Of a DNA stretch of 64,000 bases, positions 1 through 64,000 are shown piece by piece. The first letter of the stretch is position 1, and each line of letters opens with the position of its first letter. The stretch spans positions 2,112,001 to 2,176,000 of the forward strand of contig CATQHZ020000001.1 in the NCBI GenBank assembly GCA_958296135.2. The letters are read 5' to 3'. The translations under genes were made by a program, and so were the position numbers. A model generated the notes under the pieces. The model worked only from the letters and a program-made list of their open reading frames with translations. It ran no database searches and was not told where the DNA came from. Origin of the DNA: an uncultured Poribacteria bacterium (GTDB lineage Bacteria; Poribacteria; WGA-4E; WGA-3G).

Positions 1-149
1 CATGAAACTTTAGTAATTAATCGGTTCATTGCCGGAATGCACCCACGCCCGATGACTATAGGAGCGGATTTCTATCTCCGCCCATCGACATCGGAAAAAA
101 TGACCCGGTTATTTCTTTACTCGCGACGCTTCGATTTACTAAACGCAGT

Positions 150-875
150 ATGAAAAACATCATCGCCGTTTGCACAAAAGAGCTCTACACCTATTTTGTG
201 TCACCTATCGCCTATTTCGTCTGCTTCGTCTACACAGCGATTTCGGGCTTCATCTTTTCTATCCTGCTCCTCAGCACGAGCAACTATGGCGGTTCCGGGG
301 CTGACGTGATGAATACGCTCTTCGGCAATATGGCAGTCATCCTGCTCTTCTTCACACCGGTGCTGACGATGAAACTGTTCGCCGAGGAACGGAAATCCGG
401 CACGATTGAGCTCCTCCTCACTTCACCGATTACCGACGGACAGGTGGTGCTCGGCAAGTTCTTCGCCTGTTGGACGCTGCTGCTCATGATGCTCGGTTTA
501 ACACTATTTTTCCCGTTCTTGGCGCGACGCTTCGGACCCGTGGACACAGGACCGCTGCTGAGTGGATACTTGGGGCTACTCCTCATCGGTTCCGCTTTTC
601 TGTCGTTAGGGTTGCTGATGTCGTCCATGAGCAAAAACCAACTCGTCGCGGCACTAACCAGTTTCGGACTGCTCATAACACTCTGGGTGATAGGCGCGCT
701 CTCTAACCGTGCTGGCGAAATCGGCAAATTCCTGAGTTATCTGTCTCTGCCAGAGCACTACTACGATTTCGCGCGTGGAGTCATCGTTCTCAAACACGTT
801 GTCTACTACGTGAGCTTTACGTGCGTTTGTCTGTTCGCGACGTTCAAGTCTGTTGAATCATCCAAGTGGAGATAA
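150..875 (+). CDS. ABC transporter permease, GldF-like
   Basis: Multi-TM protein with KELYTYFVSPIAY and FAEERKSGTIELLLTSP motifs typical of ABC-2/GldF permeases; adjacent to a GldG-like gene. Confidence 0.85.
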   Translation: MKNIIAVCTKELYTYFVSPIAYFVCFVYTAISGFIFSILLLSTSNYGGSGADVMNTLFGNMAVILLFFTPVLTMKLFAEERKSGTIELLLTSPITDGQVVLGKFFACWTLLLMMLGLTLFFPFLARRFGPVDTGPLLSGYLGLLLIGSAFLSLGLLMSSMSKNQLVAALTSFGLLITLWVIGALSNRAGEIGKFLSYLSLPEHYYDFARGVIVLKHVVYYVSFTCVCLFATFKSVESSKWR

Positions 876-1114
876 CCACTTCACCATAGGGCGAGGGCCC
901 GGCGAGCGCGAATCGCCGAGGGTGCCCCTCGCCATGCCGGGGAGATAACCACTTTACCGTAGGGCGAGGGCCGTTACGCCGAAAGGTTGTCATCTCTGCC
1001 GCCTCGCTGCAGAGATGTCCACTGTCCCTCGCTATACCATGGAGATAACCATTTCACCGTAGGGAGAGGGCCCGGCGCGCGCGAATCGCCGAGGGTGCCC
1101 CTCGCCATGCCGGG
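870..1114. repeat. Three tandem REP-like units (gagataacca...(g/a)tagggcgagggc...ccctcgccatg)
   Basis: Units start at about 870, 942 and 1043; imperfect palindromes; the same family recurs in the 45.6, 49.0 and 50.7 kb spacers. Confidence 0.8.
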
Positions 1115-1127
1115 GTTGTCCTAAAAT

Positions 1128-2693
1128 ATGTCCAGCAAAAACATTACAGCCCCGCTTTTCGGGCTGCTTGCACTGATTTTCGGTTTCGTCGCGCTCGCCA
1201 GTTTTTTTCTCGGCGCGAGGCCCGCCTTTGCAGTTTGCCTGCTCCTCTGCATCGCGTCGCTAGGCATTTTCGCTCGGTTGCGGTTCGCCGATTTTGTGAA
1301 CTTCTTTGTCAGCCGTCAAGCGCGTTACGGTGCGAACGTCGCGATGAGCATCCTCGGCGTTATCGGAATCGCCGTTTTCGTCAACGTCATTGTCGCGCAG
1401 CGATTTGATAAACGCGCAGATTTAACGACGCTCCAACTCTACACGCTCTCGGAGCAAACGAAGAATGTCCTCAACACCGTCGATAAGGAGATTCAGGTGA
1501 CAGCGTTTTTCAGCGACAGCGATAACAGCCAACTCGCCCGCGAGGCAGCGCGCGCCAAAGAGATGTTAGCACTCTACGCAAACGAATCCGAGGCCATCAC
1601 CGTCGCCTTTGTCAATCCGTATATTGACCGGCTCCTTGTCGATAAATACGGTATCCAAAGGGATGGAACGACTGTTTTTGAGAGCGGCGACCGGACTGAA
1701 AAGGTTAGCACCGTGGACGAACAGAAATTCACCAGCGCGATTCTCAAACTCATCCGGAATCAGACCAAAAAGGTCTATTTCCTCACAGGACACGAAGAAC
1801 GGGGCATCGACGACCGGACACCCATCGGCTATAGTGAGGTAAAAGCGGAATTGGAGAATCAGAATTATGCCGCGCGGTTATTTTCGCCGCTCATTCAACC
1901 GAGCATCCCCGCGGACTGCGCTATGCTCGTCATCGCCGGACCGAAGGCACCGCTGACGCGAGAGGAATTGAAAATGATCTCCGAATACCTTGCGCGCAAT
2001 GGAAAATTGCTCCTATTGCTTGAGCCCTCAACTGACGATGCAAACCAGCGGCTCGTTCAATTGATGCGGCGGTGGGGAATCGAGGTAAGAAACGATTTAG
2101 TAGTAGATCTCGTCCATTCTGGCACTTCCGGGCCGACTGCGCCGTTCCCAGAATTTGCGCAGCACGAGATTACGCGTGCGCTGCAAGGCGTAGGCATTCC
2201 GTTCCTCGGCACCCGTTCTGTCACGCCGGCCGCGGAAATTCCAGAGAGACTTAAGGTTAAATCCTTGGCAAAAACAGTCGGCGAAACGCGTGTCAGTTGG
2301 GGTGAAACGGAACTCAATCGCGTTGAGCTCACCCCTCGCGCCTATACTCCCGGTGTGGATACGCCGCCGCCGGTATCTATCGCCGTAGCCGTTGAACAAA
2401 CCGAAGACACGAACCAAAACACGCGTATCGTTGTCTTCGGGGATTCAGATTTCGCCTCAAACACCTTTTTCAGAACCGCAAATCGGGAGTTGTTTGTCGC
2501 AACAATCAACTGGCTCACCCTAGAGGCTGACCTCGTCGCTATCAGCCCGATCGATTTGCAGCAACAAGCACTGCGCCAATTGAGCGCGCAAGAAGCAGGG
2601 CTGGTGCAGATACTCTCCGTCTTTTTGATCCCAGTGGCAGTGTTTATCGCCGGGATAATCGTTTGGTGGCAACGCCGAGGGGGAACCGCGTGA
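1128..2693 (+). CDS. GldG family / ABC-type uncharacterized transport auxiliary protein
   Basis: N-terminal TMs, DLT..YTLS, KVYFLTGHEE and VFGDSDF motifs, C-terminal TM ending WWQRR. Confidence 0.85.
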   Translation: MSSKNITAPLFGLLALIFGFVALASFFLGARPAFAVCLLLCIASLGIFARLRFADFVNFFVSRQARYGANVAMSILGVIGIAVFVNVIVAQRFDKRADLTTLQLYTLSEQTKNVLNTVDKEIQVTAFFSDSDNSQLAREAARAKEMLALYANESEAITVAFVNPYIDRLLVDKYGIQRDGTTVFESGDRTEKVSTVDEQKFTSAILKLIRNQTKKVYFLTGHEERGIDDRTPIGYSEVKAELENQNYAARLFSPLIQPSIPADCAMLVIAGPKAPLTREELKMISEYLARNGKLLLLLEPSTDDANQRLVQLMRRWGIEVRNDLVVDLVHSGTSGPTAPFPEFAQHEITRALQGVGIPFLGTRSVTPAAEIPERLKVKSLAKTVGETRVSWGETELNRVELTPRAYTPGVDTPPPVSIAVAVEQTEDTNQNTRIVVFGDSDFASNTFFRTANRELFVATINWLTLEADLVAISPIDLQQQALRQLSAQEAGLVQILSVFLIPVAVFIAGIIVWWQRRGGTA

Positions 2694-4537
2694 ACTTCCG
2701 AACGACGCTTATCATCATTATCGTGCTAGCAGGCACCGCGGGGGCTTACTTCCTTTTCTTTCAGGAATCAGGCAAGCAGGCATCTGTAGACGAAAAGCCA
2801 CGCATTCATGAGGTTTACGGCTTAGCCCCAGAAAACGTTCGGCAAATAAGCCTCTCGTTCGCCGAGGCGGCGTATCAGCCGTTGACGCTGGTGAAAAGCG
2901 ACGAAGGCGAATGGCAGCTAACCGAACCGTTTGCTGCAGATGCAAGCAGCGAAAAAGTCTCCGAAATCTTAGACAACCTACTCAACAAACGCGTCAAGCA
3001 GACGCTTGAGGTAACAGCACTCGCGCCGTATGGACTGGATGCACCGAGTATCACGGTGGCACTGTGGACAACAGAACCGGAACGTAAGGACAGATTGCTA
3101 TATCTGTCCGCCACCGATGCTACTGCTACCTTCCTCATCGGCAAAAAGGCGATTAACTTTTCTCTCTACGCCAAAGAGGCATCGGAACCACACATCTTCC
3201 TAATCGAATCTAGCACGCTCGATGATCTGGCGAAGTCACCGACAGATCTGCGTTCCCGGAAGGTTATTCAGTTTAACCCAGAGAGGATATCTGAAATTCG
3301 GTTAGTGAAAGGGACAAGCACTACACCTAAAGAGATTCGGTGTGAGAAAATAGGGGATACGTGGACAATGACGCATCCTCTCTCTGTTAAAGCAGACACG
3401 CAAGAAATTGAGCTGCTACTCTCCGCGCTCGGTTCATTTCAGGTATCAACATTTGAGGCTGATTGGACTGGCGAGGCATCCGCACCAGACTTAGAAAAAT
3501 ATGGGTTGCATTCTCCCCGCTTATCGGTTATACTGAAAAACGAAAAGGGAACGCTTGGGCTCCACATCGGCACCGGAACTTATGTGACACCCGCGCACCG
3601 AAATGCTGTCTATACAGTTGCCAACGACATCTATGCGCAGCTCAACAAATCCGTTTTCGATTTGCGCGATAAACGGGTGCTTGACTTTCAGCGCACAGCA
3701 ACAAACCGAATTGAGATTGAATACCCGAAGCACAGCGCGAGACAAGTTTCCCGAGCGCAACGGAAAACGGAAGGAAACGCAAAGATTGTCTGTGTCAAGA
3801 ATTTTGACGATACCTGGGACTTAAAAACCCCAATCCAGACGAAGGCTGACGCGCAGGCAATCGATGACCTGGTTTTCGGAGCGGATTCACTCAAAGCGAT
3901 CGAATTTGTCACCGCTCCTGCCCCAGATTTGGCACGCTACGGATTGGATTCCCCCGCGATGCAGGTTGCGTTCACACAACTGGGTGAAGAAAACCCTGCC
4001 CTGCTGCTCATCGGAAATCGGAAAGGCGACGCTGCCTACGTCAAATCGGGAGATTCATCCCAGGTCTCGCTTGTCAAACACGCACTCATTGATAACCTCG
4101 CGACCGGGGTTGCGTGGCTGCGCGATAAGCAGATTCTTCATTTTGGGATTGACGATGTCAACCGGTTTGCGTTAAAATATGACGATGTCTCGCTGACATG
4201 CCAACGCCTCGGCACGAATTGGCGGCTAACAGTGCCGGTGAAAGAAGACGCAAACAATGCTGAAATCAACGCCATCATCTACGAACTTGACGATTTGAAA
4301 GTTGAGGAATTTTTATCGGACGCGCTAGATACCACGATAACAGGGCTCAATCCACCACAGATACAGATTACCCTCGGCTTAAGGAGTGGGAACGGATATG
4401 TCTTGCAAATTGGCAAAGCGGACGCGTCCGGGCGTTTCTATGCACGCTTGCAACACGAACCGAACGTAACTTTTTTGCTAGACAGCGCGTTAATTCCAAA
4501 GTTGAGAACGACGCTTGAAATGCTGCGGACTCCGTAA
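2690..4537 (+). CDS. DUF4340 domain-containing protein
   Basis: GTG start overlapping the upstream TGA; N-terminal anchor; repeated W..P..AD...YGL..P and DLR.K modules; usual third gene of Gld-like operons. Confidence 0.75.
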   Translation: MNFRTTLIIIIVLAGTAGAYFLFFQESGKQASVDEKPRIHEVYGLAPENVRQISLSFAEAAYQPLTLVKSDEGEWQLTEPFAADASSEKVSEILDNLLNKRVKQTLEVTALAPYGLDAPSITVALWTTEPERKDRLLYLSATDATATFLIGKKAINFSLYAKEASEPHIFLIESSTLDDLAKSPTDLRSRKVIQFNPERISEIRLVKGTSTTPKEIRCEKIGDTWTMTHPLSVKADTQEIELLLSALGSFQVSTFEADWTGEASAPDLEKYGLHSPRLSVILKNEKGTLGLHIGTGTYVTPAHRNAVYTVANDIYAQLNKSVFDLRDKRVLDFQRTATNRIEIEYPKHSARQVSRAQRKTEGNAKIVCVKNFDDTWDLKTPIQTKADAQAIDDLVFGADSLKAIEFVTAPAPDLARYGLDSPAMQVAFTQLGEENPALLLIGNRKGDAAYVKSGDSSQVSLVKHALIDNLATGVAWLRDKQILHFGIDDVNRFALKYDDVSLTCQRLGTNWRLTVPVKEDANNAEINAIIYELDDLKVEEFLSDALDTTITGLNPPQIQITLGLRSGNGYVLQIGKADASGRFYARLQHEPNVTFLLDSALIPKLRTTLEMLRTP

Positions 4538-4598
4538 TCTTCCGCGGCGCGCTCATCTCCGGTAGGCACGCTTGGTAAGCGCGCACCACACATAAGAA

Positions 4599-5798
4599 AT
4601 GCATACCTACATTATTGCAATCGCCTATTTTTTCTTTTTACTTGAATTGCTGATGATCGGCGGTTCTTTTCTGTATTCGCGGCGGGAACGGAAAACAGCG
4701 CGGCCCGCCTGGACACCAAAGGTCGCCATCATCGCGCCGCACTATGGGTGGGATGACGACACAGCCGAGCATATCAAAGGGCTCCTCCATCAGGATTACG
4801 CGGGCGAGCACGACATCTTCTTTGTAACCCACCGAAAAGGTGAAGCAGAGTATGATATCTCCTATCCACCTCTCCAGAAGATTGCGGAAAACGTGCCCAA
4901 TGCACACCTCCTATTAGCACCGAACATTATCGACAATAGCCTCCCCCGTTCGCAAAAGGTGCAGAACCTGATGACGGTGATAGAAACGCTACCCGACGAT
5001 GTAGAAATCATCGCGTTTGTCGATGCTGACGTGGCTATTCGCGAGGATTGGTTGACGCTACTTGTCGCACCGCTGCAAGAAAAGGAAATCGGCGCGACCG
5101 TGGGCGGCAGGTTCTACGCACCACAGACGTGGAATTTCGCCTCGCTAGTGGAGGCAATCTGGGTAAATTTCCAGATGGGCTTGCAAGGAGACCACCGACT
5201 CTCCATGGTGTGGGGTGGTTCTAACGCCTTCCGCAGCGAGATGCTTGAGAAAGCGCAGATTCTGAAACGCTGGGAGAACGCGACGATTGAAGATCTGAAT
5301 ACCACCCGCGCAGTCAGAGACATGAACCTCAAGGTGCATTTCGTGCCGGATTGCGTCGCCATCACCCACACAGCGAACCGCACATGGCATCAGATAGTCG
5401 AATTTACGAACCGCCAGATGATTATGACGCTCCACATGGGACTTTGGGCACAATGGCTTGCGAGCCTCACGATTTTTCTCCCTAAAGCGGTGCTGGTTTT
5501 CGGCACGATGCCGTTTCTATTTCATCGGACAGAACTTCTGCCCGTTGCGTTCATCCCATTCCTTGAGGCAGTCAGTTACCGGCTCTTCTGTCTGAACTTG
5601 CCGCGCTGGCTGCGGGATATGCCGAAGATGCAGGACACTATTCGGATTAGCTCCTACGTCACGTCTTTCTCGATGTGCCTCGCGGGGATTAACGCGCTGT
5701 ATGCCATCTTCCAACGCAAGATAATCTGGGGTGGCGTGCGGTATGAGATCCTCTCCGCCACAACGTGTCGGGTCTTAGGAGTGGTGAAGAAAAAATAG
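4599..5798 (+). CDS. Glycosyltransferase family 2/21 (ceramide glucosyltransferase-like)
   Basis: N-terminal TM, KVQNL, FVDADV (DxD), WGGS, IED, RQ motifs, C-terminal TMs and WGGVRY. Confidence 0.75.
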   Translation: MHTYIIAIAYFFFLLELLMIGGSFLYSRRERKTARPAWTPKVAIIAPHYGWDDDTAEHIKGLLHQDYAGEHDIFFVTHRKGEAEYDISYPPLQKIAENVPNAHLLLAPNIIDNSLPRSQKVQNLMTVIETLPDDVEIIAFVDADVAIREDWLTLLVAPLQEKEIGATVGGRFYAPQTWNFASLVEAIWVNFQMGLQGDHRLSMVWGGSNAFRSEMLEKAQILKRWENATIEDLNTTRAVRDMNLKVHFVPDCVAITHTANRTWHQIVEFTNRQMIMTLHMGLWAQWLASLTIFLPKAVLVFGTMPFLFHRTELLPVAFIPFLEAVSYRLFCLNLPRWLRDMPKMQDTIRISSYVTSFSMCLAGINALYAIFQRKIIWGGVRYEILSATTCRVLGVVKKK

Positions 5799-5811
5799 TC
5801 TCAATCGTTAT

Positions 5812-5840
5812 TTGCTTTTTTTGGCAAAATGTGGTATAAT
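5812..5840 (+). promoter_or_regulatory. Putative sigma70 promoter upstream of msrB
   Basis: TTGCTT-17 nt-TATAAT with extended -10 TG. Confidence 0.55.
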
Positions 5841-5976
5841 ACCAAATGAACCTGGGTCATTTCGGGCGCGCCTGCCACCCAGGTCAGACAGATCAACTTA
5901 ATTTGGTATAATACCTGTATCGACAAACTAAGGAGCCGGTCGCCCGTGCGTGACTGGTTCGTCAGGGGAATCAGAA

Positions 5977-6390
5977 ATGGGTGAAGAAAAAGTGATTAAA
6001 TCGGACGAAGTGTGGAGACAGCAACTCACGCCTGAAGAATATAAGGTAACCCGGAAGAAAGGGACAGAGCGCGCCTTCACCGGGAAATACCACGATTGTA
6101 AAGAGCAGGGCACTTATCACTGCGTTTGTTGTGGAAGTCCGCTCTTTACTTCGGATGCGAAATACGATTCGGGAACCGGCTGGCCCAGCTTCTGGGAGGC
6201 CGTTTCTGCCGAAAACGTTGAGACTAAGCGCGACCTGAGCATCTTTTTCATGCCGCGCACCGAAGTCGTCTGTAGCCGCTGTGATGCGCACCTCGGCCAT
6301 GTTTTCAACGACGGCCCACAGCCAACCGGGAAACGCTACTGCATGAACTCGGCGGCACTCACGCTCGTCAAAGCAAAGGATAATACCTAA
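5977..6390 (+). CDS. msrB: Peptide-methionine (R)-S-oxide reductase
   Basis: GTERAF, Cxx[18 protein letters not shown] and RYCMNS motifs. Confidence 0.95.
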
Positions 6391-6475
6391 TCAAATAGGA
6401 TGGGTGAATCCGGGTTGCGCGCTTTCTAACCGCGCAACCTGTGGAACGCTTACCCTATTCAAGAGAGGATAATTG

Positions 6476-7696
6476 ATGGCACTACGAAGTCGAATCTCGT
6501 CACGGTTCCTCGTCAATGAACTTGCCACCGCCATCTCGGAGGATTGGCGGACCTCGCGCAAGTTCATGCAATACCAACTGGCGAAAGAGAGTTTTAACCT
6601 GCGCCACCCGTTCGGCGCAAAGCACGGCAGAGGCGATGCATTGCAACTCGTCAGCCTCCGCATTACGGACATGTGTAACCTCCGCTGCCACTCCTGTGGG
6701 CAATGGGGTGACAACGGTTACCTCCTGGGGCAATCGCTCAAAGACCTGAAAGCGCGCGAAGTCCCCGTTGAAACCTATAAAAACCTCGTGGACCAGATCG
6801 TCGACCTCGGCTGGTCCCCCGTCTGGTATATCTGGGGCGGCGAACCGATGCTTTACCCCGGCCTCATCGAACTGATGCACTACATCAAGGATAAGGGGAT
6901 GCCGATTTCCCTCGTGAGTAACGCCACCAACATCGCTAAACGCGCGGACGATATTTTGGAAACCTGCAAAATTGTCTACCTCAGCGTTGACGGCCCAAAC
7001 GAGGAAATCCACAACACGCAGCGCCCCGGCGTTTCCGCGAAATATGACAACTTCAAAGATGTCAAAGCCGCCCTTGAAACGCTGAACGCGGCGAAGGAAC
7101 GCCAGCAACTCGCCTTCCCTTATATCATCCCGCTTAGCTGCGTAACGATGTATAACATTGATGTCGTGGTGGATCTCTACAAATTCACCAGTCAATACGC
7201 CGACGCACAGATTTTTTACCTGACATGGTGGATCGACTCGCAATCCGCGCAAGAACACACGGAGGACTTTGAGAACCGGTTCGGATTCAAACCACAGACG
7301 CACTACGGATGGATAGGCACCTGGAAAGATTTCGACCACGGCTTAATCCTGGATAAGTTTGCGGAAATGGAGAGCCTCTCCGAAAAGCAGAAACGGTGCC
7401 CGCCGGTGATGATGCCGAGGCTCAACACGCGCGGCGAAATCCAACGTTACTACACAGACCATCAGCAAACCTTCGGGTATAACCAGTGCGTCAGCATCTA
7501 TATGACGATGGAGATCGATAGTAACGGCGACGTGAGCCTCTGCCGCGATTACCACGACTACATCATCGGCAATATCAAAACCGATGCAGTCGCCGATATG
7601 TGGAATAACCAGAAAGCCATGAAGTTCCGCCAGTCCATCAGCGAAGACGGCCCCATGCCAGTCTGCCGCCGTTGCTGCGGGTTGATGGGATTTTAA
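6476..7696 (+). CDS. Radical SAM protein with SPASM/twitch domain
   Basis: CNLRCHSC, GGEP, C-terminal C..G.V..C...IGN...W...CRRCC. Confidence 0.9.
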   Translation: MALRSRISSRFLVNELATAISEDWRTSRKFMQYQLAKESFNLRHPFGAKHGRGDALQLVSLRITDMCNLRCHSCGQWGDNGYLLGQSLKDLKAREVPVETYKNLVDQIVDLGWSPVWYIWGGEPMLYPGLIELMHYIKDKGMPISLVSNATNIAKRADDILETCKIVYLSVDGPNEEIHNTQRPGVSAKYDNFKDVKAALETLNAAKERQQLAFPYIIPLSCVTMYNIDVVVDLYKFTSQYADAQIFYLTWWIDSQSAQEHTEDFENRFGFKPQTHYGWIGTWKDFDHGLILDKFAEMESLSEKQKRCPPVMMPRLNTRGEIQRYYTDHQQTFGYNQCVSIYMTMEIDSNGDVSLCRDYHDYIIGNIKTDAVADMWNNQKAMKFRQSISEDGPMPVCRRCCGLMGF

Positions 7697-7787
7697 GCCC
7701 ATCATTCACCGTAGGGCTCGGTGCAGTGGCGAGAACCATAAGAGAATCTAGCAGAACCTACCCTAATCTAGCAGTGTGCATTTTGAC

Positions 7788-7816
7788 TTGCATTTCGCTT
7801 GGACTTATGGTATAAT
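7788..7816 (+). promoter_or_regulatory. Putative sigma70 promoter of tnpB
   Basis: TTGCAT-17 nt-TATAAT with extended -10. Confidence 0.6.
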
Positions 7817-7923
7817 ATAGTTACCGTTGGGAGGTGAGACCTACTAAGCGCGGCATCCCGCCGTGTCTCTCACCTCCACCTTACCTTAGTAGGAAGGAAA
7901 AACAACGGCGAACGGTGACGCCT

Positions 7924-9168
7924 ATGGCATTGAAAACGCATTTAATGGCGTTGGACCCGAATAATAAGCAGGCGACGCTGCTTGCAAAGCACTGCGGCTA
8001 TGCCCGCGTGGCACGTAACCATGCGCTCTCGGAATTCAAGGCGGCACTCGATCGCGATGAATTCCTATCCGATATGGACTTGCGCAAAAGATTCAACGCC
8101 GTGAAAGATGAACGCTACCCGTGGTGTCGCGAGCTCAGTCAAAATGCATCGAAGAATGGGATTTGCACGCTCGGTGATGCAGTGAAACGCTGGGTCTCTA
8201 AACAGAACCGCTTCCCGCGCTATAAGCACCGATCTGGTAGGAGTTCCTACCAAGCTGACAATGGCGCAGGCACGGTGAAGGTGGAGAAAAAGCGTGTCAA
8301 CCTCCCGAAGATTGGCTGGGTTCGCCTGCGCGAGAAGTTGCGTTGGCGTGGCGAGATTCGGCGGTGTGTCGTCTCAAAACGTGCAGGCAGGTGGTTTCTA
8401 TCGGTTCTCGTGAAGGTGGTTTCCGACAGTGCGCCACGTGTGCGTTCTGAGGCGGGTCCTATGCGGGTAGTTGGTGTTGATGTAGGTATCAAAACCCTAG
8501 CCGTGACATCCGATGGTGTTGAGTTTGAAAACCCGAAGGCACTCTACCGCTATCTACGGAAGTTGCGGCGTGCGCAGCGTCAGCTCTCTCGTTCGGTTTA
8601 CCGAAGCAGAAACTGGTATCGGAAGCAGTTCCGCGTACAGAAGATTCACTATCGTATCTGCTGTCTGCGTGAGGATGCACATCATAAGGCAAGCACGGCG
8701 ATTGTGAAGGCGGCTGACGTTCTCGGCATCGAGAGTCTTCGTGTGGCGGGCTTGTTGAAAAACCGCCGTCTTGCAAAGGCGTTGAGCGATGCGTCATTGA
8801 GCGGTTTCTTGACGATGCTTCGGTATAAGGCAGAGGCACGTGGTGTTGAGATTATCGAAGCACCGTCGAACTTCCCATCATCGAAGACGTGCAGTGCTTG
8901 CGGGAATAAAAAGAAAAAGTTGTCCCTCTCGGAGCGGACATATCACTGCGAGGCATGTGGCGTGGTCATCGACCGCGACTTGAATGCAGCGTATAACTTA
9001 AGAACCCTCGCCGCTAGCTTGACGGAGAGGCAAAACGGCTGCGGAGCGACTATAAGCCCTCAGAGTAGGCACACCTCGTGTGTCTCGGAGGCACGCCGCG
9101 TTGAAACAGCAACTACGACAGATAAGAGGACAGGTCAGATTCGGATAGATTTGTCCAGACTATCATAA
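7924..9168 (+). CDS. tnpB: RNA-guided endonuclease TnpB
   Basis: RuvC motifs GVDVGI, IESL and DRDLNAA; zinc finger CSAC...CEAC; LPKIGWVR. Confidence 0.92.
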   Translation: MALKTHLMALDPNNKQATLLAKHCGYARVARNHALSEFKAALDRDEFLSDMDLRKRFNAVKDERYPWCRELSQNASKNGICTLGDAVKRWVSKQNRFPRYKHRSGRSSYQADNGAGTVKVEKKRVNLPKIGWVRLREKLRWRGEIRRCVVSKRAGRWFLSVLVKVVSDSAPRVRSEAGPMRVVGVDVGIKTLAVTSDGVEFENPKALYRYLRKLRRAQRQLSRSVYRSRNWYRKQFRVQKIHYRICCLREDAHHKASTAIVKAADVLGIESLRVAGLLKNRRLAKALSDASLSGFLTMLRYKAEARGVEIIEAPSNFPSSKTCSACGNKKKKLSLSERTYHCEACGVVIDRDLNAAYNLRTLAASLTERQNGCGATISPQSRHTSCVSEARRVETATTTDKRTGQIRIDLSRLS

Positions 9169-9182
9169 GTTCTAGGGAGCGG
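9008..9182 (+). ncRNA. TnpB omegaRNA (right-end RNA) scaffold
   Basis: Overlaps the tnpB 3' end; aligns with 10498-10650 with compensatory changes. Confidence 0.65.
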
Positions 9183-9224
9183 CGAGATATCCATATCCGC
9201 CTATCTAATCAGAAGGAAGAATTA

Positions 9225-10088
9225 ATGAAAATTGGATTACGTATTCCCGGCACAGCCCGTCAATTGCCGTTCGCCGATTTCTGTCGGTGGTGCGCCGATA
9301 ACGGGTTTGAAGCCGTTGACATTGGAGAAACCACGCCCGAAATTGTCAAAACCGCGCGAGATGCCGGGCTCGCCATCGGCACCGCAGATTTGCCGGGAGT
9401 GAGAGAGCTCCTCAGTCCCAAAAAGTCAAAACAGAAAGCAGGAGCTTCCGCTGCGAAAGCCGCTATCCAAGCCGCCGCAGACAACGACGTGCGCATCATG
9501 TTCTGCGTCTTTGTCCCGGAGGATGCCAGCCTCGGCCGCGCCAAAAACTTCGAGATTTGGAAGCAGACTCTCCCGCCGATCGCCGAGTTCGCCGCGGAGA
9601 ACGGTGTCACTATCGCCGTGGAGGGATGGCCGGGCCCTGCGCCTGCCTATCCGGCCCTCGGCTGCACACCGGAGATGTGGCGCGCGATGTTCGCCGAATG
9701 CGATTCCCCAGGGCTGGGACTCAACTACGATCCCTCGCACCTCGTCCGCATCGGGATTGACTACCTGCGCGCCCTGCACGAATTCGCGCCCTACGTCAAA
9801 CACGTCCACGGCAAGGACACCGTCTTTGACGAAGAAGCACTCTATCTGCACGGCAATCTCGGACCGAGTTTCGGCAACGCCCGCGGCTTCGGCGAAGACT
9901 GGTGGCGGTACACGATTCCCGGTGATGGCATTGTGGATTGGCTGAAAGTCGTGCAACGCTTGGAAGACGAAGGTTTTGACGGCATCGTCAGCGTTGAACT
10001 TGAAGATTATCGCTATTGGCGCACGTGGGAGTCAGAGTCTGATGGACTCCGCCGTTCCCGCGAATTCCTCGCGCAGTATGTGCGATAA
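9225..10088 (+). CDS. Sugar phosphate isomerase/epimerase (xylose isomerase-like TIM barrel)
   Basis: AVE, GLNYDPSH, HVHGKD, PGDG.VDW and SVELED motifs. Confidence 0.85.
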   Translation: MKIGLRIPGTARQLPFADFCRWCADNGFEAVDIGETTPEIVKTARDAGLAIGTADLPGVRELLSPKKSKQKAGASAAKAAIQAAADNDVRIMFCVFVPEDASLGRAKNFEIWKQTLPPIAEFAAENGVTIAVEGWPGPAPAYPALGCTPEMWRAMFAECDSPGLGLNYDPSHLVRIGIDYLRALHEFAPYVKHVHGKDTVFDEEALYLHGNLGPSFGNARGFGEDWWRYTIPGDGIVDWLKVVQRLEDEGFDGIVSVELEDYRYWRTWESESDGLRRSREFLAQYVR

Positions 10089-10105
10089 GCCGCATTTTCA
10101 TCAAA

Positions 10106-10168
10106 CCGGTAGGCGCGGTTTGCAACCGCGCCCCCATGCTAGCGCGCTTACAAAGCGCGCCTACCGGA
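10106..10168. repeat. Inverted pair of GTAG-type REP palindromes
   Basis: ccggtaggcgcggtttgcaaccgcgcc ... gcgcgcttacaaagcgcgcctaccgg; similar copies near 4560, 13768, 41902, 56655 and 60917. Confidence 0.75.
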
Positions 10169-10203
10169 ATTACCGATTTAAACCACACTACCAAGGAGGA
10201 GAG

Positions 10204-10650
10204 TGCTAGAGCCCGAAAATCCGAGTAAATCGATTGAATTCTCGGTAAGTCTCGTTAATTCGTAACATATCTGATTTAAGTAGTTTTATCTCTCAGATGA
10301 GAGGATGGCGAACGGAGCGTGAAGAACGTTTCCTGCTGCACGATACCAAGAGGCATGTGTAATGTCCTAACCCCCCGTGTGAAGCGGATTAAGAGTCGGC
10401 GGTGCGCAGGCATCACTGACGGTGGAGGGAGCTGTAAGTCCGACGCGATTCCCGAAAGGATTGTCTCGCTGCAGTATCTAAGACTACAAAACCAACGTCG
10501 CGGCTGGTTTGACCGAGACGTAAAACGCCTGTGGAGCTCGCGTAAGACCTCGTAGTATTCGCATTTCGGTGCGTTTCGGAGGCGGTAAGTGATGAAGCAG
10601 GAACTTAGAAGTCTCGACTTATCTCGATATGTTGAGACTTCGGGGAACAG
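10204..10650 (+). mobile_element. Protein-free IS607-like mini-element with omegaRNA scaffold
   Basis: 3' part (10498-10650) is homologous to the tnpB right end; AG at both junctions; aagtctcg motif at both ends; removal rejoins aaggagg to the ATG at 10659. Confidence 0.65.
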
Positions 10651-10658
10651 AAAACACC

Positions 10659-11552
10659 ATGAACGGAGAATGTCTTGCGCATCTACTCACAGAAGAAGAA
10701 CGGACCCGTTTTGAAGAGCAGGGATACCTCTACGTGCCGAATGCCCTCTCCCCAGATGTGGTTGAGCAGTTAACGCACGCCGTGGATACCCTGCACAACA
10801 AGGCACTCGCCAACGGCAGAGCCACGCCCGGCAGTCCCTGGGGCTGGTCAGATTTTTTAAGAGAAGACGACGCGCTCCTAAATCTCGTCGACTGGCCGCG
10901 GACGTTGCCCAAGGTCTGGGGCATTTTGGGGTGGAATATCTATCTCTACCACGCGCACATGCACGTCAAACCGCCCGCGCCACCCGATGCGAAAGAAGGG
11001 GAGGGCTGGCTGGAGTGGCATCAAGACAGCGGCCGCGTCAACGTTGAACTGGAAACCAACCCGCGCCCACGCTTGTCGCTGAAGGTGGCATATTTCCTCA
11101 CGGATGTCTCTGAACCGGGGCGCGGCAATTTTTATATTCGTCCCGGCAGTCACCTCGCGGATATGGCGGTGCCAGAGGACGAAATCAGCCGCGACCCGCG
11201 CGAGCAGACCGCGGACGATGTCCCTGACGATGCGATGCCGGTCTGTGTGGAGCCGGGGACCGCCGTGCTGTTCGACAGACGGCTCTGGCATTCGCGCAGT
11301 CCGAACCATTCGCAGCTGACGCGGAAGGCACTCTTCTACGGCTATGGGTATCGGTGGATCCGTCAGAAAGACGAGATGACGGTGGAACCCCTTTATGAAC
11401 GGTGCGATCCGATTCGTCGGCAGCTGCTCGGTGCCGCTGTGCGGAACAACGGCCGTTATGTTCCTTCGGAAGAGGATGTGCCGCTGCGCGGATGGCTCGT
11501 TGAGCAATTCGGCGAGAAACCGGCGTATGCGATGGGGCCGCGGCATGCTTAG
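10659..11552 (+). CDS. Phytanoyl-CoA dioxygenase (PhyH) family protein
   Basis: FEEQGYL, WHQD, LTD..G...PGSH, LWH..PN.S...RK motifs. Confidence 0.9.
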   Translation: MNGECLAHLLTEEERTRFEEQGYLYVPNALSPDVVEQLTHAVDTLHNKALANGRATPGSPWGWSDFLREDDALLNLVDWPRTLPKVWGILGWNIYLYHAHMHVKPPAPPDAKEGEGWLEWHQDSGRVNVELETNPRPRLSLKVAYFLTDVSEPGRGNFYIRPGSHLADMAVPEDEISRDPREQTADDVPDDAMPVCVEPGTAVLFDRRLWHSRSPNHSQLTRKALFYGYGYRWIRQKDEMTVEPLYERCDPIRRQLLGAAVRNNGRYVPSEEDVPLRGWLVEQFGEKPAYAMGPRHA

Positions 11553-12001
11553 AGAATGATGGGCGGACTTCCATAGCTGAATAGGAAGTTCCGCCTACCC
11601 GATATGAGAAATTTCTGCGTTTTTCTGAACCTTTTCACGAAATCTTGTCCTCATTAAAAGAGAAATTTGATCCAACTTCGATTTGCGGATAGATCTACTT
11701 GATTCCCAATATTACATTTTGGATTTTACTTATAAATGATGATCCGGCGAAGTCTAGGCATTCGGAGTATCGTTTATTAGGGCGTTAAAGCAGCAGGCAA
11801 GTAGAGGCTTTCTCTAGTTCAATTCCAGGGGCGCGCATCGGCCGTCAATGGGCCGGTCGGAGTGCTAACAAGCAGGCCGCCGACGGCCCCCATTCTATTC
11901 CACGATAAAGAAGTTTCAAAATGGAAATGTGTTTCTCTCCCCAATGCGCCGCGGTGGACCAACTCCCGCCGGGGTTAGGGAGGTTCATCCAGACGCTTCT
12001 C

Positions 12002-12787
12002 TTAGAAGGGTCTGGTTCTCTTAAGTTCCTCTCGTTCCCGTAGAATTCCTTCCCATTCGACGGCCAGTTCGCGTCTGACGATTTTGTAGGCTTCGCGGGC
12101 ATCAAGGAGTTTCTGGTGGTCCCGATGAATCTCTTCGGGTGTCGTTGTATTGATGTACTGGGATAGCTCCTTAAAAAAGTCATCGACATCTTCCGCCGAG
12201 TGGGTTTTCAAGGCTTCTTGACGCGCAAATTCCAGTTGTTCGGGTGACAGTAATGCCCATGTCTTGAGCATGAGCGCGATTTCGTCCTCGCTGTCGGCGA
12301 GACTGGCCATGGTATTGGCACTGCTTTTGTCGTAATATGCATTCTCCCTTTCGTGGAGTGCCTGTCTCCGAATGAGCCAGTCTTTAATCTCCTCGGGGAT
12401 GTCCTCGGCATCTCTAATCTCTTCGGCTGTCCAGCCATAGAGGATGCCCCAGTAGTTTTTCTGTGGCACGTCGGTGTCGTCGTAGAGGTCGAGGGTTTCC
12501 GGTTCTTCAACAGTTTCGGTTTCTGTCTCGTCAACCGTTTCTGTCTCGTCAACCGTTTCTATCTCGAAAACCGTCTCCGTCGTGTTCTTGAGTGCTTGTC
12601 GGCGCTCGTATTCGGCTTCGGCTTCGGCTTTTTCTTGCCGCTTTCTGACTTCGACTTCTTGTTCGATTTCCTTGTCTAGACGTGGCCTCGTGACAAATCC
12701 CACGTAAAGATTGGCTGTGATACCCCCTATGATACTGCCGATTATGAGGGTGCGTATCATGGGCCGTTTCCAGAGGTTGCGAATCAT
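12002..12787 (-). CDS. Hypothetical membrane-anchored acidic protein
   Basis: N-terminal hydrophobic helix; acidic low-complexity ETVDET tandem repeat; upstream promoter-like TTGACA-17-TAAAAT at 12931-12903. Confidence 0.6.
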   Translation of the reverse strand: MIRNLWKRPMIRTLIIGSIIGGITANLYVGFVTRPRLDKEIEQEVEVRKRQEKAEAEAEYERRQALKNTTETVFEIETVDETETVDETETETVEEPETLDLYDDTDVPQKNYWGILYGWTAEEIRDAEDIPEEIKDWLIRRQALHERENAYYDKSSANTMASLADSEDEIALMLKTWALLSPEQLEFARQEALKTHSAEDVDDFFKELSQYINTTTPEEIHRDHQKLLDAREAYKIVRRELAVEWEGILREREELKRTRPF

Positions 12788-13003
12788 GATTCTATTTCCT
12801 ATTGTTTTGGTAACATCAGGCTCTTGCTAGCAGTGAGCGGTGATGTTCCACAGGTTTGTGTCAGGGGTTGAAAATGCTTGATAAATTCACTCACATTACC
12901 ACATTTTAACGTCAATCCGCGCCTTTGTCAAGAAACACGCGAGAACGTTAAATGGGTTAAGTTACCTATATTTTTAACCAACACACATCAACCTGATTTG
13001 GTA

Positions 13004-13750
13004 TTAAACCACCGGCTTCCGATTAGAAACGTAAGGCGGCTCCAGCATCAACTTCTGGTCTTCCGAAGTCATCATCTCGCGGAGTTCATCGTCATAACGC
13101 CCCTGGCCCCACGAAGCATGCCCCGGCGAATACTTGTAGAGAATCGAACGCCGCTGATGCGCCGCCGTCCACGGCAACGTGCCGTGCGTTAATGCCTCCG
13201 TGAAGATAACTGCATCCCCTGCATTCTGTGGCACAGGCACCATGCAAGTTTTGTTATCCTTCACTGGCCGGAACTCCCGCGGGCACGGATAGTTGCTCTT
13301 ATGGCTGCCGGGGATACAACAGAACCCACCATCGCCTTCCTGCATATCGGTAAGTGCCCACGAGACGACTGTCAAGCCGTTATACATTCTTCCGTTGCGG
13401 AAGACGTAGTATTGGGCCGGGTCATACGGTGTGCCGCCGCCGTGTAGCGTGCCGCCGGGGTTGCCATCCTGCATGAGGATGCCGTAGACGTGGTCCAGCC
13501 GGAATTTCGGCCCAACTATCTCGGCGAGGAATGGCATGAGGCGCGGATGGTTGAGGAGCCGCCGAAAGGCATCGTTATCCCAATTCAGAAACCCGCCGAA
13601 CCGTTGCGAATGGATGCTCTCATCCTTCGGGGCATTATACGCTTGCTCGTCAATGAGGGTGTTCAGTTCCTCAAGTTCTTCGGCGGACAAGACGTTTTCA
13701 ACGTTGATATATCCCCACAGGTCAAATAGATATTTCTCTTCAGCGTTCAT
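13004..13750 (-). CDS. Phytanoyl-CoA dioxygenase family protein
   Basis: YLFDLWGY, LHGG, IPGSHK, EALTHGTLPW and RRS motifs. Confidence 0.85.
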   Translation of the reverse strand: MNAEEKYLFDLWGYINVENVLSAEELEELNTLIDEQAYNAPKDESIHSQRFGGFLNWDNDAFRRLLNHPRLMPFLAEIVGPKFRLDHVYGILMQDGNPGGTLHGGGTPYDPAQYYVFRNGRMYNGLTVVSWALTDMQEGDGGFCCIPGSHKSNYPCPREFRPVKDNKTCMVPVPQNAGDAVIFTEALTHGTLPWTAAHQRRSILYKYSPGHASWGQGRYDDELREMMTSEDQKLMLEPPYVSNRKPVV

Positions 13751-13813
13751 TCTATCACCTCATTTGAGGCGCGGTTGCAAACCGCGCTTACCGGAAAAGG
13801 AAACACGCGGGTT

Positions 13814-14137
13814 CTACTGATGCGCCGAACGCGAGGTAGGCACAAGCCGAGTGACAACAATCTTCTCCCGGTCCAGCAGCTCGCCGACGCGGGGCGAGAT
13901 TTCGTTGAGCCACCGTTCGTCCTCGTAAACCGCTGCATAAAGCCGCTCACGCTGTGCCTCGCTCTCAAACCGACGAATCCAGACGTAAAGGTCGTCCTCT
14001 TCTTCGCCGATGAAACTGCCAATCACTACCATCCCTTTGGAAATCTGGTAAGGGATGACCGTTTCCTCCATGTATTTCACCCAGTTGTCGCGTTGTCCGG
14101 GTTTCGTGCGGTATTGCCGTAATTCAAAGAAAGCCAT
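13814..14137 (-). CDS. NIPSNAP family protein
   Basis: FELRQY..KPG, YVWIRRF and C-terminal L.PT..S. Confidence 0.85.
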   Translation of the reverse strand: MAFFELRQYRTKPGQRDNWVKYMEETVIPYQISKGMVVIGSFIGEEEDDLYVWIRRFESEAQRERLYAAVYEDERWLNEISPRVGELLDREKIVVTRLVPTSRSAHQ

Positions 14138-14288
14138 AAAAATCTCCTAGAAACATTAAGGACCTAACGTTCCTTTATCGGTATGGGTGCTTTTCACATT
14201 GAAAAGCGTCCGGGTGCGCTATGCGTTCTGCCAGATGGACAGCTATAGAAATCTGTCCTTACACGCCTGGACTTGGAAAAGCATGAAA

Positions 14289-17200
14289 CTATAGCCGATT
14301 ATAGCCGTAGCCTTTTCCCGTAATTTCAAAAAGAGCGGCCGCGGCTTGGAAGTGAATTTCCGCGTCCGAATCTTCAAGAACGGACTCAAGCAGCGGTACT
14401 GCACTCGCATTTTTCGCATCGCCGAGGGCCTTGATGGCATCAAGCCGGAAGCCTCTCGTGATTTGCGCTTCATGCAACGCGGTGAGTTTTGCTATAAGTG
14501 CGGCTGTCGCTTTGTCCGTTCCGATTTTTCCAAGCGCTCGCGAGGCATCTCTGCGGATTTCGACGTGATTGTCATCGTTGTTCATCGCTTCAATAAGCAC
14601 ATCAGTAGTTGCAACGTCAGCCAATTCACCGAGGCCCTGCGTAGCGGCGCGCCGGACATCTTTATTCTCTTCGGTTTCCCCACTCATAATCTGAATCAGG
14701 TCAGCTGTCAGCGCGGCAAAGCCGCCTTGCCCAATGCTGAGCGCGGTGGCTTTGCGGATATCGACATCCGGATCTGCCAACCGCTGTTTGATGAGTGTGA
14801 CATCCATCGCCTCTTTGCCTGCTTTGCTTCGGCTTAAAGCCACCATGGCGGCGTTGCGAACCTGATGGTTCTCCCATTCATCGGCGGCGCGTTCCGCCAT
14901 TTTCGAGGCAACCACTGCGGGCAAGTTTAATTTTTTCGCTGCGTTGACGAAAACCTCCCAACTCCAGTTCCGCTTCAATTCATCAACGCCGCTCGCTCGC
15001 CGGTTTGCCGCATCTTCAAGTGCGACGATATATTCGGTGTTGTCAACGAGCCGTTTGCCAACTGCTTCTGCAGCAAGAGGGCCCCCAATTTCGCCGAGAG
15101 CTGTCGCCGCTTTGGTGCGCGCCGATGCCTTTGCCAATGCATCCGTGCTGGCATCCAACGCTATCCGCTTGTCTTCGAGGATAGCAACCAGATGGGGGAC
15201 TGCCGTTTCGCTCGCAAGTTTCCCCAGGGCGACGATGGCATTGTTGGCGATGTCCCCGATGCGGATATTTAATGCCCGAATGAGCACTGCCTCAGCGGTT
15301 TTATCACCAATGTTACCTAGTGCGGCAGCGGCAGCGGCTCGGACATCATCCGCCTCTAACGGGTTCTCAACCATGTCACTGAGTTTCGAGACAGCTTTCG
15401 CGTCCTTAAGTGTGCCGAGAGCGGCTGCAGCTCGCAAGCGAATCTCTGCATTTTCATTTTTAAGCGCGGCCAGCAGAGGCACTGCAGCGCGTTCATCTTT
15501 CAGCGCGCCGAGCGAAGCCGCCGCGGCCGCCCGAATAGATTTCATCTCATCCCGGTTTTCAAGAACGGCAATTAAGGGTTCAACCGTCCGCCGCTCCTTA
15601 AAACCGCCAAGTGAGCCCGCCGCCCGTTTTCGGACAACATAACTCGGATGTTTCAATTCCTCTAACATGGCATCAACGGCAGGTTTTTTATGAAGGCTCC
15701 CGATTACATGCACGAGTGCCCATCGCACCCACTCGTCATCTGCAGACTTGAGCGCGTCCATCGCGAACCCCGATGTCGCCTCATTGCCATCTTTAATTAA
15801 TGCACCTAGCACCTCATTTTGCACGGCTAGGACTTCATAGCCATCGTCGAAACTGCCCAACCCCTTCTTGACAATATCAACGAGGCCTTTATCGCCTGCT
15901 TGTATCTCTCGGAGTGCCTTCGCGGCTTCAAAACGGGTGGTTTCATACTTGTCGCTTTTCAGCACATCTAACAGCGGTGCTACCACCTTCTGCCCTTTGA
16001 TTTTGCCGAGTGCGATTGCTGATTCTTGCCGAACCACACCCTGTTTGTCTTTTTTCAGCGCGGTAACCAGCGGCGCGATGACAGCATCCCCATTGACTTC
16101 GCCTAATGCCCATGCAGCACTGCGCCGAACGGTTGCGCGTTCATCATCTTCCAATGCACCAATCAAGGATTCAACAACCGTCGCCTTTTTCGCGACCAGG
16201 GGCTCGTCCCTACCAATGATGCCGAGTGTTCGCGCGACTTCGCTTCGCACGAGACTCGGAAAAGGCTTTAACTCACCCCACGTCCGATAGTTGGCACGTG
16301 GGTAATCCGCTGTCCACAGAACTTTCAAGGAGTCAACCTGAGCTCGGAGCGCGTCAAGCGTTTTATACTCGCGCTTCATGTGTCGCTGGAAATCGGAGAT
16401 TTCATCAAATCGCGTCGACAAAACCCAGAGGAGCACGGGAATGGTTGCATCTGTCTCAATTCGGCTCAACACTTTCACGGCATTCGCCCGGATGACAGGG
16501 CTGGTTTCGTCGCTCAGCATCAGCAGGAGCATCGGTTGCGTAGCGTTCGCAGGTTTGAGCTGCCACAGCGCGGCAATCGCTGCCGAGCGCACCGTTTCGC
16601 GTCGCTGCTTGTCCATTGAGATGACAATCAATTTTTGCACAGTCTCTTCCGTCGCTACACCGATGTTTCCGAGTGCCTCTGCCGCGTTGGTAACTGTCGT
16701 ATCGTCATAAGTCAGAGCATTTGTCAGTGAGACAACAGCCCGATTGTTTTCGCCTCGTGCCCGCATATTTCCCAGTCCCGTCGCCGCGAGTGCCTTGACT
16801 TCCTTGTGAGCATCGTTATCCAACGCCTCGATCAGTGGTGCTATCGCGCGCCTATCGCCAAGAGTGCCGAGTGCTTCTGCAACCTTTATCCGTATCGCAT
16901 CGGTGTCATTTTTGAGGGCATCCTGCATGGCTGGGACAGCCACGCCGCGCATCGCAACGAGTGCCGCTAATGCCTCGGCTTTCAAATCTTCATCCGCTAA
17001 CAGTTCTATCAGCGGACGAACTCCCGCCTCAGCCTTAAGGTGCCCTAGCGTCTGAATCGCCGCGGCCTGCGCGCTAATCCGATACTTTTTCATCCACGAA
17101 TCGTCAATATAGGCACTCGCGATGTATCGGTATTCGCTAGCAGTCCCAGTACCCTCGTCAGGAATCAGGTTTCGCGCACCTGTCTCCAGCACCTCAAGCA

Positions 17201-18161
17201 ACGGGGCAACCGCTGCATCCCCGATGCGGTTGAGCGAATCTATCGCTGCCGCTTTTACATAACTGTTTGAATCGGCGAGGAGCCGGACGAGCTCGGGAAC
17301 AGCACTCTCGGCTTGGCGAGCACCGAGGAGTTTGACTGCGTGCATCCGAACCTGCGCACTGTTGTTTTTCAGTGCCATTTGCAGTGCTTGGGAAGTTCGG
17401 CCCAGGTGCTCCGAACCTATGAGTTGCTCAAGCGCGGCAACGGCTCGATATGCAACAGCCGATGCCTCATCTGTTTTGGCGAGCACCGACTCAAAGACCG
17501 GAATGAGTTCCGCGTTCCGCATTGCGCCGAGGTAGCGGACAGCCTCTTTTCGGATGCCCGCGTCTGTATGTTGCGCCGCCTGAGTCAGCAGCTCCGTGAC
17601 CGGTTTTTCATCACCTAGTTTCGCGGCGAGTTGCGCAACTGTGGCGCGTGCAGCCGGTTGATAGCACTTTTCCGCCTCTAACAATGCGATAACTACTATA
17701 GAATCGGCGTGTGCAATCAATTCGGGGAGAAGCTCGGCGCGTTTTTCCACCGCCCCAGCGAGAGACGCAGCGAAGGTCCCAGAAATAGAATTCCGCGAAC
17801 GGATGAGCCGTTCCTGCCGGTCAAGTTCGTCAGAATCCGGGTCTTCCTGCAGAGAGATAGTGAGGATGTCGGCGTTCACTGTCTGAAGGTGCGCTACCGA
17901 TTGCGCGATGGCTTTGTGCCAACTGGCCGCGTCGGTACTTGTGCGCAGTGTAAGGAACGTACCCACAAGCTGCGCTTCCTGATTCGCGGCATCGTTCGTC
18001 GCTGCCTTTTGAATGGCTGTTTGTGCTGTCGCGTAATCGCCGCCGGCAATCGCGCCTCGCGCCTCAAGAATGTCCTTATCCTCTTTTTCGCCACACCCGA
18101 TGAGAGCCGCAATCGCTACGGCGAGGGTGAGACGTATACAAATTATCGCGTATTTTTTCAT
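14289..18161 (-). CDS. Large HEAT-repeat lipoprotein
   Basis: Lipobox LIGC; many VR..AA.ALG......A...L...L repeats. Confidence 0.85.
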   Translation of the reverse strand: MKKYAIICIRLTLAVAIAALIGCGEKEDKDILEARGAIAGGDYATAQTAIQKAATNDAANQEAQLVGTFLTLRTSTDAASWHKAIAQSVAHLQTVNADILTISLQEDPDSDELDRQERLIRSRNSISGTFAASLAGAVEKRAELLPELIAHADSIVVIALLEAEKCYQPAARATVAQLAAKLGDEKPVTELLTQAAQHTDAGIRKEAVRYLGAMRNAELIPVFESVLAKTDEASAVAYRAVAALEQLIGSEHLGRTSQALQMALKNNSAQVRMHAVKLLGARQAESAVPELVRLLADSNSYVKAAAIDSLNRIGDAAVAPLLEVLETGARNLIPDEGTGTASEYRYIASAYIDDSWMKKYRISAQAAAIQTLGHLKAEAGVRPLIELLADEDLKAEALAALVAMRGVAVPAMQDALKNDTDAIRIKVAEALGTLGDRRAIAPLIEALDNDAHKEVKALAATGLGNMRARGENNRAVVSLTNALTYDDTTVTNAAEALGNIGVATEETVQKLIVISMDKQRRETVRSAAIAALWQLKPANATQPMLLLMLSDETSPVIRANAVKVLSRIETDATIPVLLWVLSTRFDEISDFQRHMKREYKTLDALRAQVDSLKVLWTADYPRANYRTWGELKPFPSLVRSEVARTLGIIGRDEPLVAKKATVVESLIGALEDDERATVRRSAAWALGEVNGDAVIAPLVTALKKDKQGVVRQESAIALGKIKGQKVVAPLLDVLKSDKYETTRFEAAKALREIQAGDKGLVDIVKKGLGSFDDGYEVLAVQNEVLGALIKDGNEATSGFAMDALKSADDEWVRWALVHVIGSLHKKPAVDAMLEELKHPSYVVRKRAAGSLGGFKERRTVEPLIAVLENRDEMKSIRAAAAASLGALKDERAAVPLLAALKNENAEIRLRAAAALGTLKDAKAVSKLSDMVENPLEADDVRAAAAAALGNIGDKTAEAVLIRALNIRIGDIANNAIVALGKLASETAVPHLVAILEDKRIALDASTDALAKASARTKAATALGEIGGPLAAEAVGKRLVDNTEYIVALEDAANRRASGVDELKRNWSWEVFVNAAKKLNLPAVVASKMAERAADEWENHQVRNAAMVALSRSKAGKEAMDVTLIKQRLADPDVDIRKATALSIGQGGFAALTADLIQIMSGETEENKDVRRAATQGLGELADVATTDVLIEAMNNDDNHVEIRRDASRALGKIGTDKATAALIAKLTALHEAQITRGFRLDAIKALGDAKNASAVPLLESVLEDSDAEIHFQAAAALFEITGKGYGYNRL

Positions 18162-18238
18162 AGAATGTAGCCGCAACACCGCTTCGGAAAGAATGTCGCC
18201 TCCTTCTTCGTTGTTACCAGGGCATCCGGGAGCGTAGT

Positions 18239-21200
18239 CTACCCTGCAATTACCAATTTCGTCAGGTCAGCTACGGCATAGATGCGTCTCGCAATGCGGT
18301 TTAGCAACGCCAACCGGTTCGCGCGCAAATCGGGTTCCTTTGCCATAACCAGAACATCGTCAAAAAACCGATCGATTGCCGGCTGTAGTTCCGCTAGATG
18401 TGTGAGCAGTTGTGAAGCATCGTTCTGCTCAAAGTGTGGTTCCGCGGCGAAGATACATGCGTGCAGGCTTTTCTCCGCGTCGTCTATCAACAGCGTTTCA
18501 TCCACATCCATCGGCGGTGTCTCCGGCAAGATTCGCAACACCCGATTGAGCGCATTATACACCACTTCAAAGTTTGAAGTCAACCGAAAACTTGCCACTG
18601 CATCGGCGCGTTCAAAAATGTTAGGCACCTCTATCTCGCCCACCGCCAGCACTGCCGCCGCGACATCGGGCGCGTAGCCGTGTGTCTGAAGGATGCCGCG
18701 CCTGCCTAGAAAGCGTTCCTTGATAAAACCGAGCACGCTTGTTTCCGTATCCGCAGCCAAATCAATCGCATAAAGCGACAGTGCCTTTTTGACGACAGCA
18801 TCCAATGAGAGCGTCAGCTGCCTGTCTTGAAGGATGCGAAGCGTGCCGAGGGCGTGCCGCCGTAAGGAATACGGGTCCTGCGAACCAGTCGGGCGTTCCT
18901 CAATGCCGAAGTATCCGACGATAGTATCTAATTTGTCCGCAATGGACAGCAAGGCCCCTCCCTCTGTCTCCGGCGGGGGGGTATCCGCGCCAAGGGGTTG
19001 GTAGTGTTCGGCAATAGCGGTGGCAACAGGTTCTGCTTCGCCAGCGTTTTGCGCGTAGTATCTGCCCATAACCCCTTGCAACGTGGGAAATTCAATCACG
19101 AGTTGCGTTGTCAAGTCCGCCTTGCAAAGCCATGCGGCGCGCTCGGCATCGCGACATGTCGTCTCCTCAACTTGTAGCTCTTCACCGATGAACTGAACTA
19201 ACGCTTTGAGCCTTTCTGTCTTTTCTAGCAACGAACCGAGTTTTGCATGGAAAACAACCGCGTCTAACCGTTCCACTTTATCGGCGAGGCTACTCTTCTG
19301 GTCTTCACGATAGAAGAACTCTGCATCGTTGAGGCGTGCCCGCAAGACGCGTTCATTTCCGTGACGGACACCGTCAAAATTCCCATCTGTTCCGTTGGAA
19401 ACCGTAATGAACGCCGCTGCGAGTTCCGTGTCGTTTTTCCACATCGGGAAATAGCGTTGATGCTTCTTCATCGCCGTGATTAATACTTCAGGCGGCAGTG
19501 CTAAGTGCGACTCGCTAAAACTGCCCACGAGCGGCTGTGGGTTTTCTACCAAATAGGTTACCGTGTCTAGCAATTCAGTATCCAATTTTGGCAAGCATCC
19601 CTCAGATGCTAAAATGCCCGTGACTTGGGCGGCAATCGTATCGCGCCGTTCCTCCGGGTTTACGATGACATTCGCGTCTCGCAGCTGCGCGGCGTAGGTT
19701 TCTAGCGAAGCGGCGGCCAACGTTATCGGTTCGGGGTGCAGCGAGCGATGTCCATAGGTGAGTCGTCCGGCGGCCAACGCACCATAATTGCACTCCACAA
19801 CTTCTTCTCCAAGGAGTGCCACAAGCCATCGGATAGGACGTGCAAACCGCTTCCGTTTTGATTCCGCCTCTGAAAACCAGCGCATTGTTTTCAGGAAGCG
19901 AAGTTTCTCAAGCCATCCCGACAGGAGAGTTTTCAATACTTCTCGCGTTGGTAATCCCTCTTCTTGTTTGGAAGTGGCGACGTATTCGCCGCGCGGCGTT
20001 TCAACGATACGCAGCGCGGCGAGTGCAACGCCTTGCGTCTTCGCGAAACCGATTGCCGCCTTCGTCGGTTCGCCGTTTTCATCGTAAGCGATACGTTTCG
20101 GCGGGCCGACTACCTCCGTCTCCTTGCGCTCTTGGAGCGTAGCGATACCTTTTACGGAGAGTGTAATGCGGCGTGGCGTGCCAAAGGTTTTCACCTCGTC
20201 AAATCCTATTCGGTGCTCTGTCAGCGCGTCTTCTGCCATGAGCCGCAGCTGTTCAAGTGCCGGCGGGACGTAACTTGCCGGTATCTCTTCCGTGCCGATT
20301 TCAAATAGGAGCTCTGTCGTATCATCGGTAGGTATGACAAAATCGGAACCAGCGGACCCTCCTACTGGGGCGGGCTTTCCTACCGCAGGAGACTCATCCC
20401 ATTTTCCAAGGAGCGGATGCTCCATCTCTTCGCGTTGTTTGACATAAGCGCGCGCTATTCGCTGTGCAAGCCGCCGCACCCGTTCAATGTAACTCACGCG
20501 CTCAGTAACGCTGATGACACCGCGTGCATCCAGCATGTTGAACGTGTGCGAACACTTCAGCACATAATCTGCCGCGGGTAGCACTAATCCCGCGTTTAAA
20601 CAGGCGTATGTCTCCTTTTCGTAAGTGCTGAACAACTGAAAAAGCATGTCCACATCGGCGCGCTCAAAGTTGTAGATAGAGTGTTCCACCTCGCTTTGCC
20701 GATAGACATCGCCGTAATTGACATGTTCGTTCCATCGGATGTCAAAGAAGTTGTCCACATCCTGCAAATAGAGTGCGATGCGCTCAAGGCCGTAGGTAAT
20801 CTCGGCGCAAATCGGATCGAGTTCAATGCTCCCCATCTGCTGGAAATAGGTGAACTGCGTCACCTCCGCGCCGTTCCACCACACCTCCCATCCGAGTCCA
20901 GAGGCACCGAGCGTCGGCGATTCCCAGTCATCTTCGACGAAACGGATATCGTTCTGGCGCGGCGAGATGCCGAGGTGATAGAGGCTCTCAAGATAGAGCG
21001 GTAGCACATTCTCCGGCGCGGGCTTCAGGATTACCTGATATTGGTAATACGCCCCGAGCCGGAAGGGGTTTTCAGCGTATCGGCCATCGGTCGGCCGCCG
21101 CACGGGCTCTACGTACGCGACTTGCCACGGTTCTGGCCCGAGGCAGCGCAGAAAGGTGGCCGGATTAAAGGTGCCGGCACCCACTTCAACGTCGTAAGGT

Positions 21201-21268
21201 TGCTGGATAACGCATCCGTAATCCGCCCAAAATTTTTCTAATGTTAAAATAATTTCTTGGAAAGTCAT
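18239..21268 (-). CDS. glyQS: Glycine--tRNA ligase, fused alpha and beta subunits
   Basis: Alpha motifs [19 protein letters not shown]; beta motifs [29 protein letters not shown] in one ORF; exact start uncertain. Confidence 0.92.
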
Positions 21269-21476
21269 TTTTTCGTCGGGCGCAAGCGTTTGATATGCAG
21301 TGTCTGTGCAAGCACGCTTCCCTACGTAACCCGTCATCGTCGTTGACGATGACTATGTTCTTTGGCTAATCTGCTTGCGCGAGTTTTCTCCATGAAAATG
21401 GATTGATTCAGATTCATTGTAGCATAACGGGTATCTTTAATCAAGAGTTTTTTAAGAACGCTTGCTCAAGCCTAGC

Positions 21477-21881
21477 CTAGTAAGGCCGAATCTCAATGGT
21501 TCCCGTTGAAAACGAGATGTTGATATCAAAACGTTCCAAAAAGTTCAAGCCTAACAACCTTCTCACTATTGACTCGCTAGGTAAATCATGACAGAGGACA
21601 TCAATATCCTCAACAGTTTCACCAATTGCTGTTAATTGACGCACAGTGATGACTTTCGAGAAGATGCGACCGCCACCGGTGGTAATCGGTCTAACCGCCT
21701 TTGGATTTGACAGGTCATATCCTAAGGCCGCAGCGACCTGGGGCGGAATAAGGGTAGTCGAAGCACCCGTGTCTAAACCTACAGCCAGATCTCGGAAGGT
21801 CCCCGCGCTGATGCCATCAACCCGAAGCCGGACGATAATTAACCGAGACAGAGAGATGCGGCTAAACGATATGCATGCCAT
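21477..21881 (-). CDS. Retropepsin-like (clan AA) aspartyl protease, copy 1
   Basis: LDTGAS and LLGLNFL motifs. Confidence 0.85.
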   Translation of the reverse strand: MACISFSRISLSRLIIVRLRVDGISAGTFRDLAVGLDTGASTTLIPPQVAAALGYDLSNPKAVRPITTGGGRIFSKVITVRQLTAIGETVEDIDVLCHDLPSESIVRRLLGLNFLERFDINISFSTGTIEIRPY

Positions 21882-22108
21882 TACAATATGTACTCCATCC
21901 CTTCCGGCATCCTGCCGGTATAATGTATCGCCGCGCCACCTTCATAGCGCATAGAGGCATCGTGAATATCATCGCAGGATTCACTATAGGTAGCGACTAT
22001 CCCCGATAGCAACTCTGTATTTTCGCTGTATTCACAATCAACGATAAACAGCCATTTATCGGGGAACTTCAGTTCCATCTCTTCTAGCGTCAGCCGTTCG
22101 TTCGTCAT
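21881..22108 (-). CDS. Small acidic partner protein, copy 1
   Basis: 75 aa; RBS; TAATG coupling to the protease; paralogue at 22897-23124. Confidence 0.75.
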   Translation of the reverse strand: MTNERLTLEEMELKFPDKWLFIVDCEYSENTELLSGIVATYSESCDDIHDASMRYEGGAAIHYTGRMPEGMEYIL

Positions 22109-22492
22109 CGTTACGTACTCCTTTGAAAAAGGGATAGCCGGGAGTCGCGACTACCGACAGAAGTTGATTATAGGATACCACATTGATGCCAGGATTGTCA
22201 ACCTTCTTTAAACGATTCGCAGAATGAGTTCGTTTGCAAATTTTCGTCCGATGCCGACCTGTCGGAGTTTCCTTTGAACGCAGGCGAGCTTGACCTACGC
22301 GGACGGTGCAGCGACTTTTCACGGTGAGAGGGTTCCTCAAAAACGGAAAACTAAATAGTCCTGACAATTCGCAGAACGAGTTCGTCCGCAGTTTTATGAT
22401 TTTCCCACTCGCATCAGTATGGCTCAAGAACTACCATTTCAGCTAGACGCGCGAGGTGCGAACACTGCTCCGCCCCCCCCTTCGGCACCGCC

Positions 22493-22897
22493 TCAGCGCG
22501 GTCTGGCCTCAATCGTGTTTGTTGAGAACAATATCTCAATGTCAAAACGTTCCAAAAAGTTCAAGCCTAACAGTCCTTTTATCATTGAACTTGCCGGCAA
22601 GTCCAGACATACAACATCAATATCCTCAACAGTTTCACCAATTGCTGTTAATTGACGCACAGTGATGACTTTCAGGGAAATAATCCCATTGCCGGTGAGG
22701 ATTGGCATCATTTTTTTTGGATTTGCTAGGTCGTACCCTAAATCCAAGGCGACTTTTGTCGGAATAGCGGTGAACGTAGCTCCCGTATCTAAACCCACAG
22801 GAAAAGAGCGGGACTCGTTTGCGGTGATGCCGCCGACGTTAACCTGAACCGTAATCAACTGTGATGGATGAAGGCGGTTAAAGGAGATACGCGCCAT
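22493..22897 (-). CDS. Retropepsin-like aspartyl protease, copy 2
   Basis: LDTGAT and GLLGLNFL motifs; paralogue of copy 1. Confidence 0.85.
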   Translation of the reverse strand: MARISFNRLHPSQLITVQVNVGGITANESRSFPVGLDTGATFTAIPTKVALDLGYDLANPKKMMPILTGNGIISLKVITVRQLTAIGETVEDIDVVCLDLPASSMIKGLLGLNFLERFDIEILFSTNTIEARPR

Positions 22898-23124
22898 TAT
22901 AACAGATACCCCATATCCTCGGGCATTTTACGCGTAGAATATATCGCAAGATGTCCGTTGTAGTGCTTCAAAGCATCTTCAATCTCCGCACTCGATTTGC
23001 TATGCGCTACAACTCGGCCCGCGAGAACTTCAATATTTTCGTCGAATTCACACTCGACGATGAGCAGCCATGCATCTGGGAATCGCGCCTCTATCTCTTC
23101 AATTGTCAGCCGTTCGTTCGTCAT
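22897..23124 (-). CDS. Small acidic partner protein, copy 2
   Basis: MTNERLT..E.E..FPD.WL.IV shared with copy 1; RBS aggagg. Confidence 0.75.
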   Translation of the reverse strand: MTNERLTIEEIEARFPDAWLLIVECEFDENIEVLAGRVVAHSKSSAEIEDALKHYNGHLAIYSTRKMPEDMGYLL

Positions 23125-23227
23125 CGTTATGTCCTCCTTTGAAAAAGGGATAGCCGGGAGTCGCGACTACCGACAGAAGTTGATTATAGGATACCACATT
23201 GATGCCAAGATTATCAACCTTTTTAAA

Positions 23228-24307
23228 TCAGAATTTCAGTCCCAAACTGACCCGGTGCGCTTGCTGCAGATGCCCAAAATCCGCGTATGCATAGTCCAGA
23301 GAAAGCAGCGTCGCGGCAACATTCAGATGTAGGCCCAACCCAAGCGTCAACCCCTCTTCGTCGTTGCTTCGCTCGGGGCCCAAGCGGAACTTGTAGCCGG
23401 CGCGAATAGCAGCCATCTTCCGATACCAATACTCCATGCCGAGGTTGATGCGCTCGCTATTGTCATTTGGATGGTTGCCATCAAGCGCGACGGTGAGAAA
23501 ATTGCTCCCGCTATCAACCAGATCATAGGCGACACCGAGCCGGAAGTTAGACGGCAACGGAAAATCCACGGTTTCTAACGCCGCCTTGCGCGACGGATTC
23601 GTCGTATCAGGGAACGGACGATAGTCGGCAGTTCTCAAGTCACCAGCCTCTTCGGCACCGGTCTCCAGGGATGGGCCGCTGAAACGCATCTCCGGGCCGA
23701 AGTTGGAGAAAGACATGCCGATGCGCAAACTTCGCCAGCCGGTATGATATAACGTCCCGACATCAATTGCAACGCCGCGCGCGCTTTCCCGATGAATCTG
23801 CTGATGGATGTATTTGGCGTTCACACCGAAAGAGAGCCTCACACCAGATTCTCGTTCATAGAGCTGCCGAGAATACGCCACCGATACCGCTGCATCCCAC
23901 GCAGAAAACCAGAGCCCGGTGCCATCCGGCTTCGCCAGCGTCGTGATTTCCATGTCGGGCACGTTGAGGAAAGTCACGCTTGCGCCGAGTGTCCCGATTT
24001 TTTCTATCGGTGTGGCGAACGCAAGATAGTTGTAGCGGATATCAGCGAGCCAGATTGTGTGCGTGTCCGAAAAGCTGGTCTTCGTGAGTTGGCTGAGCCC
24101 CGCTGGGTTCCAGTAAATCGTAGTCACGTCATTGGCGAGCGCGCCGAATGCGCCGCCTAAACTGTCCACCCGCGCGCCGGGGCCAATCTTCAAAAACTGC
24201 GCACCGGCAGTACCGACGTTGGTTACGGCATGTGCGCGCCTACAAAGCGCGCCTACCGGTAGTGTTAACAAGAGAGTAAATAGGAGAACATAAGTTGTGT
24301 TGCGCAT
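23228..24307 (-). CDS. PorV/PorQ (UPF0164) family outer-membrane beta-barrel
   Basis: GAQFLKIGPGAR, YWNPAGL, LP..FRLG, DYAY..FG.L...HR.SL..F. Confidence 0.85.
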   Translation of the reverse strand: MRNTTYVLLFTLLLTLPVGALCRRAHAVTNVGTAGAQFLKIGPGARVDSLGGAFGALANDVTTIYWNPAGLSQLTKTSFSDTHTIWLADIRYNYLAFATPIEKIGTLGASVTFLNVPDMEITTLAKPDGTGLWFSAWDAAVSVAYSRQLYERESGVRLSFGVNAKYIHQQIHRESARGVAIDVGTLYHTGWRSLRIGMSFSNFGPEMRFSGPSLETGAEEAGDLRTADYRPFPDTTNPSRKAALETVDFPLPSNFRLGVAYDLVDSGSNFLTVALDGNHPNDNSERINLGMEYWYRKMAAIRAGYKFRLGPERSNDEEGLTLGLGLHLNVAATLLSLDYAYADFGHLQQAHRVSLGLKF

Positions 24308-24519
24308 GTGCATCTCCACATTTATGAAACAAGTGTGTCTAGGCCCTTCGCACGCCAGCGTTGCATCCAACAAGTTCGTTGGGTGGTAGAAGCGAGCGCG
24401 AGTCTTGCAACCACGGTGAAAGTGATGCAAGCTTGCAACAACGGCGCAAGCAGCGCTGGTAAGAGGATGCAATTGCAAAATGCATGCTTATTACATCCGT
24501 TAGGGCCATACAGAAAAAC

Positions 24520-27500
24520 CTATCGAATGATCGCGAACCTGCCGATTTTGTTGCCGATAACGGTGTTGCTTTCATCGCGTGCCTCAACGTGATAGATATA
24601 GATGCCGCTCGCGAGAGCCTGATTGTGAAGGTTCAGCAGCGAAAACTCCGCCGTGCCGCCCCTGTCGCCTTGTGCCAACCGGTCTTCCGGACTGAACAGC
24701 CCTGTGCTTTCGTGCTCAATCGAGCGGACTAACTCACCCGCCAACGTATAGATGCGAATGGTGCAGCGCGGCGGCAGGTGCGTGAAGAAGATTTTATCCG
24801 TGCCTTCCGCCGTGACTGCCCGGTTTGTAACAAAATAAGGATTCGGCACGACGCGGATTTTCCCTAAATCTGCCTCAATGTCTCGCGCGATGAGCGTCTC
24901 GCCTCGCGTCGTAATGAGAAACTCATCGCCATCTTGCGGCGCGCTGACACCCCCCATTTCAACGTGGAAGACATCGCCCGCAGAGATTTCCTGACTCGGG
25001 TCCTTGATGAAGACATACCCGCCACGGATGAAAATCCGAAAATAGGCCGGCGTATCTTCACGGCTATATTCATCACGCCAGCCAGAGCCTGTCAGAATCG
25101 CATAACCGTCGGCACGCTGATCGTTGAATTGGATGTCCTCGCCGGTATCTTCGTCTACCACTTTGACGTGCATGTCGTCAATAAACGTGATCGAATAGGT
25201 ATGCGGCCGGTAATAAGTCGCCCAGTAAATGTTCGGCCAGGTATTCTCACCGACACCGGGCGATTGAATATCGACAGACCAGCCTGTCACAGCACCTTCG
25301 ACAAGTTTCACATCGTGAATCGGGTTTTCGGTGGGACTGCCGTAGGACACGTCAACTCCTTTTATCTTCAAAACGATTCCATCAAACATCGGTGAGAGCA
25401 CCTCAACGGCTGCGCCGTCGTCTGGCTCATACCAGGCAAACGTTTGATTCTCCACCACCTTCTGATTCGTCGTCGTATTAACGATGTCGTAAGTCGGCGG
25501 CTGATAGCCGGGGCCTGTGATATACGCGCCAGGGCCAGTCTGCTTCGCCCCGCGCCAGACGATTTTGTACTGATGCCCAGTAACCTCTTTCGACGCGAGC
25601 ACCATTGGCTCTACGCTGACAGTGCCAATTCCGTGATGTTCCAATTCAACAGATGCTTCGCGATACCCTGCAGGTTGCGCGCGCGGCACGACAGAGACCA
25701 TCGTCTCGATCTGGCTGCTCTCCATCGCTACCAGTCCGGTTGTCGGGTTACCGGTGTCAAAGGAGGTGACAGCGTAGGTGTATCGGAGCCCATTCGTCAG
25801 CCCTTCGTCCGTATAGAAATTCTTGATACCCGCGTCCTCCCCGAGTGCCATTGAAGGCGTTGAAACGACGCGGAAAATATCGCCGGCGACCGGCGGCCCT
25901 GAGGGGCCATCCGTAATTGTCACATATAACCCGCCGAAGTATATCGGTTCGCCGGAACGATAAGTGCCATCGGGATATGCCTCACCGGTATCAAAATCCT
26001 TGATGACAGCGTATCCGCCGCCATCATTCGGAAATTCGGCGTTATATGCCATCACTTCCCACAGCGTTGTGTTAATCACCTCAAAGGCCGTGCTAGAATT
26101 GAATTTGATGACGTAAATCGCGCTTTTGAAGAAATCAGCGAAGTAAGGTTCGTCACCCATGCTCGCGATGGTAGAGTCTGACAATTTCCCGACATGCGCC
26201 ACGGTGAAGAAATTGCCGGTCGCGCTCGGTTTGTCAAACTCCGCCAGCATTTTCCAATCTGCCACGGGTTCGCCAGTGGATTCGGCGTAGGAGGTATCCC
26301 GTCTATAAATGCGATACCCCTCAAAAATTTTCTCCGAATCCGTGACATCAACATATTCCTCAATGCTTTTGCTGACTCCGTTATCAACCCAAAGCCCCTC
26401 ACTCTCCCAGACAAGGGTAACCTGTCTATCGGCAGGATACGCGGTGACTCGCGGCGACGGCGGCGGTGCCGGTGCGACGTAATCATCGTCATACAACCGC
26501 TGCGCCCAATCCGAAGATGCTTGCAATCCCGCGAGTCCTTCGCCGATGGCTACCGTGATGACAACCGTGAACGACTGCCCTGGTGCAAGTGATTCCACCG
26601 GACCGTAAGACTGAATGAACCGCTGGTCATCGTAATTTGCAGGCAGTGCATCGACGCCGGGGGTGCTAATCAAAGCATACATCTCCGCATCTGTCGTCGG
26701 ATCTGTGGAAATAGTAATCCGTTTGTGCGCCGCAAAAGGGATTTTCGCCCCAGTATCCTGCATATAGGCATCTAGCACGCGCAAACCGATGTAACCAGGC
26801 GCAGAGGCGTTGGAGAATCCGTAGGAGAGGTAGCGGTTCGGGTGCGCTTCGGGACTCAGTGAATCGGGAGTCTGGTCCAGCGCGACGAAGTCATCGGCGG
26901 AGTAACTCGCAGTGCCGGTTTCGTTGCTAGAGATATCCACATCATACCGGAACGCCATGAACAGAGATTCCAGCGTGTCGTTCCCAACATTCGTAACCTT
27001 ATATTCTAAAATAAAGAAATCGTAGAGCGGCGCGTAACTCCACTGGAAACCGCGAACCTCAATATCCAACCCAAGCACTAATCCCTTATTTGCCTCTGGG
27101 TTCATATCGGTGCATTTGAACATAACCGCTTGGCTCGTCGGTGTCCCTTTCGTGGTGGTGCCGGGTTTATCCGAGATGACTTCAGGCACATCGTCTGTCG
27201 GCCAGAGCTCGGATTGCCCGCTATCTGATACCGAGACACCTACCTCGCCGCCCTTCTTCGCACCGAGCCAGATATCTCCTTCATAGAGATAGGAATCGTT
27301 TGTGCCAGCGGGCCACCATCCTGATGGATTCGAGGTAGGGCTGCTCGGAAACCCGATGACCGCGGTGTTGTAAACAGCGGAAGACAAGTTGCCAACATCA
27401 AGGGCCTTCCAATCCACGGCGGCGACTGCCGATAAACTGATAAAAACGAAGAACGCGGAGCTCAGTGCGCGCTTGCAACGCGCGCCTACCGAAAAAAAGA

Positions 27501-27543
27501 CACTTCGGCGGTTTCCGCGATGTGCCTGATATAAAAATTTCAT
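24520..27543 (-). CDS. Large secreted protein with FN3-like and C-terminal T9SS/FlgD-Ig-type sorting domain
   Basis: APPPSP.V......VTL.W, FEGYRIYR, Y.YAVTSFD, VVPNPY...IRIYTLAGELV...ASGIYIY. Confidence 0.75.
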   Translation of the reverse strand: MKFLYQAHRGNRRSVFFSVGARCKRALSSAFFVFISLSAVAAVDWKALDVGNLSSAVYNTAVIGFPSSPTSNPSGWWPAGTNDSYLYEGDIWLGAKKGGEVGVSVSDSGQSELWPTDDVPEVISDKPGTTTKGTPTSQAVMFKCTDMNPEANKGLVLGLDIEVRGFQWSYAPLYDFFILEYKVTNVGNDTLESLFMAFRYDVDISSNETGTASYSADDFVALDQTPDSLSPEAHPNRYLSYGFSNASAPGYIGLRVLDAYMQDTGAKIPFAAHKRITISTDPTTDAEMYALISTPGVDALPANYDDQRFIQSYGPVESLAPGQSFTVVITVAIGEGLAGLQASSDWAQRLYDDDYVAPAPPPSPRVTAYPADRQVTLVWESEGLWVDNGVSKSIEEYVDVTDSEKIFEGYRIYRRDTSYAESTGEPVADWKMLAEFDKPSATGNFFTVAHVGKLSDSTIASMGDEPYFADFFKSAIYVIKFNSSTAFEVINTTLWEVMAYNAEFPNDGGGYAVIKDFDTGEAYPDGTYRSGEPIYFGGLYVTITDGPSGPPVAGDIFRVVSTPSMALGEDAGIKNFYTDEGLTNGLRYTYAVTSFDTGNPTTGLVAMESSQIETMVSVVPRAQPAGYREASVELEHHGIGTVSVEPMVLASKEVTGHQYKIVWRGAKQTGPGAYITGPGYQPPTYDIVNTTTNQKVVENQTFAWYEPDDGAAVEVLSPMFDGIVLKIKGVDVSYGSPTENPIHDVKLVEGAVTGWSVDIQSPGVGENTWPNIYWATYYRPHTYSITFIDDMHVKVVDEDTGEDIQFNDQRADGYAILTGSGWRDEYSREDTPAYFRIFIRGGYVFIKDPSQEISAGDVFHVEMGGVSAPQDGDEFLITTRGETLIARDIEADLGKIRVVPNPYFVTNRAVTAEGTDKIFFTHLPPRCTIRIYTLAGELVRSIEHESTGLFSPEDRLAQGDRGGTAEFSLLNLHNQALASGIYIYHVEARDESNTVIGNKIGRFAIIR

Positions 27544-27554
27544 GTATCCTCCTT

Positions 27555-29339
27555 TCACCGAGTCTCCGTGAGCTCGAAAATCCGGTATCGCTGCGTCTTG
27601 CCCTGCCCGAGCTCCACCTCGCCTTCAAGAAACAGCGGGTAATCATGCGCTGTGTGCGCTGTCTCCTTGACAGAAAAGAGATACGGAATCGCGCCTGCTT
27701 CCCGTGCTTTCTTTGCATCGCTGACGAAATCGCGCGGTGCTTCCCTATGCTTGTTGAAAATCTGATAAGTCGACCGGTCGGCGTAATACATCAAATCGAA
27801 GTGCGCGCCGACGCGCTCATCGTCCAGAAAAAAGCAGGCGTTTTCCGGCATCTCACGCTGGAGCCGAGGGCCGGTTGTCTCATACAACGGAACCTTGCTA
27901 TTTCGTGCCGTGACGCTGTAGGCGGAATTGACATAGCCCCACGCATAAAACACCGAAATCATCAGAGCCATCGCGCGAAGGCCGCGCCACACCCACTCTT
28001 GCGATTTCCTCGCGCGAAGCAGTAAATAGCTGCCAGCGAGCATCGCGAGCAGCACACCAAAACTGATGAGTTGCACGATAATCCAGAAGTTTGTCTGAAC
28101 GAACGGCGCGAACGCGTTGAGCTCATCAAATTGATCTCGACTCCCTACCAAGGAACGCCCACCTGGGATGACAGTAATCGCGAGCATCGCCGCACCCCAG
28201 ATAGCGGTGTAAAGCCAGTCTTTCTTTTTCCACGCCCAACTAATGACGGCCGCGAGGCATATAAGCAGCGGCGGCACGGCAATCATCGTCGCCGATGGCG
28301 TTTTTGTCTGTGCCAGCGTGTGCGGCACAATCACACCGATGCCCCACGCGAGCACGAAAAGTTCGGGGAGCCGTCGGTTTTTAAAAAGCACGATTATCAG
28401 ACACAGCACCGCTGCGAGGAGTGCCGCATAAAACAGCGGATAAAACAGAATCATGTAGTCAAACAGCGGTCTGTCCCATGTCGCGCCCCAACTTTCGACA
28501 TCGGTGTTGAGATGGTCCAACACCCGTTTGTGCTCCCACAAAAATTCGTTTGGATAACGGATGAGACAGTAGATAACCCACGGTGCCACCGTCGCGATTC
28601 CCGACAGGAGCAGGATGCCAATGTCTCCAATCCGAATCCGACGTGCTGTTTCCGTAGGCGCGTTTTGTAAGCGCGCACGTTGGGCGAACCACACCACAAA
28701 CGCAATCCCGAACGTGATCAGCGCGAGATAACTTTTTGATAGATAGGCGATGCCCATCGCTACGCCCGATAAGCTGTAAGTCCATCGTTTCCCTGTCCGA
28801 ATAGCGCAGAGCAGCAGCCAGCACGAAACCTGCACCCAGAGGAGCAGCGCGATGTCAATGTGATCTGAATAGCGGTACCCGTGAACCGATTCAAACAGAA
28901 ACGGGTTGAAGGCGTGCAGAAATGCGGCGATTAACCCGGCGCGTTTGTCAAACAGTTCTGAAGCAATGCGAAACGTCAGCCACACCGTAATGACGAGGCT
29001 TATTGCAGAGGGCAGCCGTAGCGCGAACGTGTTGATACCGAAAATAAAGTGCGACAGACAGATCGTCCACATCGCGACAGGCGGTTTATGCAGCCAGATG
29101 TGGTTATCGCCCCAACTTTTGTAGTTGTAGGGTAACCAAGGTTCATCGTAAAGCGTAAATTTAAGCGGATGTTTCGTCAAATTCCGAGCGACAACAGCGT
29201 GGAATCCTTCGTCCCAATAGGTTATCCCGCTATGGCCAAGGTGTCGTAGCACCAATGCCCCTGAGGTTATCAGGATGCCGATTAGGATAAGGTTGGGTAT
29301 GGTGGCTGCGCTTCGCAAGCGCGCGATGTCAAGATTCAT
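27555..29339 (-). CDS. ArnT/PMT family (GT-C, GT39/83) glycosyltransferase
   Basis: WDE, HKPP and ALRLPS motifs; many TMs. Confidence 0.85.
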   Translation of the reverse strand: MNLDIARLRSAATIPNLILIGILITSGALVLRHLGHSGITYWDEGFHAVVARNLTKHPLKFTLYDEPWLPYNYKSWGDNHIWLHKPPVAMWTICLSHFIFGINTFALRLPSAISLVITVWLTFRIASELFDKRAGLIAAFLHAFNPFLFESVHGYRYSDHIDIALLLWVQVSCWLLLCAIRTGKRWTYSLSGVAMGIAYLSKSYLALITFGIAFVVWFAQRARLQNAPTETARRIRIGDIGILLLSGIATVAPWVIYCLIRYPNEFLWEHKRVLDHLNTDVESWGATWDRPLFDYMILFYPLFYAALLAAVLCLIIVLFKNRRLPELFVLAWGIGVIVPHTLAQTKTPSATMIAVPPLLICLAAVISWAWKKKDWLYTAIWGAAMLAITVIPGGRSLVGSRDQFDELNAFAPFVQTNFWIIVQLISFGVLLAMLAGSYLLLRARKSQEWVWRGLRAMALMISVFYAWGYVNSAYSVTARNSKVPLYETTGPRLQREMPENACFFLDDERVGAHFDLMYYADRSTYQIFNKHREAPRDFVSDAKKAREAGAIPYLFSVKETAHTAHDYPLFLEGEVELGQGKTQRYRIFELTETR

Positions 29340-29362
29340 TATGTGCCGCCCGGCGGTGTGAG

Positions 29363-29530
29363 CTACGCCTTCTGCCGAGCCGCTTGCAGTTTGGCGAATT
29401 CCTCGTCATAGTTATCGTAAACACTCATCTCGGGGCTTTCCCAGTCTTCAACAAAGGAGGCAAAGCGGGCCCGCATCTCTGCCGCCTCTGCTCCGCTAAT
29501 GCCGCAATCCTGCAAATCCGCAGGATGTGC
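29363..29530 (-). pseudogene. 3' fragment of a small antitoxin-like protein
   Basis: Reads DLQDCGISGAEAAEMRARFASFVEDWESPEMSVYDNYDEE...* with no clear 5' half. Confidence 0.4.
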
Positions 29531-29840
29531 CGACCCCGCGCCGTTGATGCTCCGGGAGGATGTAAATGGATTGAAGTTCGCTCTCCAGCCCCATCCGTTC
29601 CGTCAAATGCCCGGCGATGTAACCGATCATTTTTGTTCCGGCGAATGCGGCGTAAATGACTCGCTGCTCCTTCGCCTTCTGTGGATGATGCTCCTTGCGG
29701 ATGTATGCTTTCCACCTGCGTATTGCTGCATCGCGCGCCATATAGAACGGTTTGTTGAAGGCCACCTCGTAACTCTGGAGCGTTATATCGGTGATGGTTT
29801 CGGCATCGTCGATGCCGACTTCCATGAGGGTGTAATCCAT
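29496..29840 (-). pseudogene. Truncated GNAT acetyltransferase
   Basis: LQSIYILPEHQRRGVGT motif A, then the frame ends after a few residues and the C-terminal half is missing. Confidence 0.6.
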
Positions 29841-29869
29841 GGGGAATGCCTCGGGGAATGCCTCCTCCA

Positions 29870-30694
29870 CTACACGTCAGAATCTTTGATCTTGTTGTAG
29901 ATGTCGGTGCCCTTGGTGCCTAATTTATCGCGGACTTCGTCCCAATCCTCGCGGTCTTCCTTGCCTTTCTCAAGAACAGGGAATATAACCGATACGGACT
30001 TGCGGGCTTCCCTGACGTGGTAGTCGCATGGGGGTTTTGGGAACAATCTGACAATATCGTCCCTGCGTTCCAACCTATTCTCACCCTTAAAAGATAGTTG
30101 AACATAGCAGCGGTGCTTGCGAAGTTGGAGAGTTAATCGCACGCGTTTGCCTTTGACTGTCTTTCCAATTGCTCCAGCCATGTTAATAGGTACCTGTTTT
30201 CCGGCAAACAGTCCCTGCTTGCGGATTGGTGCCCAGAATTCACTGTATTCAGTACTGGTTTCCCTCTCAACGCGCACATCTAACGTAGGTCTAACGATGT
30301 GTTGAAAGAAACATTCCTTGTGCGAATTCGCTTGCGCTTGAATGAGATACCAGTCGATCTCACTTTCTTCGTTGCGCAGCCTGCACGTTTCGATCATGAG
30401 CCCCTCAAAGTCCTCAGCCACTAGGACAGCCACCGCGGCCTCCTTCAATCGGGCGTAGGCTTCAAGTCTTCCCCAGTGATCCCAATTCGCTTTGCCGAAC
30501 TGGTTTTCAACAACGAGGATGCCGTCTTCGCCGACGGCTACAATGTCTGCCTCGCGCCTTCCGACGTTGGCTTCCCTCTCTACATTTTCAAATGTGCCCA
30601 CGTTGAGCACGTCAAGATTGTCCGCAAGATCGTCTGAGAACTCCTCTTCTGAAGGATAGACATTCAACAGCGGCATCAGTTGTTGCAAGTTCAT
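29870..30694 (-). CDS. PD-(D/E)XK nuclease-like protein, DUF4268-type
   Basis: E..VG...ADI......VVENQ...DH.G.L..Y N-terminal domain; Y.EFW C-terminal domain. Confidence 0.6.
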   Translation of the reverse strand: MNLQQLMPLLNVYPSEEEFSDDLADNLDVLNVGTFENVEREANVGRREADIVAVGEDGILVVENQFGKANWDHWGRLEAYARLKEAAVAVLVAEDFEGLMIETCRLRNEESEIDWYLIQAQANSHKECFFQHIVRPTLDVRVERETSTEYSEFWAPIRKQGLFAGKQVPINMAGAIGKTVKGKRVRLTLQLRKHRCYVQLSFKGENRLERRDDIVRLFPKPPCDYHVREARKSVSVIFPVLEKGKEDREDWDEVRDKLGTKGTDIYNKIKDSDV

Positions 30695-30771
30695 TTGGCT
30701 AGACTCCTTATAATGTCAGCGGGCGGATATAGAAATCCGCCCTGACAATCAGCGCGAACCGCCACGGTGGA

Positions 30772-31059
30772 TTAGGTGGAGGTTCCGCGCGCTTGGATTT
30801 CGGTTTGGAATACCTGTGGGTTTCCTGAAACCACCCGTGGTTCAATTTCCACGCGGACAGCATCAAACTCTGCTTTCCTAACGTTCGCGAGTGCAGTGCC
30901 GATGGCCTCTTCCAACGACAGAGCCTCACGATGAAAACTAATTTGCGGTACCCCTGCGATAGTCGCAATCGTCCCATCTTGAAAGATGCTGTAGAGCAGG
31001 TCAGCCTCTGCCTCGTTGGGCTCTTCGGTTAAAATGAGTGTGAATTCGTGCACTTTCAC
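30772..31059 (-). CDS. Small hypothetical protein, possibly antitoxin-like
   Basis: GTG with RBS; EFTL...F.REA.SLEEAI..A motif. Confidence 0.5.
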   Translation of the reverse strand: MKVHEFTLILTEEPNEAEADLLYSIFQDGTIATIAGVPQISFHREALSLEEAIGTALANVRKAEFDAVRVEIEPRVVSGNPQVFQTEIQARGTST

Positions 31060-31145
31060 GGTAAGTTCCTCTCTTATGCTTCGTCTGATTTTGTGGGGCT
31101 TCACGCATCCTAATTCCCCTCACTCGTGTCCCGAAACCTGTCAAA

Positions 31146-34100
31146 TTAAAAATCCAGACTCACCCCCACCATAATCAGGCGCGGCGAGCTCCACGATGTC
31201 GGATCGGCGTGTTTCTTGCCGTTCAACGGGATGCCATACCGGTCATACGTCACCGGATCGATCAGGTCATAGAGGTTTTTCGTGTTGAAGACGTTCCGGA
31301 TGTCGGCGAAGAAAGTATACGTCAACCCGCCAATGCGGCTCCGCTTGCTGACGAGCGCGTCAACGTTGTAAGTCGCCGGATACCGCTTGGAGTTCACGTC
31401 AGGTTTGATGGGTGCCCCCGGATTCGGCGTGTAAGGCAAACCGCTGCCATACCGGCCAATCAGGTTTATGCCGGCATCAAACGGCAGCTGGATATCCAAC
31501 GTCGCTGCAACGACATGCCGCTGATCCCAACTTAACGGATGACTCTCTGTCACTTCGGGCTGCTGATAATAGTAGGTGAGGTAGCCGAGACTGCGACTGG
31601 AGCCTTTCCCTTTCGCAACGGAATAGGTGTAACTGAGCGAGCCGGAAACGGGTGCCCGTCCTGTGCGCCACTTGCGGATTGTCACCTCGAACCCTTGCAC
31701 GCGCCCGTAAATGTCGTTAATAAAATAACTGTAATCGTTGGTAATATCAACGTGGACACTACTGACTAACTTATCAATATCCTTGGTAAATCCGGTGAGA
31801 GCTACGGTTAAGTCATCGGTGAATTGCTGCGCGATGCCGACTTCATAAGCGATAGTTCTCTCCGGCTCCAGGTCTGGATTGCCGCGCCTGCGGACCGCGC
31901 CGCGCATATCAAAGCTGAGATTCTCATACAAATCATCGGCGCGCGGCATCTGGTAATAGTGCCCATACGTAAAGTGCAACTTCGCGCGTTCCGTAATCGG
32001 GAATGAGATGCCGAGGCGAGGCGCAATGCTCTGTTTGACAGTCGCCGCCACTGGGTTCTTGATAACCGGCAGCCCTACCTTGTAAACGCTTTTATCTAGT
32101 TTAATCGTGCCATCCGTGTTGAGTTCAATCGGGTCGAGCGGATCGGCGGGGGAGACACCATCTGGCGCATAGAGCTCATACCGCACGCCGGCGTTGACAA
32201 TCATCCCCGCGTATTCCATCTTGTCCTGCGCATAGACGCTGAGGGAGACAGGATTCACATCGTAAAACTCCATGTAGAGGTTTGAACTGCCATAATTGGT
32301 AGCACCTAAATTATAGATGTTGTGCGCCGAAAATTCAACCCCAGTTTGGAGAAGATGATTTTGGGTGACTTGGCTGACAAAATCTGCCTTGAGGATATTC
32401 GTGGTAGAATTGCGCGTCGTCCAAGAATTGTCATCACCCGCAATGAGGTAGTTCGTATCGTTATATGCCTGCTGCGTCGGGTTCCGAATCCGTCCTTCCG
32501 CCTGATTCTGCTCAAACGATTTCTCCGGATCCCATGCGTTATCGTTGAACGTTTTATTCAGCGGGTCCCACAATTTATCGGGTTGGCGGCTCTCAAATGC
32601 ACGCCGAAATTGCCCAAACGTCACAGTGTAAAATGTGCCAGAGTTGAGGTTATGCGAGAGCTGCACGGACATGCTTCGGGCATCTCTATCTCCGACCGGA
32701 ATTGCACCCGGCAGAAAGCGTAACCTGCCGCCGTAGGAGTGGGTTTCCCGCTGGTCAAAGAGCCCACTTGCGCTCAACTTGAGTGCCGGCGTCACTTCAA
32801 ACTTCAGTTTGCCCTGAAGGGTGTATCCCATTCCACCGTCGTTAGGAAGGTAACTTTCATCGCGCCGCAGTTGGCTGGCGAAGGAAAACGTCAACCGATT
32901 CCCCCAGATGGGCCCGCTGAGAGCGAATTCACCGATATGACTGGGGCTCAAATCATAACTTTTCGTATTGTTGGAAAGCCCACTATACTGGTTCAGATCG
33001 ACGACGTAGCCGTCTAACAACGTAACCTGCTTTTTTTCGTAGTCAATGAGGGTGCCATCCGTGTCTTTGTAAGGCTGGCGCGCCATAAGCGTCTCGCCAG
33101 TATTCAGATCGACCTTAGGTTCGCCTGTCGCTTCGTCTATGACAGGTAGAAGTGGGTTTTCTGTCTTGTCGGCATAGACACCCGGCACAATCTGGGTAAA
33201 GACTACCTGCTCTTCGCCTTCACGCGATGCCAATTCGCCGACTGTAACAGTGTCACCCCGATAAGGTGTCTGATAATCGTAAGGTTTGCCGAGGAAAATG
33301 CCTCTGAAGGGTTCAAGGGCAACAGGACGAAATCCGTTGTCCGGGTCGCGCCAAGGGCCATAGAGCGGTTCGCCGTGGTGCGTCATCCATTGCCCGACAC
33401 GGTATCGGATTCTACCAGAAAACTTCTGTGTGCCAACTTTCGTGATGAGATTGATGATGCCAGATTGCGCGTCGCCGTGCTCGGCATTGAAACCGCCCGT
33501 GATGATTTCCATCTGCTCAAGCGCGTTAGTACTGATACTCACGCCGAGCCCTCTACCAATCGGATCGTTGACGGGGATGCCGTCAATCAGATATTTGATT
33601 TCCATAGAGCGGCCGCCGCGAATGTGTAGGGTGCCAGTCGAGTTGAGAACCGAAACGCCCGCCTGCGTTGCGATAATGCCGTTGACAGTATCGCGCGGCA
33701 TCGCGGCAATATCTTCCGCGTCAAGAATCTTCGTCGTCTGCGTTACATCCTTCTTAATCAGCGGTTTCGCGGCGGTTACGGTGATGCCTTCTAGTTGAAC
33801 AACCGCACTCGCCAAGGCGAAGTCCAATGTCGTCGTCAGTCCGGCTAAAACTGTCGCGCGCATTACAGTCTCGGAAGCGTAGCCGATGCGTTCAATTTTC
33901 ACATCGTAACTACCCGGCGCAATATTGGTGATGACGTAATAGCCATCCTCGTTTGTCGTCGTGGTGATGCTCGTCCCGACAACGGTTACCGTCGCATTTG
34001 TTAGCGGCGTGTTTGTCGTCTCATCGGTAGCAACACCGGAAATCTTGCCGGTAATGGCGGCTGCGGCATCCTGCGCGCCGGCCACGGATAAGCCTAATAT

Positions 34101-34148
34101 CACAATGCTCAGGAAAAAAAACCAGTTTCTCAAGATATTATTTCTCAT
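31146..34148 (-). CDS. TonB-dependent receptor with N-terminal carboxypeptidase-regulatory-like domain
   Basis: Signal peptide; GKISG; HIRGGR...YLIDG; TGGFNAE.G.AQSG; GNPDLEPE; terminal F. Confidence 0.9.
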   Translation of the reverse strand: MRNNILRNWFFFLSIVILGLSVAGAQDAAAAITGKISGVATDETTNTPLTNATVTVVGTSITTTTNEDGYYVITNIAPGSYDVKIERIGYASETVMRATVLAGLTTTLDFALASAVVQLEGITVTAAKPLIKKDVTQTTKILDAEDIAAMPRDTVNGIIATQAGVSVLNSTGTLHIRGGRSMEIKYLIDGIPVNDPIGRGLGVSISTNALEQMEIITGGFNAEHGDAQSGIINLITKVGTQKFSGRIRYRVGQWMTHHGEPLYGPWRDPDNGFRPVALEPFRGIFLGKPYDYQTPYRGDTVTVGELASREGEEQVVFTQIVPGVYADKTENPLLPVIDEATGEPKVDLNTGETLMARQPYKDTDGTLIDYEKKQVTLLDGYVVDLNQYSGLSNNTKSYDLSPSHIGEFALSGPIWGNRLTFSFASQLRRDESYLPNDGGMGYTLQGKLKFEVTPALKLSASGLFDQRETHSYGGRLRFLPGAIPVGDRDARSMSVQLSHNLNSGTFYTVTFGQFRRAFESRQPDKLWDPLNKTFNDNAWDPEKSFEQNQAEGRIRNPTQQAYNDTNYLIAGDDNSWTTRNSTTNILKADFVSQVTQNHLLQTGVEFSAHNIYNLGATNYGSSNLYMEFYDVNPVSLSVYAQDKMEYAGMIVNAGVRYELYAPDGVSPADPLDPIELNTDGTIKLDKSVYKVGLPVIKNPVAATVKQSIAPRLGISFPITERAKLHFTYGHYYQMPRADDLYENLSFDMRGAVRRRGNPDLEPERTIAYEVGIAQQFTDDLTVALTGFTKDIDKLVSSVHVDITNDYSYFINDIYGRVQGFEVTIRKWRTGRAPVSGSLSYTYSVAKGKGSSRSLGYLTYYYQQPEVTESHPLSWDQRHVVAATLDIQLPFDAGINLIGRYGSGLPYTPNPGAPIKPDVNSKRYPATYNVDALVSKRSRIGGLTYTFFADIRNVFNTKNLYDLIDPVTYDRYGIPLNGKKHADPTSWSSPRLIMVGVSLDF

Positions 34149-34194
34149 AGCAACTCCCTCAGGATTTACGCGAAAATCTCGTTCTGCGTAACTC

Positions 34195-34944
34195 CTACAA
34201 AGTTCTCTCAATAAATCTAAGGCTTTTGAGTTTCCTTTCGGTGTGGTATTCAATAAAACTGCCGAGCGCGCGCTTGAGTTCACGATGGTTGCGTTCTGAT
34301 GCGCGGATGCGGTTTAATCCGCCGAGTTCCGATTTTCGGAGCATCTTCAGCAATTCGCAACTTCCCTGTGCCATCGAAAATGTGGAAGCGTCGCGATACT
34401 CGCACTGCCTACAGAGCATCCCGCCGTGCCGCACGCTAAATGCCAACAATTGCCCGGCAAGGGTTGAACTACAATAGGCACATCGCGAGAGCCGCGGTCC
34501 GTAGCCTGCACAATCCAGAAACCTGAGCTCAAACGCGCGCGCGAGCAGTGGCACATCGGTAGCCTGTGCTAAACATTGATAGGTGCTTTGCAGTAAATCG
34601 AAAATCTCAGGATTCGCGGCACCCTCCGACGCAATCGCATCCACCAATTCGGCGAAATAACAGCCGTAGGTGATACGCGTGAAATCGGCGCGAATTGCGT
34701 CAAACCCGTTGATGAGACTAAAGTCGGTGATGCTTTGCAATTCCCGATTTTCGCGGTGATCAAAAAGAAGGGTGCCGTGGTTGAGGAGCTCTAAGCTGCC
34801 GCCGAGTCGGCTTTTCGCGCTTTTTACACCGTAAGCCACAGCCTTCACTTTACCAAAATCCGGCGTATAGAAGGTGATAATCTTATGAAATTCGCGGAGG
34901 GGGAAGGTGCGAATCACAATAGCCTGTGTTTTTTGCGCGGGCAT
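34195..34944 (-). CDS. recO: DNA repair protein RecO
   Basis: AIVIR, GKV.AVA.G, C..C/C..C zinc finger, KLKSL. Confidence 0.92.
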   Translation of the reverse strand: MPAQKTQAIVIRTFPLREFHKIITFYTPDFGKVKAVAYGVKSAKSRLGGSLELLNHGTLLFDHRENRELQSITDFSLINGFDAIRADFTRITYGCYFAELVDAIASEGAANPEIFDLLQSTYQCLAQATDVPLLARAFELRFLDCAGYGPRLSRCAYCSSTLAGQLLAFSVRHGGMLCRQCEYRDASTFSMAQGSCELLKMLRKSELGGLNRIRASERNHRELKRALGSFIEYHTERKLKSLRFIERTL

Positions 34945-35066
34945 GGTTTTCGTCCGTGCCGTGTGGGTGGAGAAGCATCTCGGCTGCTTTAAATGGGTTT
35001 GGAACCTCGTCGGAGAGTCCGTAAGAAATCTCCGACGAGGTTTCAGAGAAGCGAAGTTACGAGAAA

Positions 35067-35141
<75 letters not shown>

Positions 35142-35184
35142 TCAAAAAATGGGATTTGTCCAAACGTCAACCCACACGTTATAT

Positions 35185-35213
35185 AGTATACCACAAAAAC
35201 CGGCATTTGTCAA
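35185..35213 (-). promoter_or_regulatory. sigma70 promoter of tRNA-Pro/recO
   Basis: TTGACA-17 nt-TATACT with extended -10. Confidence 0.75.
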
Positions 35214-35289
35214 ATTAAAAGGTCGATTTCCGCTGTTAGCCCGCCGCAACCTCTTTTTCCGACAACTTAAACCTCACCCGAGACCCGCC

Positions 35290-35418
35290 ACCCTCCTTCG
35301 ATTCGGCACCCAGGGGCCACAAAAAGGGACTCAATCCGCCGCCATGCCAAGTTCCTAGGCACAGAGGTGCTGAAAATAGCGTTCAACGTCCTTTGGTGTC
35401 GCTTATTCAAAGGATACC
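35290..35418 (-). ncRNA. Candidate structured small RNA (6S-like or novel)
   Basis: Lies directly behind a perfect promoter; nested complementary segments; no credible ORF. Confidence 0.45.
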
Positions 35419-35424
35419 TTCTTA

Positions 35425-35453
35425 ATTATACCCTATTTTACCCGTTTTGTCAA
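35425..35453 (-). promoter_or_regulatory. Consensus sigma70 promoter
   Basis: TTGACA-17 nt-TATAAT on the minus strand. Confidence 0.75.
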
Positions 35454-35533
35454 ATTAAATTTTGAAAGTATCTCATCAATACCGGTAAACGCGCCGGAAA
35501 AGCGCGCAAACCGGCGTATTCTGGAATGCCTTA

Positions 35534-36796
35534 CTATTCCGATGGCAGCGTGTTCGGCATCTGGATCTGAACGCGATGGATGCGGCGTTCATCCGCCTCA
35601 ATGATTGTGAAACGGATGCCTCGGTAGACAAACAGCGTGTCCTGCTCCGGCACACGTCCAAGATGGTCCACGACGAACCCGCCGACGGTATCAATGTTTT
35701 CCGCCTCTAGTTCCGTGCCGAGTTTCTCGTTCAACTCAACAAGATTCAGCCTCGCGTCAACGGAGTAAGTGTTGGAATCAAGCTGAATATAGGCATCCTG
35801 TTCCCCGACTTCATCTTCATCGTGGATTTCGCCGACGATCTCCTCAATGATATTTTCTAGCGTTACGATGCCTGCTGTGCCGCCGTATTCATCAACGACG
35901 ATGGCGAGGTGCTGTTTGTGCTCTCGCAGTTCACGGAAGAGTGCTGAAATCTTCTTACTCTCCGGCGTGAAAAAAGGCACCCGGTCGACGATGAGCTGCC
36001 GCAGAGCGATCGGTTCGCCAGCCGCCCAGTATTCCAGCATATCTTTCACGTGTAGCACCCCGATGATGTTATCAATCGTCTCTTCATAGATAGGAATGCG
36101 CGTATGGCGGCACTCAATCGTCGTTTTCAGCACTGCCTCTTCAGGCGTTGAAATGTCTAAGCATACCATGTCTGTTCGCGCCACCATAATCTCGCGCGCG
36201 ACTTTGTCGGGCAGCCCGAGGATACGCGAGATCATCTCGCGTTCGTCTTTCTCTAAAATCTCTTGGCTATCTCCGACACTCACCAGCGTATCTAGCACTT
36301 CTGGTGAGACAAGGCTATCCTGTTCCGCGCGCACTTTGCCGCCAAACACTCGCACGGCGATGTTCGCAATGAAGTCCAAGGGAACAAAAATGACGCATCC
36401 GGCCCAATACACTCCCCGTAGCACGCGGAGTGCTTGGATAGTCGCATTCCCGGAACTACTCTGCACGTAGTTTTTCGGAAACAACTCGGCGAAAATGACA
36501 AGCATCACAACAGCGAGGGCAGCATTTGCCACACGATAGTGGAAAAGCGTCAGAAAAAGGAGGACGCTTACCACCATCAATATCGTTTTCGCCGTGATAA
36601 TCGTGAGCGAGTAGCGTCGCGGTTGGCGCAGCAGGGATGCCAAGACATCGTAACGTTTGCCCTCTCCTTCAGCAAAATTGAGGATATCCTCACGCGTTAA
36701 CCGAGTGAGCAGTGCCTCCGCTGCTGAAAGCAGTGCCGTTAACACCAATAATACCAATAAACTGAACAGTCTGAGGGCTATACCTAGGTCGTCCAA
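35534..36796 (-). CDS. Hemolysin/CorC family protein (DUF21 + CBS + CorC_HlyC)
   Basis: ELFPK, HTRIPIY, VVDEYGGTAGIVTLE, TVGG; TTG start chosen from ggaggt RBS. Confidence 0.88.
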   Translation of the reverse strand: MDDLGIALRLFSLLVLLVLTALLSAAEALLTRLTREDILNFAEGEGKRYDVLASLLRQPRRYSLTIITAKTILMVVSVLLFLTLFHYRVANAALAVVMLVIFAELFPKNYVQSSSGNATIQALRVLRGVYWAGCVIFVPLDFIANIAVRVFGGKVRAEQDSLVSPEVLDTLVSVGDSQEILEKDEREMISRILGLPDKVAREIMVARTDMVCLDISTPEEAVLKTTIECRHTRIPIYEETIDNIIGVLHVKDMLEYWAAGEPIALRQLIVDRVPFFTPESKKISALFRELREHKQHLAIVVDEYGGTAGIVTLENIIEEIVGEIHDEDEVGEQDAYIQLDSNTYSVDARLNLVELNEKLGTELEAENIDTVGGFVVDHLGRVPEQDTLFVYRGIRFTIIEADERRIHRVQIQMPNTLPSE

Positions 36797-36889
36797 ACGA
36801 GCAATAACACCTCCTGGAAATTTTTCGTCGTTCGCAAGGCGTGCGGCAAAGGCTCCCGTTTTTGCCGGCACCGCCGCCGTTGGGGATTG

Positions 36890-37414
36890 CTACGTTTTTT
36901 CTGATGAACTGCTTCCGTTCAAGCGGAGCTCACGTAGAATCGCCTCTTGCTTCGCGAACATGACGGCCTCTTCTTGAGGCGTTTCGTGTTCATAACCGAG
37001 CAGATGCATCACGCCGTGCACCGCCAAAAACGCAACCTCTGTCTCAAGTGAGTGTTCCGCTTCGGTTGCCTGGCGGGCCGCTGTCTCTAACGAAATGATA
37101 ATATCGCCTAGGAGTGACAGAGGCCCTGCCTCGCAGTCTTCGCCTTCACGCATCGCAAAAGCGAGGACATCTGTCGGCGCGAGCATGCCGCGATATTCCG
37201 AATTAAGGAGCGTCATCTCCGCGTCATCTGTTAGTAAAACGCTGACCTCATACGCCGGCGGCGTTGCGCGCTTGGAACGCGCGCCTACCGGGGATGCGGC
37301 GGCGTGCGCCATCAGCGTTGCTGACACTGCCCTGTGAACTATGTCTACGTCACACTCAGTATCCGAGCAGTTTTGGGTGATGCCGATGGAATATGGGACT
37401 GCCTCGCTGCTCAC
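36890..37414 (-). CDS. ybeY: rRNA maturation endoribonuclease YbeY
   Basis: LN..YR....PTDVLAF, LGDI.IS, HG.MHLLGY.H. Confidence 0.92.
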   Translation of the reverse strand: MSSEAVPYSIGITQNCSDTECDVDIVHRAVSATLMAHAAASPVGARSKRATPPAYEVSVLLTDDAEMTLLNSEYRGMLAPTDVLAFAMREGEDCEAGPLSLLGDIIISLETAARQATEAEHSLETEVAFLAVHGVMHLLGYEHETPQEEAVMFAKQEAILRELRLNGSSSSEKT

Positions 37415-38433
37415 GCCGATGCCTCTTGCGCTTCAGCCGGTGCGGGAGCAGGTATCTGTCTCACGTTCTGCTGTGGTGATGCCTGCTCATAAGCCTCAAC
37501 GATGCGCTGCACCAATTCATGCCGCACGACATCAACCTTTGAGAAGTAGATGAATTCAATGCCTTTGATACCGGAAAGCACCTCTTGCGCGTCCGCGAGG
37601 CCGGACACTTTGTGTGTTGGCAAATCGGTTTGTGTGATGTCGCCTGTCACAACCGCTTTAGAATCAAAGCCGAGCCGCGTCAGGAACATCTTCATCTGTT
37701 CGATCGTCGCGTTTTGCGCTTCGTCCAGCACAACGAACGAATTGTTGAGCGTTCGGCCGCGCATGAAAGCGATAGGCGCAACTTCAATGACGTTCCGCTC
37801 AATGTATTTGTCCAGCGCGTCGGGGGACATCATATCATAGAGCGCGTCGTATAACGGGCGTAGATACGGATGCACCTTCGCCGCGATATCACCCGGTAAA
37901 AACCCGAGCCGTTCCCCCGCTTCCACGGCTGGCCGCGTGAGAATAATCCTGCTCACTTGTCCACTCTTGAGCGCGGAAACCGCCATCGCCATGGCGAGGT
38001 AGGTTTTCCCAGTCCCAGCGGGCCCGATGCCGAAAACCAGGTCATTGTGCTTAATCGCCTCAACATACCGTCGCTGCCCGGCGGTTTTAGGCCGGATGAC
38101 ACCCCGCTTTGAGAAGACAGGAATAGACTCCGCCTTGCTTTCCGCCAAGGTGTCGGCTTCCCCGGCTCCCGATGCGCGAATCATGTAGCTCACATCGGTA
38201 GTCTGAATCTGTTCGCCTTTCCGGATGCGGTGCAGTAGTGATTCCAACACGGTTGCGACGCGTTCGGTTTCGGCGGAATCTTCGCCGATAATCGCAATCC
38301 GGTCGCGTTTCAAAACGACGCGCACGTCAAAATCGTCTTCGATGAGTTTCAGGAAGGCATCGCTCTGTCCAAACAGGGCCTGCACTTCAGCATTGCTCTG
38401 GACAGGCACACTCTTCAATTCTTGTTTTTGCAA
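37411..38433 (-). CDS. phoH: PhoH family ATPase
   Basis: GPAGTGKT, RPAVEAGE.LGFLPG, MRGRT, DEAQN. Confidence 0.93.
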   Translation of the reverse strand: MQKQELKSVPVQSNAEVQALFGQSDAFLKLIEDDFDVRVVLKRDRIAIIGEDSAETERVATVLESLLHRIRKGEQIQTTDVSYMIRASGAGEADTLAESKAESIPVFSKRGVIRPKTAGQRRYVEAIKHNDLVFGIGPAGTGKTYLAMAMAVSALKSGQVSRIILTRPAVEAGERLGFLPGDIAAKVHPYLRPLYDALYDMMSPDALDKYIERNVIEVAPIAFMRGRTLNNSFVVLDEAQNATIEQMKMFLTRLGFDSKAVVTGDITQTDLPTHKVSGLADAQEVLSGIKGIEFIYFSKVDVVRHELVQRIVEAYEQASPQQNVRQIPAPAPAEAQEASA

Positions 38434-38695
38434 TCGCGGTTCTAAACCTCCGATTCAGGTAAGGTGTTTTGATGACACCGGTTTGTATCAAAAATCAGAC
38501 GAAAATTGCAGTATGCGTTAATAGGATACCTTATTGTGCAAGAAAATGCAAGAAAATTCGCGGCGGCAGCCCCGGAGCGGCGGAGATGTTCAATTCTCCT
38601 TCGCTATCTCCTCCGACATCTTTAAGACTTCTTTCACAATCGTATCAATATCCGACATGGGTTGCTGATGCCGTTCCTCTTCGTGAGACCTCTAT

Positions 38696-38806
38696 ACACC
38701 GGCGGGGGACAGGCCCCCGCCCTACGGTGAAAGAAAAATCGAACACCTGGCGGATCAACACACCGGCGGGGGACAGGCCCCCGCCCTACGGTGAAAGAAA
38801 AATCGA
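38696..38806. repeat. Two tandem REP units (acaccggcgggggacaggcccccgccctacggtgaaagaaaaatcga)
   Basis: Direct repeat with GTAG-footed palindrome; same family as 42786-43130. Confidence 0.8.
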
Positions 38807-38852
38807 CTGAGCGCGCAGCCGCGAACTGTGCCGTTTCGCACACGCACGCTCG

Positions 38853-39452
38853 CTACTGCCGCCCGTAAAATCTCACCTCACGGATAGAGGCACCTTTCAG
38901 CGGGATTTTGACCTGGTGCGTCTCCTTATTCCGAACCGAATGCTGCTGGTCCTCCATAGCATCGGCACTCAGCCGGAGGTAAAGCACCTTGCGCCCGATC
39001 TGGATTTTGACAGGTGTCTTGCCCTCTATACTTTCATGCTGTTTGTCGTAAACAACTTCAAAGGAGACATCAAGCCGAGGCTCTTCGTCAGTTGTCGTCA
39101 CCAAAGCAAGCGCGGGAACGCGCGATGCAGGGTAGACCTCGACGTAAGCGACATACATCGGCACGTCAAGTTTAATCACCGCGTCTGTCCGCTTAGTCCC
39201 ATCAATTTCGGTCCGATACTGCCGTTGAAGGTTGCCGCGGCGGCCGCTTTCCTCACCAACATGCACATACCCTTTTCGGACCGAACCTTTTACCTTAAAC
39301 GTGCTAATCGTCTCCAGATCTCCATCAACCAGCCCCGGATTCGTCGCGCAGGAAAGCTGCGACGAAGGTATCTCAACGACGGGGGTATCCTGAAGCACAG
39401 CACACCCTGTAACGCCGATGAGCAGAATGAACAAACCGCTTAAGATTCTCAT
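38853..39452 (-). CDS. Hypothetical lipoprotein
   Basis: Lipobox VTGC; RBS ggagg; possibly galactose-binding-like fold (weak). Confidence 0.6.
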   Translation of the reverse strand: MRILSGLFILLIGVTGCAVLQDTPVVEIPSSQLSCATNPGLVDGDLETISTFKVKGSVRKGYVHVGEESGRRGNLQRQYRTEIDGTKRTDAVIKLDVPMYVAYVEVYPASRVPALALVTTTDEEPRLDVSFEVVYDKQHESIEGKTPVKIQIGRKVLYLRLSADAMEDQQHSVRNKETHQVKIPLKGASIREVRFYGRQ

Positions 39453-39624
39453 TGCTTTTTCCTCCTATTATGCACGCGCAAATCGCGGGTAATATAGCAC
39501 AAAATCGTCTCATTTCGCTGTGAATGTCATACAAGAATGAATGTGTCTACTCCCAGATCAAAGTCGGGCTCAGGCGGGCCCGAACGCCAGAGGTGAAGCC
39601 AGAGGTGAATTGAGGACAAATCCT

Positions 39625-40689
39625 CTATGCCTCCTCCGGAAGGAGAGTTGGCGGTGGTGCAACGCCGCCCTGCTCTGCCGCCGTAACGAGCCGCTGCCAC
39701 GTTGCTTCTTCAATCGGGATGCCCTCTTTGAGTCGGCGTTCTCGGCTGCGCTCCTCAAATTCGCCCGGCACGTAGATTTCGTCAACGCCGGGCAGGCGCG
39801 CCGAGGATTTAACCCACGCCACGAGATGCTCTATCTCTTGTTCATAATCGCTTAAATCGATAAAATTGTCAATGTTAATTGCAAACATGACGATGCCGCT
39901 TGCGCCGCGCGTCGGGTTCTCGCGGCTACAGCCCGCCCATGAGAGCCCACCGGCAATTGCATCTATCATGACACCGAGCCCGAAGCCTTTGTACCCGAAC
40001 TGAAAGCCGCCAAGCGGCATCACAGCCGTGTCCGCCGGCCGTTCGCGAAATGCAACCGGATCGGTTATCGGGTTGCCTGCGGCATCTATCATCCACCCCT
40101 CTGGAATCTGTTCGTCGCGCGCGGTTTGGACAAGCAATTTTCCGCCCGCTACAACGCTCAGCGTCATATCAAGTAGCAGCGGTGCACCGTTTTCGCGTGG
40201 CACAGATATCGCAATCGGGTTTGGCGGCAATCGACGCGAGGTGCCGCCGTGCGGATGCATAAACCTCCCGCCGCCATTCAACAGGACGATGCCTATCATC
40301 CCAGCTGCAGCGGCGATTGGCGGATATTCGCCCATGCGGCCGGCGTGCCCGCAGCGGTGTAATCCCACCGCGCCGATAGTGCACGTCTTCGCTTTCTCAA
40401 CGGCGAGCTCCATCGCCTTGCGCGCCGCAACCATGCCGAGCGCACCGTTCGCGTTGATGACTGTCGCCGCCGGACTTTCACGGACGATTTCTAGCTTGGC
40501 CGCCGCCGGGCCGCCTTTCATCCCGCCGATGTAGTTCGGCGCGTTGATGACACCGTGTGAATCGTGGCCCGCAAGATTGGAATCAACGACATGGTCGCTG
40601 ACGATTTTGGCATCTTCTTCCGTGCCACCGGCCGCGCGGTAGATGTCATAGACAAATTTCCTTAAAACAACATGAGATACGGTAGGCAT
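39625..40689 (-). CDS. Ldh_2 family (malate/lactate/ureidoglycolate dehydrogenase-like) oxidoreductase
   Basis: GHDSHG, H.GR.G.Y, NPIA..P, GYKGFGL and PGE motifs. Confidence 0.88.
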   Translation of the reverse strand: MPTVSHVVLRKFVYDIYRAAGGTEEDAKIVSDHVVDSNLAGHDSHGVINAPNYIGGMKGGPAAAKLEIVRESPAATVINANGALGMVAARKAMELAVEKAKTCTIGAVGLHRCGHAGRMGEYPPIAAAAGMIGIVLLNGGGRFMHPHGGTSRRLPPNPIAISVPRENGAPLLLDMTLSVVAGGKLLVQTARDEQIPEGWMIDAAGNPITDPVAFRERPADTAVMPLGGFQFGYKGFGLGVMIDAIAGGLSWAGCSRENPTRGASGIVMFAINIDNFIDLSDYEQEIEHLVAWVKSSARLPGVDEIYVPGEFEERSRERRLKEGIPIEEATWQRLVTAAEQGGVAPPPTLLPEEA

Positions 40690-40835
40690 AATTGTCCTGT
40701 TCCCCGAAACGCTGACATTCGCAGGGAAGTGTCAGGTTTCTAAGTTCCTGCTTCATCACGATGTGCCTCCAAGCGAGGGCTTACCTCAGCACTTTGACGT
40801 GCTAGGACGATGCTCTTTTCGGCATGTAAGGAGAT

Positions 40836-41414
40836 TCAAACTCGCGGCAACTCAAAAAGTTCCGCAACTTGACAAACAAACCCTTCCACAACATCCTCCC
40901 CGGTGAGGGTATCGGCGCGCGTAAGCAGTGTGATGTCGGTTTCAGAACGATAGACGAGCACTGTTTTTGAGCCCGGTTCGATTACCCACACAAGCCGCGT
41001 TCCTGCCTCCAAATAGGCAAATGCTTTCTCAGCCACCTTCCGGAAAGTCTCCGACAGAGAAATCACCTCAACAGCAAGGTCTGGCGGAACTGGGAACGCC
41101 TTTATCAGGTCTGCAGGTAACCGTGGTGTTGAAACAAACGCGACATCCGGTTTTAGCACGCGCTCGCCCACTTGAAAGCCCGTTTCCGCGCAAACCACTT
41201 CACCCAGTTGATTCGCAATGACATAATTGCCGAGACGTATAAAGACTCGAGAACCAACTAGCCCGTGTTCCGCCGAGGGAGCCGCCATAGGTATCAATTT
41301 TCCTTTAACGTATTCGTATCCATCCACATCGCTCACAAGGAATTCATCCAACGTCATCGTGACATTTTCGGGGAGGATTCCTTCTGGCACGAACGGGTGA
41401 GTCTGTAGATTCAT
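40836..41414 (-). CDS. Uma2 (DUF820) family endonuclease
   Basis: E.V.G, PDVAF, PDLAVEVIS, Y..AG..LVWVI.P. Confidence 0.9.
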   Translation of the reverse strand: MNLQTHPFVPEGILPENVTMTLDEFLVSDVDGYEYVKGKLIPMAAPSAEHGLVGSRVFIRLGNYVIANQLGEVVCAETGFQVGERVLKPDVAFVSTPRLPADLIKAFPVPPDLAVEVISLSETFRKVAEKAFAYLEAGTRLVWVIEPGSKTVLVYRSETDITLLTRADTLTGEDVVEGFVCQVAELFELPRV

Positions 41415-41627
41415 TCTCTTATTCCTCCGGTGCTGTTTGTTGCATTTACCCGCTGTCTTCAATTAAAAGTATAACATATCGCAACCGAAATTGCAACAAT
41501 GCAACAAATTGATAGAAAAATATTGACATCACAGACTGAATTGGTGTATCATAAACCAATGTAGGAGAGACCTCCCGGTCTCGATTTCTCCTCGGTGTAT
41601 CATAAACCAATGAAGGAGGTAGCACCT

Positions 41628-41918
41628 ATGGCTTTCAGCGATTTCAAGACAGTTTCTGAAGTCCAAAAAAAATTCGGCATTAGGTACATGCACAAGGACT
41701 TCGTTGCGTCTGAAAATTCAATCCCATCGGCGCATTTTCTGCAAGAATTTGCATTTACGCAGGAGCATTTTGATGTTTTCGCCTCCGAGGCAACCCGGTG
41801 TCAGGCAATTATCTATCCGATTTTACGGGAAGTCTACAAGGCATACGCCGATGACTACGCGCTCTGGATAGAGAAATCCATCGCCCACGATGAAACTTTG
41901 AGTAGGCGCGGTTTGTAA
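41628..41918 (+). pseudogene. Truncated hypothetical protein, cut by a REP
   Basis: Strong RBS and promoter (TTGACA 41523, TATCAT 41547); ORF runs into a REP palindrome at about 41902 and stops. Confidence 0.5.
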
Positions 41919-41954
41919 CCACGCCTACCAGGGCCGAATGATGTCCGCTGGGCA

Positions 41955-42773
41955 TTAGGTTCCGCTCTGCCGAAACCCCACCTCCGTCCGATGCCAATTG
42001 TGCCCCCGGTCTGCATCTCGGAACGGGATACTTCTCCCCAACAACTGCTTGAGGATATCGCTTTCACCCGCTAACGCTGCATCGGTTAACTGCCGAGGCA
42101 TGTCCTCCTGCGGATAGATAACCGAGCGGTTATACATGCCGAGCAACCCGACGCGCGGCGCGTCTGTCACGTTTGGCAGACACTGGTGCCAGATGGCACC
42201 GTTCGTAAACAAAATTGAACCTTTCGGCGCGACAGCGATGCTCTTCTCCAATCCCTCTGCTTCGCCTAACTCTGGGCGGCGCAGCGTTTTGTGCGAGCCA
42301 GCAATACACGCTGTCGCGCCGTTATCCGCTGTGAATGCATCCAGCATCCACACCGTCTGTCCCGTCAATGAACCCGAAGGAAACGGCGGCTGCATCGCCC
42401 AGTAGGGATAGTCAATGTGCCATCCGCCAGCGGGCGCGCCCGCACCAACGATGTTCGCCGTGAACGTTGAGGCGATGACATCCTCGCCGAGCATCCGTTT
42501 CCATACCGCAATAACTGTGGGATGTTGGACAAGCCGCCGAAAAATAGGCGATTTGCCAACGATGCCCCACACGCGCCGGATCTTACTATCGCCGTAAGTG
42601 TGGTCCCGGCCGTTTGCGATATCCTCCTCAACGAGGGCCCATATCGCCTTGCGCGCTTCGTCTGCCTCTTCGGGCGTGATGACGTTCTTGATAATGTGGA
42701 ACCCCACCTCGCCCAGGTCGCGTTCCACGCGGTCAAGTCTCTCTGAATCTAATGCCGATTTGATTTTTAGCAC
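41955..42773 (-). CDS. Phytanoyl-CoA dioxygenase family protein
   Basis: WHID, LD.FT..NGAT...GSH, WH...PN....R. Confidence 0.88.
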   Translation of the reverse strand: MLKIKSALDSERLDRVERDLGEVGFHIIKNVITPEEADEARKAIWALVEEDIANGRDHTYGDSKIRRVWGIVGKSPIFRRLVQHPTVIAVWKRMLGEDVIASTFTANIVGAGAPAGGWHIDYPYWAMQPPFPSGSLTGQTVWMLDAFTADNGATACIAGSHKTLRRPELGEAEGLEKSIAVAPKGSILFTNGAIWHQCLPNVTDAPRVGLLGMYNRSVIYPQEDMPRQLTDAALAGESDILKQLLGRSIPFRDADRGHNWHRTEVGFRQSGT

Positions 42774-42785
42774 GGTTACACCTCA

Positions 42786-43130
42786 AAAATCGCACGATAC
42801 CGTAGGGTGGGGGCCTGTCCCCCGCCATGCATGCAAAAGCCCTTTCTTTATCGCTCACCAAACGCACGCCAAAAAAAACGCACGATACCGTAGGGCGGGG
42901 GACAGGCCCCCGCTATGCATGCTAGAGCCCTTTTTTATCGCTCACCAAACGCACGCCAAAAAAAACGCACGATACCGTAGGGTGGGGGCCTGTCCCCCGC
43001 CATGCCTGTTAGCCCTTTTTCAACGCTCACCAAACGCACGACAAAAAAATCGCACGATACCGTAGGGTGGGGGCCTGTCCCCCGCCATGCCTGTTAGCCC
43101 TTTTTTTTAACGCTCACCAAACGCACGCCA
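42786..43130. repeat. Four tandem REP-containing units of about 85-90 bp
   Basis: cgcacgataccgtagggYgggg..tgtcccccgc...cgctcaccaaacgcacg repeated four times. Confidence 0.85.
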
Positions 43131-44126
43131 CAAATTTGTGGCAAGGGGAAGACTCTGAATACTTTCAATAATCCGATCCTCTCCATCATCTTCATCGCTA
43201 TTCGGCACGCGGTTGTGCTTGTCCATCCACGCGATGTTCTCTGCAACGCTTTCTGTCACAGGCGTTTGCGGGTCGAACTCAGGCAGAACCGCCGCCAACT
43301 TTGCGCCGCTGTAAATCTGCGTATGCCCGAAGTTGTCAAGCAGATGGATATACCGCTGCGTATCGATGCCGATGAGCGTATCTTGCGCTACATGCACGAA
43401 CTCTGCCGAAACACCGAGGACCGCCGCGGCCACTTCCTGCCACTCATCCCACGTGCGCGGCTGCGGGTGAACGAGGTTGTATATCTCGCCGAAGCACTCG
43501 GATTTGCCGAGCACCGCTGCAAACGCAACCCCCGCATCCCGCGATGCCAAAAATTGGAAATAGTTCGTCCCATCGCCCACAGAGATAATCGGTTTCGCTT
43601 TGCGGAGCCGGTCAATCCAGACCCCGCCGCATCCGAGCTGCCGATGTAGGGGTATCCCTGGCCCGTGCGTGTAGGACGGCTTGAAAATCGTCACGGGAAA
43701 CCCATCGCGTGCATGCGCTTCCAACAGCAGATTATCCGCCGCAATCTTGCCCAGTGCGTAATCCGAGGTGCCGTTCAACGGTGCTGTTTCCGGCAAATTT
43801 ATCCCATCAAAAGGCGGCCCGTATGTCATCACTGTTGAGCAGTGGACGAAGTGCCCGACGCGTCCCTGAAATGCCCGTATTGCGGAGGCAGTATCCTCAG
43901 CGTTGAAACTAATCATGTCGATGACAGCATCCCACTCTTCCGCGCCGACTTTGGCTTCAAAATGGACGCGCTGTCTCCTGTCTCCATAAATCACGCGCAT
44001 GTCTTCTGGCGGCACATCTACGTGCTGCCCGCGGTTAAACAGCACGACTTCATGGTTGCGCGCTTGCAACGCGGCGACAATACCGCGGCTAATGTTGCCG
44101 GTGCCGCCGATGACTAAGACTTTCAT
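43107..44126 (-). CDS. NAD-dependent epimerase/dehydratase
   Basis: VLVIGGTGNI, Y...K motif. Confidence 0.88.
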   Translation of the reverse strand: MKVLVIGGTGNISRGIVAALQARNHEVVLFNRGQHVDVPPEDMRVIYGDRRQRVHFEAKVGAEEWDAVIDMISFNAEDTASAIRAFQGRVGHFVHCSTVMTYGPPFDGINLPETAPLNGTSDYALGKIAADNLLLEAHARDGFPVTIFKPSYTHGPGIPLHRQLGCGGVWIDRLRKAKPIISVGDGTNYFQFLASRDAGVAFAAVLGKSECFGEIYNLVHPQPRTWDEWQEVAAAVLGVSAEFVHVAQDTLIGIDTQRYIHLLDNFGHTQIYSGAKLAAVLPEFDPQTPVTESVAENIAWMDKHNRVPNSDEDDGEDRIIESIQSLPLATNLWRAFGER

Positions 44127-45481
44127 TCGTTGTCTACCTCCTCGATTAACTTCACTTCGGAGTCCGTTAACCCATACAACGCGTAAACCAACGCGTCAAT
44201 CTTTTCCTCAAGGGCCGGGACTTCGCTGCTGTTCGGCTCGTCAAGGATTAACTGAACGTACTCCGCGAGGGCCGATTTCTGCTCCTCTGTCCGCTCCGCT
44301 ACCGGAAAACTCGGCAGTCGATATTCGTATCCCGGCTCGTAGAAATCGATCCAGTTCTTCGCACTCAGTGGTTTCTCATACGAGGATTGATATTGGGTTT
44401 GCGCATAGAAATGGAAAAGTTTGCCGTTCAAAATCGCCAGCAGCGAGAGGTCATCAGTCGGTATGTAACGACGACTCTTATTTAAGAGAAACGCCCCAGA
44501 TGCGTCATAGTAGGCCTGCATAGCAATCCCACCTCGATAGACAATTTTGGGATGCCGAAACTCAGGATACTCTGCACGCGCAGCAAGTTCCCAATAGAAT
44601 TCGCCTTGACGACTACGTGTTTTTAACTTATCACTATAGCCGTTGAGATGCTCGTGGATTGCCGGATATTCGTCCGCAAAAATATGCTCTGCTCCCGACT
44701 CGTTTCTGCCGGACCAGGGCCACTGTCTGAATTTGCCGCTTGGGATAAATATCAGATACTTCGGGGTCAGTTGCCACCTCTTTATCTGCGGCTTCCCAAT
44801 GGCACGTTTTATGAGCTCATCGCTTTTCGCATCCTCACCGATTAACTGCTCGCGTTTGGATTCGTCTATGACGAATGCCAAGTTGCATCCAGTTTCAATG
44901 TAATCACGGTTGAGCTCCAAAAGGTCTCCCAGTCGCGTTCCGGTATTATCAATCTTCGTCAACAACGCTTCAGACGGAACTTCCGCAATCGCTGGCGCGT
45001 TTCGTTTTGCAGGGAAGAAATCAGCCGGGATTTCATGGGCGGAGTCAATGTGGATGCGCGCCTGCTGCTCTCCCCACGAACGGATAGTCAACGCCGCACC
45101 TTCAAAGAAAGCAAACGCAAACGGACGAAAATGCTCATCAACACAGAGAAAACCGAAATCCACCGCGGTATAGCCTTGCCGCTGCAATCCTTCACTGACG
45201 TGAAACAGGAGCTTGGGATACCCTGCCTTCTCACGAAAGCGGATGAGGAACGGCAACCGAGTCCCGGAAGCGTCCCCAGCGCGAACGCGGAGCTCTTGGC
45301 ACTCAATGACCTGGGCGGCGACACCCCCTTCAAGCCGAAGATACGGTAACGGAAAGGGCCGTGCAATTTGCTCCAGCGTGGCACCTTCCGGAATAGGCAA
45401 CCCCAGTTTTTCGTCTAAAAACTGCATCAACGATGCCGCATCGCCGATGCCCTGAATATCGTCACGCGTAACGATACGCAT
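44123..45481 (-). CDS. Free-standing specificity module E (NTD + TaqI-C-like TRD)
   Basis: MRIVTRDDIQ N-terminus; FYWEL, PKIVY, LLAILN and IDALVYALYGLT motifs; no MTase motifs. Confidence 0.75.
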   Translation of the reverse strand: MRIVTRDDIQGIGDAASLMQFLDEKLGLPIPEGATLEQIARPFPLPYLRLEGGVAAQVIECQELRVRAGDASGTRLPFLIRFREKAGYPKLLFHVSEGLQRQGYTAVDFGFLCVDEHFRPFAFAFFEGAALTIRSWGEQQARIHIDSAHEIPADFFPAKRNAPAIAEVPSEALLTKIDNTGTRLGDLLELNRDYIETGCNLAFVIDESKREQLIGEDAKSDELIKRAIGKPQIKRWQLTPKYLIFIPSGKFRQWPWSGRNESGAEHIFADEYPAIHEHLNGYSDKLKTRSRQGEFYWELAARAEYPEFRHPKIVYRGGIAMQAYYDASGAFLLNKSRRYIPTDDLSLLAILNGKLFHFYAQTQYQSSYEKPLSAKNWIDFYEPGYEYRLPSFPVAERTEEQKSALAEYVQLILDEPNSSEVPALEEKIDALVYALYGLTDSEVKLIEEVDNE

Positions 45482-45684
45482 TTAGCAATGTCCTCCTATC
45501 GTTTTCGGGATTCGGTGCAGCATGGGAACGCACGCTCTTTTCTTTGAAGAATAGACGCATTCGTTGAAGCCGAGGGACCGCGAGGGACAGGCCCTCGCGC
45601 TACGAGCCAAAGTACACGCTGCCCCTCTCCGAAGGGCGAGGGCCCGGCGATCGCGAATCGCCGAGGGTTCCCCTCGCCATGCTG

Positions 45685-47043
45685 CTACCGATGTTCTTCA
45701 ATTAATGCGCGTTCCGCCGCCGTTAGCCGATACAGCGCGTAAACCAACGCGTCGATCTCTTCCTCAAGGGCCGGGACTTCGCGACTGTCGGGTTCGTCAA
45801 GGATCGACTGAACGTACTCCGCGAGGGCCGATTTCTGCGCCTCTGTCCGCTCTGCTACCGGGAAGACTTCCATGATGCTTTTCTTGAAATCCAATCGACT
45901 CCCACTTGATGAGAGACACTCAGATCTCGCCCACCAACTAAACAGTTTGCTGTTCAAAACGGCGAGCAGCGAAAGGTCTGTTGTAGGGATGAAAAATGCC
46001 GGCGTTAAGACAAGCGCGTCCGACTCTTCATAACACGCCCGCATCGAATTGCCCCGGCTATACGGATAGATAATTTTGGGGTACTCTAGCAAAGCATAAC
46101 GCCTGCTTGAAGGGAACTCCCAATAGAATTCTCCCTGTTGCGTGCGCTCCTTCAAAGCGTCTCGGTAGCCGTTTAGATAACCACTAACCGCGGGATAAGT
46201 TATAGCAAAGATGCTCTCCGCTTCTACATCGTTAAGCGCATCAGTCCAAGGCCATCGCGTGTTTAGACTGCTTGGGATAAATATCAGATGCTTTGGCTCC
46301 GCTCTCCATTTTTTTCGCGAAGGTATGTCAACCATCGGCTTTATGATGTCCGCGCTGCTAGGATGTTCGTTTAACAACCTCTCATAAGTGGACACGTCCT
46401 CTATAACGAAGGCTTGGCGGTATCCGGTGTGAACACCACTGTAAATGTTCCCATGATGCCTCAAGAGCGTTCCCACCTCCGGCAGTTTGGCTAACAAACT
46501 CTCGCGCGTAGGACTCGGATCCGGTCGTACCGGCGGCTCAAAAACGAACTCAGGAGGAAGTTCATGTTCATAAGAGACGTGGATAGTCGTATTCTCCTGA
46601 GGCCATGAAAAAATAGTCAGCTCCGCGTTCTGCCAGTCATCCTCCGCCGAATCGTTGAAGTAGGCAAACGCGAACGGTTGGAGATGCTCATCTGTACAGA
46701 TAAACCGGAAAGGGGCAGAGCCTCCGGCATTCCGCTCAAGGGCCGGACAGATGGCGCGAAGTGCAGATTCGTAGCCCTGATTGGTGTTAAATCGCACCAA
46801 GAAGAGGATCCACGGTTCAGGATTTTCCGAAGTATCTCCAGGGAAAATCTGGAGTTTCTGGCAATCCAAAAAATGATCTGCGACAGGTCCTCTCAGCCCA
46901 AGGTCCCTTGGTCTAAACCGTGGACCTGTATCTTCAAGGGTTTCACCTTCCGGGATAGGCAACCCCAGTTTTTCACGCAAAAACTGCATCAACGATGCCG
47001 CATCGCTGATACCCTGAATATCATCACGCGTAACGATACGCAT
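45685..47043 (-). CDS. Free-standing specificity module D
   Basis: Same architecture, divergent TRD; own promoter-like TTGCAG-17-TAGACT at 47149-47121. Confidence 0.75.
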   Translation of the reverse strand: MRIVTRDDIQGISDAASLMQFLREKLGLPIPEGETLEDTGPRFRPRDLGLRGPVADHFLDCQKLQIFPGDTSENPEPWILFLVRFNTNQGYESALRAICPALERNAGGSAPFRFICTDEHLQPFAFAYFNDSAEDDWQNAELTIFSWPQENTTIHVSYEHELPPEFVFEPPVRPDPSPTRESLLAKLPEVGTLLRHHGNIYSGVHTGYRQAFVIEDVSTYERLLNEHPSSADIIKPMVDIPSRKKWRAEPKHLIFIPSSLNTRWPWTDALNDVEAESIFAITYPAVSGYLNGYRDALKERTQQGEFYWEFPSSRRYALLEYPKIIYPYSRGNSMRACYEESDALVLTPAFFIPTTDLSLLAVLNSKLFSWWARSECLSSSGSRLDFKKSIMEVFPVAERTEAQKSALAEYVQSILDEPDSREVPALEEEIDALVYALYRLTAAERALIEEHR

Positions 47044-47318
47044 TTAGCAATGTCCTCCTATCGTTTTCGGGATTCGGTGCAGCATGGGGAGGATATAAGC
47101 AACATCCATTCTGACGTTAGAGTCTACCATATCTCCCCCAAAACTGCAACCGATTTTCTTTCGATTAACAGAATGAATGCGTCTTCCGTTTGGAAACGAC
47201 ACATCGTCGGAAACTAACGTCTCTTCAGGTCTGCTAGGACCTGCATGTATAAAGAAAAACGTGTTGGCCCCTCTCAAGGTCTGCTAGGACCTAAATAGAT
47301 GTTTCCAGCGACGCTCGG

Positions 47319-48824
47319 CTACCGATGTTCTTCAATTAACGCGCGTTCAGCCTCCGTTAGCCGATACAGCGCGTAAACCAACGCGTCAATCTCTTCCTCA
47401 AGGGCCGGGACTTCGCGACTGTCGGGTTCGTCAAGGATTAACTGAACGTACGCCGCAAGGGCCGCTTTCTGCGCCTCTGTCCGCTCCGCTACCGGAAAAC
47501 TCAACAGTTGAGATTTTTGTCCCGGCAGGTAGAAACTGATCCAACTCTTCGCACTCAGTGGTTTCCTAAACGAGGATTGATATCGGGCTTGCGCATAGAA
47601 ATGGAAAAGTTTGCCGTTCAAAATCGCCAGCAGCGAGAGGTCGTCAGTCGGTATGAAATAACAACTATTCTGTAAGATAAACGCCCCAGATGTGTCATAG
47701 TAGGCCTGAATAGCAATCCCACCTCGATAGACAATTTTGGGATGCCGAAACTCAGGATACTCTGCACGCGCAGCAAGTTCCCAATAGAATTCGCCTTGAC
47801 GACTACGTGTCTTTAACTTATCACTATAGCCGTTGAGATGCTCGTGGATTGCCGGATATTCGTCCGCAAAAATCTGCTCTGCTTCCGACTCGTTTCTGCC
47901 GGACCAGGGCCACTGTCTGAATTTGCCGCTTGGGATAAATATCAGATACTTCGGGGTCAGTTGCCACCTCTTTATCTGCGGCCTCCCAATGGCACGTTTT
48001 ATGAGCTCATCGCTTTTCGCATCTTCACCGATTAACTGCTCGCGTTTGGATTCGTCTATGACGAATGCCAAGTTGCATCCAGTTTCAACGTAACCACGGT
48101 TGAGCTCCCAACGGTCTCCCAGTGGCGGTCCGGTATTATCAATCTTCGCCAACAATGCATCAGACGAAGGTGAAACGACTCTCGCCAGCCCTGTCTCCTC
48201 CTGCACGGGAAGTTCCGGCACATTCAACGGAACTTCCGCATAGGAAACGACAGCGCGATCTTCAGGATCCGGCAGGTCATCCGGTCGCTCGTTGACCCCA
48301 GGCGTTACAGGTGGATCATCCGGTCCCGGAGACGGAGCGGGGAAGAAGACATCCGGTAATACATGCTCCGCACCAGTGTGAACGACCGTCTTCGCCTCTG
48401 TCCACGAAAAGACGGTTAATTCCGCGTTCTGCCAGTCACCTCCCGCCGAATCACTGAAATAGGCGAACGCGAACGGTTGATAATTCTCTCCCATACAGAT
48501 AAAACCGAAATCTGCAAGATTGCGGCCGCGCAACCTTGGTGCACCGCTCACAAGACGCAAGACTTCCGAACAGTCCTCTTCACTGCGAAATCGGATGAGG
48601 AAGATGCCGGAAGGTTCACCGGAAGCACCGCTGATTTCCTGGCAACTCAGAATCTCGCGAGCGATGTCTCCGCTGAGTCCCAGCGAATAGGGTGAAAAAT
48701 CTGCGACAATCTCTCCAAGGCCTAAACCTTCCGGAATAGGCAACCCCAGTTTTTCGTCTAAAAACTGCATCAACGATGCCGCATCGCCGATGCTTTGAAT
48801 ATCATCACGCGTAACGATACGCAT
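47319..48824 (-). CDS. Free-standing specificity module C (mosaic of B and E)
   Basis: N-domain near-identical to B, TRD near-identical to E. Confidence 0.75.
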   Translation of the reverse strand: MRIVTRDDIQSIGDAASLMQFLDEKLGLPIPEGLGLGEIVADFSPYSLGLSGDIAREILSCQEISGASGEPSGIFLIRFRSEEDCSEVLRLVSGAPRLRGRNLADFGFICMGENYQPFAFAYFSDSAGGDWQNAELTVFSWTEAKTVVHTGAEHVLPDVFFPAPSPGPDDPPVTPGVNERPDDLPDPEDRAVVSYAEVPLNVPELPVQEETGLARVVSPSSDALLAKIDNTGPPLGDRWELNRGYVETGCNLAFVIDESKREQLIGEDAKSDELIKRAIGRPQIKRWQLTPKYLIFIPSGKFRQWPWSGRNESEAEQIFADEYPAIHEHLNGYSDKLKTRSRQGEFYWELAARAEYPEFRHPKIVYRGGIAIQAYYDTSGAFILQNSCYFIPTDDLSLLAILNGKLFHFYAQARYQSSFRKPLSAKSWISFYLPGQKSQLLSFPVAERTEAQKAALAAYVQLILDEPDSREVPALEEEIDALVYALYRLTEAERALIEEHR

Positions 48825-49156
48825 TTAGCAATGTTCTCCTATCGTTTTCGGGATTCGGTGCAGCATGGGAACGCACGCGCTTCTCTTTGAAGAATAGACG
48901 CATTCGTTGAAGCCGAGGGACCGCGAGGGACAAGCCCTCGCGCTACGGCCCAAAGCACACGCCGCCCCTCTCCGTAGGGCGAGGGCCGTCACGGTCACGC
49001 CTACAGCAAACGTGCGTGTGTCGCCTCGCGAAAGCACGGTCACGTCTACAGAAAATGTGCGTGTGTCGCCCCGCGTAAACACGCTACCTTACTTACTTTA
49101 ACGTTGTCCTCTCTGCCGCCTCGCTGCAGAGATGTCCACTGCCCCTCGCCATGCTG

Positions 49157-50605
49157 CTACCGATGTTCTTCAATTAACGCGCGTTCAGCCTCCGTTAGCC
49201 GATACAGCGCGTAAACCAACGCGTCGATCTCTTCCTCAAGGGCCGGGACTTCGCTGCTGTTCGGCTCGTCAAGGATCAACTGAACGTACCCCGCAAGGGC
49301 CGCTTTCTGCTCCTCTGTCCGCTCCGCTACCGGGAAGACTTCTATGTCGCTTTTCTTGAACTTCAACAGGGTTTCACCGGGGGCACGACACTCGGATTGC
49401 GCCCACCAATGAAAAAGTTTGCTGTTCAAAATCGCGAGCAGAGAGAGATCTGTCGTGGGTATGGAAAATGTGCCGAGGAAGCGAAGCGCATCCCCTTCTA
49501 CATAACACGCCCGCATTGAACTACCATCCGGATAGATAATTCTAGGGCGGTTATCAGGACTCTGGTCATCTACCGAGAGTTCCCAATAGAATTCACCTCG
49601 GTGAAATGCAGAACGGTTTTTTAATTTATCCCTATAACGGTTCAGGTGATTGCTGATTGCGGGATAGGTTTCCGCAAAAATTCGCTCCGCGGCCGCTTCA
49701 TCTGTCGTAACTGACCAGGGCCACTGTTTGTGCCGACCGTTCGGGATCCATATCAGATACGCCCGCTGCGGCCCCCATTTTTTCTTTTTGGGAACGCGAA
49801 CCAACGGCCTCATGAGTTGGGCACTGGCAGGGTCTTCCGCGATTAACTGTTCGCGTTTGAATTCCTCAATAACGAACGCGCGGTTGAGCCTAGTGACAAT
49901 GTTGCCGCTCAAAATGGTCCATTGCTGACCCAACGGTAACCCGCCCTTTTTCAGTTTGGCTAACAAACTCTCGCGAGAATACGAAACGACTTTCAGTTTG
50001 GCTAACAAACTCTCGCGAGAATACGAAACGACAGCGAGATCTTCAGGATCCGGCGGGTCATCCGGTCGCTCGTTGACCCCAGGCGTTACAGGTGGATCAT
50101 CCGGTCCCGGAGACGGAGCGGGGAAGAAGACATCCGGTAATACATGCTCCGCACTAGTGTGAACGACCGTCTTCGCCTCTGTCCACGAAAAGACGGTTAA
50201 TTCCGCGTTCTGCCAGTCACCTCCCACCGAATCACTGAAATAGGCGAACGCGAACGGTTGATAATTCTCTCCCATACAGATAAAACCGAAATCTGCAAGA
50301 TTGCGGCCGCGCAACCTTGGTGCACCGCTCACAAGACGCAAGACTTCCGAACAGTCCTCTTTACTGCGAAATCGGATGAGGAAGATGCTGGAAGGTTCAC
50401 CAGAAGCACCGCTGATTTCCTGGCAACTCATAATCTTGCGGGCGATGTCTCCGCTGAGTCCCAGCGAATAGGGTGAAAAATCTGCGACAATCTCTCCAAG
50501 GCCTAAACCTTCCGGAATAGGCAACCCCAGTTTTTCGTCTAAAAACTGCATCAACGATGCCGCATCGCCGATGCCCTGAATATCGTCACGCGTAACGATA
50601 CGCAT
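49157..50605 (-). CDS. Free-standing specificity module B
   Basis: Same architecture; 42-bp tandem duplication at 49949-50032. Confidence 0.75.
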   Translation of the reverse strand: MRIVTRDDIQGIGDAASLMQFLDEKLGLPIPEGLGLGEIVADFSPYSLGLSGDIARKIMSCQEISGASGEPSSIFLIRFRSKEDCSEVLRLVSGAPRLRGRNLADFGFICMGENYQPFAFAYFSDSVGGDWQNAELTVFSWTEAKTVVHTSAEHVLPDVFFPAPSPGPDDPPVTPGVNERPDDPPDPEDLAVVSYSRESLLAKLKVVSYSRESLLAKLKKGGLPLGQQWTILSGNIVTRLNRAFVIEEFKREQLIAEDPASAQLMRPLVRVPKKKKWGPQRAYLIWIPNGRHKQWPWSVTTDEAAAERIFAETYPAISNHLNRYRDKLKNRSAFHRGEFYWELSVDDQSPDNRPRIIYPDGSSMRACYVEGDALRFLGTFSIPTTDLSLLAILNSKLFHWWAQSECRAPGETLLKFKKSDIEVFPVAERTEEQKAALAGYVQLILDEPNSSEVPALEEEIDALVYALYRLTEAERALIEEHR

Positions 50606-50810
50606 TTAGCAATGTCCTCCTATCGTTTTCGGGATTCGGTGCAGCATGGGAACGCACGCGCTTTTCTTTGAAGAATAGACGCATTCGTTGAAGCCGAGGG
50701 ACCGCGAGGGACAGGCCCTCGCGCTACGGGCCAAAGCACACGCCGCCCCTCTCCGAAGGGCGAGGGGCCGGCGAGCGCGAATCGCCGAGGGTTCCCCCCT
50801 CGCCATGCTG

Positions 50811-53800
50811 CTACCGATTTTCTTCGATTAACTCGCGCTCAGCCTCCGTTAACCCATACAACGCGTAAACCAACGCGTCGATCTCCTCCTCAAGGGCCGG
50901 GACTTCGTGGCTGTCGGGTTCGTCAAGGATTAACTGAACGTACTCTGCAAGGGCCGCTTTCTGCTCCTCTGTCCGCTCCGCTATGCGAACGTTCTGCATG
51001 TTCGCCTTCGTGAAATACAGAATGGATTTCCCGGGTGCCTTGCATTCGGTTCGCGCGTACCAACCGAAAAGTTTGCTGTTTAAAATCGCCAGCAGGGACA
51101 GATCTTCTGTCGGTATGAAGTGGATGGAACCTAAAGCAAATGCCCCTGTGGTGTCATAGCATGCCCGCAGAGAGCCGCCACTAAGCGGGTAGACAATCTT
51201 GGACGGTTGAAACGCCGGAGATTTGTCACGCCCCCCAAATTCCCAAAAGAATTCTCCGTTATGAGCAGCGTCCGGGTCCCTTAAAATGTCCCTATAGTTG
51301 CTGAGGTGTGCATGGATTGCCGGAAAGGTCTTGGCAAAAATCCGCTCTGCCTCGGCTTCATCTCTCGCCTTGGTCCAAAACCACTGTTTGTGCCGGCTGT
51401 TTGGAATGTAGATTAGTGATGCCGCTTCCGCTCTCCATTTGGTTCGACGAGGTATACGAATTAGCGACTTTAGGAGCTGAGCACTTTCAGGATCGGCATC
51501 AATCAACTCCCCACGTTTTGATGCGTCTATAACGTAAGCCCGATCGCATCCGGTTACAACCCCGCCGAAAATGTTACAATGCCGACTCAACGGTGCTCCG
51601 ACATTTTTCAACTTGGCCAACAAGGCCTCACGCGAAGTCGGCTCAACCCGATGAGGTGATGGCGGAACAGGAATAGGCTTCGGTTCCGGACCGTCAGAAC
51701 CTTCCCGAAAAAAGAGACGCGCCAAATCGTGTTCATAGGCTGTGTGGATAGAGGTGTTTTCCTCCGTCCACGAACAGATAGTCAACTCCGCGGACTGCAA
51801 GCCTTCGGATGCCGAATCGCTGAAGTAAGCAATAGCGAACGGTTGGAAATCCTCACCCGCGCAGATAAAGCGGCAATCGGCCAACTCGTAACCCTGCTGT
51901 TGCAGTCCATCACTGACCTGGCGCAGGACTCCCGGATAACCCGCTTTACTATTAAACCGGACGAGGAAAGGTTTTTGGTTTGCTGAGGTACCCCCAGGAC
52001 GAACCCTGATTTCATAGCAATCTTTAACCTGTTCTGCGACAGAATCGCCCAGGCCAAGGAAAACTAAAGGCAATGGAAGTGCAATCCGTTCAAAAACTGC
52101 ATCTTCCCGGATAGGCAACCCCAGTTTTTCGTCTAAAAATTGCATCAACGATGCCGCATCGCCGATGCCCTGAATATCGTCACGGGTAATGATACGCATA
52201 GGCATATCCTCCTTTTCTGGCGGCAATTCGCCGGGTTCGGGTAACGGTATGCCAGCATCGCAATACGTTTTCTTGATTAACGCAATCTCGGTATCCGTTA
52301 ACCCATAGACTTCGTAGACTAACTCATCGATAGCATGCTCAAGTGCAGGCACCGCATCTCCTGCAGGATCGGCGAGGATCCGCGCAACCCAGCGCGTGAG
52401 TTGTGCCCGCTGCTCCGAGGTCATCTCCGCGATTGGGAAACGTTTCATGTAGAGCGCGATAAAGCGTAAACTGCCACCCGCCCACGCATCGTTGAAGCTC
52501 TGAAACTTGTAGCGAGCATACCAATCAAACAGTGTGCTATTCAAAATCGCAAGCAAGGATAAGTCTGTCGTCGGTATGAAGTAGGCAGTGGCAACACTAA
52601 TCGTTTGCGCCGTGTCATAACTGGCGTATAGAGATTGCGCCGTTTCGGGCCAGACGATTTTCGGCTTTTCAAACTCAGCTCGATAACTGCACGAACGCAA
52701 TTCCCAATAAAATTTACCGCGAGCAGTCCGGCGAATCAGTTCCTCGCGATAGCGTTTCAGATGCTGGTAAACCGCCGGATAGCACTCCGCAAAGATTCGC
52801 TCCGCCTCTGTGTCATTTTCGGCATTCGACCAGGGCCAATCCGCGTTTGTGCTGCTTGCAATCGCTATCAGATACTCGTTTGACTCTTTCGCGTCCCACT
52901 TCCGGGTATAACGTCCCCGCAGCAGTGGCTTTATGAATGCACTGCTCTGGGGGGAATCAGCGATGAGTTGTTTGCGCGTGGAAGAATCTATCACGAACGC
53001 AGGGTCGTATCCGGTGACAAGCCCGCGGTAAATATCGCCGTTGACATACTCTTCCAACAGTGTCCCGGTATCTTGAAGTTTTTCAAGCAGCGCGAATGTC
53101 TCAGGGGCAGCCAAAATCCACGCGTCAGGAGAGAGTTGGGAAATCTGCATCGGGAACACCTGTTCTTGAAACGCCTCCCTGATGTCAAATTTCTTGGCGT
53201 TTTCTCTTAAAGTTGCCGCGGAGAAGAGCTGATCTGGGCTGGGACAACGATTTTCAGCGAGGACGATGCACGTGTCAACTGCCGCCTCAAAAACGGAGAT
53301 GCTCCCAAAATCCAAAAGGTTCTTCAGTGACATTTCTGTGGCAAGAAACTGGCGTAGGTTTTCGCCATAGGCCGCCCGGAAAAACTTATTGGTGCAGATA
53401 TAGGTCAAGATGCCATCGGGCTTCAGTAGCTCGGCTGCGCGTTTGTAGAAATAGACGCTAATATCCGCAGGCCTAAAGAAGAAGTCGCCAAAATAGGATT
53501 GCAATGCCGGTGCGAGATTGACTACCATCTCATGCCGGTAATCAACATACGGCGGATTGCCGATGACGATGTCAAACCCATCCTTCACACCGAACATCTC
53601 CTCCGCATCGAAGAAATCCGCGCTGGCGTTCCTGTCGTAGGGATTCCACTGCGCGATTTTCGTTGCTTCGTCAACGACACCGGTTCGCGCCTCCAGAGCC
53701 CATTCCGTAGACAATTCGGTCAGCGCGTTGACTAATTCGCCCCGGCATGCCTCTTCTTCGTTCATCAGCGAGAGTTTCATCTGCCGGGTGTTCGCGCTGA

Positions 53801-55856
53801 AGTAGTTCTCGCGAATCTTTGAAATTTGCTGGCGTTTCTGCTCAATCACGTCTGTCTCAAGGAGCATTTGGAAATCGGGTTTCTTGAGCCCGATGAGCGT
53901 ATCGGCGGCGACGAATCGGATCTCCAAGTTCGGCAGCGGTTGGATACCGTAGTTGTCGTCAGCGTTATCGTTCGGCACCTGCTCAATGATAAGCGAGATG
54001 AAAAAGCGCAGTTTAGCAATCGTCACGGCGATGGGTTGGATGTCTACCCCGTAGATGCTCTTTTGAATGAGGTAGAGTTTCCGTCCGTAGTTGTTATGCC
54101 GATTTTCTTCGGCGAAAGCCTTCTCAATCGCCGCAATCGCCAAGTTCCGGACGATAGCATCCGGAATCAGATATGCCTGCTGAATTTGGTACTGTTTCCA
54201 CCGTTTGTTCCGCCGGTCAAGTTTTTTGAGGATAAGCACCAATTTGTTCAGAATGCCCATCGGGAAGGCACCTGAGCCGACGGCCGGGTCGAGCAGCTTG
54301 AGCTCGTCTATCGCTTGGATGAGTTGCGTTACCTCACTTTCGCGGATGAGGTGTTCGGTCTGCGAATCCGCTTCCCCCTCTGCTTCATAAGCGAGCAAAT
54401 CGTCGCGGAGGCGTTCTTCCAGAAAGTCCCTATTTCCATCAAACGGTTCGACCTTCTGCAGGAAATAGGCGATGAGTGCCTCGTCTACCATGTAGTCAAC
54501 AATCTGGCGCGGTGTGTAGTAAGAGCCGGTGGATTTCCGCGCGCTGGATTGCGTTTCAGGGTTGTAGTCGCCGAGCAGGTTCTCAAACACGCGCCCGAGG
54601 AGTTCGGGTTCAAGCGCGACTTCCTGTTCAATCGGCGTGTTTTCCTCCACGGTAAACTTATAGCGCGAAAAGAGCGGGAAGATACCTTTTCCATCCTGAA
54701 AAAAGAGTTTGTCCGGCACGTGCAGTTTCTGCCGCTCGTTTTCGTTATCGGTGAAGCAATCGATGCGTCCGCCGCCGTCGCGCGTCGCCTCAAACGTATC
54801 AAGGCAGTCAAACAGCCCGCCGTTGACAAATGGCACCTGCTTGAGTTTTTCGAGAAATGCATCGGGTTCGTGCAACAGATCGGCGTAGCGATATTTGCTT
54901 GCGTCTCGATGGTTTCGGTTATCCGCAGTGCTGAAGGCGCGTTCGGTTATCGGCGTATTCAGCGTCGCGAAGAAAAGGTTTTGCAGGATGGCCTTGTAGT
55001 ATGTGTCATCAGGGGACGCTTCAACAAAGAGCTCGACAGGGATCAGGCCTTTCTCCTTCAGAAACCAGATGAAGAGCAGTCGGGTAATCAAGCGGATGAC
55101 CTGGGGTTCAGTCTCGCCATCTGGGAAACGGCATTCCGATTTTGCCCACTCATACCACTCAAACAGTTCTCGATAAAACTTGCGGTTGAGGGTTTCGGTG
55201 TTGAGCACACCTTCCCACGCGTTGTGTAGCGTATCAAAATTGCGAACGTCCTCGGTCTCAATGAGAGCCTCCAGATGCAATTCGGCAAGAATATCCAGAT
55301 GCGCGCGGTGCGGGTTGCGCAACTTGATGTCCTTGATGAGCGTCACTTTTTCCAGCACCTGTTTCGTCGCGTCGCGTTTGTGCCATCGGCGGTTGATAAT
55401 CGCCAGCGTCAGGACATCGCCGTATCGGAACATCACCAGAATCGGCACTACGAAGCGGCCGTTGACAAAGCGGGTGATATTGGCAAGCTGTGTGCGCGTA
55501 TAGTTCTCCCCACTGAGTTGCATAGCGACGAAGATATAGGAGAGCCTCAGATTTTCGTCAAACTTCGCGGTTTCAAACAGCATTTCCTGCTGATTGATCT
55601 CGCTGTCGGTAATCTGGAAGATGAGGTGGAATTTCTCCCAATCGTCAACACAGAGTTTATCGGCGGCATCGGCAGGTGCTTGCGTGCGGCGCGCCGCCGC
55701 GGCCTCCCGGAGGGTGCCGAACAGCTGCTCATCTAAACCCTTGTTCCCGGTTCTATCGCTGTGGTAACCGAGGGCGTTGAGGAAGCGCGTGGCAGCCTCG
55801 CGCAGCGGCGTTTCCGCGAAGGAGCTTATACAGTTTTGGATATCGGTTCTGTTCAT
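50811..55856 (-). CDS. Type IIG/Eco57I-like N6-adenine methyltransferase with TRD and fused extra module A
   Basis: NGGLF, GSYYTP, DPAVGSGAF (motif I), GNPPY (motif IV), TaqI-C-like TRD, then MRIITRDDIQ module from 52199. Confidence 0.88.
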   Translation of the reverse strand: MNRTDIQNCISSFAETPLREAATRFLNALGYHSDRTGNKGLDEQLFGTLREAAAARRTQAPADAADKLCVDDWEKFHLIFQITDSEINQQEMLFETAKFDENLRLSYIFVAMQLSGENYTRTQLANITRFVNGRFVVPILVMFRYGDVLTLAIINRRWHKRDATKQVLEKVTLIKDIKLRNPHRAHLDILAELHLEALIETEDVRNFDTLHNAWEGVLNTETLNRKFYRELFEWYEWAKSECRFPDGETEPQVIRLITRLLFIWFLKEKGLIPVELFVEASPDDTYYKAILQNLFFATLNTPITERAFSTADNRNHRDASKYRYADLLHEPDAFLEKLKQVPFVNGGLFDCLDTFEATRDGGGRIDCFTDNENERQKLHVPDKLFFQDGKGIFPLFSRYKFTVEENTPIEQEVALEPELLGRVFENLLGDYNPETQSSARKSTGSYYTPRQIVDYMVDEALIAYFLQKVEPFDGNRDFLEERLRDDLLAYEAEGEADSQTEHLIRESEVTQLIQAIDELKLLDPAVGSGAFPMGILNKLVLILKKLDRRNKRWKQYQIQQAYLIPDAIVRNLAIAAIEKAFAEENRHNNYGRKLYLIQKSIYGVDIQPIAVTIAKLRFFISLIIEQVPNDNADDNYGIQPLPNLEIRFVAADTLIGLKKPDFQMLLETDVIEQKRQQISKIRENYFSANTRQMKLSLMNEEEACRGELVNALTELSTEWALEARTGVVDEATKIAQWNPYDRNASADFFDAEEMFGVKDGFDIVIGNPPYVDYRHEMVVNLAPALQSYFGDFFFRPADISVYFYKRAAELLKPDGILTYICTNKFFRAAYGENLRQFLATEMSLKNLLDFGSISVFEAAVDTCIVLAENRCPSPDQLFSAATLRENAKKFDIREAFQEQVFPMQISQLSPDAWILAAPETFALLEKLQDTGTLLEEYVNGDIYRGLVTGYDPAFVIDSSTRKQLIADSPQSSAFIKPLLRGRYTRKWDAKESNEYLIAIASSTNADWPWSNAENDTEAERIFAECYPAVYQHLKRYREELIRRTARGKFYWELRSCSYRAEFEKPKIVWPETAQSLYASYDTAQTISVATAYFIPTTDLSLLAILNSTLFDWYARYKFQSFNDAWAGGSLRFIALYMKRFPIAEMTSEQRAQLTRWVARILADPAGDAVPALEHAIDELVYEVYGLTDTEIALIKKTYCDAGIPLPEPGELPPEKEDMPMRIITRDDIQGIGDAASLMQFLDEKLGLPIREDAVFERIALPLPLVFLGLGDSVAEQVKDCYEIRVRPGGTSANQKPFLVRFNSKAGYPGVLRQVSDGLQQQGYELADCRFICAGEDFQPFAIAYFSDSASEGLQSAELTICSWTEENTSIHTAYEHDLARLFFREGSDGPEPKPIPVPPSPHRVEPTSREALLAKLKNVGAPLSRHCNIFGGVVTGCDRAYVIDASKRGELIDADPESAQLLKSLIRIPRRTKWRAEAASLIYIPNSRHKQWFWTKARDEAEAERIFAKTFPAIHAHLSNYRDILRDPDAAHNGEFFWEFGGRDKSPAFQPSKIVYPLSGGSLRACYDTTGAFALGSIHFIPTEDLSLLAILNSKLFGWYARTECKAPGKSILYFTKANMQNVRIAERTEEQKAALAEYVQLILDEPDSHEVPALEEEIDALVYALYGLTEAERELIEENR

Positions 55857-56152
55857 AAATCGTCAGAGCTCTCTTTGCGTTTGCGCCGCGAGAGGGACAG
55901 CCCTCCGAAGCCGCTAACTACGGCCATATAAAACCCGACGTCATACCACCAGCCTGTATTAAGCGGTTCATAGACGCGGATATCCGAGTTGAAGATGCCC
56001 CAAATCAGCGATACCGGGGCGAGCCAGCCGTGCCAGATGCCCCAGAAAAAGCCGGCAGGCTTTTCTACGGTGTGCTTCCCATCGCCGGGGAGGCACCCGC
56101 TCTGCAGCATCAGTACCGTTAACAGCAGGATACAAAGCAACCGTCTTGCCAT
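55853..56152 (-). CDS. Small membrane lipoprotein-like protein
   Basis: SGC lipobox-like; PAGFFWGIWHGW...YE..N.GWWYD.GF; overlaps the MTase start. Confidence 0.7.
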   Translation of the reverse strand: MARRLLCILLLTVLMLQSGCLPGDGKHTVEKPAGFFWGIWHGWLAPVSLIWGIFNSDIRVYEPLNTGWWYDVGFYMAVVSGFGGLSLSRRKRKESSDDL

Positions 56153-56155
56153 GAC

Positions 56156-56545
56156 TTATGCCTCTTGCGATTCTTCCTGTTCAAGCCGCTTGAACCATGA
56201 GCTGATCTGGCGAGGCGTCGCATTGGGGACCGCCGCTTGCATCTTTTTGAGAATCTCCCGCTTGGACATCCCCGGTGTCTTCGCTAGGAAGACGGTTCGA
56301 GCTTTCGCATACAAGACCGGATCGACTTTTCTGCGGCCGACACGGGTGCGGAAGTTCCGCGGTCCTTCGTAGTTCAGCGCGTCAAGGGCAGCGTTCCACT
56401 CGTCGGTTTTGATCCAACGGTATAAGGTGCGTGAGGAAACGCCGATGGCGAGGGCGATCGCATCGGCGTTCCTATTACCGCCAGCGAAGATGTCCACCGC
56501 GGTCTTCATTTTTTTCTTTCTTACATCGCTTGGTAGTGCAGGCAT
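56156..56545 (-). CDS. Helix-turn-helix DNA-binding protein
   Basis: IALAIGVSSRTLYRWIK; second HTH-like segment near the C-terminus. Confidence 0.65.
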   Translation of the reverse strand: MPALPSDVRKKKMKTAVDIFAGGNRNADAIALAIGVSSRTLYRWIKTDEWNAALDALNYEGPRNFRTRVGRRKVDPVLYAKARTVFLAKTPGMSKREILKKMQAAVPNATPRQISSWFKRLEQEESQEA

Positions 56546-56555
56546 TTCTCTCTTT

Positions 56556-56638
56556 CCTATCTTTTTTGAAATAGGCCTATCTTTTTTGAAATAGGCCTAT
56601 CTTTTTTGAAATAGGCCTATCTTTTTTGAAATAGGCCT
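56556..56638. repeat. Four perfect tandem 20-bp units cctatcttttttgaaatagg
   Basis: Directly visible; each unit is bounded by the inverted pentamer cctat/atagg. Confidence 0.9.
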
Positions 56639-56774
56639 GACGCAACTCCGACACCGTAGGTGCGGTTTGCAACCGCGCCTACCGGTGGAGAATGACGGTA
56701 TTTGCGTCATACCAAATTAGGCTGCTTCGCAGGAACCCGAACGACTCAGGTTAATTGGATCTAAGTCCTATTTT

Positions 56775-57869
56775 TTAGTCTATTATCGTCACAACACGTT
56801 TATTTGTCAAGAAAAAATCGGTTTGCGGATGCTCAGCATCAACAATGGCGCGTGCCAATGCCCAATCTAACCGTCGGCGATATTGGCCATCGCGGCGTAA
56901 CCCCTTGAACGCTGTCAGAAAAACGTCGTGCGTTCTCTCGCGGATGGTGGTGAGACGTGCATTGAGATTCTCTACATCTACCTGCCACGGGACGCGGAGT
57001 TTCGTGATGGAACGTCCCTGATAACGGACAGGATACCCCGCTAACTCCGCCGGCGGACAAAAACAGATGGAGGCGCAAACCGTATTGTCTACGGCGACGA
57101 GCCCCACATTTCCCGTCGGTTCATTGAACACAATCTCGCGATTGCGCGAAGGCATCGGCAGGTGCGTGCGGAGCTCCGAGAGGGTTCCGAGGAACTGATT
57201 GTTGCGCCATATTCTCACTGAAGGGACGCGCGTGGAAAGCGTATTTACTGTCGGTGCAGGCCCGAACAGCGCGAGCCCAACTGGATGTTCGGTATCCGCA
57301 AACATAAACGTTTCCGGCGGCCGCGCTTTTTCCACATCCCCCGGGAGGCGCGCTTTGGCAGCGCGCGCCTGTATGTCCACCGGTTGCATTTGTGGAACTA
57401 ATGAGACAAAATCGTGCAACCGGTGCAGGAACAGCCTACTCCGAATGAACGCCTCTGGGATAATCGCCGCTACCCACTTACAATTTGCCAAGCACTTCTC
57501 CAACGCGTATTTGTAAAGATCATCGTGTTGGATATCGCGTGGAAACGGCAGTCCCCGGCGCGTCGCGGAGTTGCGCGCCAGCCACGGCGGGTTTGTAATG
57601 CACACCTCAAACCCTCTCGGAAAATCAGCGAGTGTATCGCGTCGCCGGACCTCGGCGGCGGCGGGCTCAATGTCAAAAAGGGCCCACTCTCGGCACTGCA
57701 ACCGCGCTTCACTTAGCAGCCGTGGAATGCTGTTATCACCGGCGAAAGGTTCCAACGCGTGCTGCTGGTTTAAGTTGAGTGCCGCTGCCCACGCGCGGAA
57801 GGGTTTCAACTGAAACGGATTTCCGCGGGTGTAGTAGCGGCCCGTTGCACGTTTTTCCTCTATATGCAT
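56775..57869 (-). CDS. Amino-methyltransferase-like protein
   Basis: GRYYT, LEPFAG (motif I-like), ITNPPW (motif IV-like). Confidence 0.65.
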   Translation of the reverse strand: MHIEEKRATGRYYTRGNPFQLKPFRAWAAALNLNQQHALEPFAGDNSIPRLLSEARLQCREWALFDIEPAAAEVRRRDTLADFPRGFEVCITNPPWLARNSATRRGLPFPRDIQHDDLYKYALEKCLANCKWVAAIIPEAFIRSRLFLHRLHDFVSLVPQMQPVDIQARAAKARLPGDVEKARPPETFMFADTEHPVGLALFGPAPTVNTLSTRVPSVRIWRNNQFLGTLSELRTHLPMPSRNREIVFNEPTGNVGLVAVDNTVCASICFCPPAELAGYPVRYQGRSITKLRVPWQVDVENLNARLTTIRERTHDVFLTAFKGLRRDGQYRRRLDWALARAIVDAEHPQTDFFLTNKRVVTIID

Positions 57870-57872
57870 CGT

Positions 57873-58628
57873 TTATTCAGGTATCTCCGGCCAGTTATAT
57901 TCCGGTGCGTACCCTAAATCCGCTTCCGCCTGCTTCCAATCGAAACGTGCATCGGTGCGGCCGGCGACAGCGTGATATGCGCCATACGTCACCGTTTCTG
58001 TCTCAATGGCGCGTCCTACGCACTGCGCCACATCCCTCGGATCGACGTAAACGAACCACGGGCCCGTGACGACATCTGGTGCCGACGGCCCCGGATTATG
58101 CCCATCGCCCGCGATGACACCGGGCCGGATGTGAATCACGCTGAGCCCATGCGCCTGATGATACGCGAGACAGAGCTGCTCGCCGAGCTGCTTCGCCAGC
58201 GCGTAACGGATGTCACCTTTGCTGAAGTGGACAGCATCGCCCTCTCGATATGGTAACTCGCCGCCGGGTGCCGGTGGGCACGCAGAGATGCTTGAGATGT
58301 TCACCAGTTTTTGCACGCCTTGATGCACGCACGCTTCCGCCACATGCCACGTGCCTTTCACCATCACATCTGCATAGAGTGAGGCGGGTTTACCGTGCCG
58401 CTCCCGAACCAACGCGACAAGATGAACAACAGCATCTTGTCCCGCACACGCTGCCTCAACTTCGTCTATCTTCGTAACATCCGTTCTGATAAAGCGAATG
58501 TCCGCAAAATCGCGACTCGGTTCAACAATATCCGCCAGCGTGAGTTGGTATGAGGATTGCAACCGTTCAATAACAAATCGCGCGAGATATCCAGCCGCAC
58601 CGGTGATGAGAATTTTTTCAATAGTCAT
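57873..58628 (-). CDS. NAD-dependent epimerase/dehydratase
   Basis: ILITGAAGYL, YALAK. Confidence 0.88.
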   Translation of the reverse strand: MTIEKILITGAAGYLARFVIERLQSSYQLTLADIVEPSRDFADIRFIRTDVTKIDEVEAACAGQDAVVHLVALVRERHGKPASLYADVMVKGTWHVAEACVHQGVQKLVNISSISACPPAPGGELPYREGDAVHFSKGDIRYALAKQLGEQLCLAYHQAHGLSVIHIRPGVIAGDGHNPGPSAPDVVTGPWFVYVDPRDVAQCVGRAIETETVTYGAYHAVAGRTDARFDWKQAEADLGYAPEYNWPEIPE

Positions 58629-58700
58629 CGGTTTTTTCCAATTGTAGGGGCAGATGTCGTTTCAAGCCCGCCGGAAACAGGCGGATAGAGAAATCCGCCC

Positions 58701-59042
58701 TTACGTTCCAAGCGGGACCTCTGCGTATAGCGCGTCGTTGTAACCGACGTAAAAAACATCGGCGATTTGCACCGTCGGAGCGCGAAGGTTGCCGCTCCGG
58801 CCCATCACGGCCTTCAGAATTGCGTCCTGCGCGTCCTCGGTGGGGACGAAGGTTTCGACGCGCCTCCCCTTCGCTACCACGACGCGTGCCGCGGTGCCGA
58901 TGCGTTCCCAAACCGCTGTCGCATCTAGTTTCTCTTTTCGTGCATCCGCCCGGTTCGCTACCGCTACGTTCTGTGTGTCAAGAACCTCTTGCACTTTTTT
59001 GCACGAGGTTCATCCGTTACGTAAATATGCCCAATTTACCAT
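58701..59042 (-). CDS. ArsC/Spx-like thioredoxin-fold selenoprotein (UGA=Sec at 59012-59010)
   Basis: RBS ggagg; MVNWAYLRNG-U-TSCKK in frame with the 58701-58994 ORF; GNLRAPT...VGY motif; hairpin directly after UGA. Confidence 0.8.
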
Positions 59043-59136
59043 GACAATGCCTCCACATTAATAATGAAGAAAAGAGACATAAGCATTGACAACGTCAATG
59101 CAACTTAAGGAATAACCGCTACTCAACCAGAAAGGT

Positions 59137-60153
59137 TCAACGCTCGCCTTGCGAACAACAAACAAATCCCCCGGTGCCCCTGCTTTTGACAGCGGCATCG
59201 ATGAGTGCTAGCGTTTCAAGCGCGTCGGCGAAATCCGAACGAATCAGCGTTCTGTCGCCTGTCGCAATGGCATGCAGCCACGCGCCGGTTTTATCCAACC
59301 CCAAACTATTCTCCGATGCCGCAGGTTCGTTAATTTCCTCGCCGTTTAGATACCCGCGAACCCGATTGTCGGAAAGATTCGCGTGTAAACGGAGATGCGG
59401 CCCGACGACTTCTACTTCAAAACTAAACCGTTCAGTCCCGCAGTGATTCATGTGCGTGCCGAAAACGCCGTTGTCTAATTGATATGTCATCTGGATAGCA
59501 TTTTCAGCGTCAAACTCCGCGCGTTCTAGTGCCATATTTTTGACAGCAAGCGCGTGAGCCTGCACCGGTTTCGGGTTCCCCATAATGAAACGGGCACAAT
59601 CAAGCACATGCACGCCCTGCTCTGGCAAAGGCCCACCGCTTATCGCAGACTGTAAAAACCACGGTGACATGCGGAAACTGAGGTAGTAATCGCAGGTGCA
59701 GACCGTGCGCACTAAATGCACCGTCTCCGAAGCAATCAGCGCCTTCAACCGTTCATAGAGGGGATGATAACGGAGTTGGAAACCGACAGCGGCAATCACA
59801 TCCGCTTCCGCAATGCACGCGAGACATTTCCGTCCCTCTTCCATGTTTAGCGCGGGCGGTTTTTCCACCATCAGCGCGATGCCGCGTTCGCACGCGCGCC
59901 GGATAGGCTCCAACCGAACGGGAGGCGGCGTGGTAATCACCACGCCATCCATCTCCGCTTGAAAAAAGGTATCCAAGGTATCCATCGCGATTTCTGCGCC
60001 AGCAAGCGTTGCTAATTGTTGCGCCGTTTCAGGCACAACATCGTGAACGGCAACAACGCGCGCGCCGTAGTCTGTAATCGCTTTGTAGTGGTGCCTGCCC
60101 ATTCCGCCTGCACCGATAATGCCGATGGACAACTGCTTTTCAGATATGCTCAC
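59137..60153 (-). CDS. Gfo/Idh/MocA family oxidoreductase
   Basis: IGIIGAGGMG, EKP, VGFQLR, SGG...Q.VH..D. Confidence 0.9.
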   Translation of the reverse strand: MSISEKQLSIGIIGAGGMGRHHYKAITDYGARVVAVHDVVPETAQQLATLAGAEIAMDTLDTFFQAEMDGVVITTPPPVRLEPIRRACERGIALMVEKPPALNMEEGRKCLACIAEADVIAAVGFQLRYHPLYERLKALIASETVHLVRTVCTCDYYLSFRMSPWFLQSAISGGPLPEQGVHVLDCARFIMGNPKPVQAHALAVKNMALERAEFDAENAIQMTYQLDNGVFGTHMNHCGTERFSFEVEVVGPHLRLHANLSDNRVRGYLNGEEINEPAASENSLGLDKTGAWLHAIATGDRTLIRSDFADALETLALIDAAVKSRGTGGFVCCSQGER

Positions 60154-60869
60154 CGTTTCAGGGCTCCCCAGGTCACCGCCAGTTTGCCTTTCGGCTCAAC
60201 CGGGGTCGGGTTAAAGTCCGGGGTGACAACGATGATGTTATCATACTGCGCGTGTTCGCCAGCCCGGTCGCCGCCGCTCATGCGGAAGCCGATTTTGCCT
60301 TCCGCGTGCGCGCTCTCCGAATCAGTCCACTCGCTCACGAGTGCCAAATCGGCAAGGCTCGCCCCGACTGAGCCAATGTATGCCTTGAAACTGTATCCTG
60401 CGCGGATTTCAAACTTCACGCGATACCAGACATCCTGCTCCCGGTCGACTCCATCGGCGAACGCGCCCGGTTCGGCTGCCCAGTTTCCGTTGACGCGTCT
60501 GTGCCACCGGATGTGCTGCGGCGTATGCCCGGAACCCGCCGTGGAGACCTGGTGCATATAGATATTATTGCCATCGGTGCCGTGGAAGACGAACCCAGTG
60601 AGCCCGCCATCCATGGCTTTGAAATCGGCGTAATAGTCAAATTCTTCGGGGAAGTCATCAACGCTAAGGCCGACACCGCCGCCCCACACGTCGAGAACCT
60701 TCTTGCCGAGCACCTCGTGGTTATCGGCATTGTCCTCAATAAGCCATGTGCCTTGCGCGTCCCATTTGGCAGCGTCAACGCTCCCACTCTCAAAATCGTC
60801 TTGAAACAGAATCTCGGCAGACACAGTGCCTGCCCAGAGAATCAGCATGAAACAAATTGCGTATCGCAT
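60150..60869 (-). CDS. Secreted ConA/LamG-like (DUF1080-like) protein with C-terminal VEP..KL..TWG motif
   Basis: Signal peptide, F.DDFE, G.IGF, YDN; paralogue of the next gene. Confidence 0.65.
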   Translation of the reverse strand: MRYAICFMLILWAGTVSAEILFQDDFESGSVDAAKWDAQGTWLIEDNADNHEVLGKKVLDVWGGGVGLSVDDFPEEFDYYADFKAMDGGLTGFVFHGTDGNNIYMHQVSTAGSGHTPQHIRWHRRVNGNWAAEPGAFADGVDREQDVWYRVKFEIRAGYSFKAYIGSVGASLADLALVSEWTDSESAHAEGKIGFRMSGGDRAGEHAQYDNIIVVTPDFNPTPVEPKGKLAVTWGALKR

Positions 60870-61028
60870 TTTAGGTAATCTCCTTTTTGTTTAGGACTTA
60901 TGCAGCAGCCGCAACCCCGTAGGCGCGGTTTGTAACCGCGCCTACCGGGGGCGTTCTGCGTAAGCCCTATTGTTCAAATGTGTAGGGACAACACTGTTGG
61001 TTCGGGAGCTGCCCCCACGCTTGAAGCG

Positions 61029-61757
61029 TTATTGACGCTTCAACTGCCCCCATGTCACAGCAAGTTTATCTCTCGGTTCAACAGGAAAAATGTCAAATTC
61101 CGGGGTAGCGACGACAACGTTATCGTATTGGGCGTGTTCGCCGGCCCGGTTGCCGCCGCTCATGCGGAAGCCGATTTTGCCTGTCTCAAATGATTTCTGG
61201 CCATCAGTCCACTCACTGACGAGCCCCAGGTCTTCGTTTTCCACGCCGACATCGCCCAGATACACCTTGAACTTGTAGTTCTTGCGCACCTCAAACTTCA
61301 CGCGATACCAGACGTTCTGGTCGCGATTTTCCTTATCGCCAAAGGGCTCGGGTTCAACACCCCACGCGCCGCCGATTCTCCGATGCCATCGGATGTGCTG
61401 CGGCGTATGCCCAGAGCCCGCGGTGGAGACCTGGTGCATATAGATGTTGTTGCCATCCGCCCCATGGAAGACAAACCCGGTGAGGCCGCCATCCATGGTT
61501 TTGAAATCGGCGTAATAGTCGAATTCTTCGGGGAACTCATCCACAGTGAGTCCGACACCGCCGCCCCACACGTCAAGCACTTTTTTGCCGAGCGCGTCGT
61601 GCTTGTCGTCGTTGTTTTCAACTAGCCAACTGGCTTGCGCGTCCCATTTGGCCTTGTCAATGTTCCCACTCTCAAAATCGTCTTGGAACAGGATATCGGC
61701 AAACGCCGTTCCCGCCAAGAGACTGAAGATGAGGGTGAAAAAGATTGTATTTCGCAT
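61029..61757 (-). CDS. Secreted ConA/LamG-like protein, tandem paralogue
   Basis: Highly similar to 60150-60869; ends VEPRDKLAVTWGQLKRQ. Confidence 0.65.
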   Translation of the reverse strand: MRNTIFFTLIFSLLAGTAFADILFQDDFESGNIDKAKWDAQASWLVENNDDKHDALGKKVLDVWGGGVGLTVDEFPEEFDYYADFKTMDGGLTGFVFHGADGNNIYMHQVSTAGSGHTPQHIRWHRRIGGAWGVEPEPFGDKENRDQNVWYRVKFEVRKNYKFKVYLGDVGVENEDLGLVSEWTDGQKSFETGKIGFRMSGGNRAGEHAQYDNVVVATPEFDIFPVEPRDKLAVTWGQLKRQ

Positions 61758-61770
61758 GTGAATCTCCTTA

Positions 61771-62487
61771 TCAGAACTGATCCGATTTCACTTGTGCCCA
61801 GAGCGTCGTCAATTTCGCTGTGGGTTCAACCGCCCTCGGGTCTTTGCCGCCATAAATCTCGATTTCATCGACGCGTGCGCCGCCGTTGGTACGGATATGG
61901 AGGCGCACCCACCGCGCTTCCACATCTTTAAAGGTAAACTCGGTGGTTTTGCTAACCGGGTCGCCTTTGTGCTCGTAAACCTTCGTCCACGTGTTCGCGT
62001 CGGAGTCTGCATCCGCTTTCTTCGTGGCGACAAGGATGTCAAAGTCAGCAGTCGTCCTATCAAGGAATCCTTGCGAATGGTCGCTGGCGAAAAAGATGCG
62101 GTTCACATTCGCGACCGCGCCCATGTCTATTTGTGCCCAGCCCGGTATCGCACCGATAATCCAACTCCGGCAGTTATTATAGAACCCATCGTTGAGATAT
62201 TCAATACAGTGCCGCTGTGGGCACCACCCTGCCAGCTGCGAGGAAGCCTCCGCCTTCGCATCTTTCAGCAGTGCCAAATTTGGCTCCTTATCCCGAACCG
62301 TTGGGACAAATTCGGGACCGGGTTTACCGCCCGCGTCGCAAGCATCGGTTGCGTCCTTGATGTCCTGCTCCTTGAATTCGTAACGCCCGAATTTTTCGGG
62401 GCCCTTATCTTCGTCATGGAGTGCCAACACCGCGGGTGCGATGAGCATCGTTACCATGACAATCCAACAACACATCGTGAATTTCAT
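61771..62487 (-). CDS. Secreted discoidin/F5-8 type C domain protein
   Basis: NLAL, ASS, LNDG, W.QIDMG, ARWVRL, EIEIY; ends VEPTAKLTTLWAQVK. Confidence 0.75.
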   Translation of the reverse strand: MKFTMCCWIVMVTMLIAPAVLALHDEDKGPEKFGRYEFKEQDIKDATDACDAGGKPGPEFVPTVRDKEPNLALLKDAKAEASSQLAGWCPQRHCIEYLNDGFYNNCRSWIIGAIPGWAQIDMGAVANVNRIFFASDHSQGFLDRTTADFDILVATKKADADSDANTWTKVYEHKGDPVSKTTEFTFKDVEARWVRLHIRTNGGARVDEIEIYGGKDPRAVEPTAKLTTLWAQVKSDQF

Positions 62488-62696
62488 TGGATTCCTCCTT
62501 ATGAAAATCAGAGTCTTCCATCTATTGTGGATATTTTAGCAAAAGTCGCAGATTATTGCAAGTTTTGCGTTATTTGTCTGAATCAAGATTGGCGGGATTA
62601 ACGGAATACCGCTGCGAAATGATTCTGACAATTTGACTTTTTCTCGCAAGGTGTGGTATACTTATTTCAAACGAAACGCTCAAAGGAGGACAAATT

Positions 62697-63446
62697 ATGG
62701 ATAGAAACTACATCGTAAAAGTCATCGGCGGCGCAATCTGTCTGCTGCTTGTCATTTGCAGCGGGTTCCTGCTCTATGAACACTGGGCGCGCCAGCAGTT
62801 TGACGAATCGCTGCCTCCCGCGCCACAAACGGTGACAACGGAAAACTCTGACAAAACATCGCTAGCGGAACCTGAGACGCAATCACGACAGGAGATGCCA
62901 TCCCCCGATATGGTGGCAGTAGAGCCCGACATGCCTGAGCTCCAAACAGAAGAACCAGCCGCGCTAGACGATGCACGCCTCGACATGTTTGAAGAGCAAG
63001 CTCTCGCCGCGCTACGCGAAAGCGTTGATATTACCGACGAGGAACTCAATAACGAAGAACTTGTTGAGGCGATCGAAGAGGCATACGGCCACTCACCGGA
63101 AGTGGATGTGATGTCTGATGTGATGGAGCGGATTCAGGCAGACACGGCGACACTCAATGACCTGGTTGACATGGTAGAGGCATCCCTCGCCATCGCGCCT
63201 GAAGATTCGCATGGGGTCCAACAAGTTCTGGAAATACTCCGAGAAGCGGGGCATCGCGGTGGTGCCACCGTCATGAGGTTTAAAAATGTTCCGGGAGGGT
63301 TACCCTCAAACGGACCGGCAATCCTGATAGGAACTACCGATATGAAGAACCTCACCAAAGGTGCAAAAATCACTCTTCAGCTTGATGATGGCACAACGGT
63401 AGATCTTGATGAGTCAGACATTGAAGTAGTTACCGTCATCAAGTAG
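62697..63446 (+). CDS. Hypothetical membrane-anchored acidic protein
   Basis: RBS aggagg; promoter-like TTGACT..TATACT at 62633-62662; N-terminal TM. Confidence 0.65.
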   Translation: MDRNYIVKVIGGAICLLLVICSGFLLYEHWARQQFDESLPPAPQTVTTENSDKTSLAEPETQSRQEMPSPDMVAVEPDMPELQTEEPAALDDARLDMFEEQALAALRESVDITDEELNNEELVEAIEEAYGHSPEVDVMSDVMERIQADTATLNDLVDMVEASLAIAPEDSHGVQQVLEILREAGHRGGATVMRFKNVPGGLPSNGPAILIGTTDMKNLTKGAKITLQLDDGTTVDLDESDIEVVTVIK

Positions 63447-63585
63447 GACGGCAGGACAATTCTCCCCTTCTGAGGCAGGCTCAGACGAGCCTGCCCTACG
63501 CGGAGAGGCCCGTTGTTGAGTCAGGTAGAAATGGTCTGAATCAGCGGGAGGATGTAGAAACCCTCTCGTCAACGTGGAGGGGCTT

Positions 63586-64000
63586 ATGGCAAATGAGACG
63601 CGAATTTACCACGTTCAAACCGAGCAGCACGGCACCCGCTTGGATCGATTTCTGTTGAAACAGCTGCAAGCGGGCGAATACAGCAATTCGCTCTTACAGA
63701 CAGAAACAACAGCAAGGCTATCCCGAACTTCTCTCCAGAAACTGATTCGCGATGGGGCAGTCACTGTCAACAGCAAGGTTGCGAAACAGCCGAGTTACTC
63801 TCTCCGAACCGGAGACAGCCTCTGTCTTTCCGTTCCGCAGCCGCGTGCAGTGGAAACCCTTCAGCCTGAACCCATTCCGCTTGACATCTCTTACGAAGAC
63901 AGCGTCCTCATCGTTATCAACAAACCGGCGGGGATGCTCGTGCATCCCGCAAGTGGCGTTAACACGGGGACGCTTGTCAACGCGCTCCTCGCGCATAGCA
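63586..64000 (+). CDS. rluD: RluA-family pseudouridine synthase (RluD-like), partial at window edge
   Basis: Translated by hand: RLDRFL, SR...QKLI..G.VTVN (S4), IPLDI.YED..LIVINKPAGMLVHP..G...GTLVNALL. Confidence 0.85.
   Translation, partial: MANETRIYHVQTEQHGTRLDRFLLKQLQAGEYSNSLLQTETTARLSRTSLQKLIRDGAVTVNSKVAKQPSYSLRTGDSLCLSVPQPRAVETLQPEPIPLDISYEDSVLIVINKPAGMLVHPASGVNTGTLVNALLAHS

Follow-up and report, generated by a model that had tools for sequence, protein, structure and literature searches.

The closest described counterparts of the element analyzed here are IS607-family transposons whose TnpB proteins work with a guide RNA. According to the main-text parts of Ren et al. (2024, PMC11061315), RAGATH-18 RNAs form the core of the reRNA of IS607 TnpBs, and the TAM of these proteins reads 5'-AGGAG in 18 of 22 strains; in the other 4 it is GAGGG. 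In the ISFba1 system the scaffold is 187 nt long, and no single change in the TAM was tolerated by its TnpB (PMC11061315). The same parts of that report give 36% of RAGATH-18 RNAs as not adjoining a TnpB and do not characterize them further.

A second point of comparison is CboIStron. The relevant parts of one preprint (10.1101/2023.11.20.567912) report that a mini-IS without genes is cut out in trans, in circular form, by the IS607 recombinase TnpA_S, which requires matching core dinucleotides, that TnpB cuts the donor joint and can use omegaRNA supplied in trans, and that the introns of IStrons match the Rfam group I model. A figure legend in the same preprint names PATE, an ORF-less derivative of IS200/IS605.

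The window is a 64,000-nt stretch of DNA from an uncultured Poribacteria bacterium, and it holds a 452-nt gene-less element that can be compared with each of these systems. Its parts and its surroundings, in window coordinates, are as follows (a caret marks a junction).

7717–9182, + strand: neighboring TnpB-1 element (tnpB at 7924–9168) with Pfam domains OrfB_IS605, Cas12f1-like_TNB, and HTH_OrfB_IS605; a GG-core IS607-type family
10193–10198, + strand: target/TAM motif AAGGAG abutting the left end, also the Shine-Dalgarno (SD) sequence of the PhyH gene; from the G002 empty site AAGGAG^AAAACACCATG, the left-flank counts, and the published TAM
10199–10650, + strand: IS607-family mini-element, classed as non-autonomous, 452 nt; boundaries from comparison of occupied and empty sites
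10199–10270, + strand: left end; 10204–10232 is common to two complete IS607 copies; AAATC(C)GAG-like repeats, inverted again in the right end
10280–10487, + strand: conserved, probably folded RNA domain of ~200 nt with a closing helix and hairpins; confined to ORF-less mini-elements
10453–10454, no strand: insert site in a hairpin loop; nested palindromic inserts of 88–261 nt in 4 other copies, empty in the window copy
10464–10650, + strand: putative omegaRNA/reRNA scaffold; 187-nt extent by analogy with ISFba1; supported helices include 10496–10520; RAGATH-18 core at 10528–10603
10567–10568, no strand: insert site in the apical loop of the RAGATH-18 stem; palindromic inserts of 90–180 nt in all 6 other copies, empty in the window copy
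10608–10650, + strand: right end, with a subterminal hairpin GAAGTCTC...GAGACTTC (10608–10641) and the terminus GGGGAACAG
10651–10670, + strand: flank that would be the guide (AAAACACCATGAACGGAGAA), immediately after the scaffold; in the G002 empty allele, AAGGAG is followed by these 20 nt
10659–11552, + strand: downstream host gene, a PhyH-family dioxygenase (Pfam PF05721, E 6.1e-18, profile positions 1–213), which the insertion parts from its SD sequence

As in the ISFba1-type systems described in parts of PMC11061315, a RAGATH-18-like core with conserved flanks lies at the right end of the mini-element, the guide would come from the flank, and AGGAG abuts the left end; a likely partner TnpB of about 360 aa is encoded in the same genome. 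The mini-element differs from those systems in having neither tnpB nor tnpA inside, in an Rfam score below threshold, in the probable ~200-nt folded domain upstream of the scaffold, and in its host, which is not a Firmicute. With CboIStron, as far as the preprint parts describe it (10.1101/2023.11.20.567912), it appears to share mobilization by a serine recombinase TnpA, and it has a core dinucleotide at both junctions, a scaffold ending at the right boundary, and a probable long structured RNA on the 5' side. It also resembles the laboratory mini-IS of that work, which lacks both genes, is excised in trans, and has an omegaRNA that works in trans. The two differ in core and TAM (AG and AGGAG here, GG and TGGG in CboIStron), and the mini-element is natural and multicopy, with a 5' RNA that the Rfam model, the test used in that work, does not recognize as a group I intron.

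Gene-less elements are also found in a different transposon family. PATEs and MITEs were reportedly described by Meers et al. in 2023 as ORF-less derivatives of IS200/IS605. Like these, the mini-element keeps transposon ends, carries no genes, exists in several copies, and would use helpers in trans. Unlike PATEs, it has ends and a presumptive helper of the IS607/serine-recombinase type rather than the Y1/hairpin type, and it keeps a full guide scaffold together with an additional conserved RNA domain. Two Y1_Tnp matches are present in the genome (C1:3734478 and C1:4791155), neither beside a mini-element. The parts of the mini-element are already known; what looks new is the natural gene-less form and an accessory RNA domain that occurs across two end types.

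Boundaries and Empty Sites

The element lies between a sugar-phosphate-isomerase-like ORF (9225–10088) and the PhyH-family gene, with junctions that read ...ACCAAGGAG^GAGAGTGCTAG......TTCGGGGAACAG^AAAACACCATGAACGG. Orthologues of the PhyH gene are found in 40 of 41 related genomes. G002, from the same genus, has an exact empty site, ACAAGGAG^AAAACACCATGAACGGAGAATGTCTTGCGCA, i.e., AAGGAG^AAAACACCATG, and this bears out the original prediction of an insertion between a ribosome-binding site and its start codon. Of the extent given by that prediction, 10204–10650, the right end holds and the left boundary lies 5 nt further left, at 10199. The AG junctions it described are found at 10197–10198 and 10649–10650; because each junction shows AG and the empty site has it a single time, the extents 10199–10650 and 10197–10648 are interchangeable. 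The leader that it expected upon removal of the element (aaggaggagag plus aaaacacc plus ATG) is replaced by AAGGAG followed by AAAACACC and ATG.

The PhyH site is also empty in further genomes, G004 and G005 among them. In more distant relatives it reads AAGGAGAATTTACCATG or a close variant, and the distance from SD to ATG is unchanged. There is no target-site duplication. The same core dinucleotide, AG, is found at both ends and once in the empty sites AAGGAG^AAAACACC, a pattern that fits the IS607 family. The boundary rule drawn from the PhyH site is confirmed by two other empty sites. The mutS site, into which a 1.4-kb relative with tnpB (a TnpB-2 insertion) has gone in this genome, is empty in G001, where it reads AAAGGAG^AACGCTATG with a joint that begins AAAGGAG^AACG, and the mtnA site is empty in G002. 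Contigs from the source sample (4 runs, one sample), which drop rare variants, bridge both junctions and show no joint that skips the element.

The Guide-RNA Scaffold

The 3' part of the element had been read as a guide-RNA scaffold kept without its protein, from an alignment of 10498–10605 with the 3' end of the window tnpB (9008–9114). The similarity is real, with 74 of 109 aligned columns of the scaffold core identical (68%). The three compensatory swaps cited for it are present (CGG/CCG versus CCG/CGG, CCUG/CAGG versus GCUG/CAGC, and the apical hairpin), and they belong to a wider pattern of covariation. RNAalifold was applied to 17 scaffolds: the one analyzed here, those of four tnpB families from the same genome, and those of mini-elements from this genome and G004. 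It predicted 17 pairs with 94.1% of cells paired, and both sides change in 13 of the 17. None of 500 shuffles reached any of five measures, and slid controls paired in 38.8–57.0%.

The Rfam RAGATH-18 model (RF03064) matches 10528–10603 over its full length (1–71) at 22.3 bits and E 0.11, which is under the gathering score of 44.9. Homology and conserved pairing are shared with scaffolds located downstream of tnpB genes. The scaffold end coincides with the right transposon boundary and the TAM with the left, as judged from the empty sites, the AGGAG flank, and the published TAM. The 3' ~190 nt of the element, with strong support from covariation, can be assigned as a RAGATH-18-type TnpB guide-RNA (omegaRNA/reRNA) scaffold, for which TnpB binding and guided DNA cleavage are putative functions.

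The flank proposed earlier as the guide (AAAACACCATGAACGG...) is the correct one for this boundary. A guide role for 10651–10670 would follow by analogy with IS607 TnpB biology as covered in parts of two reports (PMC11061315; 10.1101/2023.11.20.567912). A promoter scan of the + strand from 9900 to 10800 gave no sigma-70-like prediction, so expression of the guide RNA would need read-through or an unrecognized promoter. A search for RNA sequencing runs containing the locus gave none.

Candidate Helper Proteins in Trans

A tblastn search of the genome found 32 tnpB loci in three groups: TnpB-1 with 10, TnpB-2 with 8, and TnpB-3 with 14. The scaffold core of the mini-element is 82–85% identical to those of TnpB-2, 57–68% to those of TnpB-1, and 39–47% to those of TnpB-3, while identity to the TnpB-2 scaffolds is only 52–53% in the 3' third. 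All 8 TnpB-2 genes, one of them at C1:3386685–3387764, are apparently unbroken, and one copy (360 aa) has the three TnpB Pfam domains. TnpB-2 elements start (R)GAG^GACGTTCCTAGC... and finish ...TTTCAGGGAACAG; flank motif and terminus are as in the mini-element, and the two have the ...GGGAACAG end in common. TnpB-2 is the likely partner of the mini-element, a pairing that rests on sequence likeness.

The original prediction that TnpB and a serine recombinase are borrowed in trans is borne out to the extent that possible helpers exist (8 TnpB-2 and 2 IS607 TnpA). It is not supported for the aligned TnpB itself (7924–9168), with scaffold identity of 68% versus 82–85%, ends of the GG type (...GGGAGCGG), and a GGG flank. 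The TnpB-1 left end reads GGG^CTCGGTGCAGTGGCG (GGG^CTCGGTGCAGTGG... in the window copy), and these ends are common to the 10 TnpB-1 loci. Since the window TnpB-1 belongs to this GG-core family, it is an unlikely partner.

The genome has 3 resolvase-domain genes, none within the window, and 2 of them belong to complete IS607 copies. These encode TnpA proteins of 207 and 208 aa with a MerR-type HTH and a Resolvase domain (Pfam), plus a TnpB; the 207-aa TnpA is encoded at C1:3568352–3568975. Their left end, GAG^TTGAGTGCTAGACCCCGAAAATCCGAGT.AATCG, is 93% identical to 10204–10232 (BLAST, element positions 1–29), with the matches located beside the serine-recombinase genes at C1:3569011–3569039 and C1:4838015–4838043. 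The right end of the complete copies is ...AAAGGAACAG, the ...GGAACAG terminus of the mini-element is common to them and to the TnpB-2 elements, and TCTCGA(T/C)(T/A)T motifs are common to the mini-element and the complete copies. The AAATC(C)GAG-like repeats in the ends of the mini-element are putative TnpA sites. Contigs from the source sample branch after 10232 into full IS607 sequence. Because the two IS607 copies encode a recombinase and share the left end, mobilization in trans is plausible. Mobilization by the IS607 TnpA combined with guide use by TnpB-2 would be a plausible arrangement, given these likenesses and the behavior reported in parts of 10.1101/2023.11.20.567912.

Copies of the Element and Their Inserts

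Other copies and empty sites in relatives, by which the original prediction could be checked, were both found. There are 7 copies of the mini-element in this genome, the window copy and 6 more at 90–100% identity. Over the final 83 nt, identity is 100% for 4 of the others, 99% for a fifth, and 90% for the sixth. Five of the 6 share the left-flank motif AAGGAG and the terminus ...GGGGAACAG. The copy at C1:~3031908–3032448 is without the first 53 nt and must be immobile, because its left end is missing.

The other copies are longer, at 541–798 nt versus 447 nt for the window copy (counted from 10204). They carry palindromic inserts of 88–261 nt at two points (10453/10454 and 10567/10568), both hairpin loops, and each insert can itself form a long hairpin. 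Of the 7 copies, only that in the window is free of inserts. No ORF is conserved among the copies, in agreement with the original prediction, and the element is classed as non-autonomous since no serine recombinase TnpA is encoded within it. A small protein was considered and rejected, as the 78-aa ORF at 10319–10555 is broken by the inserts in other copies. As a separate observation, an in-frame ATG at 10629 matches the host frame solely in the window copy, as judged from the spacers.

These copies could instead be relics that were once mobile, with a guide RNA and ends that are unused today and a conservation that reflects recent copying. The lack of a predicted promoter, the loss of the left end in one copy, and the presence of large palindromic inserts inside the RNA of 6 of the 7 copies all point this way. 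We nevertheless consider a relic unlikely, although not negligibly so. The copies are 90–100% identical with right ends that are 100% identical in 4 other copies, the helper genes are intact, and changes within the family in the 10395–10420 hairpin keep or improve pairing. The spread of the same cargo also extends to G004, with 23 matches there and ends of another type. The inserts are confined to hairpin loops, in two regions that match ones reported as dispensable in the ISFba1 reRNA, i.e., the loops of stem-loops SL1 and SL3 (parts of PMC11061315).

Insertion at Ribosome-Binding Sites

The AG-type family has 16 intact left flanks, from 6 mini-elements, 8 TnpB-2 elements, and 2 full IS607 copies. 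All 16 end in GAG, and 11 read AGGAG. A start codon (of an ORF of at least 60 aa) is located 4–30 nt after the right end in 14 of 17 family members, which is explained by the published TAM, AGGAG, being the SD core. When 15 downstream ORFs were scanned (the 14 plus a 75-aa ORF at +36 from its right end), 10 had Pfam domains above cut-off that start at the N terminus: PhyH, MutS, IF-2B family, TPP enzyme, M24 peptidase, ABC ATPase, MoCF, formyltransferase, HEPN/NTase, and Macro. Methionyl-tRNA formyltransferase and an IF-2B-family isomerase are among the products.

Genome-wide, AGGAG sites lie 4–12 nt before an ORF of at least 100 codons in 1,720 of 10,263 cases (16.8%). The same is true of 9 of the 11 AGGAG-flanked insertions (binomial P = 4e-6), which indicates a bias beyond the motif alone. 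The simplest cause is selection that removes intragenic insertions; a preference for a longer target is also possible. One TnpB-2 copy interrupts a hicB-like ORF, precisely in frame. Full-length TnpB-2 elements without the extra RNA domain occupy the same kind of site as the mini-elements, for example before mutS. A literature search found no paper on IS607/TnpB at Shine-Dalgarno sequences or ribosome-binding sites, or on non-autonomous or MITE forms of IS607.

At the PhyH locus, the gene is probably still translatable at a lower level by way of the purine-rich element end GGGGAACAG, 8 nt before the ATG, and switching of the host gene by excision is possible. Such positions invite the reading that the element is a domesticated cis-regulatory leader, in which the RNA (e.g., with TnpB-2 or a ligand bound near the start codon) controls downstream translation. 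The guide region does overlap the start codon, 8 nt separate the end of the scaffold from the ATG, and exapted relatives of TnpB are said, in the TldR papers, to act as RNA-guided regulators. Against this, the downstream genes are functionally unrelated, the sites are empty in close relatives, and the surroundings of the GG-type copies vary, one example being the interior of a hicB-like ORF. The high identity of the copies favors recent transposition over an old regulatory recruitment, and a regulatory leader is very unlikely.

A Probable Folded RNA Domain of Gene-Less Elements

Upstream of the scaffold, 10280–10487 is proposed to fold with a 9-bp closing helix (10280–10288 with 10479–10487) and hairpins at ~10289–10304, 10314–10333, 10395–10420, and 10445–10469. 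On 15 copies, the 40 proposed pairs are paired in 91.7% versus 35.4–58.0% when slid. Both sides change in 8 pairs, a count reached by 26 of 500 shuffles, and the covariation score is 0.123 versus 0.080, a value reached by none of 500. This is modest evidence, as it covers three lineages and a fold derived from these same sequences, with 5 of the 20 copies then known left out because large loop inserts broke the alignment. The minimum free energy fold of the single sequence gives the same helices, and of the two strands the + strand gives the better fold (z −1.75 versus −0.84). The domain is probably a real RNA structure. For a pairing of the two RNA ends that would bring the SD sequence and AUG together, only a 6-bp match, CCCGAA/UUCGGG, was seen by eye.

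No Rfam family matched the domain. An origin as a decayed tnpB fragment or a left-end leader was considered and rejected, since its similarity to four TnpB families and to their leaders in local alignments is no higher than that of shuffled sequences; nhmmer matches the domain in mini-elements only, which likewise discounts a tnpB remnant. Its occurrence within this genome is limited to the 7 AG-type mini-elements and 2 others with TnpB-1-like GG-type ends (C1:~2911300–2911700 and C1:~3280280–3280700); it accompanies the scaffold in mini-elements with two different end types. Mini-elements of G004, from another genus, carry it too, at 70–83% identity. A covariance model built on the 5' half of the domain has 9 matches in this genome (G000) and 23 in G004, and none in the other 149 genomes of the phylum sampled (2 of 151 positive). 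The 20 G004 copies examined are ORF-less, ~420–730 nt long, and GGG-flanked. Among relatives the domain is found in 2 of 41 genomes, and a BLAST search of the phylum found it in 3 of 176, the third with only a 37-nt fragment. Pattern searches gave 17 loci in genomes of named species, 9 of them in one MAG record and the 8 elsewhere without an nhmmer match to the element. They gave 2 loci in JGI metagenomes, neither homologous, and 2 and 0 loci in IMG/VR, none homologous. The search patterns were strict, so divergent relatives of the domain may be missed.

A conserved folded domain without another explanation could suggest that the 5' domain and the 3' end self-splice from the 5' UTR in the manner of an IStron, restoring the spacing between SD and AUG. 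The original prediction made this comparison. IS607 IStrons do exist (parts of 10.1101/2023.11.20.567912), and the element ends in G and always has the sense orientation within the 5' UTRs of presumably important genes (mutS, fmt, and mtnA). The comparison finds no support at this locus. No match to Rfam group I intron or ribozyme families was obtained in 7000–12000 or in 5 related loci (E≤1), nor in 10150–10700 (E≤10). The 5' exon would also end in G, whereas the 5' exon of group I introns ends in U. The same SD-to-ATG gaps are occupied by full-length TnpB-2 and IS607 copies that lack the domain, which argues against a need for splicing, and GG-type mini-elements with the same domain are mostly away from start codons. 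The sense orientation is explained by the TAM alone. Given that IStron introns match the Rfam model (10.1101/2023.11.20.567912, in part), a self-splicing intron is extremely unlikely here.

Our best guess, weakly held, is that the domain may be a structured leader that stabilizes the guide RNA or helps to process it when no tnpB mRNA lies upstream. A bolder idea is a new functional RNA class that replaces tnpB as the cargo of IS607 mini-elements and is swapped between AG-type and GG-type ends, having spread to the 9 and 23 matches. Such an RNA might give a gene-less element an activity of its own, such as the ability to self-process the guide RNA, to recruit or titrate TnpB made by others, or to leave the host mRNA by chemistry other than that of group I introns. 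We regard this as quite unlikely.

A Model for Mobility and Retention

The element is, very probably, a non-autonomous ORF-less derivative of an IS607-family transposon that would depend on helpers in trans. The model starts from the boundaries, empty sites, and copies, from the homology and covariation of the scaffold, and from the TnpB-2 and TnpA genes that the genome contains. The serine recombinase TnpA from the two complete IS607 copies would recognize the shared left and right ends and excise the mini-element as a circle. The circle would re-insert at (A)GGAG by crossover at AG, with no duplication and with AG at both junctions. As AGGAG is the SD core, surviving copies would be those between an SD sequence and a start codon, in gene orientation.

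Retention would then involve the guide RNA. The 3' ~190 nt and about 20 nt of the flank would form an omegaRNA/reRNA of the RAGATH-18 type. TnpB-2, acting in trans, could use this RNA to cut the empty donor joint, AGGAG followed by AAAACACCATGAACGGAGAA. Repair of the cut from an occupied copy would retain the element. TnpB could not protect every copy, given that 5 of the 16 flanks are not AGGAG and that the TnpB of ISFba1 tolerates no single TAM change.

Implications for the Family

The AG-type family would be an RNA-guided transposon family that has the ribosome-binding site as its target. Copies persist between the SD sequence and the start codon of mutS, fmt, and mtnA, and their persistence in these gaps of housekeeping genes raises the question of how translation survives. 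The mini-element itself would be a natural gene-less IS607 element with a guide RNA that depends on the TnpB and TnpA of others, a form that, among the literature searched, had previously only been made in the laboratory. The extra RNA domain is a candidate for a new accessory part of omegaRNAs, and it could matter for small TnpB editors with an AGGAG TAM.

Neighboring and related IS607 elements

The mini-element lies downstream of a complete IS607-type element that carries its own tnpB gene:

window 7717-9182, complete TnpB-1 element, GG-core IS607-type family

A putative promoter region with TTGACT/TATAAT-like motifs is found at ~7786-7815 of this element, and its leader contains a long hairpin (7831-7880). 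The TnpB-1 open reading frame (ORF) extends to 9168, reading through its own guide-RNA scaffold. The same genome holds 10 loci of the TnpB-1 family, two of which are broken. The TnpB-3 group is represented at 14 loci. One of these (C1:3726105-3727701) is a complete IS607 whose family is distinct from the others, with ends ...GTAGTGCGG; here a third serine-recombinase gene sits immediately 5' of the TnpB-3 gene.

A hicB-like antitoxin ORF is split precisely in frame in both this genome and G004, a genome of a different genus:

G000 C1:~4547230-4549100, hicB-like ORF interrupted by a TnpB-2 element
G004 locus L040, hicB-like ORF interrupted by a GG-type mini

In another genome of the phylum, G166, a lone 37-nt stretch (C1:1891677-1891713, L068) matches the start of the mini-element 5' domain at 86% identity (GGAGGATAGCGAACGGAGCGTGCAGAACG), and the remainder of the domain is absent beside it.

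An in-frame ATG in the right end

An ATG at 10629, within the right end of the mini-element, shares its frame with the PhyH ATG (window 10629-10661), and a start there would extend PhyH by 10 residues (MLRLRGTENT). This is probably chance, since spacer lengths indicate that the frame fits the downstream gene in the window copy alone.

Palindromes in spacers and hairpin loops

The intergenic spacer at window 10105-10168 contains a 63-nt palindrome with a perfect stem (GGTAGGCGCG...CGCGCCTACC). An Rfam match to a plant microRNA family, on both strands, was judged spurious. The palindrome looks like a member of a REP-like repeat family, because related GTAGGCG...CGCCTAC palindromes are present again at other loci examined.

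Other copies of the mini-element carry nested palindromic modules, built from one to three units of ~88-90 nt per insert, at the equivalents of window 10453/10454 and 10567/10568, which are exactly hairpin loops of the mini-element RNA. Several TnpB-2 elements have similar modules in their left ends, and a few further places in the genome contain them as well. They look like small mobile palindromes with a preference for loops.

Follow-up and report, generated by a model that had tools for sequence, protein, structure and literature searches.

Introduction

The specificity of restriction-modification (RM) systems diversifies through exchange of the DNA-reading domain (TRD) within catalytic proteins or through HsdS subunits. 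Shufflons use inverted partial copies together with a recombinase, the S subunits of Type IIB enzymes are HsdS-like and carry two TRDs while the RM chain itself lacks one, and specificity engineering has already been studied in the MmeI family. Published accounts describe the Type IIB enzyme BsaXI as (RM)2S, in which a catalytic RM polypeptide is joined by a separate non-catalytic recognition subunit, and report that DrdV cuts only when several DNA-bound molecules are brought together, which sets a precedent for extra DNA-bound partners. In hsdS cassettes and in the TRD movement of Helicobacter pylori, conserved flanks are described as homologous-recombination handles for variable TRDs (PMC3467074).

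We analysed a 64-kb window (the whole stretch of DNA under study, in whose numbering all positions are given), in which an initial annotation had noted a Type IIG-like methyltransferase followed by a tandem library of specificity modules that lack a methyltransferase. In the literature searched, we found no description of a protein made of an N-terminal domain (NTD) and a TRD without a methyltransferase; the initial annotation had likewise not recognised the architecture. The host is a sponge-symbiont bacterium, Candidatus Poribacteria; uncultured sponge symbionts are reported to be rich in defence genes (PMC5099237).

Results

Organization of the locus

The features of the locus are the following:

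43107..44126, minus strand, NAD-dependent epimerase gene, downstream border of the slot
44123..45481, minus strand, module 5 (P0005, 452 aa)
45482..45684, minus strand, intergenic unit between modules 4 and 5: REP-like GC-rich element, then AGGAGGA leader
45685..47043, minus strand, module 4 (P0004, 452 aa): NTD 1-175, TRD 176-452; the copy used for the fold and the dimer test
47319..48824, minus strand, module 3 (P0003, 501 aa), a chimera
49157..50605, minus strand, module 2 (P0002, 482 aa): NTD 1-169, TRD 209-482
50811..52199, minus strand, module 1, fused copy: NTD residues 1220-1384 and TRD residues 1408-1681 of P0001
50811..55856, minus strand, P0001 (1681 aa), Type IIG-like enzyme (residues 1-1219) with module 1 in frame (residues 1220-1681)
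52200..52250, minus strand, fusion linker in P0001, homologous to the free-module leader
52269..53108, minus strand, P0001's own TRD and C-terminal helices, residues 917-1196
53289..54059, minus strand, Eco57I-type N6-adenine methyltransferase domain of P0001, residues 600-856 (PF07669, E = 1.3e-33)
55853..56152, minus strand, orf99 (P0109), lipoprotein-like small membrane protein, upstream border of the slot
56775..57869, minus strand, P0006, small methyltransferase-like core gene with motifs EPFAGDN and NPPW

The five open reading frames of the initial annotation were recovered at its positions on the minus strand, one fused and four free (452-501 aa). Its range of 44123-55856 takes in the array but stops short of a relevant sixth gene, P0006, just beyond it. 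P0006 belongs to the flanks of the locus, and the modules do not depend on it as a partner; a core gene of this type was present in 36/36 family genomes, with or without a module. The orf99 stop overlaps the P0001 start, and the module 5 stop overlaps the epimerase start by 4 nt (ATGA). The REP-like element at 45482..45684 lies just past the module 4 stop, and the copies of this intergenic unit after modules 1 and 2 are 94-96% identical to it. AGGAGGA stands 8-9 nt before each ATG, the fusion-internal one included, and none of the five copies carries a frameshift or stop, so the intact frames and RBS-like leaders claimed earlier are real. In the fusion linker of P0001, AGGAGGA is retained, the sequence is 2 nt shorter than the free-module leader, and the leader's TAA is gone; the fusion in a second genome (G002) has the same type of junction.

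The modules combine an NTD with a TRD and lack a methyltransferase

Alignment of the five modules (515 columns, mean column identity 66%) showed the conserved start and end and the variable middle described previously. Each module consists of an NTD, a proline-rich linker and a TaqI/MmeI-type TRD, without a methyltransferase, and the array holds four NTD types and four TRD types. The claimed resemblance to the methyltransferase's own TRD was borne out by residues 177-450 of module 4, which are 45% identical to residues 917-1196 of P0001 (E = 1e-65). Of the short TRD motifs listed in the initial annotation, WPW and AFVI stand in the free copies, and the fused copy has WFW and AYVI in their place. 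No Pfam methyltransferase family matched any of the five modules, and both AdoMet motif I and catalytic motif IV are absent from the alignment, again as first read. The matches of the modules to PADLOC IIG models were confined to the TRD part of those models. Matches to TaqI_C (PF12950) were sub-threshold (18.7-25.9 bits vs a cutoff of 26.5), with no Pfam match to TaqI_C in module 5; PF12950 is carried by most module homologues.

The module model had a pLDDT of 87.5, with linker residues 166-174 below 50 in module 4. Its TRD matched the TRDs of M.BseCI, CamA, MmeI, BrxX/PglX and BpuSI (Foldseek E 4e-12 to 6e-4), with a probability of 1.00 for BseCI, CamA and MmeI. HsdS-type anatomy was not found: there is a single TaqI-type TRD per module, no other Pfam family matched at E<=0.01, and the model comprises an NTD, a linker and one TRD, with no two-TRD HsdS arrangement. 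The modules amount to the NTD and the TRD/C-terminal helices of an Eco57I/MmeI-like enzyme, without its helical connector and its methyltransferase domain.

The NTD belongs to the N-terminus of Eco57I-type enzymes

As the initial annotation had proposed, the module NTD has homologues in the N-terminal domains of Eco57I-type enzymes (~1050 aa) in related genomes. An NTD profile search returned 596 protein clusters at E<=1e-3, and in 147 of the 150 best the match starts within the first 32 residues; P0001 is one of two among these 150 with a deeply internal NTD. All 14 sampled NTD-bearing proteins of at least 960 aa contained an N6-methyltransferase domain (Eco57I in 13). NTD-only frames of ~180 aa overlap the start of NTD-bearing enzymes of 1082 aa and 856 aa in two genomes, as expected of a pairing domain. 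The invariant NTD residues are hydrophobic, plus two Cys, and a D...(D/E)xK pattern was not seen in 57 members of the wider family. Searches for a solved fold resembling the NTD gave noise-level scores only (best Foldseek E 0.1; VIA Z 5.0), as did the N-termini of DrdV (Z 3.6) and BpuSI (Z 2.9). No effector was evident, the NTD showing neither conserved PD-(D/E)xK-type residues nor a significant fold match.

P0001 is a Type IIG-like enzyme with an additional module

Besides its Eco57I domain, P0001 matched the PADLOC model REase_MTase_IIG (E = 6.7e-112), and its translation shows DPAVGSGAF and NPPY (motifs I and IV). TaqI_C was matched in two stretches (E = 3.3e-18; best stretch 1058-1142), C-terminal to the methyltransferase on the same polypeptide, and PDB sequence matches of this TRD were to CamA, BseCI and TaqI. 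Residues 1-1219 are Type IIG-like in combining a gamma-class N6-adenine methyltransferase with a TRD in cis. No Pfam or PADLOC model covered residues 1-210, the PADLOC IIG match beginning at residue 211, and the Atlas neighbours carried no names. The fusion recurs in a second species (enzyme core dS 0.8, dN/dS 0.20), and its frame is open in both species (1681 aa and 1684 aa). In the G002 enzyme, the fused position holds a copy of module-2 type, not of module-1 type.

Predicted dimerisation through the NTD

Two copies of module 4 passed a fold-based test with three controls. When the test was calibrated on solved proteins, 20 of 30 homo-pairs attained its mark, as did 1 of 23 single-chain proteins. 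The homodimer obtained a median score of 0.47, compared to 0.00 for the best of the three controls; at least 83% of contacts were common to the runs, and partner pLDDT was at least 82. The predicted interface lies within the NTD only, and its conservation among the four NTD types (53.5%) is no better than that of the rest of the NTD (52.7%). No similar solved fold was found from which the predictor could have copied this result. The models support an NTD-mediated homodimer of modules, and different modules might also cross-pair, which would give a link to the fused enzyme.

The modules are older than the enzyme at this locus

The modules occupy a variable slot bordered by a lipoprotein-like gene on one side and an epimerase-PhyH operon on the other. 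Among the 20 relatives' loci with a module that we examined, the module adjoins the epimerase in all 20. In 17 of these loci the module is single and has no IIG gene next to it, and no other cargo was detected in most of them. The initial annotation's picture of a library built around this methyltransferase does not hold, since the module gene predates the IIG gene at the locus. The prevalence of lone modules also indicates an ancestral function independent of an adjacent IIG enzyme. In eight genomes sampled from those without an NTD match, the slot was empty in six and held an AAA_35/PD-(D/E)xK-like gene in two; in one relative (G022), a module with an inserted DprA-type winged helix is preceded by an AAA_35 ATPase gene.

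In the TRD tree, all 32 TRDs from modules group as a single clade (SH-aLRT 100), which a long stem (0.53) sets apart from the 44 TRDs taken from methylase-bearing enzymes. Within it, the seven module TRDs of the window's genus group together (SH-aLRT 97), which argues that the array grew in place. Arrays of separate whole-module genes were found only in the fusion-bearing genus (five and two copies), and an independently assembled genome of the same genus carries the same fusion and one free module. In one relative (L116), the module has decayed to a 37-residue remnant. The modules are paralogues of one old Candidatus Poribacteria gene. A Type IIG-like gene of 1219 aa came into the slot in this genus and was joined in frame to the first module; later, in this genome, amplification in place raised the number of modules to five. 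The fusion could be incidental.

Recombination and selection within the array

The ends of the array copies are homogenised (pS 0.17 and 0.28 vs 0.66-0.67 in the middle), and this is confined to the array, gene ends giving pS 0.73-0.81 against other genera. The NTD DNA of module 3 is 94-100% identical to that of module 2 and its TRD 95-99% identical to that of module 5, which makes module 3 a chimera of the two. Module 2 contains an exact 42-nt tandem duplication (49949-50032), giving a 14-aa repeat at the linker/TRD boundary. The copies keep recombining at conserved handles, namely the first ~33 codons, the linker/TRD boundary and the last ~57 codons. The earlier suggestion that modules act as donors stands insofar as they recombine mutually, but they are not donors for the enzyme's own TRD, because they form one clade with no exchange with catalytic TRDs. 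Replacement of the fused copy, also suggested, could occur by direct-repeat deletion only: with all copies in direct orientation, such a crossover would delete the intervening copies irreversibly. We found no inverted repeats >=40 nt within 43000-58000 and no recombinase family among 43 scanned proteins of the 64-kb window; five full-length frames on one strand are not the layout of a phase-variable shufflon. The modules are under purifying selection (dN/dS 0.28-0.49, compared to 0.08 for the epimerase), and pN in the DNA-reading domain is 0.33.

Discussion

We tentatively propose, at a probability of about 0.45, that the module genes are expressed and that their products are dimerising DNA readers without catalytic activity, captured by a IIG-like enzyme. 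They are predicted to be sequence-reading proteins without catalysis and would pair through the NTD, and such dimerisation would offer two TRDs to DNA per dimer. Because one module is tethered to P0001, NTD pairing would provide a physical route by which a second enzyme or a free module joins it; modules 3 and 2 would be the surest cross-pair, since one NTD is common to both. Joining a free module to the enzyme would add DNA-site readers or bridge two sites, the methylation pocket itself would not be re-programmed by the joined modules, and the array would provide a single enzyme with a choice of site readers or adaptors. A more far-reaching version, which we consider doubtful, has a new class of inert plug-in readers docking by NTD-NTD contact onto the fused module and so supplying one enzyme with several alternative second-site readers, here of four NTD types and four TRD types. 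Under it, cutting or protection would depend on pairs of sites, and the recombination handles would let the cell make new NTD/TRD combinations.

It is possible, if on balance unlikely, that the modules are stand-alone DNA-binding dimers unrelated to the IIG-like enzyme and that the fusion is a tolerated insertion accident. Such dimers might, for instance, sense invaders or serve as adaptors in defence with an effector encoded elsewhere, or they might block sites or regulate genes. The 17/20 lone-module loci, the G022 module that follows an AAA_35 ATPase gene and not a IIG enzyme, and the unrelated AAA_35/PD-(D/E)xK-like cargo in the slot of two genomes all fit this reading, and several module-bearing genomes gave one NTD match only and therefore contain no NTD-bearing enzyme detectable by that query. 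However, the fusion frame has stayed open in two species despite an enzyme-core dS of 0.8, whole-module arrays are restricted, as found, to the fusion-bearing genus, and the fast change in the DNA-reading domain suits an arms race better than a fixed regulator. A further reading, one of the options of the initial annotation taken strictly, in which free modules are trans specificity subunits that re-program the sequence methylated by the enzyme, is very unlikely. Module TRDs are homologous to that of P0001 and fall into four mutually different types, and separate specificity subunits are known in Type I and Type IIB enzymes such as BsaXI; but P0001 retains an intact TRD in cis, a flexible proline-rich linker would probably not fix a TRD against the catalytic pocket, the separate stem of the module TRDs shows no exchange with catalytic enzymes, and modules occur without an adjacent methylase save the ubiquitous core gene.

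That the free copies serve mainly as recombination donors, a cassette library that replaces the fused module and yields switchable population variants, we regard as improbable, even though the homogenised ends, the chimera, the duplication where linker and TRD meet and the fused copy of module-2 type in G002 (the outcome expected of direct-repeat deletion) are what such a library could leave behind. Against it stand the direct orientation and the lack of inverted repeats and recombinase genes within the regions scanned, and each copy differs from silent cassettes in having its own Shine-Dalgarno sequence, an intact frame and dN/dS <1. Moreover, most relatives have one copy and nothing to exchange, and the run contigs contained no well-anchored alternative junction. 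We give very little credence to an assembly artefact (strain variants placed in tandem) or to functionless, decaying duplicates. The repeats are long and unbridged by any short-read contig, and the modules evolve faster than their neighbours; yet unique parts of modules 1, 2, 4 and 5 and the enzyme were at near-equal depth in each of four runs (122-137 in X1), and segments common to two modules had ~1.6-1.8x the depth of unique parts. As all four runs come from one sample, probably the source, this depth is not independent support. The same-genus assembly with its fusion and free module also opposes an artefact, and the five unbroken frames contrast with true decay as seen in L116.

Among known systems, Type I hsdS cassettes and shufflons resemble the array in the conserved recombination handles around variable recognition domains, and the array contains chimeric copies. 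The array differs in having a TaqI-type TRD, one per protein, with no HsdS Pfam match; in consisting of complete direct copies with their own ribosome-binding sites and no inverted repeats or recombinase; and in the variable NTD that each unit also carries. Unlike the Type IIB enzymes BcgI and BsaXI, P0001 has kept its own TRD, and the modules belong to another TRD fold family and carry an NTD. BREX PglX/BrxX, a large Eco57I-type methyltransferase that has a TaqI-type TRD and whose N-terminal part is not a nuclease, gave structural matches (E 1.4e-4 to 1.2e-3), but the NCBIfam matches of P0001 are weak (59.8 bits vs a family cutoff of 500) and no other BREX genes were found in the 64-kb window.

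With the Type IIG/IIL enzymes (Eco57I, MmeI, BpuSI, DrdV), P0001 has in common an Eco57I-type methyltransferase and a TaqI-type TRD; the module TRD can be superposed on those of MmeI and BpuSI, and the NTD family forms the N-terminus of such enzymes. Unlike them, the modules are entirely without the connector and methyltransferase, and P0001 has a second NTD and a second TRD beyond the normal C-terminus. Here, uncultured sponge symbionts have a clearly bounded variable slot in a region of otherwise conserved synteny, and in it a TaqI/MmeI-type TRD stands free of its methyltransferase and next to a domain that probably dimerises. This combination has persisted for long in one lineage and has multiplied, and one genus has linked it to a IIG-like enzyme. 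Should the modules prove to be specific DNA binders, they would make compact natural sequence readers of the MmeI family that are easy to re-assort, and a single enzyme could through them acquire several sets of targets in a way that is new.

Composition of the array

The initial annotation had described a Type IIG-like methyltransferase followed by tandem modules without a methyltransferase of their own, and this description was correct. Five consecutive open reading frames (ORFs) were found on the minus strand within 44123-55856:

50811-55856, minus strand: P0001, 1681-aa ORF, putative Type IIG-like enzyme with module 1 at its C-terminus
49157-50605, minus strand: P0002, 482-aa ORF, free module 2
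47319-48824, minus strand: P0003, 501-aa ORF, free module 3
45685-47043, minus strand: P0004, 452-aa ORF, free module 4
44123-45481, minus strand: P0005, 452-aa ORF, free module 5

The four free proteins and the C-terminal 462 residues of P0001 aligned over their full length (515 columns, mean column identity 66%), and the first ~30 and last ~50 residues were near-identical in this five-way alignment. Pfam assigned residues 600-856 of P0001 to Eco57I (E 1.3e-33) and TaqI_C to two stretches of the protein, and PADLOC matched it to REase_MTase_IIG (E 6.7e-112); by these matches, residues 1-1219 are a Type IIG-like protein. The N-terminal 210 residues belonged to a family separate from the N-terminal domain (NTD) of the modules and resembled unnamed clusters in an Atlas look-up. 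The C-terminal 275 residues of each module were homologous to the target recognition domain (TRD) and C-terminal helices of P0001 itself (45% identity, E 1e-65), and neither Pfam nor PADLOC returned a methyltransferase match in any of the five modules.

The same genome encodes, away from the array, a 1202-aa paralogue of the IIG-like core at 61% identity (G000:C1:988135-991743, or L038:4135-7743). This protein stops at the normal C-terminus, and its 13-kb locus revealed no neighbouring module. Other genes in the window were as follows:

7834-9168, plus strand: IS605 OrfB/TnpB-like gene
21477-22897, minus strand: a pair of adjacent 134-aa retropepsin-like aspartyl protease ORFs with a 123-aa ORF between them
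40836-41462, minus strand: Uma2-family putative endonuclease (Pfam E 4e-30), matching PADLOC candidate system PDC-S03, 2.6 kb from the array

Anatomy of the module and origin of its N-terminal domain

The AlphaFold model of module 4, computed with 80 homologues as input, had a pLDDT of 87.5. In it, residues 1-165 fold as an alpha/beta NTD, the proline-rich linker that follows is disordered (pLDDT <50 at 166-174), and the TRD carries three terminal helices. Foldseek matched the TRD part of this model alone, to the TRDs of M.BseCI, CamA, MmeI, BrxX/PglX and BpuSI (E 4e-12 to 6e-4). The NTD folded separately reached a pLDDT of 76.7 and had no significant structural neighbour (Foldseek best E 0.1; VIA-align best Z 5.0, within noise for this tool); VIA-align also listed the N-terminal domains of DrdV (Z 3.6) and BpuSI (Z 2.9), amid many unrelated rows. 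A PDB sequence search with the module profile gave 0 matches, and the best score of an Atlas look-up with the NTD (0.82) was under the level for a usable lead. The invariant residues of the NTD were hydrophobic residues and two cysteines, and no D...(D/E)xK pattern was seen in 57 members of the wider NTD family, so that sequences and models lean against a nuclease function of the NTD.

In related genomes, the NTD formed the N-terminus of ~1050-1085 aa enzymes in which it was followed by a connector, an Eco57I-type methyltransferase and a TaqI-type TRD (e.g. P0009). A profile built from 23 NTDs was searched against 1.84 billion representative proteins, yielding 596 clusters at E ≤ 1e-3, of which 319 reached E ≤ 1e-10. 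Among the 150 clusters listed, the match started within the first 32 residues in 147, the exceptions being P0132, P0194 and P0001 itself, where it started at residues 64, 279 and 1220, respectively. All 14 sampled NTD proteins of at least 960 aa carried a methylase (Eco57I in 13; N6_Mtase with Type_ISP_C and GmrSD in 1). These results support the earlier inference that the modules are 'NTD + TRD minus MTase' proteins. NTD-only ORFs of ~180 aa were also observed in two genomes (L039:6255-6797 in G017 and L040:12034-12579 in G025), directly upstream of full-length NTD-bearing Eco57I-type enzymes, with an overlap in G017.

The variable slot in related genomes

The relatives carrying the locus were Candidatus Poribacteria, which are sponge symbionts. 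The flanks were syntenic across the family, in the order epimerase(251), small methyltransferase-like gene, orf99, slot, epimerase(339) and PhyH; the slot lies between the epimerase and orf99, which encodes a lipoprotein-like small membrane protein. The NTD was found in 20/36 family genomes, and the module sat in the slot in 20/20 of the relatives' module-bearing loci. A single module was present in 17 of these 20 loci, including that of G022, where a DprA-type winged helix was inserted in the module and an AAA_35 gene lay upstream. The locus of G002, from the same genus as the window, carried the same IIG-module fusion and one free module; that of G006 had NTD-TRD-TRD within one ORF, and L060, with NTD-TRD-TRD followed by a TRD-only ORF, differed from it by this extra ORF, and L060 completes the 20. 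In one more locus, L116, just a 37-residue module remnant was left. The five-copy array of the window was the largest among 21 loci. Eight genomes with no NTD match were sampled: the slot was empty in six (G004, G005, G016, G033, G034 and G036) and in two (G012 and G028) was occupied by an AAA_35 gene that matched PD-(D/E)xK weakly, accompanied in G012 by an IS605 TnpB. The slot contents across these loci indicate that the module gene is older than the IIG gene at this position and normally stands alone.

The AAA_35 ATPase genes of the slot were located at L043:2575-4224 (G012), L047:9643-11268 (G028) and L027:8707-9879 (G022); in two of the three genomes, the C-terminus weakly matched PD-(D/E)xK/NERD. 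The G022 gene was shorter and overlapped the start of the NTD-DprA_WH-TRD gene. The AAA_35 gene may be a second kind of module partner.

P0006, the small methyltransferase-like gene of the upstream flank (56775-57869, minus strand), had been considered as a partner of the modules since P0006, orf99 and the module are syntenic. Within this Poribacteria family it belongs to the single-copy core. Its product (~330-364 aa) has the motifs EPFAGDN and NPPW, the C-terminal ~200 aa form a domain of no known family, and a PDB sequence search gave 0 matches. An obligate catalytic partnership was rejected because P0006 was present in 36/36 family genomes, compared with 20/36 for the NTD, and because the slot was empty or held other cargo in 8/8 sampled genomes that keep P0006. 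Two further features lay upstream of orf99:

56156-56545, minus strand: 129-aa helix-turn-helix (HTH) protein with weak IS630-transposase-like matches, between P0006 and orf99
56556-56655: 4-5 exact tandem copies of the 20-nt palindromic unit CCTATCTTTTTTGAAATAGG, between the HTH gene and P0006

No counterpart of the HTH gene was seen there in any relative's locus examined.

Growth of the array and exchange between modules

The TRD tree comprised 76 sequences. Modules contributed 32 of them, and the other 44 belonged to methylase-bearing enzymes from Poribacteria and a small number of other phyla; six identical rows had been collapsed (82 to 76), and loci L001-L024 and L049 were omitted as duplicates. 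The module TRDs formed a single clade (SH-aLRT 100) with a long stem (0.53), and the five window TRDs formed a sub-clade with the two of G002 (SH-aLRT 97). The TRD of module 2 paired with the fused copy of G002 (SH-aLRT 98) and those of modules 3 and 5 with its free copy (SH-aLRT 100); modules 1 and 4 stood on long separate branches. On this topology, the array grew through duplication inside this genus, with no exchange of TRDs between modules and catalytic enzymes. The fused position of G002 held a module-2-type copy (DNA identity 79.8% to module 2 and 64.2% to module 1). Exactly this arrangement would result if a deletion joined the conserved start of module 1 to that of module 2.

Sliding-window comparison revealed a DNA identity of 94-100% between the NTDs of modules 2 and 3 up to ~residue 180, falling to ~50-60% beyond it, and of 95-99% between the TRDs of modules 3 and 5. 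Module 3, being a chimera, was omitted from the pS comparison. In all module pairs, the first 15 codons were 89-100% and the last ~50 codons 79-97% identical. Within the array, pS was 0.17 for residues 1-33, 0.28 for residues 396-452 and 0.66-0.67 for the NTD and TRD bodies, whereas against single modules of three other genera it was 0.73-0.81 in all four segments. As the low values at the ends were confined to the array, protein selection alone does not account for the similarity of the ends; gene conversion or repeated crossover maintains it. Around the array no inverted repeats of at least 40 nt were found, and the 64-kb window contained no recombinase gene, which points to general homologous recombination between direct repeats as the means of exchange. 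Module 2 contained an exact 42-nt tandem duplication at its linker/TRD boundary.

The intergenic stretches past the module stops (45571-45684, 48900-49020 and 50700-50800) carried a GC-rich REP-like element of ~55-110 nt, which matched the genome at 100 or more sites; its summed contig word depth in the sequencing runs was ~27x that of its flanks.

Integrity, selection and read support

The free genes had been annotated as intact ORFs with RBS-like leaders, and this was borne out: reading frames were open in 5/5 modules, and a conserved leader preceded each free gene, with AGGAGGA 8-9 nt ahead of the ATG. The fusion junction equalled the free-gene leader minus 2 nt and minus the TAA, and the G002 fusion had the same junction type. 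Since AGGAGGA was retained at the junction, module 1 could also be made on its own. Lack of purifying selection had been named as evidence against a role for the modules; by the dN/dS values across module pairs, they are under purifying selection, yet fast-evolving.

dN/dS of modules, IIG core and epimerase
Module pairs: 0.28-0.49
Module 2/3 NTD: 0.53
Module 3/5 TRD: 0.78 (few differences)
IIG core, two species: 0.20
Epimerase: 0.08

The assembly was checked against contigs from four runs of a single sample that is likely the source. Depth was nearly equal across the unique parts of the modules and the enzyme, and segments common to two modules had ~1.6-1.8x the depth of unique parts; these depths fit the assembly as given. 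A whole repeat was bridged by 0 contigs in the four runs. Contig joints were not counted as structural variants, their sides being 22-25 letters long and inside the REP-like element. Promoter and terminator scans were not above shuffled expectation (9 vs mean 10.3 and 18 vs 19.2, respectively). A 12-pair hairpin followed by a T-run was observed in codons 11-22 of all five modules (52142-52168, 50548-50574, 48767-48793, 46986-47012 and 45424-45450, minus strand); it looks terminator- or attenuator-like but is intra-coding, and may simply mirror the conserved peptide.

Predicted pairing through the N-terminal domain

Dimer prediction was performed for two copies of module 4 with an 80-row alignment and three controls. 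The homodimer had a median score of 0.47, compared with 0.00 for the best control; at least 83% of contacts agreed between runs, and the partner pLDDT was at least 82. When the tool was calibrated, 20 of 30 solved homo-pairs reached the mark for a pass, compared with 1 of 23 proteins whose solved structures are single chains. The predicted interface was entirely NTD (residues 1-6, 26-29 and 66-170), with strand 141-148 against residues 151-160 of the other copy. Given that there was no similar solved fold, the pass of module 4 is unlikely to reflect memory of a known complex. The prediction supports NTD-mediated dimerisation of the modules, which would give a reason for the NTD-only ORFs beside NTD-bearing enzymes. 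Modules 2 and 3 share one NTD and should therefore pair. As a test of cross-pairing, interface conservation over four NTD types gave no signal (53.5%, vs 52.7% in the rest of the NTD).

Interpretation and comparison with known systems

Our preferred explanation, to which we give a probability of about 0.45, is that the modules are expressed as non-catalytic DNA-reading proteins that dimerise through the NTD, that the ancestral module stood alone, and that in the window it was multiplied and one copy tied to a IIG-like enzyme. Through the fused module, the enzyme would then be able to take on additional readers or a second copy of itself. Work on DrdV describes this kind of enzyme as cutting only once several DNA-bound molecules assemble, and by analogy a bridging role would be reasonable for the modules. 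We regard the evolutionary account as firm and the mechanism as inferred.

The solitary modules of most relatives also bear on a different account, in which the module has a stand-alone function unrelated to the IIG-like enzyme and the fusion, although present in G002 as well, is incidental; we think this unlikely, though a serious competitor. The conserved module ends and the different copy fused in G002 bring up the free copies as a donor library replacing the fused one, which we judge improbable, the free genes having intact frames and leaders of their own. True re-programming of the methylation site would draw on the TRD that every module carries; with module TRDs forming a clade apart from those of catalytic enzymes, we hold it to be quite improbable. 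With 0 contigs bridging a whole repeat, an artefact or a set of decaying duplicates was also considered, and is very improbable in view of the contig depths and open frames.

The initial annotation had not recognised this architecture as a described one, and we know of no NTD-TRD family without a methyltransferase, no array of it and no fusion of it to a IIG-like enzyme. Full-text searches of open-access papers and bioRxiv likewise found no description of an IIG-type N-terminal domain with a TaqI-type TRD and no methyltransferase as a family, of tandem arrays of such proteins, or of an NTD-TRD module fused behind a complete IIG-like enzyme. The Eco57I-type methyltransferase and the TaqI-type TRD in the window's proteins are of known kinds. 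Recombination handles that flank recognition domains, as in the array of the window, are likewise known from H. pylori (PMC3467074).

Follow-up and report, generated by a model that had tools for sequence, protein, structure and literature searches.

Organization of the locus

The window, a stretch of 64,000 nt from a genome of the Poribacteria (sponge symbionts), carries on its minus strand a Type IIG restriction-modification (R-M) gene of the Eco57I family (50811-55856) with a C-terminal fused module (A), followed on its 3' side by four separate ORFs with ribosome-binding sites, modules B, C, D and E. The five related copies are all in direct orientation and have the same architecture, an N-terminal domain (NTD) joined by a linker to a TaqI_C-type target recognition domain (TRD). 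The features of the locus are the following:

56775..57869, minus strand: gene for a small methyltransferase-like protein (GRYYT.., NPPW), which bounds the variable locus upstream
50811..55856, minus strand: Type IIG-like R-M gene, 1681 aa, Eco57I family; order of parts: N-terminal region, methylase core, own TRD (TRD0), linker, fused module A (Pfam, PADLOC, motifs read in the translation)
52269..53108, minus strand: TRD0, TaqI_C-type target recognition domain belonging to the enzyme itself (tblastn and BLASTP with the TRD of D)
50811..52199, minus strand: module A (NTD and TRD), in-frame fusion from M1220 of the enzyme
49157..50605, minus strand: module B, 482 aa, 'parental' combination (trees)
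49949..50032, minus strand: B linker, 42-bp unit repeated exactly in tandem and encoding VVSYSRESLLAKLK in each copy
48972..49156, minus strand: copy of a dispersed repeat of ~165-185 nt, inserted between B and C, outside the modules
47319..48824, minus strand: module C, 501 aa, recombinant (identity tracts, trees, AU tests, junction)
48240..48241, minus strand: switch point in C, between ..GTCGTTTCCTAT and GCGGAAGTTCCGT..
48167..48229, minus strand: 63 nt of linker in C, missing from E
45685..47043, minus strand: module D, 452 aa
46483..46506, minus strand: 24-nt core in D, encoding RESLLAKL, identical to both B copies
44123..45481, minus strand: module E, 452 aa, 'parental' combination (trees)
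43107..44126, minus strand: NAD-dependent epimerase gene, conserved downstream edge of the locus

Every module ATG is preceded by AGGAGG or AGGAGA at 8-9 nt, including the internal ATG of module A (M1220), which has AGGAGG 8 nt before it. The start of the epimerase gene overlaps the stop of E, and this gene lies directly downstream of a module in nine of nine related loci inspected. The dispersed repeat between B and C has 70 matches in the window's own genome, and the summed contig depth of its bin is very high. Relatives of D with 64-79% identity were detected in other metagenome assemblies.

The Type IIG enzyme and the domains of its modules

The host enzyme matches the Pfam families Eco57I (E 1.3e-33, 117 bits, cut-off 25.3) and, in two stretches, TaqI_C (E 3.3e-18, 66.5 bits, cut-off 26.5), as well as the PADLOC model REase_MTase_IIG (E 6.7e-112). 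Its translation contains the AdoMet motif DPAVGSGAF and NPPY, characteristic of a gamma-class N6-adenine methylase core, and a C-terminal TaqI_C-type TRD in the same chain. Residues 1-400 match no Pfam family; W72, F75, Q80, D83 and E85, among others, are conserved in 116 homologs, with no clear D..ExK motif of a PD-(D/E)XK endonuclease domain. An ortholog of 1684 aa with the same module fusion is encoded in a related genome (L009). Among the listed homologs with a region 1-900 at least 74% identical to that of the host enzyme, 27 of 32 measure 1634-1813 aa, i.e., they are fused; among 31 proteins with a length of 1390 aa or more, 30 have the module start.

The TRD of D is 45% identical to TRD0 (tblastn; BLASTP to residues 917-1196, E 2e-65). 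In Foldseek searches with an AF2 model of D (pLDDT 84.6) this domain matched CamA and M.BseCI (3e-11), MmeI (3e-8), BpuSI (2e-4) and PglX, with values spanning 3e-11 to 1e-3, so that fold and sequence both relate the module TRDs to solved gamma-class methylases and Type IIG enzymes. The fold is that of the Type IIG/IIL enzymes MmeI (5hr4) and BpuSI (3s1s) and of the BREX protein PglX (8c45). Known enzymes of the MmeI/BpuSI type have one TRD after the methylase, whereas in the present subfamily the chain includes a second unit, an NTD-TRD pair devoid of methylase, and further units of this kind are free-standing. The gathering score of PF12950 (26.5) was missed by B, C and D (18.7, 21.9 and 25.9 bits, respectively) and E gave no match; many members of the module family carry a precomputed PF12950 label in the database.

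The NTD is 31-40% identical to the homologous N-terminal domain of Poribacteria enzymes of ~1050 aa with the order NTD-methylase-TRD; the modules are hence Type IIG-like enzymes devoid of the methylase core. The search of the PDB revealed no recognisable fold relative of the NTD (best E 0.035), and its strands contain no conserved acidic residue. The TRDs of the modules and the TRD0s constitute separate pools, with a maximum of 51% identity in 85 x 113 comparisons, which suggests that the modules may do something other than replace TRD0.

Module C combines a B-type and an E-type half

The mosaicism of C that a sequence-only reading of this DNA had pointed out, with an N-terminal part nearly identical to that of B and a TRD nearly identical to that of E, is evident in the alignments. 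B 50766..50021 and C 48985..48240 align over 746 nt without gaps at 97.5% identity, a tract that comprises 161 nt of leader (156/161 identical) and codons 1-195, reaching into the first part of the linker. C 48166..47329 and E 44976..44139 align, likewise ungapped, over 838 nt at 92.1%; in 60-nt windows, identity is 96-100% over roughly the first 480 nt and 78-93% toward the 3' end. The non-shared parts of the same module pairs are about 40-70% identical (60-nt windows), and the two shared tracts are far beyond chance. B and E also share 291 nt at 97.9%, covering the leader and the first ~100 nt.

The same reading anticipated that trees of the two domains would disagree, and they do. C groups with B in the NTD tree (support 100/99) and with E in the TRD tree (99/95), and in AU tests each data set rejects the grouping of the other (p 1.9e-45 and 3.3e-48). 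Both domains of B group with module L009_a and with P0012, and both domains of E with L009_b. As the B-type and E-type combinations recur in L009 (modules a and b), C is the recombinant; its own type of combination occurs once among 113 modules of the family. Synonymous divergence is low and similar in both tracts (dS 0.037 for the B/C tract, about 0.03 for codons 1-200 of C/E), so that one duplicative event, or two nearly simultaneous ones, made C. Module C is composed of a B-type leader, NTD and proximal linker joined to an E-type distal linker and TRD. The idea that domains are exchanged as units is thus supported by the trees, the AU tests and the combinations found throughout the family, in an amended form: what moved was leader, NTD and proximal linker on one side and distal linker and TRD on the other, not the bare domains.

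Assembly from short reads could go astray at repeats of 746 and 838 nt; nonetheless, it is most improbable that C is a chimeric assembly of B and E reads. C shows 14 differences from B in 585 coding nt and 66 sites that differ from E in the TRD tract, and contains 63 nt that are absent from both parents. In addition, the shared segments have 1.6-1.9 times the contig depth of the unique ones (four runs, one sample), and the genome is in 4 contigs including one of 5.0 Mb, which suggests a long-read assembly. The junction of C is bridged by none of the contigs listed, which are short and come from four runs of one sample.

The junction and the linker

The linker of B contains, as previously noticed, an exact tandem duplication of 42 bp (49949-49990 / 49991-50032; period 42, 2.0 copies, 100% matches), and the core CAGTTTGGCTAACAAACTCTCGCG is present in D at 46483-46506, where it constitutes the longest exact match between B and D outside the homogenised head and tail (the next is of 18 nt). 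The proposal that this 24-nt core marks a recombination footprint could not be established, as the switch in C is found ~20 codons upstream of C's own ..ALLAKI motif and not at the core. The switch is sharp: B identity stops and E identity starts at one spot, 48240/48241, in non-conserved linker where the parents share at most 1-3 nt of microhomology. With a junction nearly devoid of homology, this breakpoint was not made by homologous exchange at the conserved arms. In favour of the earlier proposal, the sequence that C has from B stops 12 nt into the very 42-nt unit that B carries twice, and E is devoid of the 63 nt of C linker (C 48229-48167) that adjoin the switch, which makes the linker a local hot spot for rearrangements. 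A long linker like that of C is also found in L009_b, and the 63-nt segment holds a 10-bp inverted repeat.

Homogenised ends and selection on the modules

The last ~170 nt are 87-98% alike in all five copies. Between B and D, dS amounts to 0.27 (head) and 0.18 (tail), compared with 1.38 (NTD body) and 1.36 (TRD body); overall, the heads and tails of the modules show dS values of 0-0.27 within the genome versus about 1.4 in the bodies. Likewise, tails are 81-93% identical within a genome versus 56-67% between orthologs of two genomes. These comparisons show that gene conversion keeps all modules of a genome alike over their first ~100 nt and their last ~170 nt, and the homogenised ends supply homology arms for exchange. 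The dN/dS ratios of the ortholog pairs B/L009_a and E/L009_b (0.17-0.58) suggest that the modules are functional genes under purifying selection, the fusion to the enzyme being likewise conserved.

Reassortment across the family

In the 113 family modules, 10 NTD types and 21 TRD types occur in 35 combinations, and the 30 fused modules alone present 11 combinations of 4 NTD and 4 TRD types. Further AU tests in the family also ended in rejection (p 0.010, 5e-28 and 8e-5), for groups chosen once the trees were known. These sequences show free reassortment of NTD and TRD types throughout the family, the fused position included. In many genomes the module family has been retained at a single syntenic position. 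In eight related genomes modules occur singly and lack a similar Type IIG gene at a distance of up to 10 kb, which fits poorly with an obligate partnership with an adjacent enzyme.

Comparison with known systems

R-M systems change their recognition mainly by swapping recognition domains; the S subunits of Type I systems, along with some few Type IIG and Type III genes in pathogens, are well-documented cases. Phase-variable shufflons of Type I hsdS genes are known in pneumococcal and Bacteroides systems. Mycoplasma pulmonis provides another example of such a shufflon, described in Furuta et al. (2011, PMC3077401). In the same paper, domain movement (DoMo) of Helicobacter pylori concerns HsdS-type TRDs within one S gene, compared between strains, and its defining point is movement between two TRD positions.

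As in the DoMo of H. pylori Type I and Type IIG specificity genes (PMC3077401), recognition domains at the present locus are swapped as units between alleles or copies via conserved flanks, short tandem repeats of variable copy number lie between the domains and single-domain trees conflict. In contrast to it, the TRDs of the present case are of the TaqI_C type, are joined to an N-terminal domain unrelated to them and belong to five paralogs arranged in tandem within a single genome, and no flanking repeat coincides with the breakpoint in C. A DoMo-like combinatorial reassortment with conserved flanks is found here, in the 35 combinations and the homogenised heads and tails. DoMo proper, as defined by Furuta et al., was considered and rejected, given that the same TRD was not seen at two positions in the comparison of 85 TRD0 segments with 113 module TRDs (at most 51% identity).

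The array resembles hsdS shufflons in that a single R-M enzyme gene is accompanied by several alternative copies of specificity domains, between which conserved segments offer points of exchange. Shufflons have inverted copies, site-specific recombination and incomplete silent genes, whereas the copies at this locus are direct, complete and equipped with ribosome-binding sites; an invertible or site-specific shufflon was discarded on these grounds and for the lack of a recombinase among the neighbouring ORFs scanned. With the silent-cassette system pilE/pilS, also mentioned by Furuta et al. (PMC3077401), and with the concerted evolution of bacterial tandem paralogs, it shares ends homogenised within the genome, diverse centres and mosaic copies. 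Unlike pilE/pilS, the locus gave no sign of a donor-fed expression locus or of variation within the population in contigs of four runs of one sample, where rare variants are not visible. The locus represents a known process, TRD reassortment, in a new setting and architecture.

Interpretation and alternative explanations

The locus is probably best explained as a tandem array of five modules beside a Type IIG gene, in which C is a recombinant and the modules are functional accessory specificity modules. According to this explanation, C results from recombination in which everything up to the proximal linker came from a B-type copy, and the distal linker and TRD from an E-type one, with a sharp linker junction; heads and tails kept alike by gene conversion act as homology arms for exchange between modules; the Type IIG enzyme may use the modules as accessory units of DNA specificity, in cis if fused and in trans if separate; and duplication with domain reassortment would widen or change the set of DNA sequences read.

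It is unlikely that the array is a device of programmed cassette switching, in which B-E would be donors that recombine through their heads and tails into the fused 'expression site' A and confer phase-variable specificity in single cells. Such a device would account for heads and tails homogenised at the nucleotide level around variable bodies, for the variety of types at the fused position in enzymes with ~80% identical cores, and for the presence of an A-type fused module here and a B-type one in the L009 ortholog with almost identical starts (MRIITRDD..). However, the variation at the fused site sets genomes apart and built up on an evolutionary time scale; the modules are all complete ORFs with their own RBS, with no truncated silent copies among them; and the copies are all direct in an array with no inverted repeat, the sole inverted pair in 40-54 kb being at 42.9 kb, outside the array. 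Moreover, the neighbouring ORFs scanned (37.4-63.4 kb) include no recombinase or integrase family, and none of the 12 contig joints listed (four runs, one sample) falls at a module head, tail or NTD/TRD junction, a weak argument as contigs drop rare variants. A neutral origin, with the modules as leftovers of duplicated Type IIG genes minus the methylase core, made mosaic by ordinary tandem-repeat recombination and with no selected function, is quite unlikely. Recombination is the default of tandem direct repeats, the junction of C is illegitimate, linkers bear duplications and indels and the NTD has no recognisable catalytic motif, all of which agree with such an origin; on the other hand, five of five ORFs are intact, and the dN/dS ratios of orthologs, the syntenic site maintained in many genomes and the fusion conserved in close homologs are evidence against it.

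The modules might instead partner the small core methyltransferase-like protein (56775-57869), forming a split methylase and specificity subunit rather than serving the Type IIG enzyme. The neighbourhood speaks for this arrangement, considering that 18 of 121 sampled genomes have an NTD match at most 1.6 kb downstream of a homolog of the small gene on the same contig and strand (read from coordinates), that the same neighbour occurs in eight of nine loci inspected and that the protein has GRYYT and NPPW, with a weak Eco57I match (E 1.4e-4 in the L010 copy) below the Pfam cut-off. Nevertheless, the small gene is single-copy in 79 of 81 family genomes, at 64-80% identity, with or without a module, so it works independently of modules and resembles a housekeeping gene that borders a variable insertion site; in addition, its product has no close match to the methylase core of full-length enzymes that bear the NTD (best E 0.004), and this partnership is considered very unlikely.

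Returning to the array of accessory specificity modules, a bolder proposal, which we put forward tentatively and with more doubt than confidence, is that NTD-TRD modules represent an undescribed class of methylase-less Type IIG specificity subunits, with one built in and up to four in trans. If so, the modules would guide one catalytic chain to several DNA motifs, module duplication and re-pairing of the two domains would generate new ones, and the Type-I-like logic of an 'S subunit' would have been reinvented with TaqI_C-type readers.

The locus exhibits domain exchange caught in an uncultivated phylum of sponge symbionts, where C is a recent recombinant and both parents are still present. 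If the modules steer the enzyme, this would be a natural multi-specificity Type IIG system from which portable DNA-reading modules could be obtained; otherwise it remains a clean case of concerted evolution and domain reassortment in tandem paralogs.

Organization of the Module Array

Five paralogous units are located on the minus strand of the window between 44.1 and 55.9 kb. Module A is fused to a Type IIG-like enzyme, while B-E are separate open reading frames (ORFs), each containing, in this order, an N-terminal domain (NTD) of ~170 aa, a proline-rich linker of variable length, a target recognition domain (TRD) of ~275 aa and a helical tail.

50811-55856, minus strand: Type IIG-like ORF of 1681 aa (Pfam Eco57I methylase family, E 1.3e-33; TaqI_C, E 3.3e-18)
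From residue 1220 of this 1681-aa chain (MRIITRDD), minus strand: module A, reached from the enzyme's own TRD via a short linker
49157-50605, minus strand: module B, separate ORF
47319-48824, minus strand: module C, separate ORF
45685-47043, minus strand: module D, separate ORF
44123-45481, minus strand: module E, separate ORF

The ORF at 50811-55856 also matched the PADLOC models of Type IIG enzymes (E 6.7e-112), DPAVGSGAF and NPPY are visible in its translation, and its own TRD (TRD0) comprises approximately residues 917-1196. Each of B-E displays AGGAGG or AGGAGA at 8-9 nt before the ATG, preceded by a common leader of ~45 nt, and the internal ATG of module A is likewise preceded by AGGAGG. 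Neither promoter-like sites (9 vs 10.1 in shuffled sequences) nor terminator-like sites (18 vs 17.5) were in excess, and an Rfam scan detected only a tRNA at 35067-35141. An imperfect hairpin of 12 bp with a T run behind it is present in every module at about +32 to +68 of the coding sequence, within the homogenised head (minus strand; 45424-45450, 46986-47012, 48767-48793, 50548-50574, and 52142-52168). Its outer pairs reappear in some distant relatives, and clear covariation was not seen in an alignment of 18 sequences.

Module C as a Recombinant of B and E

The mosaicism of module C is real and statistically solid. Sliding identity on the five-unit alignment together with pairwise global alignments showed that B 50766..50021 and C 48985..48240 are 97.5% identical over 746 nt and that C 48166..47329 and E 44976..44139 are 92.1% identical over 838 nt, both gap-free, confirming the coordinates and the proposal of the sequence-only reading that C shares a near-identical NTD with B and a near-identical TRD with E. 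Over roughly the first 480 nt of the C/E tract identity reaches 96-100% per 60-nt window, and outside the shared tracts both pairs display about 40-70% (60-nt windows).

Maximum-likelihood trees were constructed separately for the NTD (alignment of 162 columns) and for the core of the TRD (215 columns) with 27 modules: A-E, two from the related-genome locus L009 (L009_a and L009_b) and 20 database relatives, taken from the top of 102 matches with the rest left out. B and C were sisters in the NTD tree (100/99), in a clade also holding L009_a and the relative P0012, and E and C were sisters in the TRD tree (99/95), in a clade also holding L009_b. In AU tests of the B+C and C+E groupings, which had been fixed ahead of the trees by the earlier reading, the NTD data rejected C+E (p-AU 1.9e-45) and the TRD data rejected B+C (3.3e-48), evidencing the incongruence that had been anticipated. 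Since B groups with L009_a and E with L009_b in both trees, B and E represent old combinations and C the recombinant. The interpretation that the two domains are exchanged as units holds.

The question was posed whether module C could be an assembly artefact, a chimera pieced together from reads of both B and E. The contigs that bear on this issue are short only and cover all 30 bins of the region; they derive from four runs (one sample, one study), which contain 85-87% of the words sampled from the region and none of which is recorded as RNA. None of those listed was seen to bridge the C junction, and an exact search of a metagenome contig collection with the 35-nt junction gave no match; of 12 listed contig joints, none was at a module boundary, all being within intergenic repeats. 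Contrary to a chimera, the contig depth of shared segments was 1.6-1.9x that of unique segments in each of the four runs (X1: 236.8 and 201.7 vs 122-129; X2: 168 vs 91-96; X3: 71 vs 35-48; X4: 91 vs 51-58), in keeping with two copies each of the B-type NTD and the E-type TRD. Moreover, C carries private substitutions relative to both B and E as well as 63 nt found in neither, which a product of B and E reads would not contain and which argue for C as a genuine recombinant module.

Junction and Linker

Identity to B stops and identity to E starts at a single position of C, 48240/48241 (..GTCGTTTCCTAT / GCGGAAGTTCCGT..), where the parents have at most 1-3 nt in common. On the B-derived side the sequence closes with VVSY, encoded by the opening 12 nt of the unit of 42 nt that B carries in duplicate. 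Beyond the junction, the E-derived sequence opens in an E-type linker (AEVP..) and holds 63 nt (48229-48167) that are absent from E and resemble the long linker of L009_b, so that C has two linkers in tandem, which accounts for its being longer than any other module. B does contain an exact tandem duplication of 42 bp, and the 24-nt core is indeed present in D (46483-46506); apart from the heads and tails, B and D have no longer exact match (runner-up, 18 nt). The suggestion that duplication and core represent a recombination footprint was not established, and the breakpoint in C lies neither at this core nor at the RE(S/A)LLAK(L/I) motif. The B duplication, the C junction and the E indel are three rearrangements inside about 100 nt, which makes the linker a local hot spot. 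In DNA folding the 42-nt unit was not unusually structured (z -1.05). Stronger folding than in shuffled sequences was seen for the linker of C (z -3.1, with a 10-bp inverted repeat) and for the duplicated stretch (z -3.4), a result that does not show any mechanism.

Timing, Selection and Homogenised Ends

Synonymous divergence is 0.037 in the B/C tract (195 codons, dN/dS 0.54) and about 0.03 in codons 1-200 of the C/E tract, similar values that fit one event or two near in time. Codons 151-200 of the C/E tract accumulate 15 non-synonymous vs 1 synonymous changes (dN/dS 4.6), small numbers whose excess is not significant alone by our own rough binomial estimate; they are a hint, not proof, that the TRDs of C and E diverged after duplication. 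In codons 201-278 dS rises to 0.19-0.39, indicating that the tails of C and E differ in history. When the C/E differences were polarised with L009_b, 8 were derived in C, 18 in E and 20 were unresolved, giving no clear direction. For both ortholog pairs from the two genomes (B/L009_a and E/L009_b), dN/dS was 0.17-0.58 in every part, so both NTD and TRD are under purifying selection.

The ends of the modules behave differently from their bodies. In the B/D comparison, the bodies of the NTD and TRD have dS values of 1.38 and 1.36, respectively, far above those of the head (codons 1-33; 0.27) and the tail (0.18), and B and E have zero synonymous differences in the head. Tails are 81-93% identical between modules of the window and 56-67% between orthologs of two genomes, a trend that is reversed in the NTD body (B vs L009_a, 79%; B vs D, 42%). 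This pattern indicates homogenisation of heads and tails at the DNA level within the genome and is more than constraint on the protein alone can account for.

Nature of the Modules

The AF2 model of module D (pLDDT 84.6, pTM 0.59) contains a TRD with fold matches to M.BseCI and CamA (E 3e-11), MmeI (3e-8), BpuSI (2e-4), and PglX (1e-3). Pfam TaqI_C matched the modules with 18.7-25.9 bits, below the cut-off of 26.5, and E was unmatched. The NTD modelled on its own (pLDDT 75.6) had no fold match at E <= 0.001 in the PDB (best, 0.035) and no score >= 0.9 in the ESM Atlas. By tblastn and a 30-sequence alignment, its homologs (31-40% identity) are the N-terminal domains of Poribacteria enzymes of ~1050 aa, which contain NTD, helical region, Eco57I methylase and TRD in that order; a module thus corresponds to such an enzyme minus the methylase core. 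With hhalign, the NTD alignment showed no detectable kinship to that of the N-terminal 215 residues of the Type IIG enzyme (116 homologs; probability 0.4%) and its strands lack conserved acidic residues, and on these grounds the NTD is not called a nuclease. Any function of the modules is putative.

An ORF of ~190 aa that often precedes full-length NTD-methylase-TRD enzymes (related genomes G040:C1:4028435-4029506, G119, G047, and G038) matches NTD profile positions 8-130 and represents a free-standing partial NTD paralog. Eight dispersed ORFs of ~295 aa opening with the NTD were detected in genome G106, besides the module at the usual locus, and look like a multiplied truncated copy. The relatives L013:10001-12481 (826-aa ORF), P0010 and P0011 (758-785 aa) combine one NTD with two subsequent TRDs in a single ORF, indicating that modules can also expand via TRD duplication.

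Association with the Type IIG Enzyme

Among the best 119 listed homologs of enzyme residues 1-900, 32 are at least 74% identical, and 27 of these have 1634-1813 aa, that is, the extra unit is present; the other five have 1274-1289 aa (two) or 1395-1521 aa (three), and all the more distant listed homologs have at most 1289 aa. Of the 31 proteins with a length of 1390 aa or more, 30 display the start of a module. Several fused enzymes and free-standing modules agree in the length of their longest contig (e.g., 335368, 5280293, 119722, and 183598), from which we infer that they lie on the same contig. The fusion is thus a conserved architecture, which is the main reason to think that the modules work with the Type IIG enzyme. 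However, eight related loci contain a lone module with no similar enzyme within 10 kb, and the TRDs of the modules are never above 51% identity to the TRD0s of the enzymes, observations that go against a simple reading of modules acting with this enzyme.

Distribution and Neighbourhood

Whole-module relatives comprised 102 proteins at E <= 0.001, and in a genome collection 38 of 46 loci (11/11 among full-length matches) were labelled Poribacteria. The NTD is present in 47 of 121 sampled genomes of the phylum, including 43/81 of the window's family and 3/19 of a second family. All five NTD matches of the window's genome are at the array locus, and, by our reading of the matches, the other sampled genomes have at most two of module type per locus. 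The same epimerase gene directly follows the module in 9/9 related loci inspected, and a ~330-aa methyltransferase-like gene precedes it in 8/9. This upstream gene is single-copy in 79 of 81 family genomes (64-80% identity), with the module present or absent, and is read as a core gene marking a variable insertion site. In the window, the product of its counterpart (56775-57869) is not close to the methylase cores of full-length enzymes that carry the NTD (best BLASTP E, 0.004), and a complex prediction with module D gave a score of 0.00, which is no answer and counts neither way. An AAA_35 ATPase is encoded between the methyltransferase-like gene and the module in two scanned loci, one with a NERD/PD-(D/E)XK part.

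Several repeats occur in and around the array. A dispersed repeat of ~165-185 nt lies between B and C (48972-49156), with 70 matches (538 first-look candidates) of 83-97% identity in its own 5.19-Mb genome, and summed contig depth is in the thousands over the intergenic repeat bins 48972-49156, 45504-45837, and 50514-50847. Four 87-nt tandem units (42785-43134, 87% matches), each with a G+C-rich inverted repeat (GGCGGGGGACAGGCCCCCGC-like), are located between the epimerase gene and a PhyH-like gene. Just upstream of a 129-aa helix-turn-helix gene (56156-56545) preceding the Type IIG gene, a palindromic unit of 20 nt (CCTATCTTTTTTGAAATAGG) is repeated perfectly in tandem 4.2 times (56556-56638); this array could serve a controller protein in the manner of an operator. 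A gene encoding a Uma2-family "putative restriction endonuclease" (40836-41462, minus strand; E 4e-30) is located 2.7 kb downstream of the array, and ORFs of ~195-200 aa like this gene, judged from similar starts only, recur near the locus in related genomes.

Family-Wide Reassortment and Relation to Known Systems

Single-linkage typing at 62% identity of 113 distinct modules, of which 30 are fused (A among them) and 83 free-standing (B-E among them), yielded 10 NTD types, 21 TRD types and 35 combinations; more than one partner type was found for 7/10 NTD types and 9/21 TRD types. The 30 fused modules alone comprise 4 NTD and 4 TRD types in 11 combinations, and the combination displayed by C occurs once among the 113. 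Congruence was rejected by three more AU tests on groups picked after the trees (p 0.010, 5e-28, and 8e-5). TRD0 is also variable, with 53-62% identity in most enzymes with a ~80% identical methylase core and 87-88% in five.

No recombinase families were detected among the neighbouring ORFs scanned, and an invertible shufflon or silent-cassette system was not matched, as the module copies are all direct and complete. In Helicobacter pylori, TRDs are reassorted in Type I and Type IIG specificity genes by "domain movement," in which recombination at flanking repeats moves domains, and short tandem repeats between domains vary (PMC3077401). Within the part of that account considered here, this is the closest described process to the module array, sharing unit-wise exchange, conserved flanks and conflicting domain trees. 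Unlike what is described there, the TRDs of the modules are TaqI_C-type, not HsdS-type, their partner is an NTD without an assigned role, the modules are tandem complete genes plus one fused copy, there is no movement between the two TRD positions, and the breakpoint in C is almost homology-free. A literature search, supplements being outside its scope, found no account of NTD-TRD modules or of such arrays in Poribacteria. Altogether, the architecture appears to be undescribed in the literature searched, supplements aside, and the exchange process that it carries is of a known kind.
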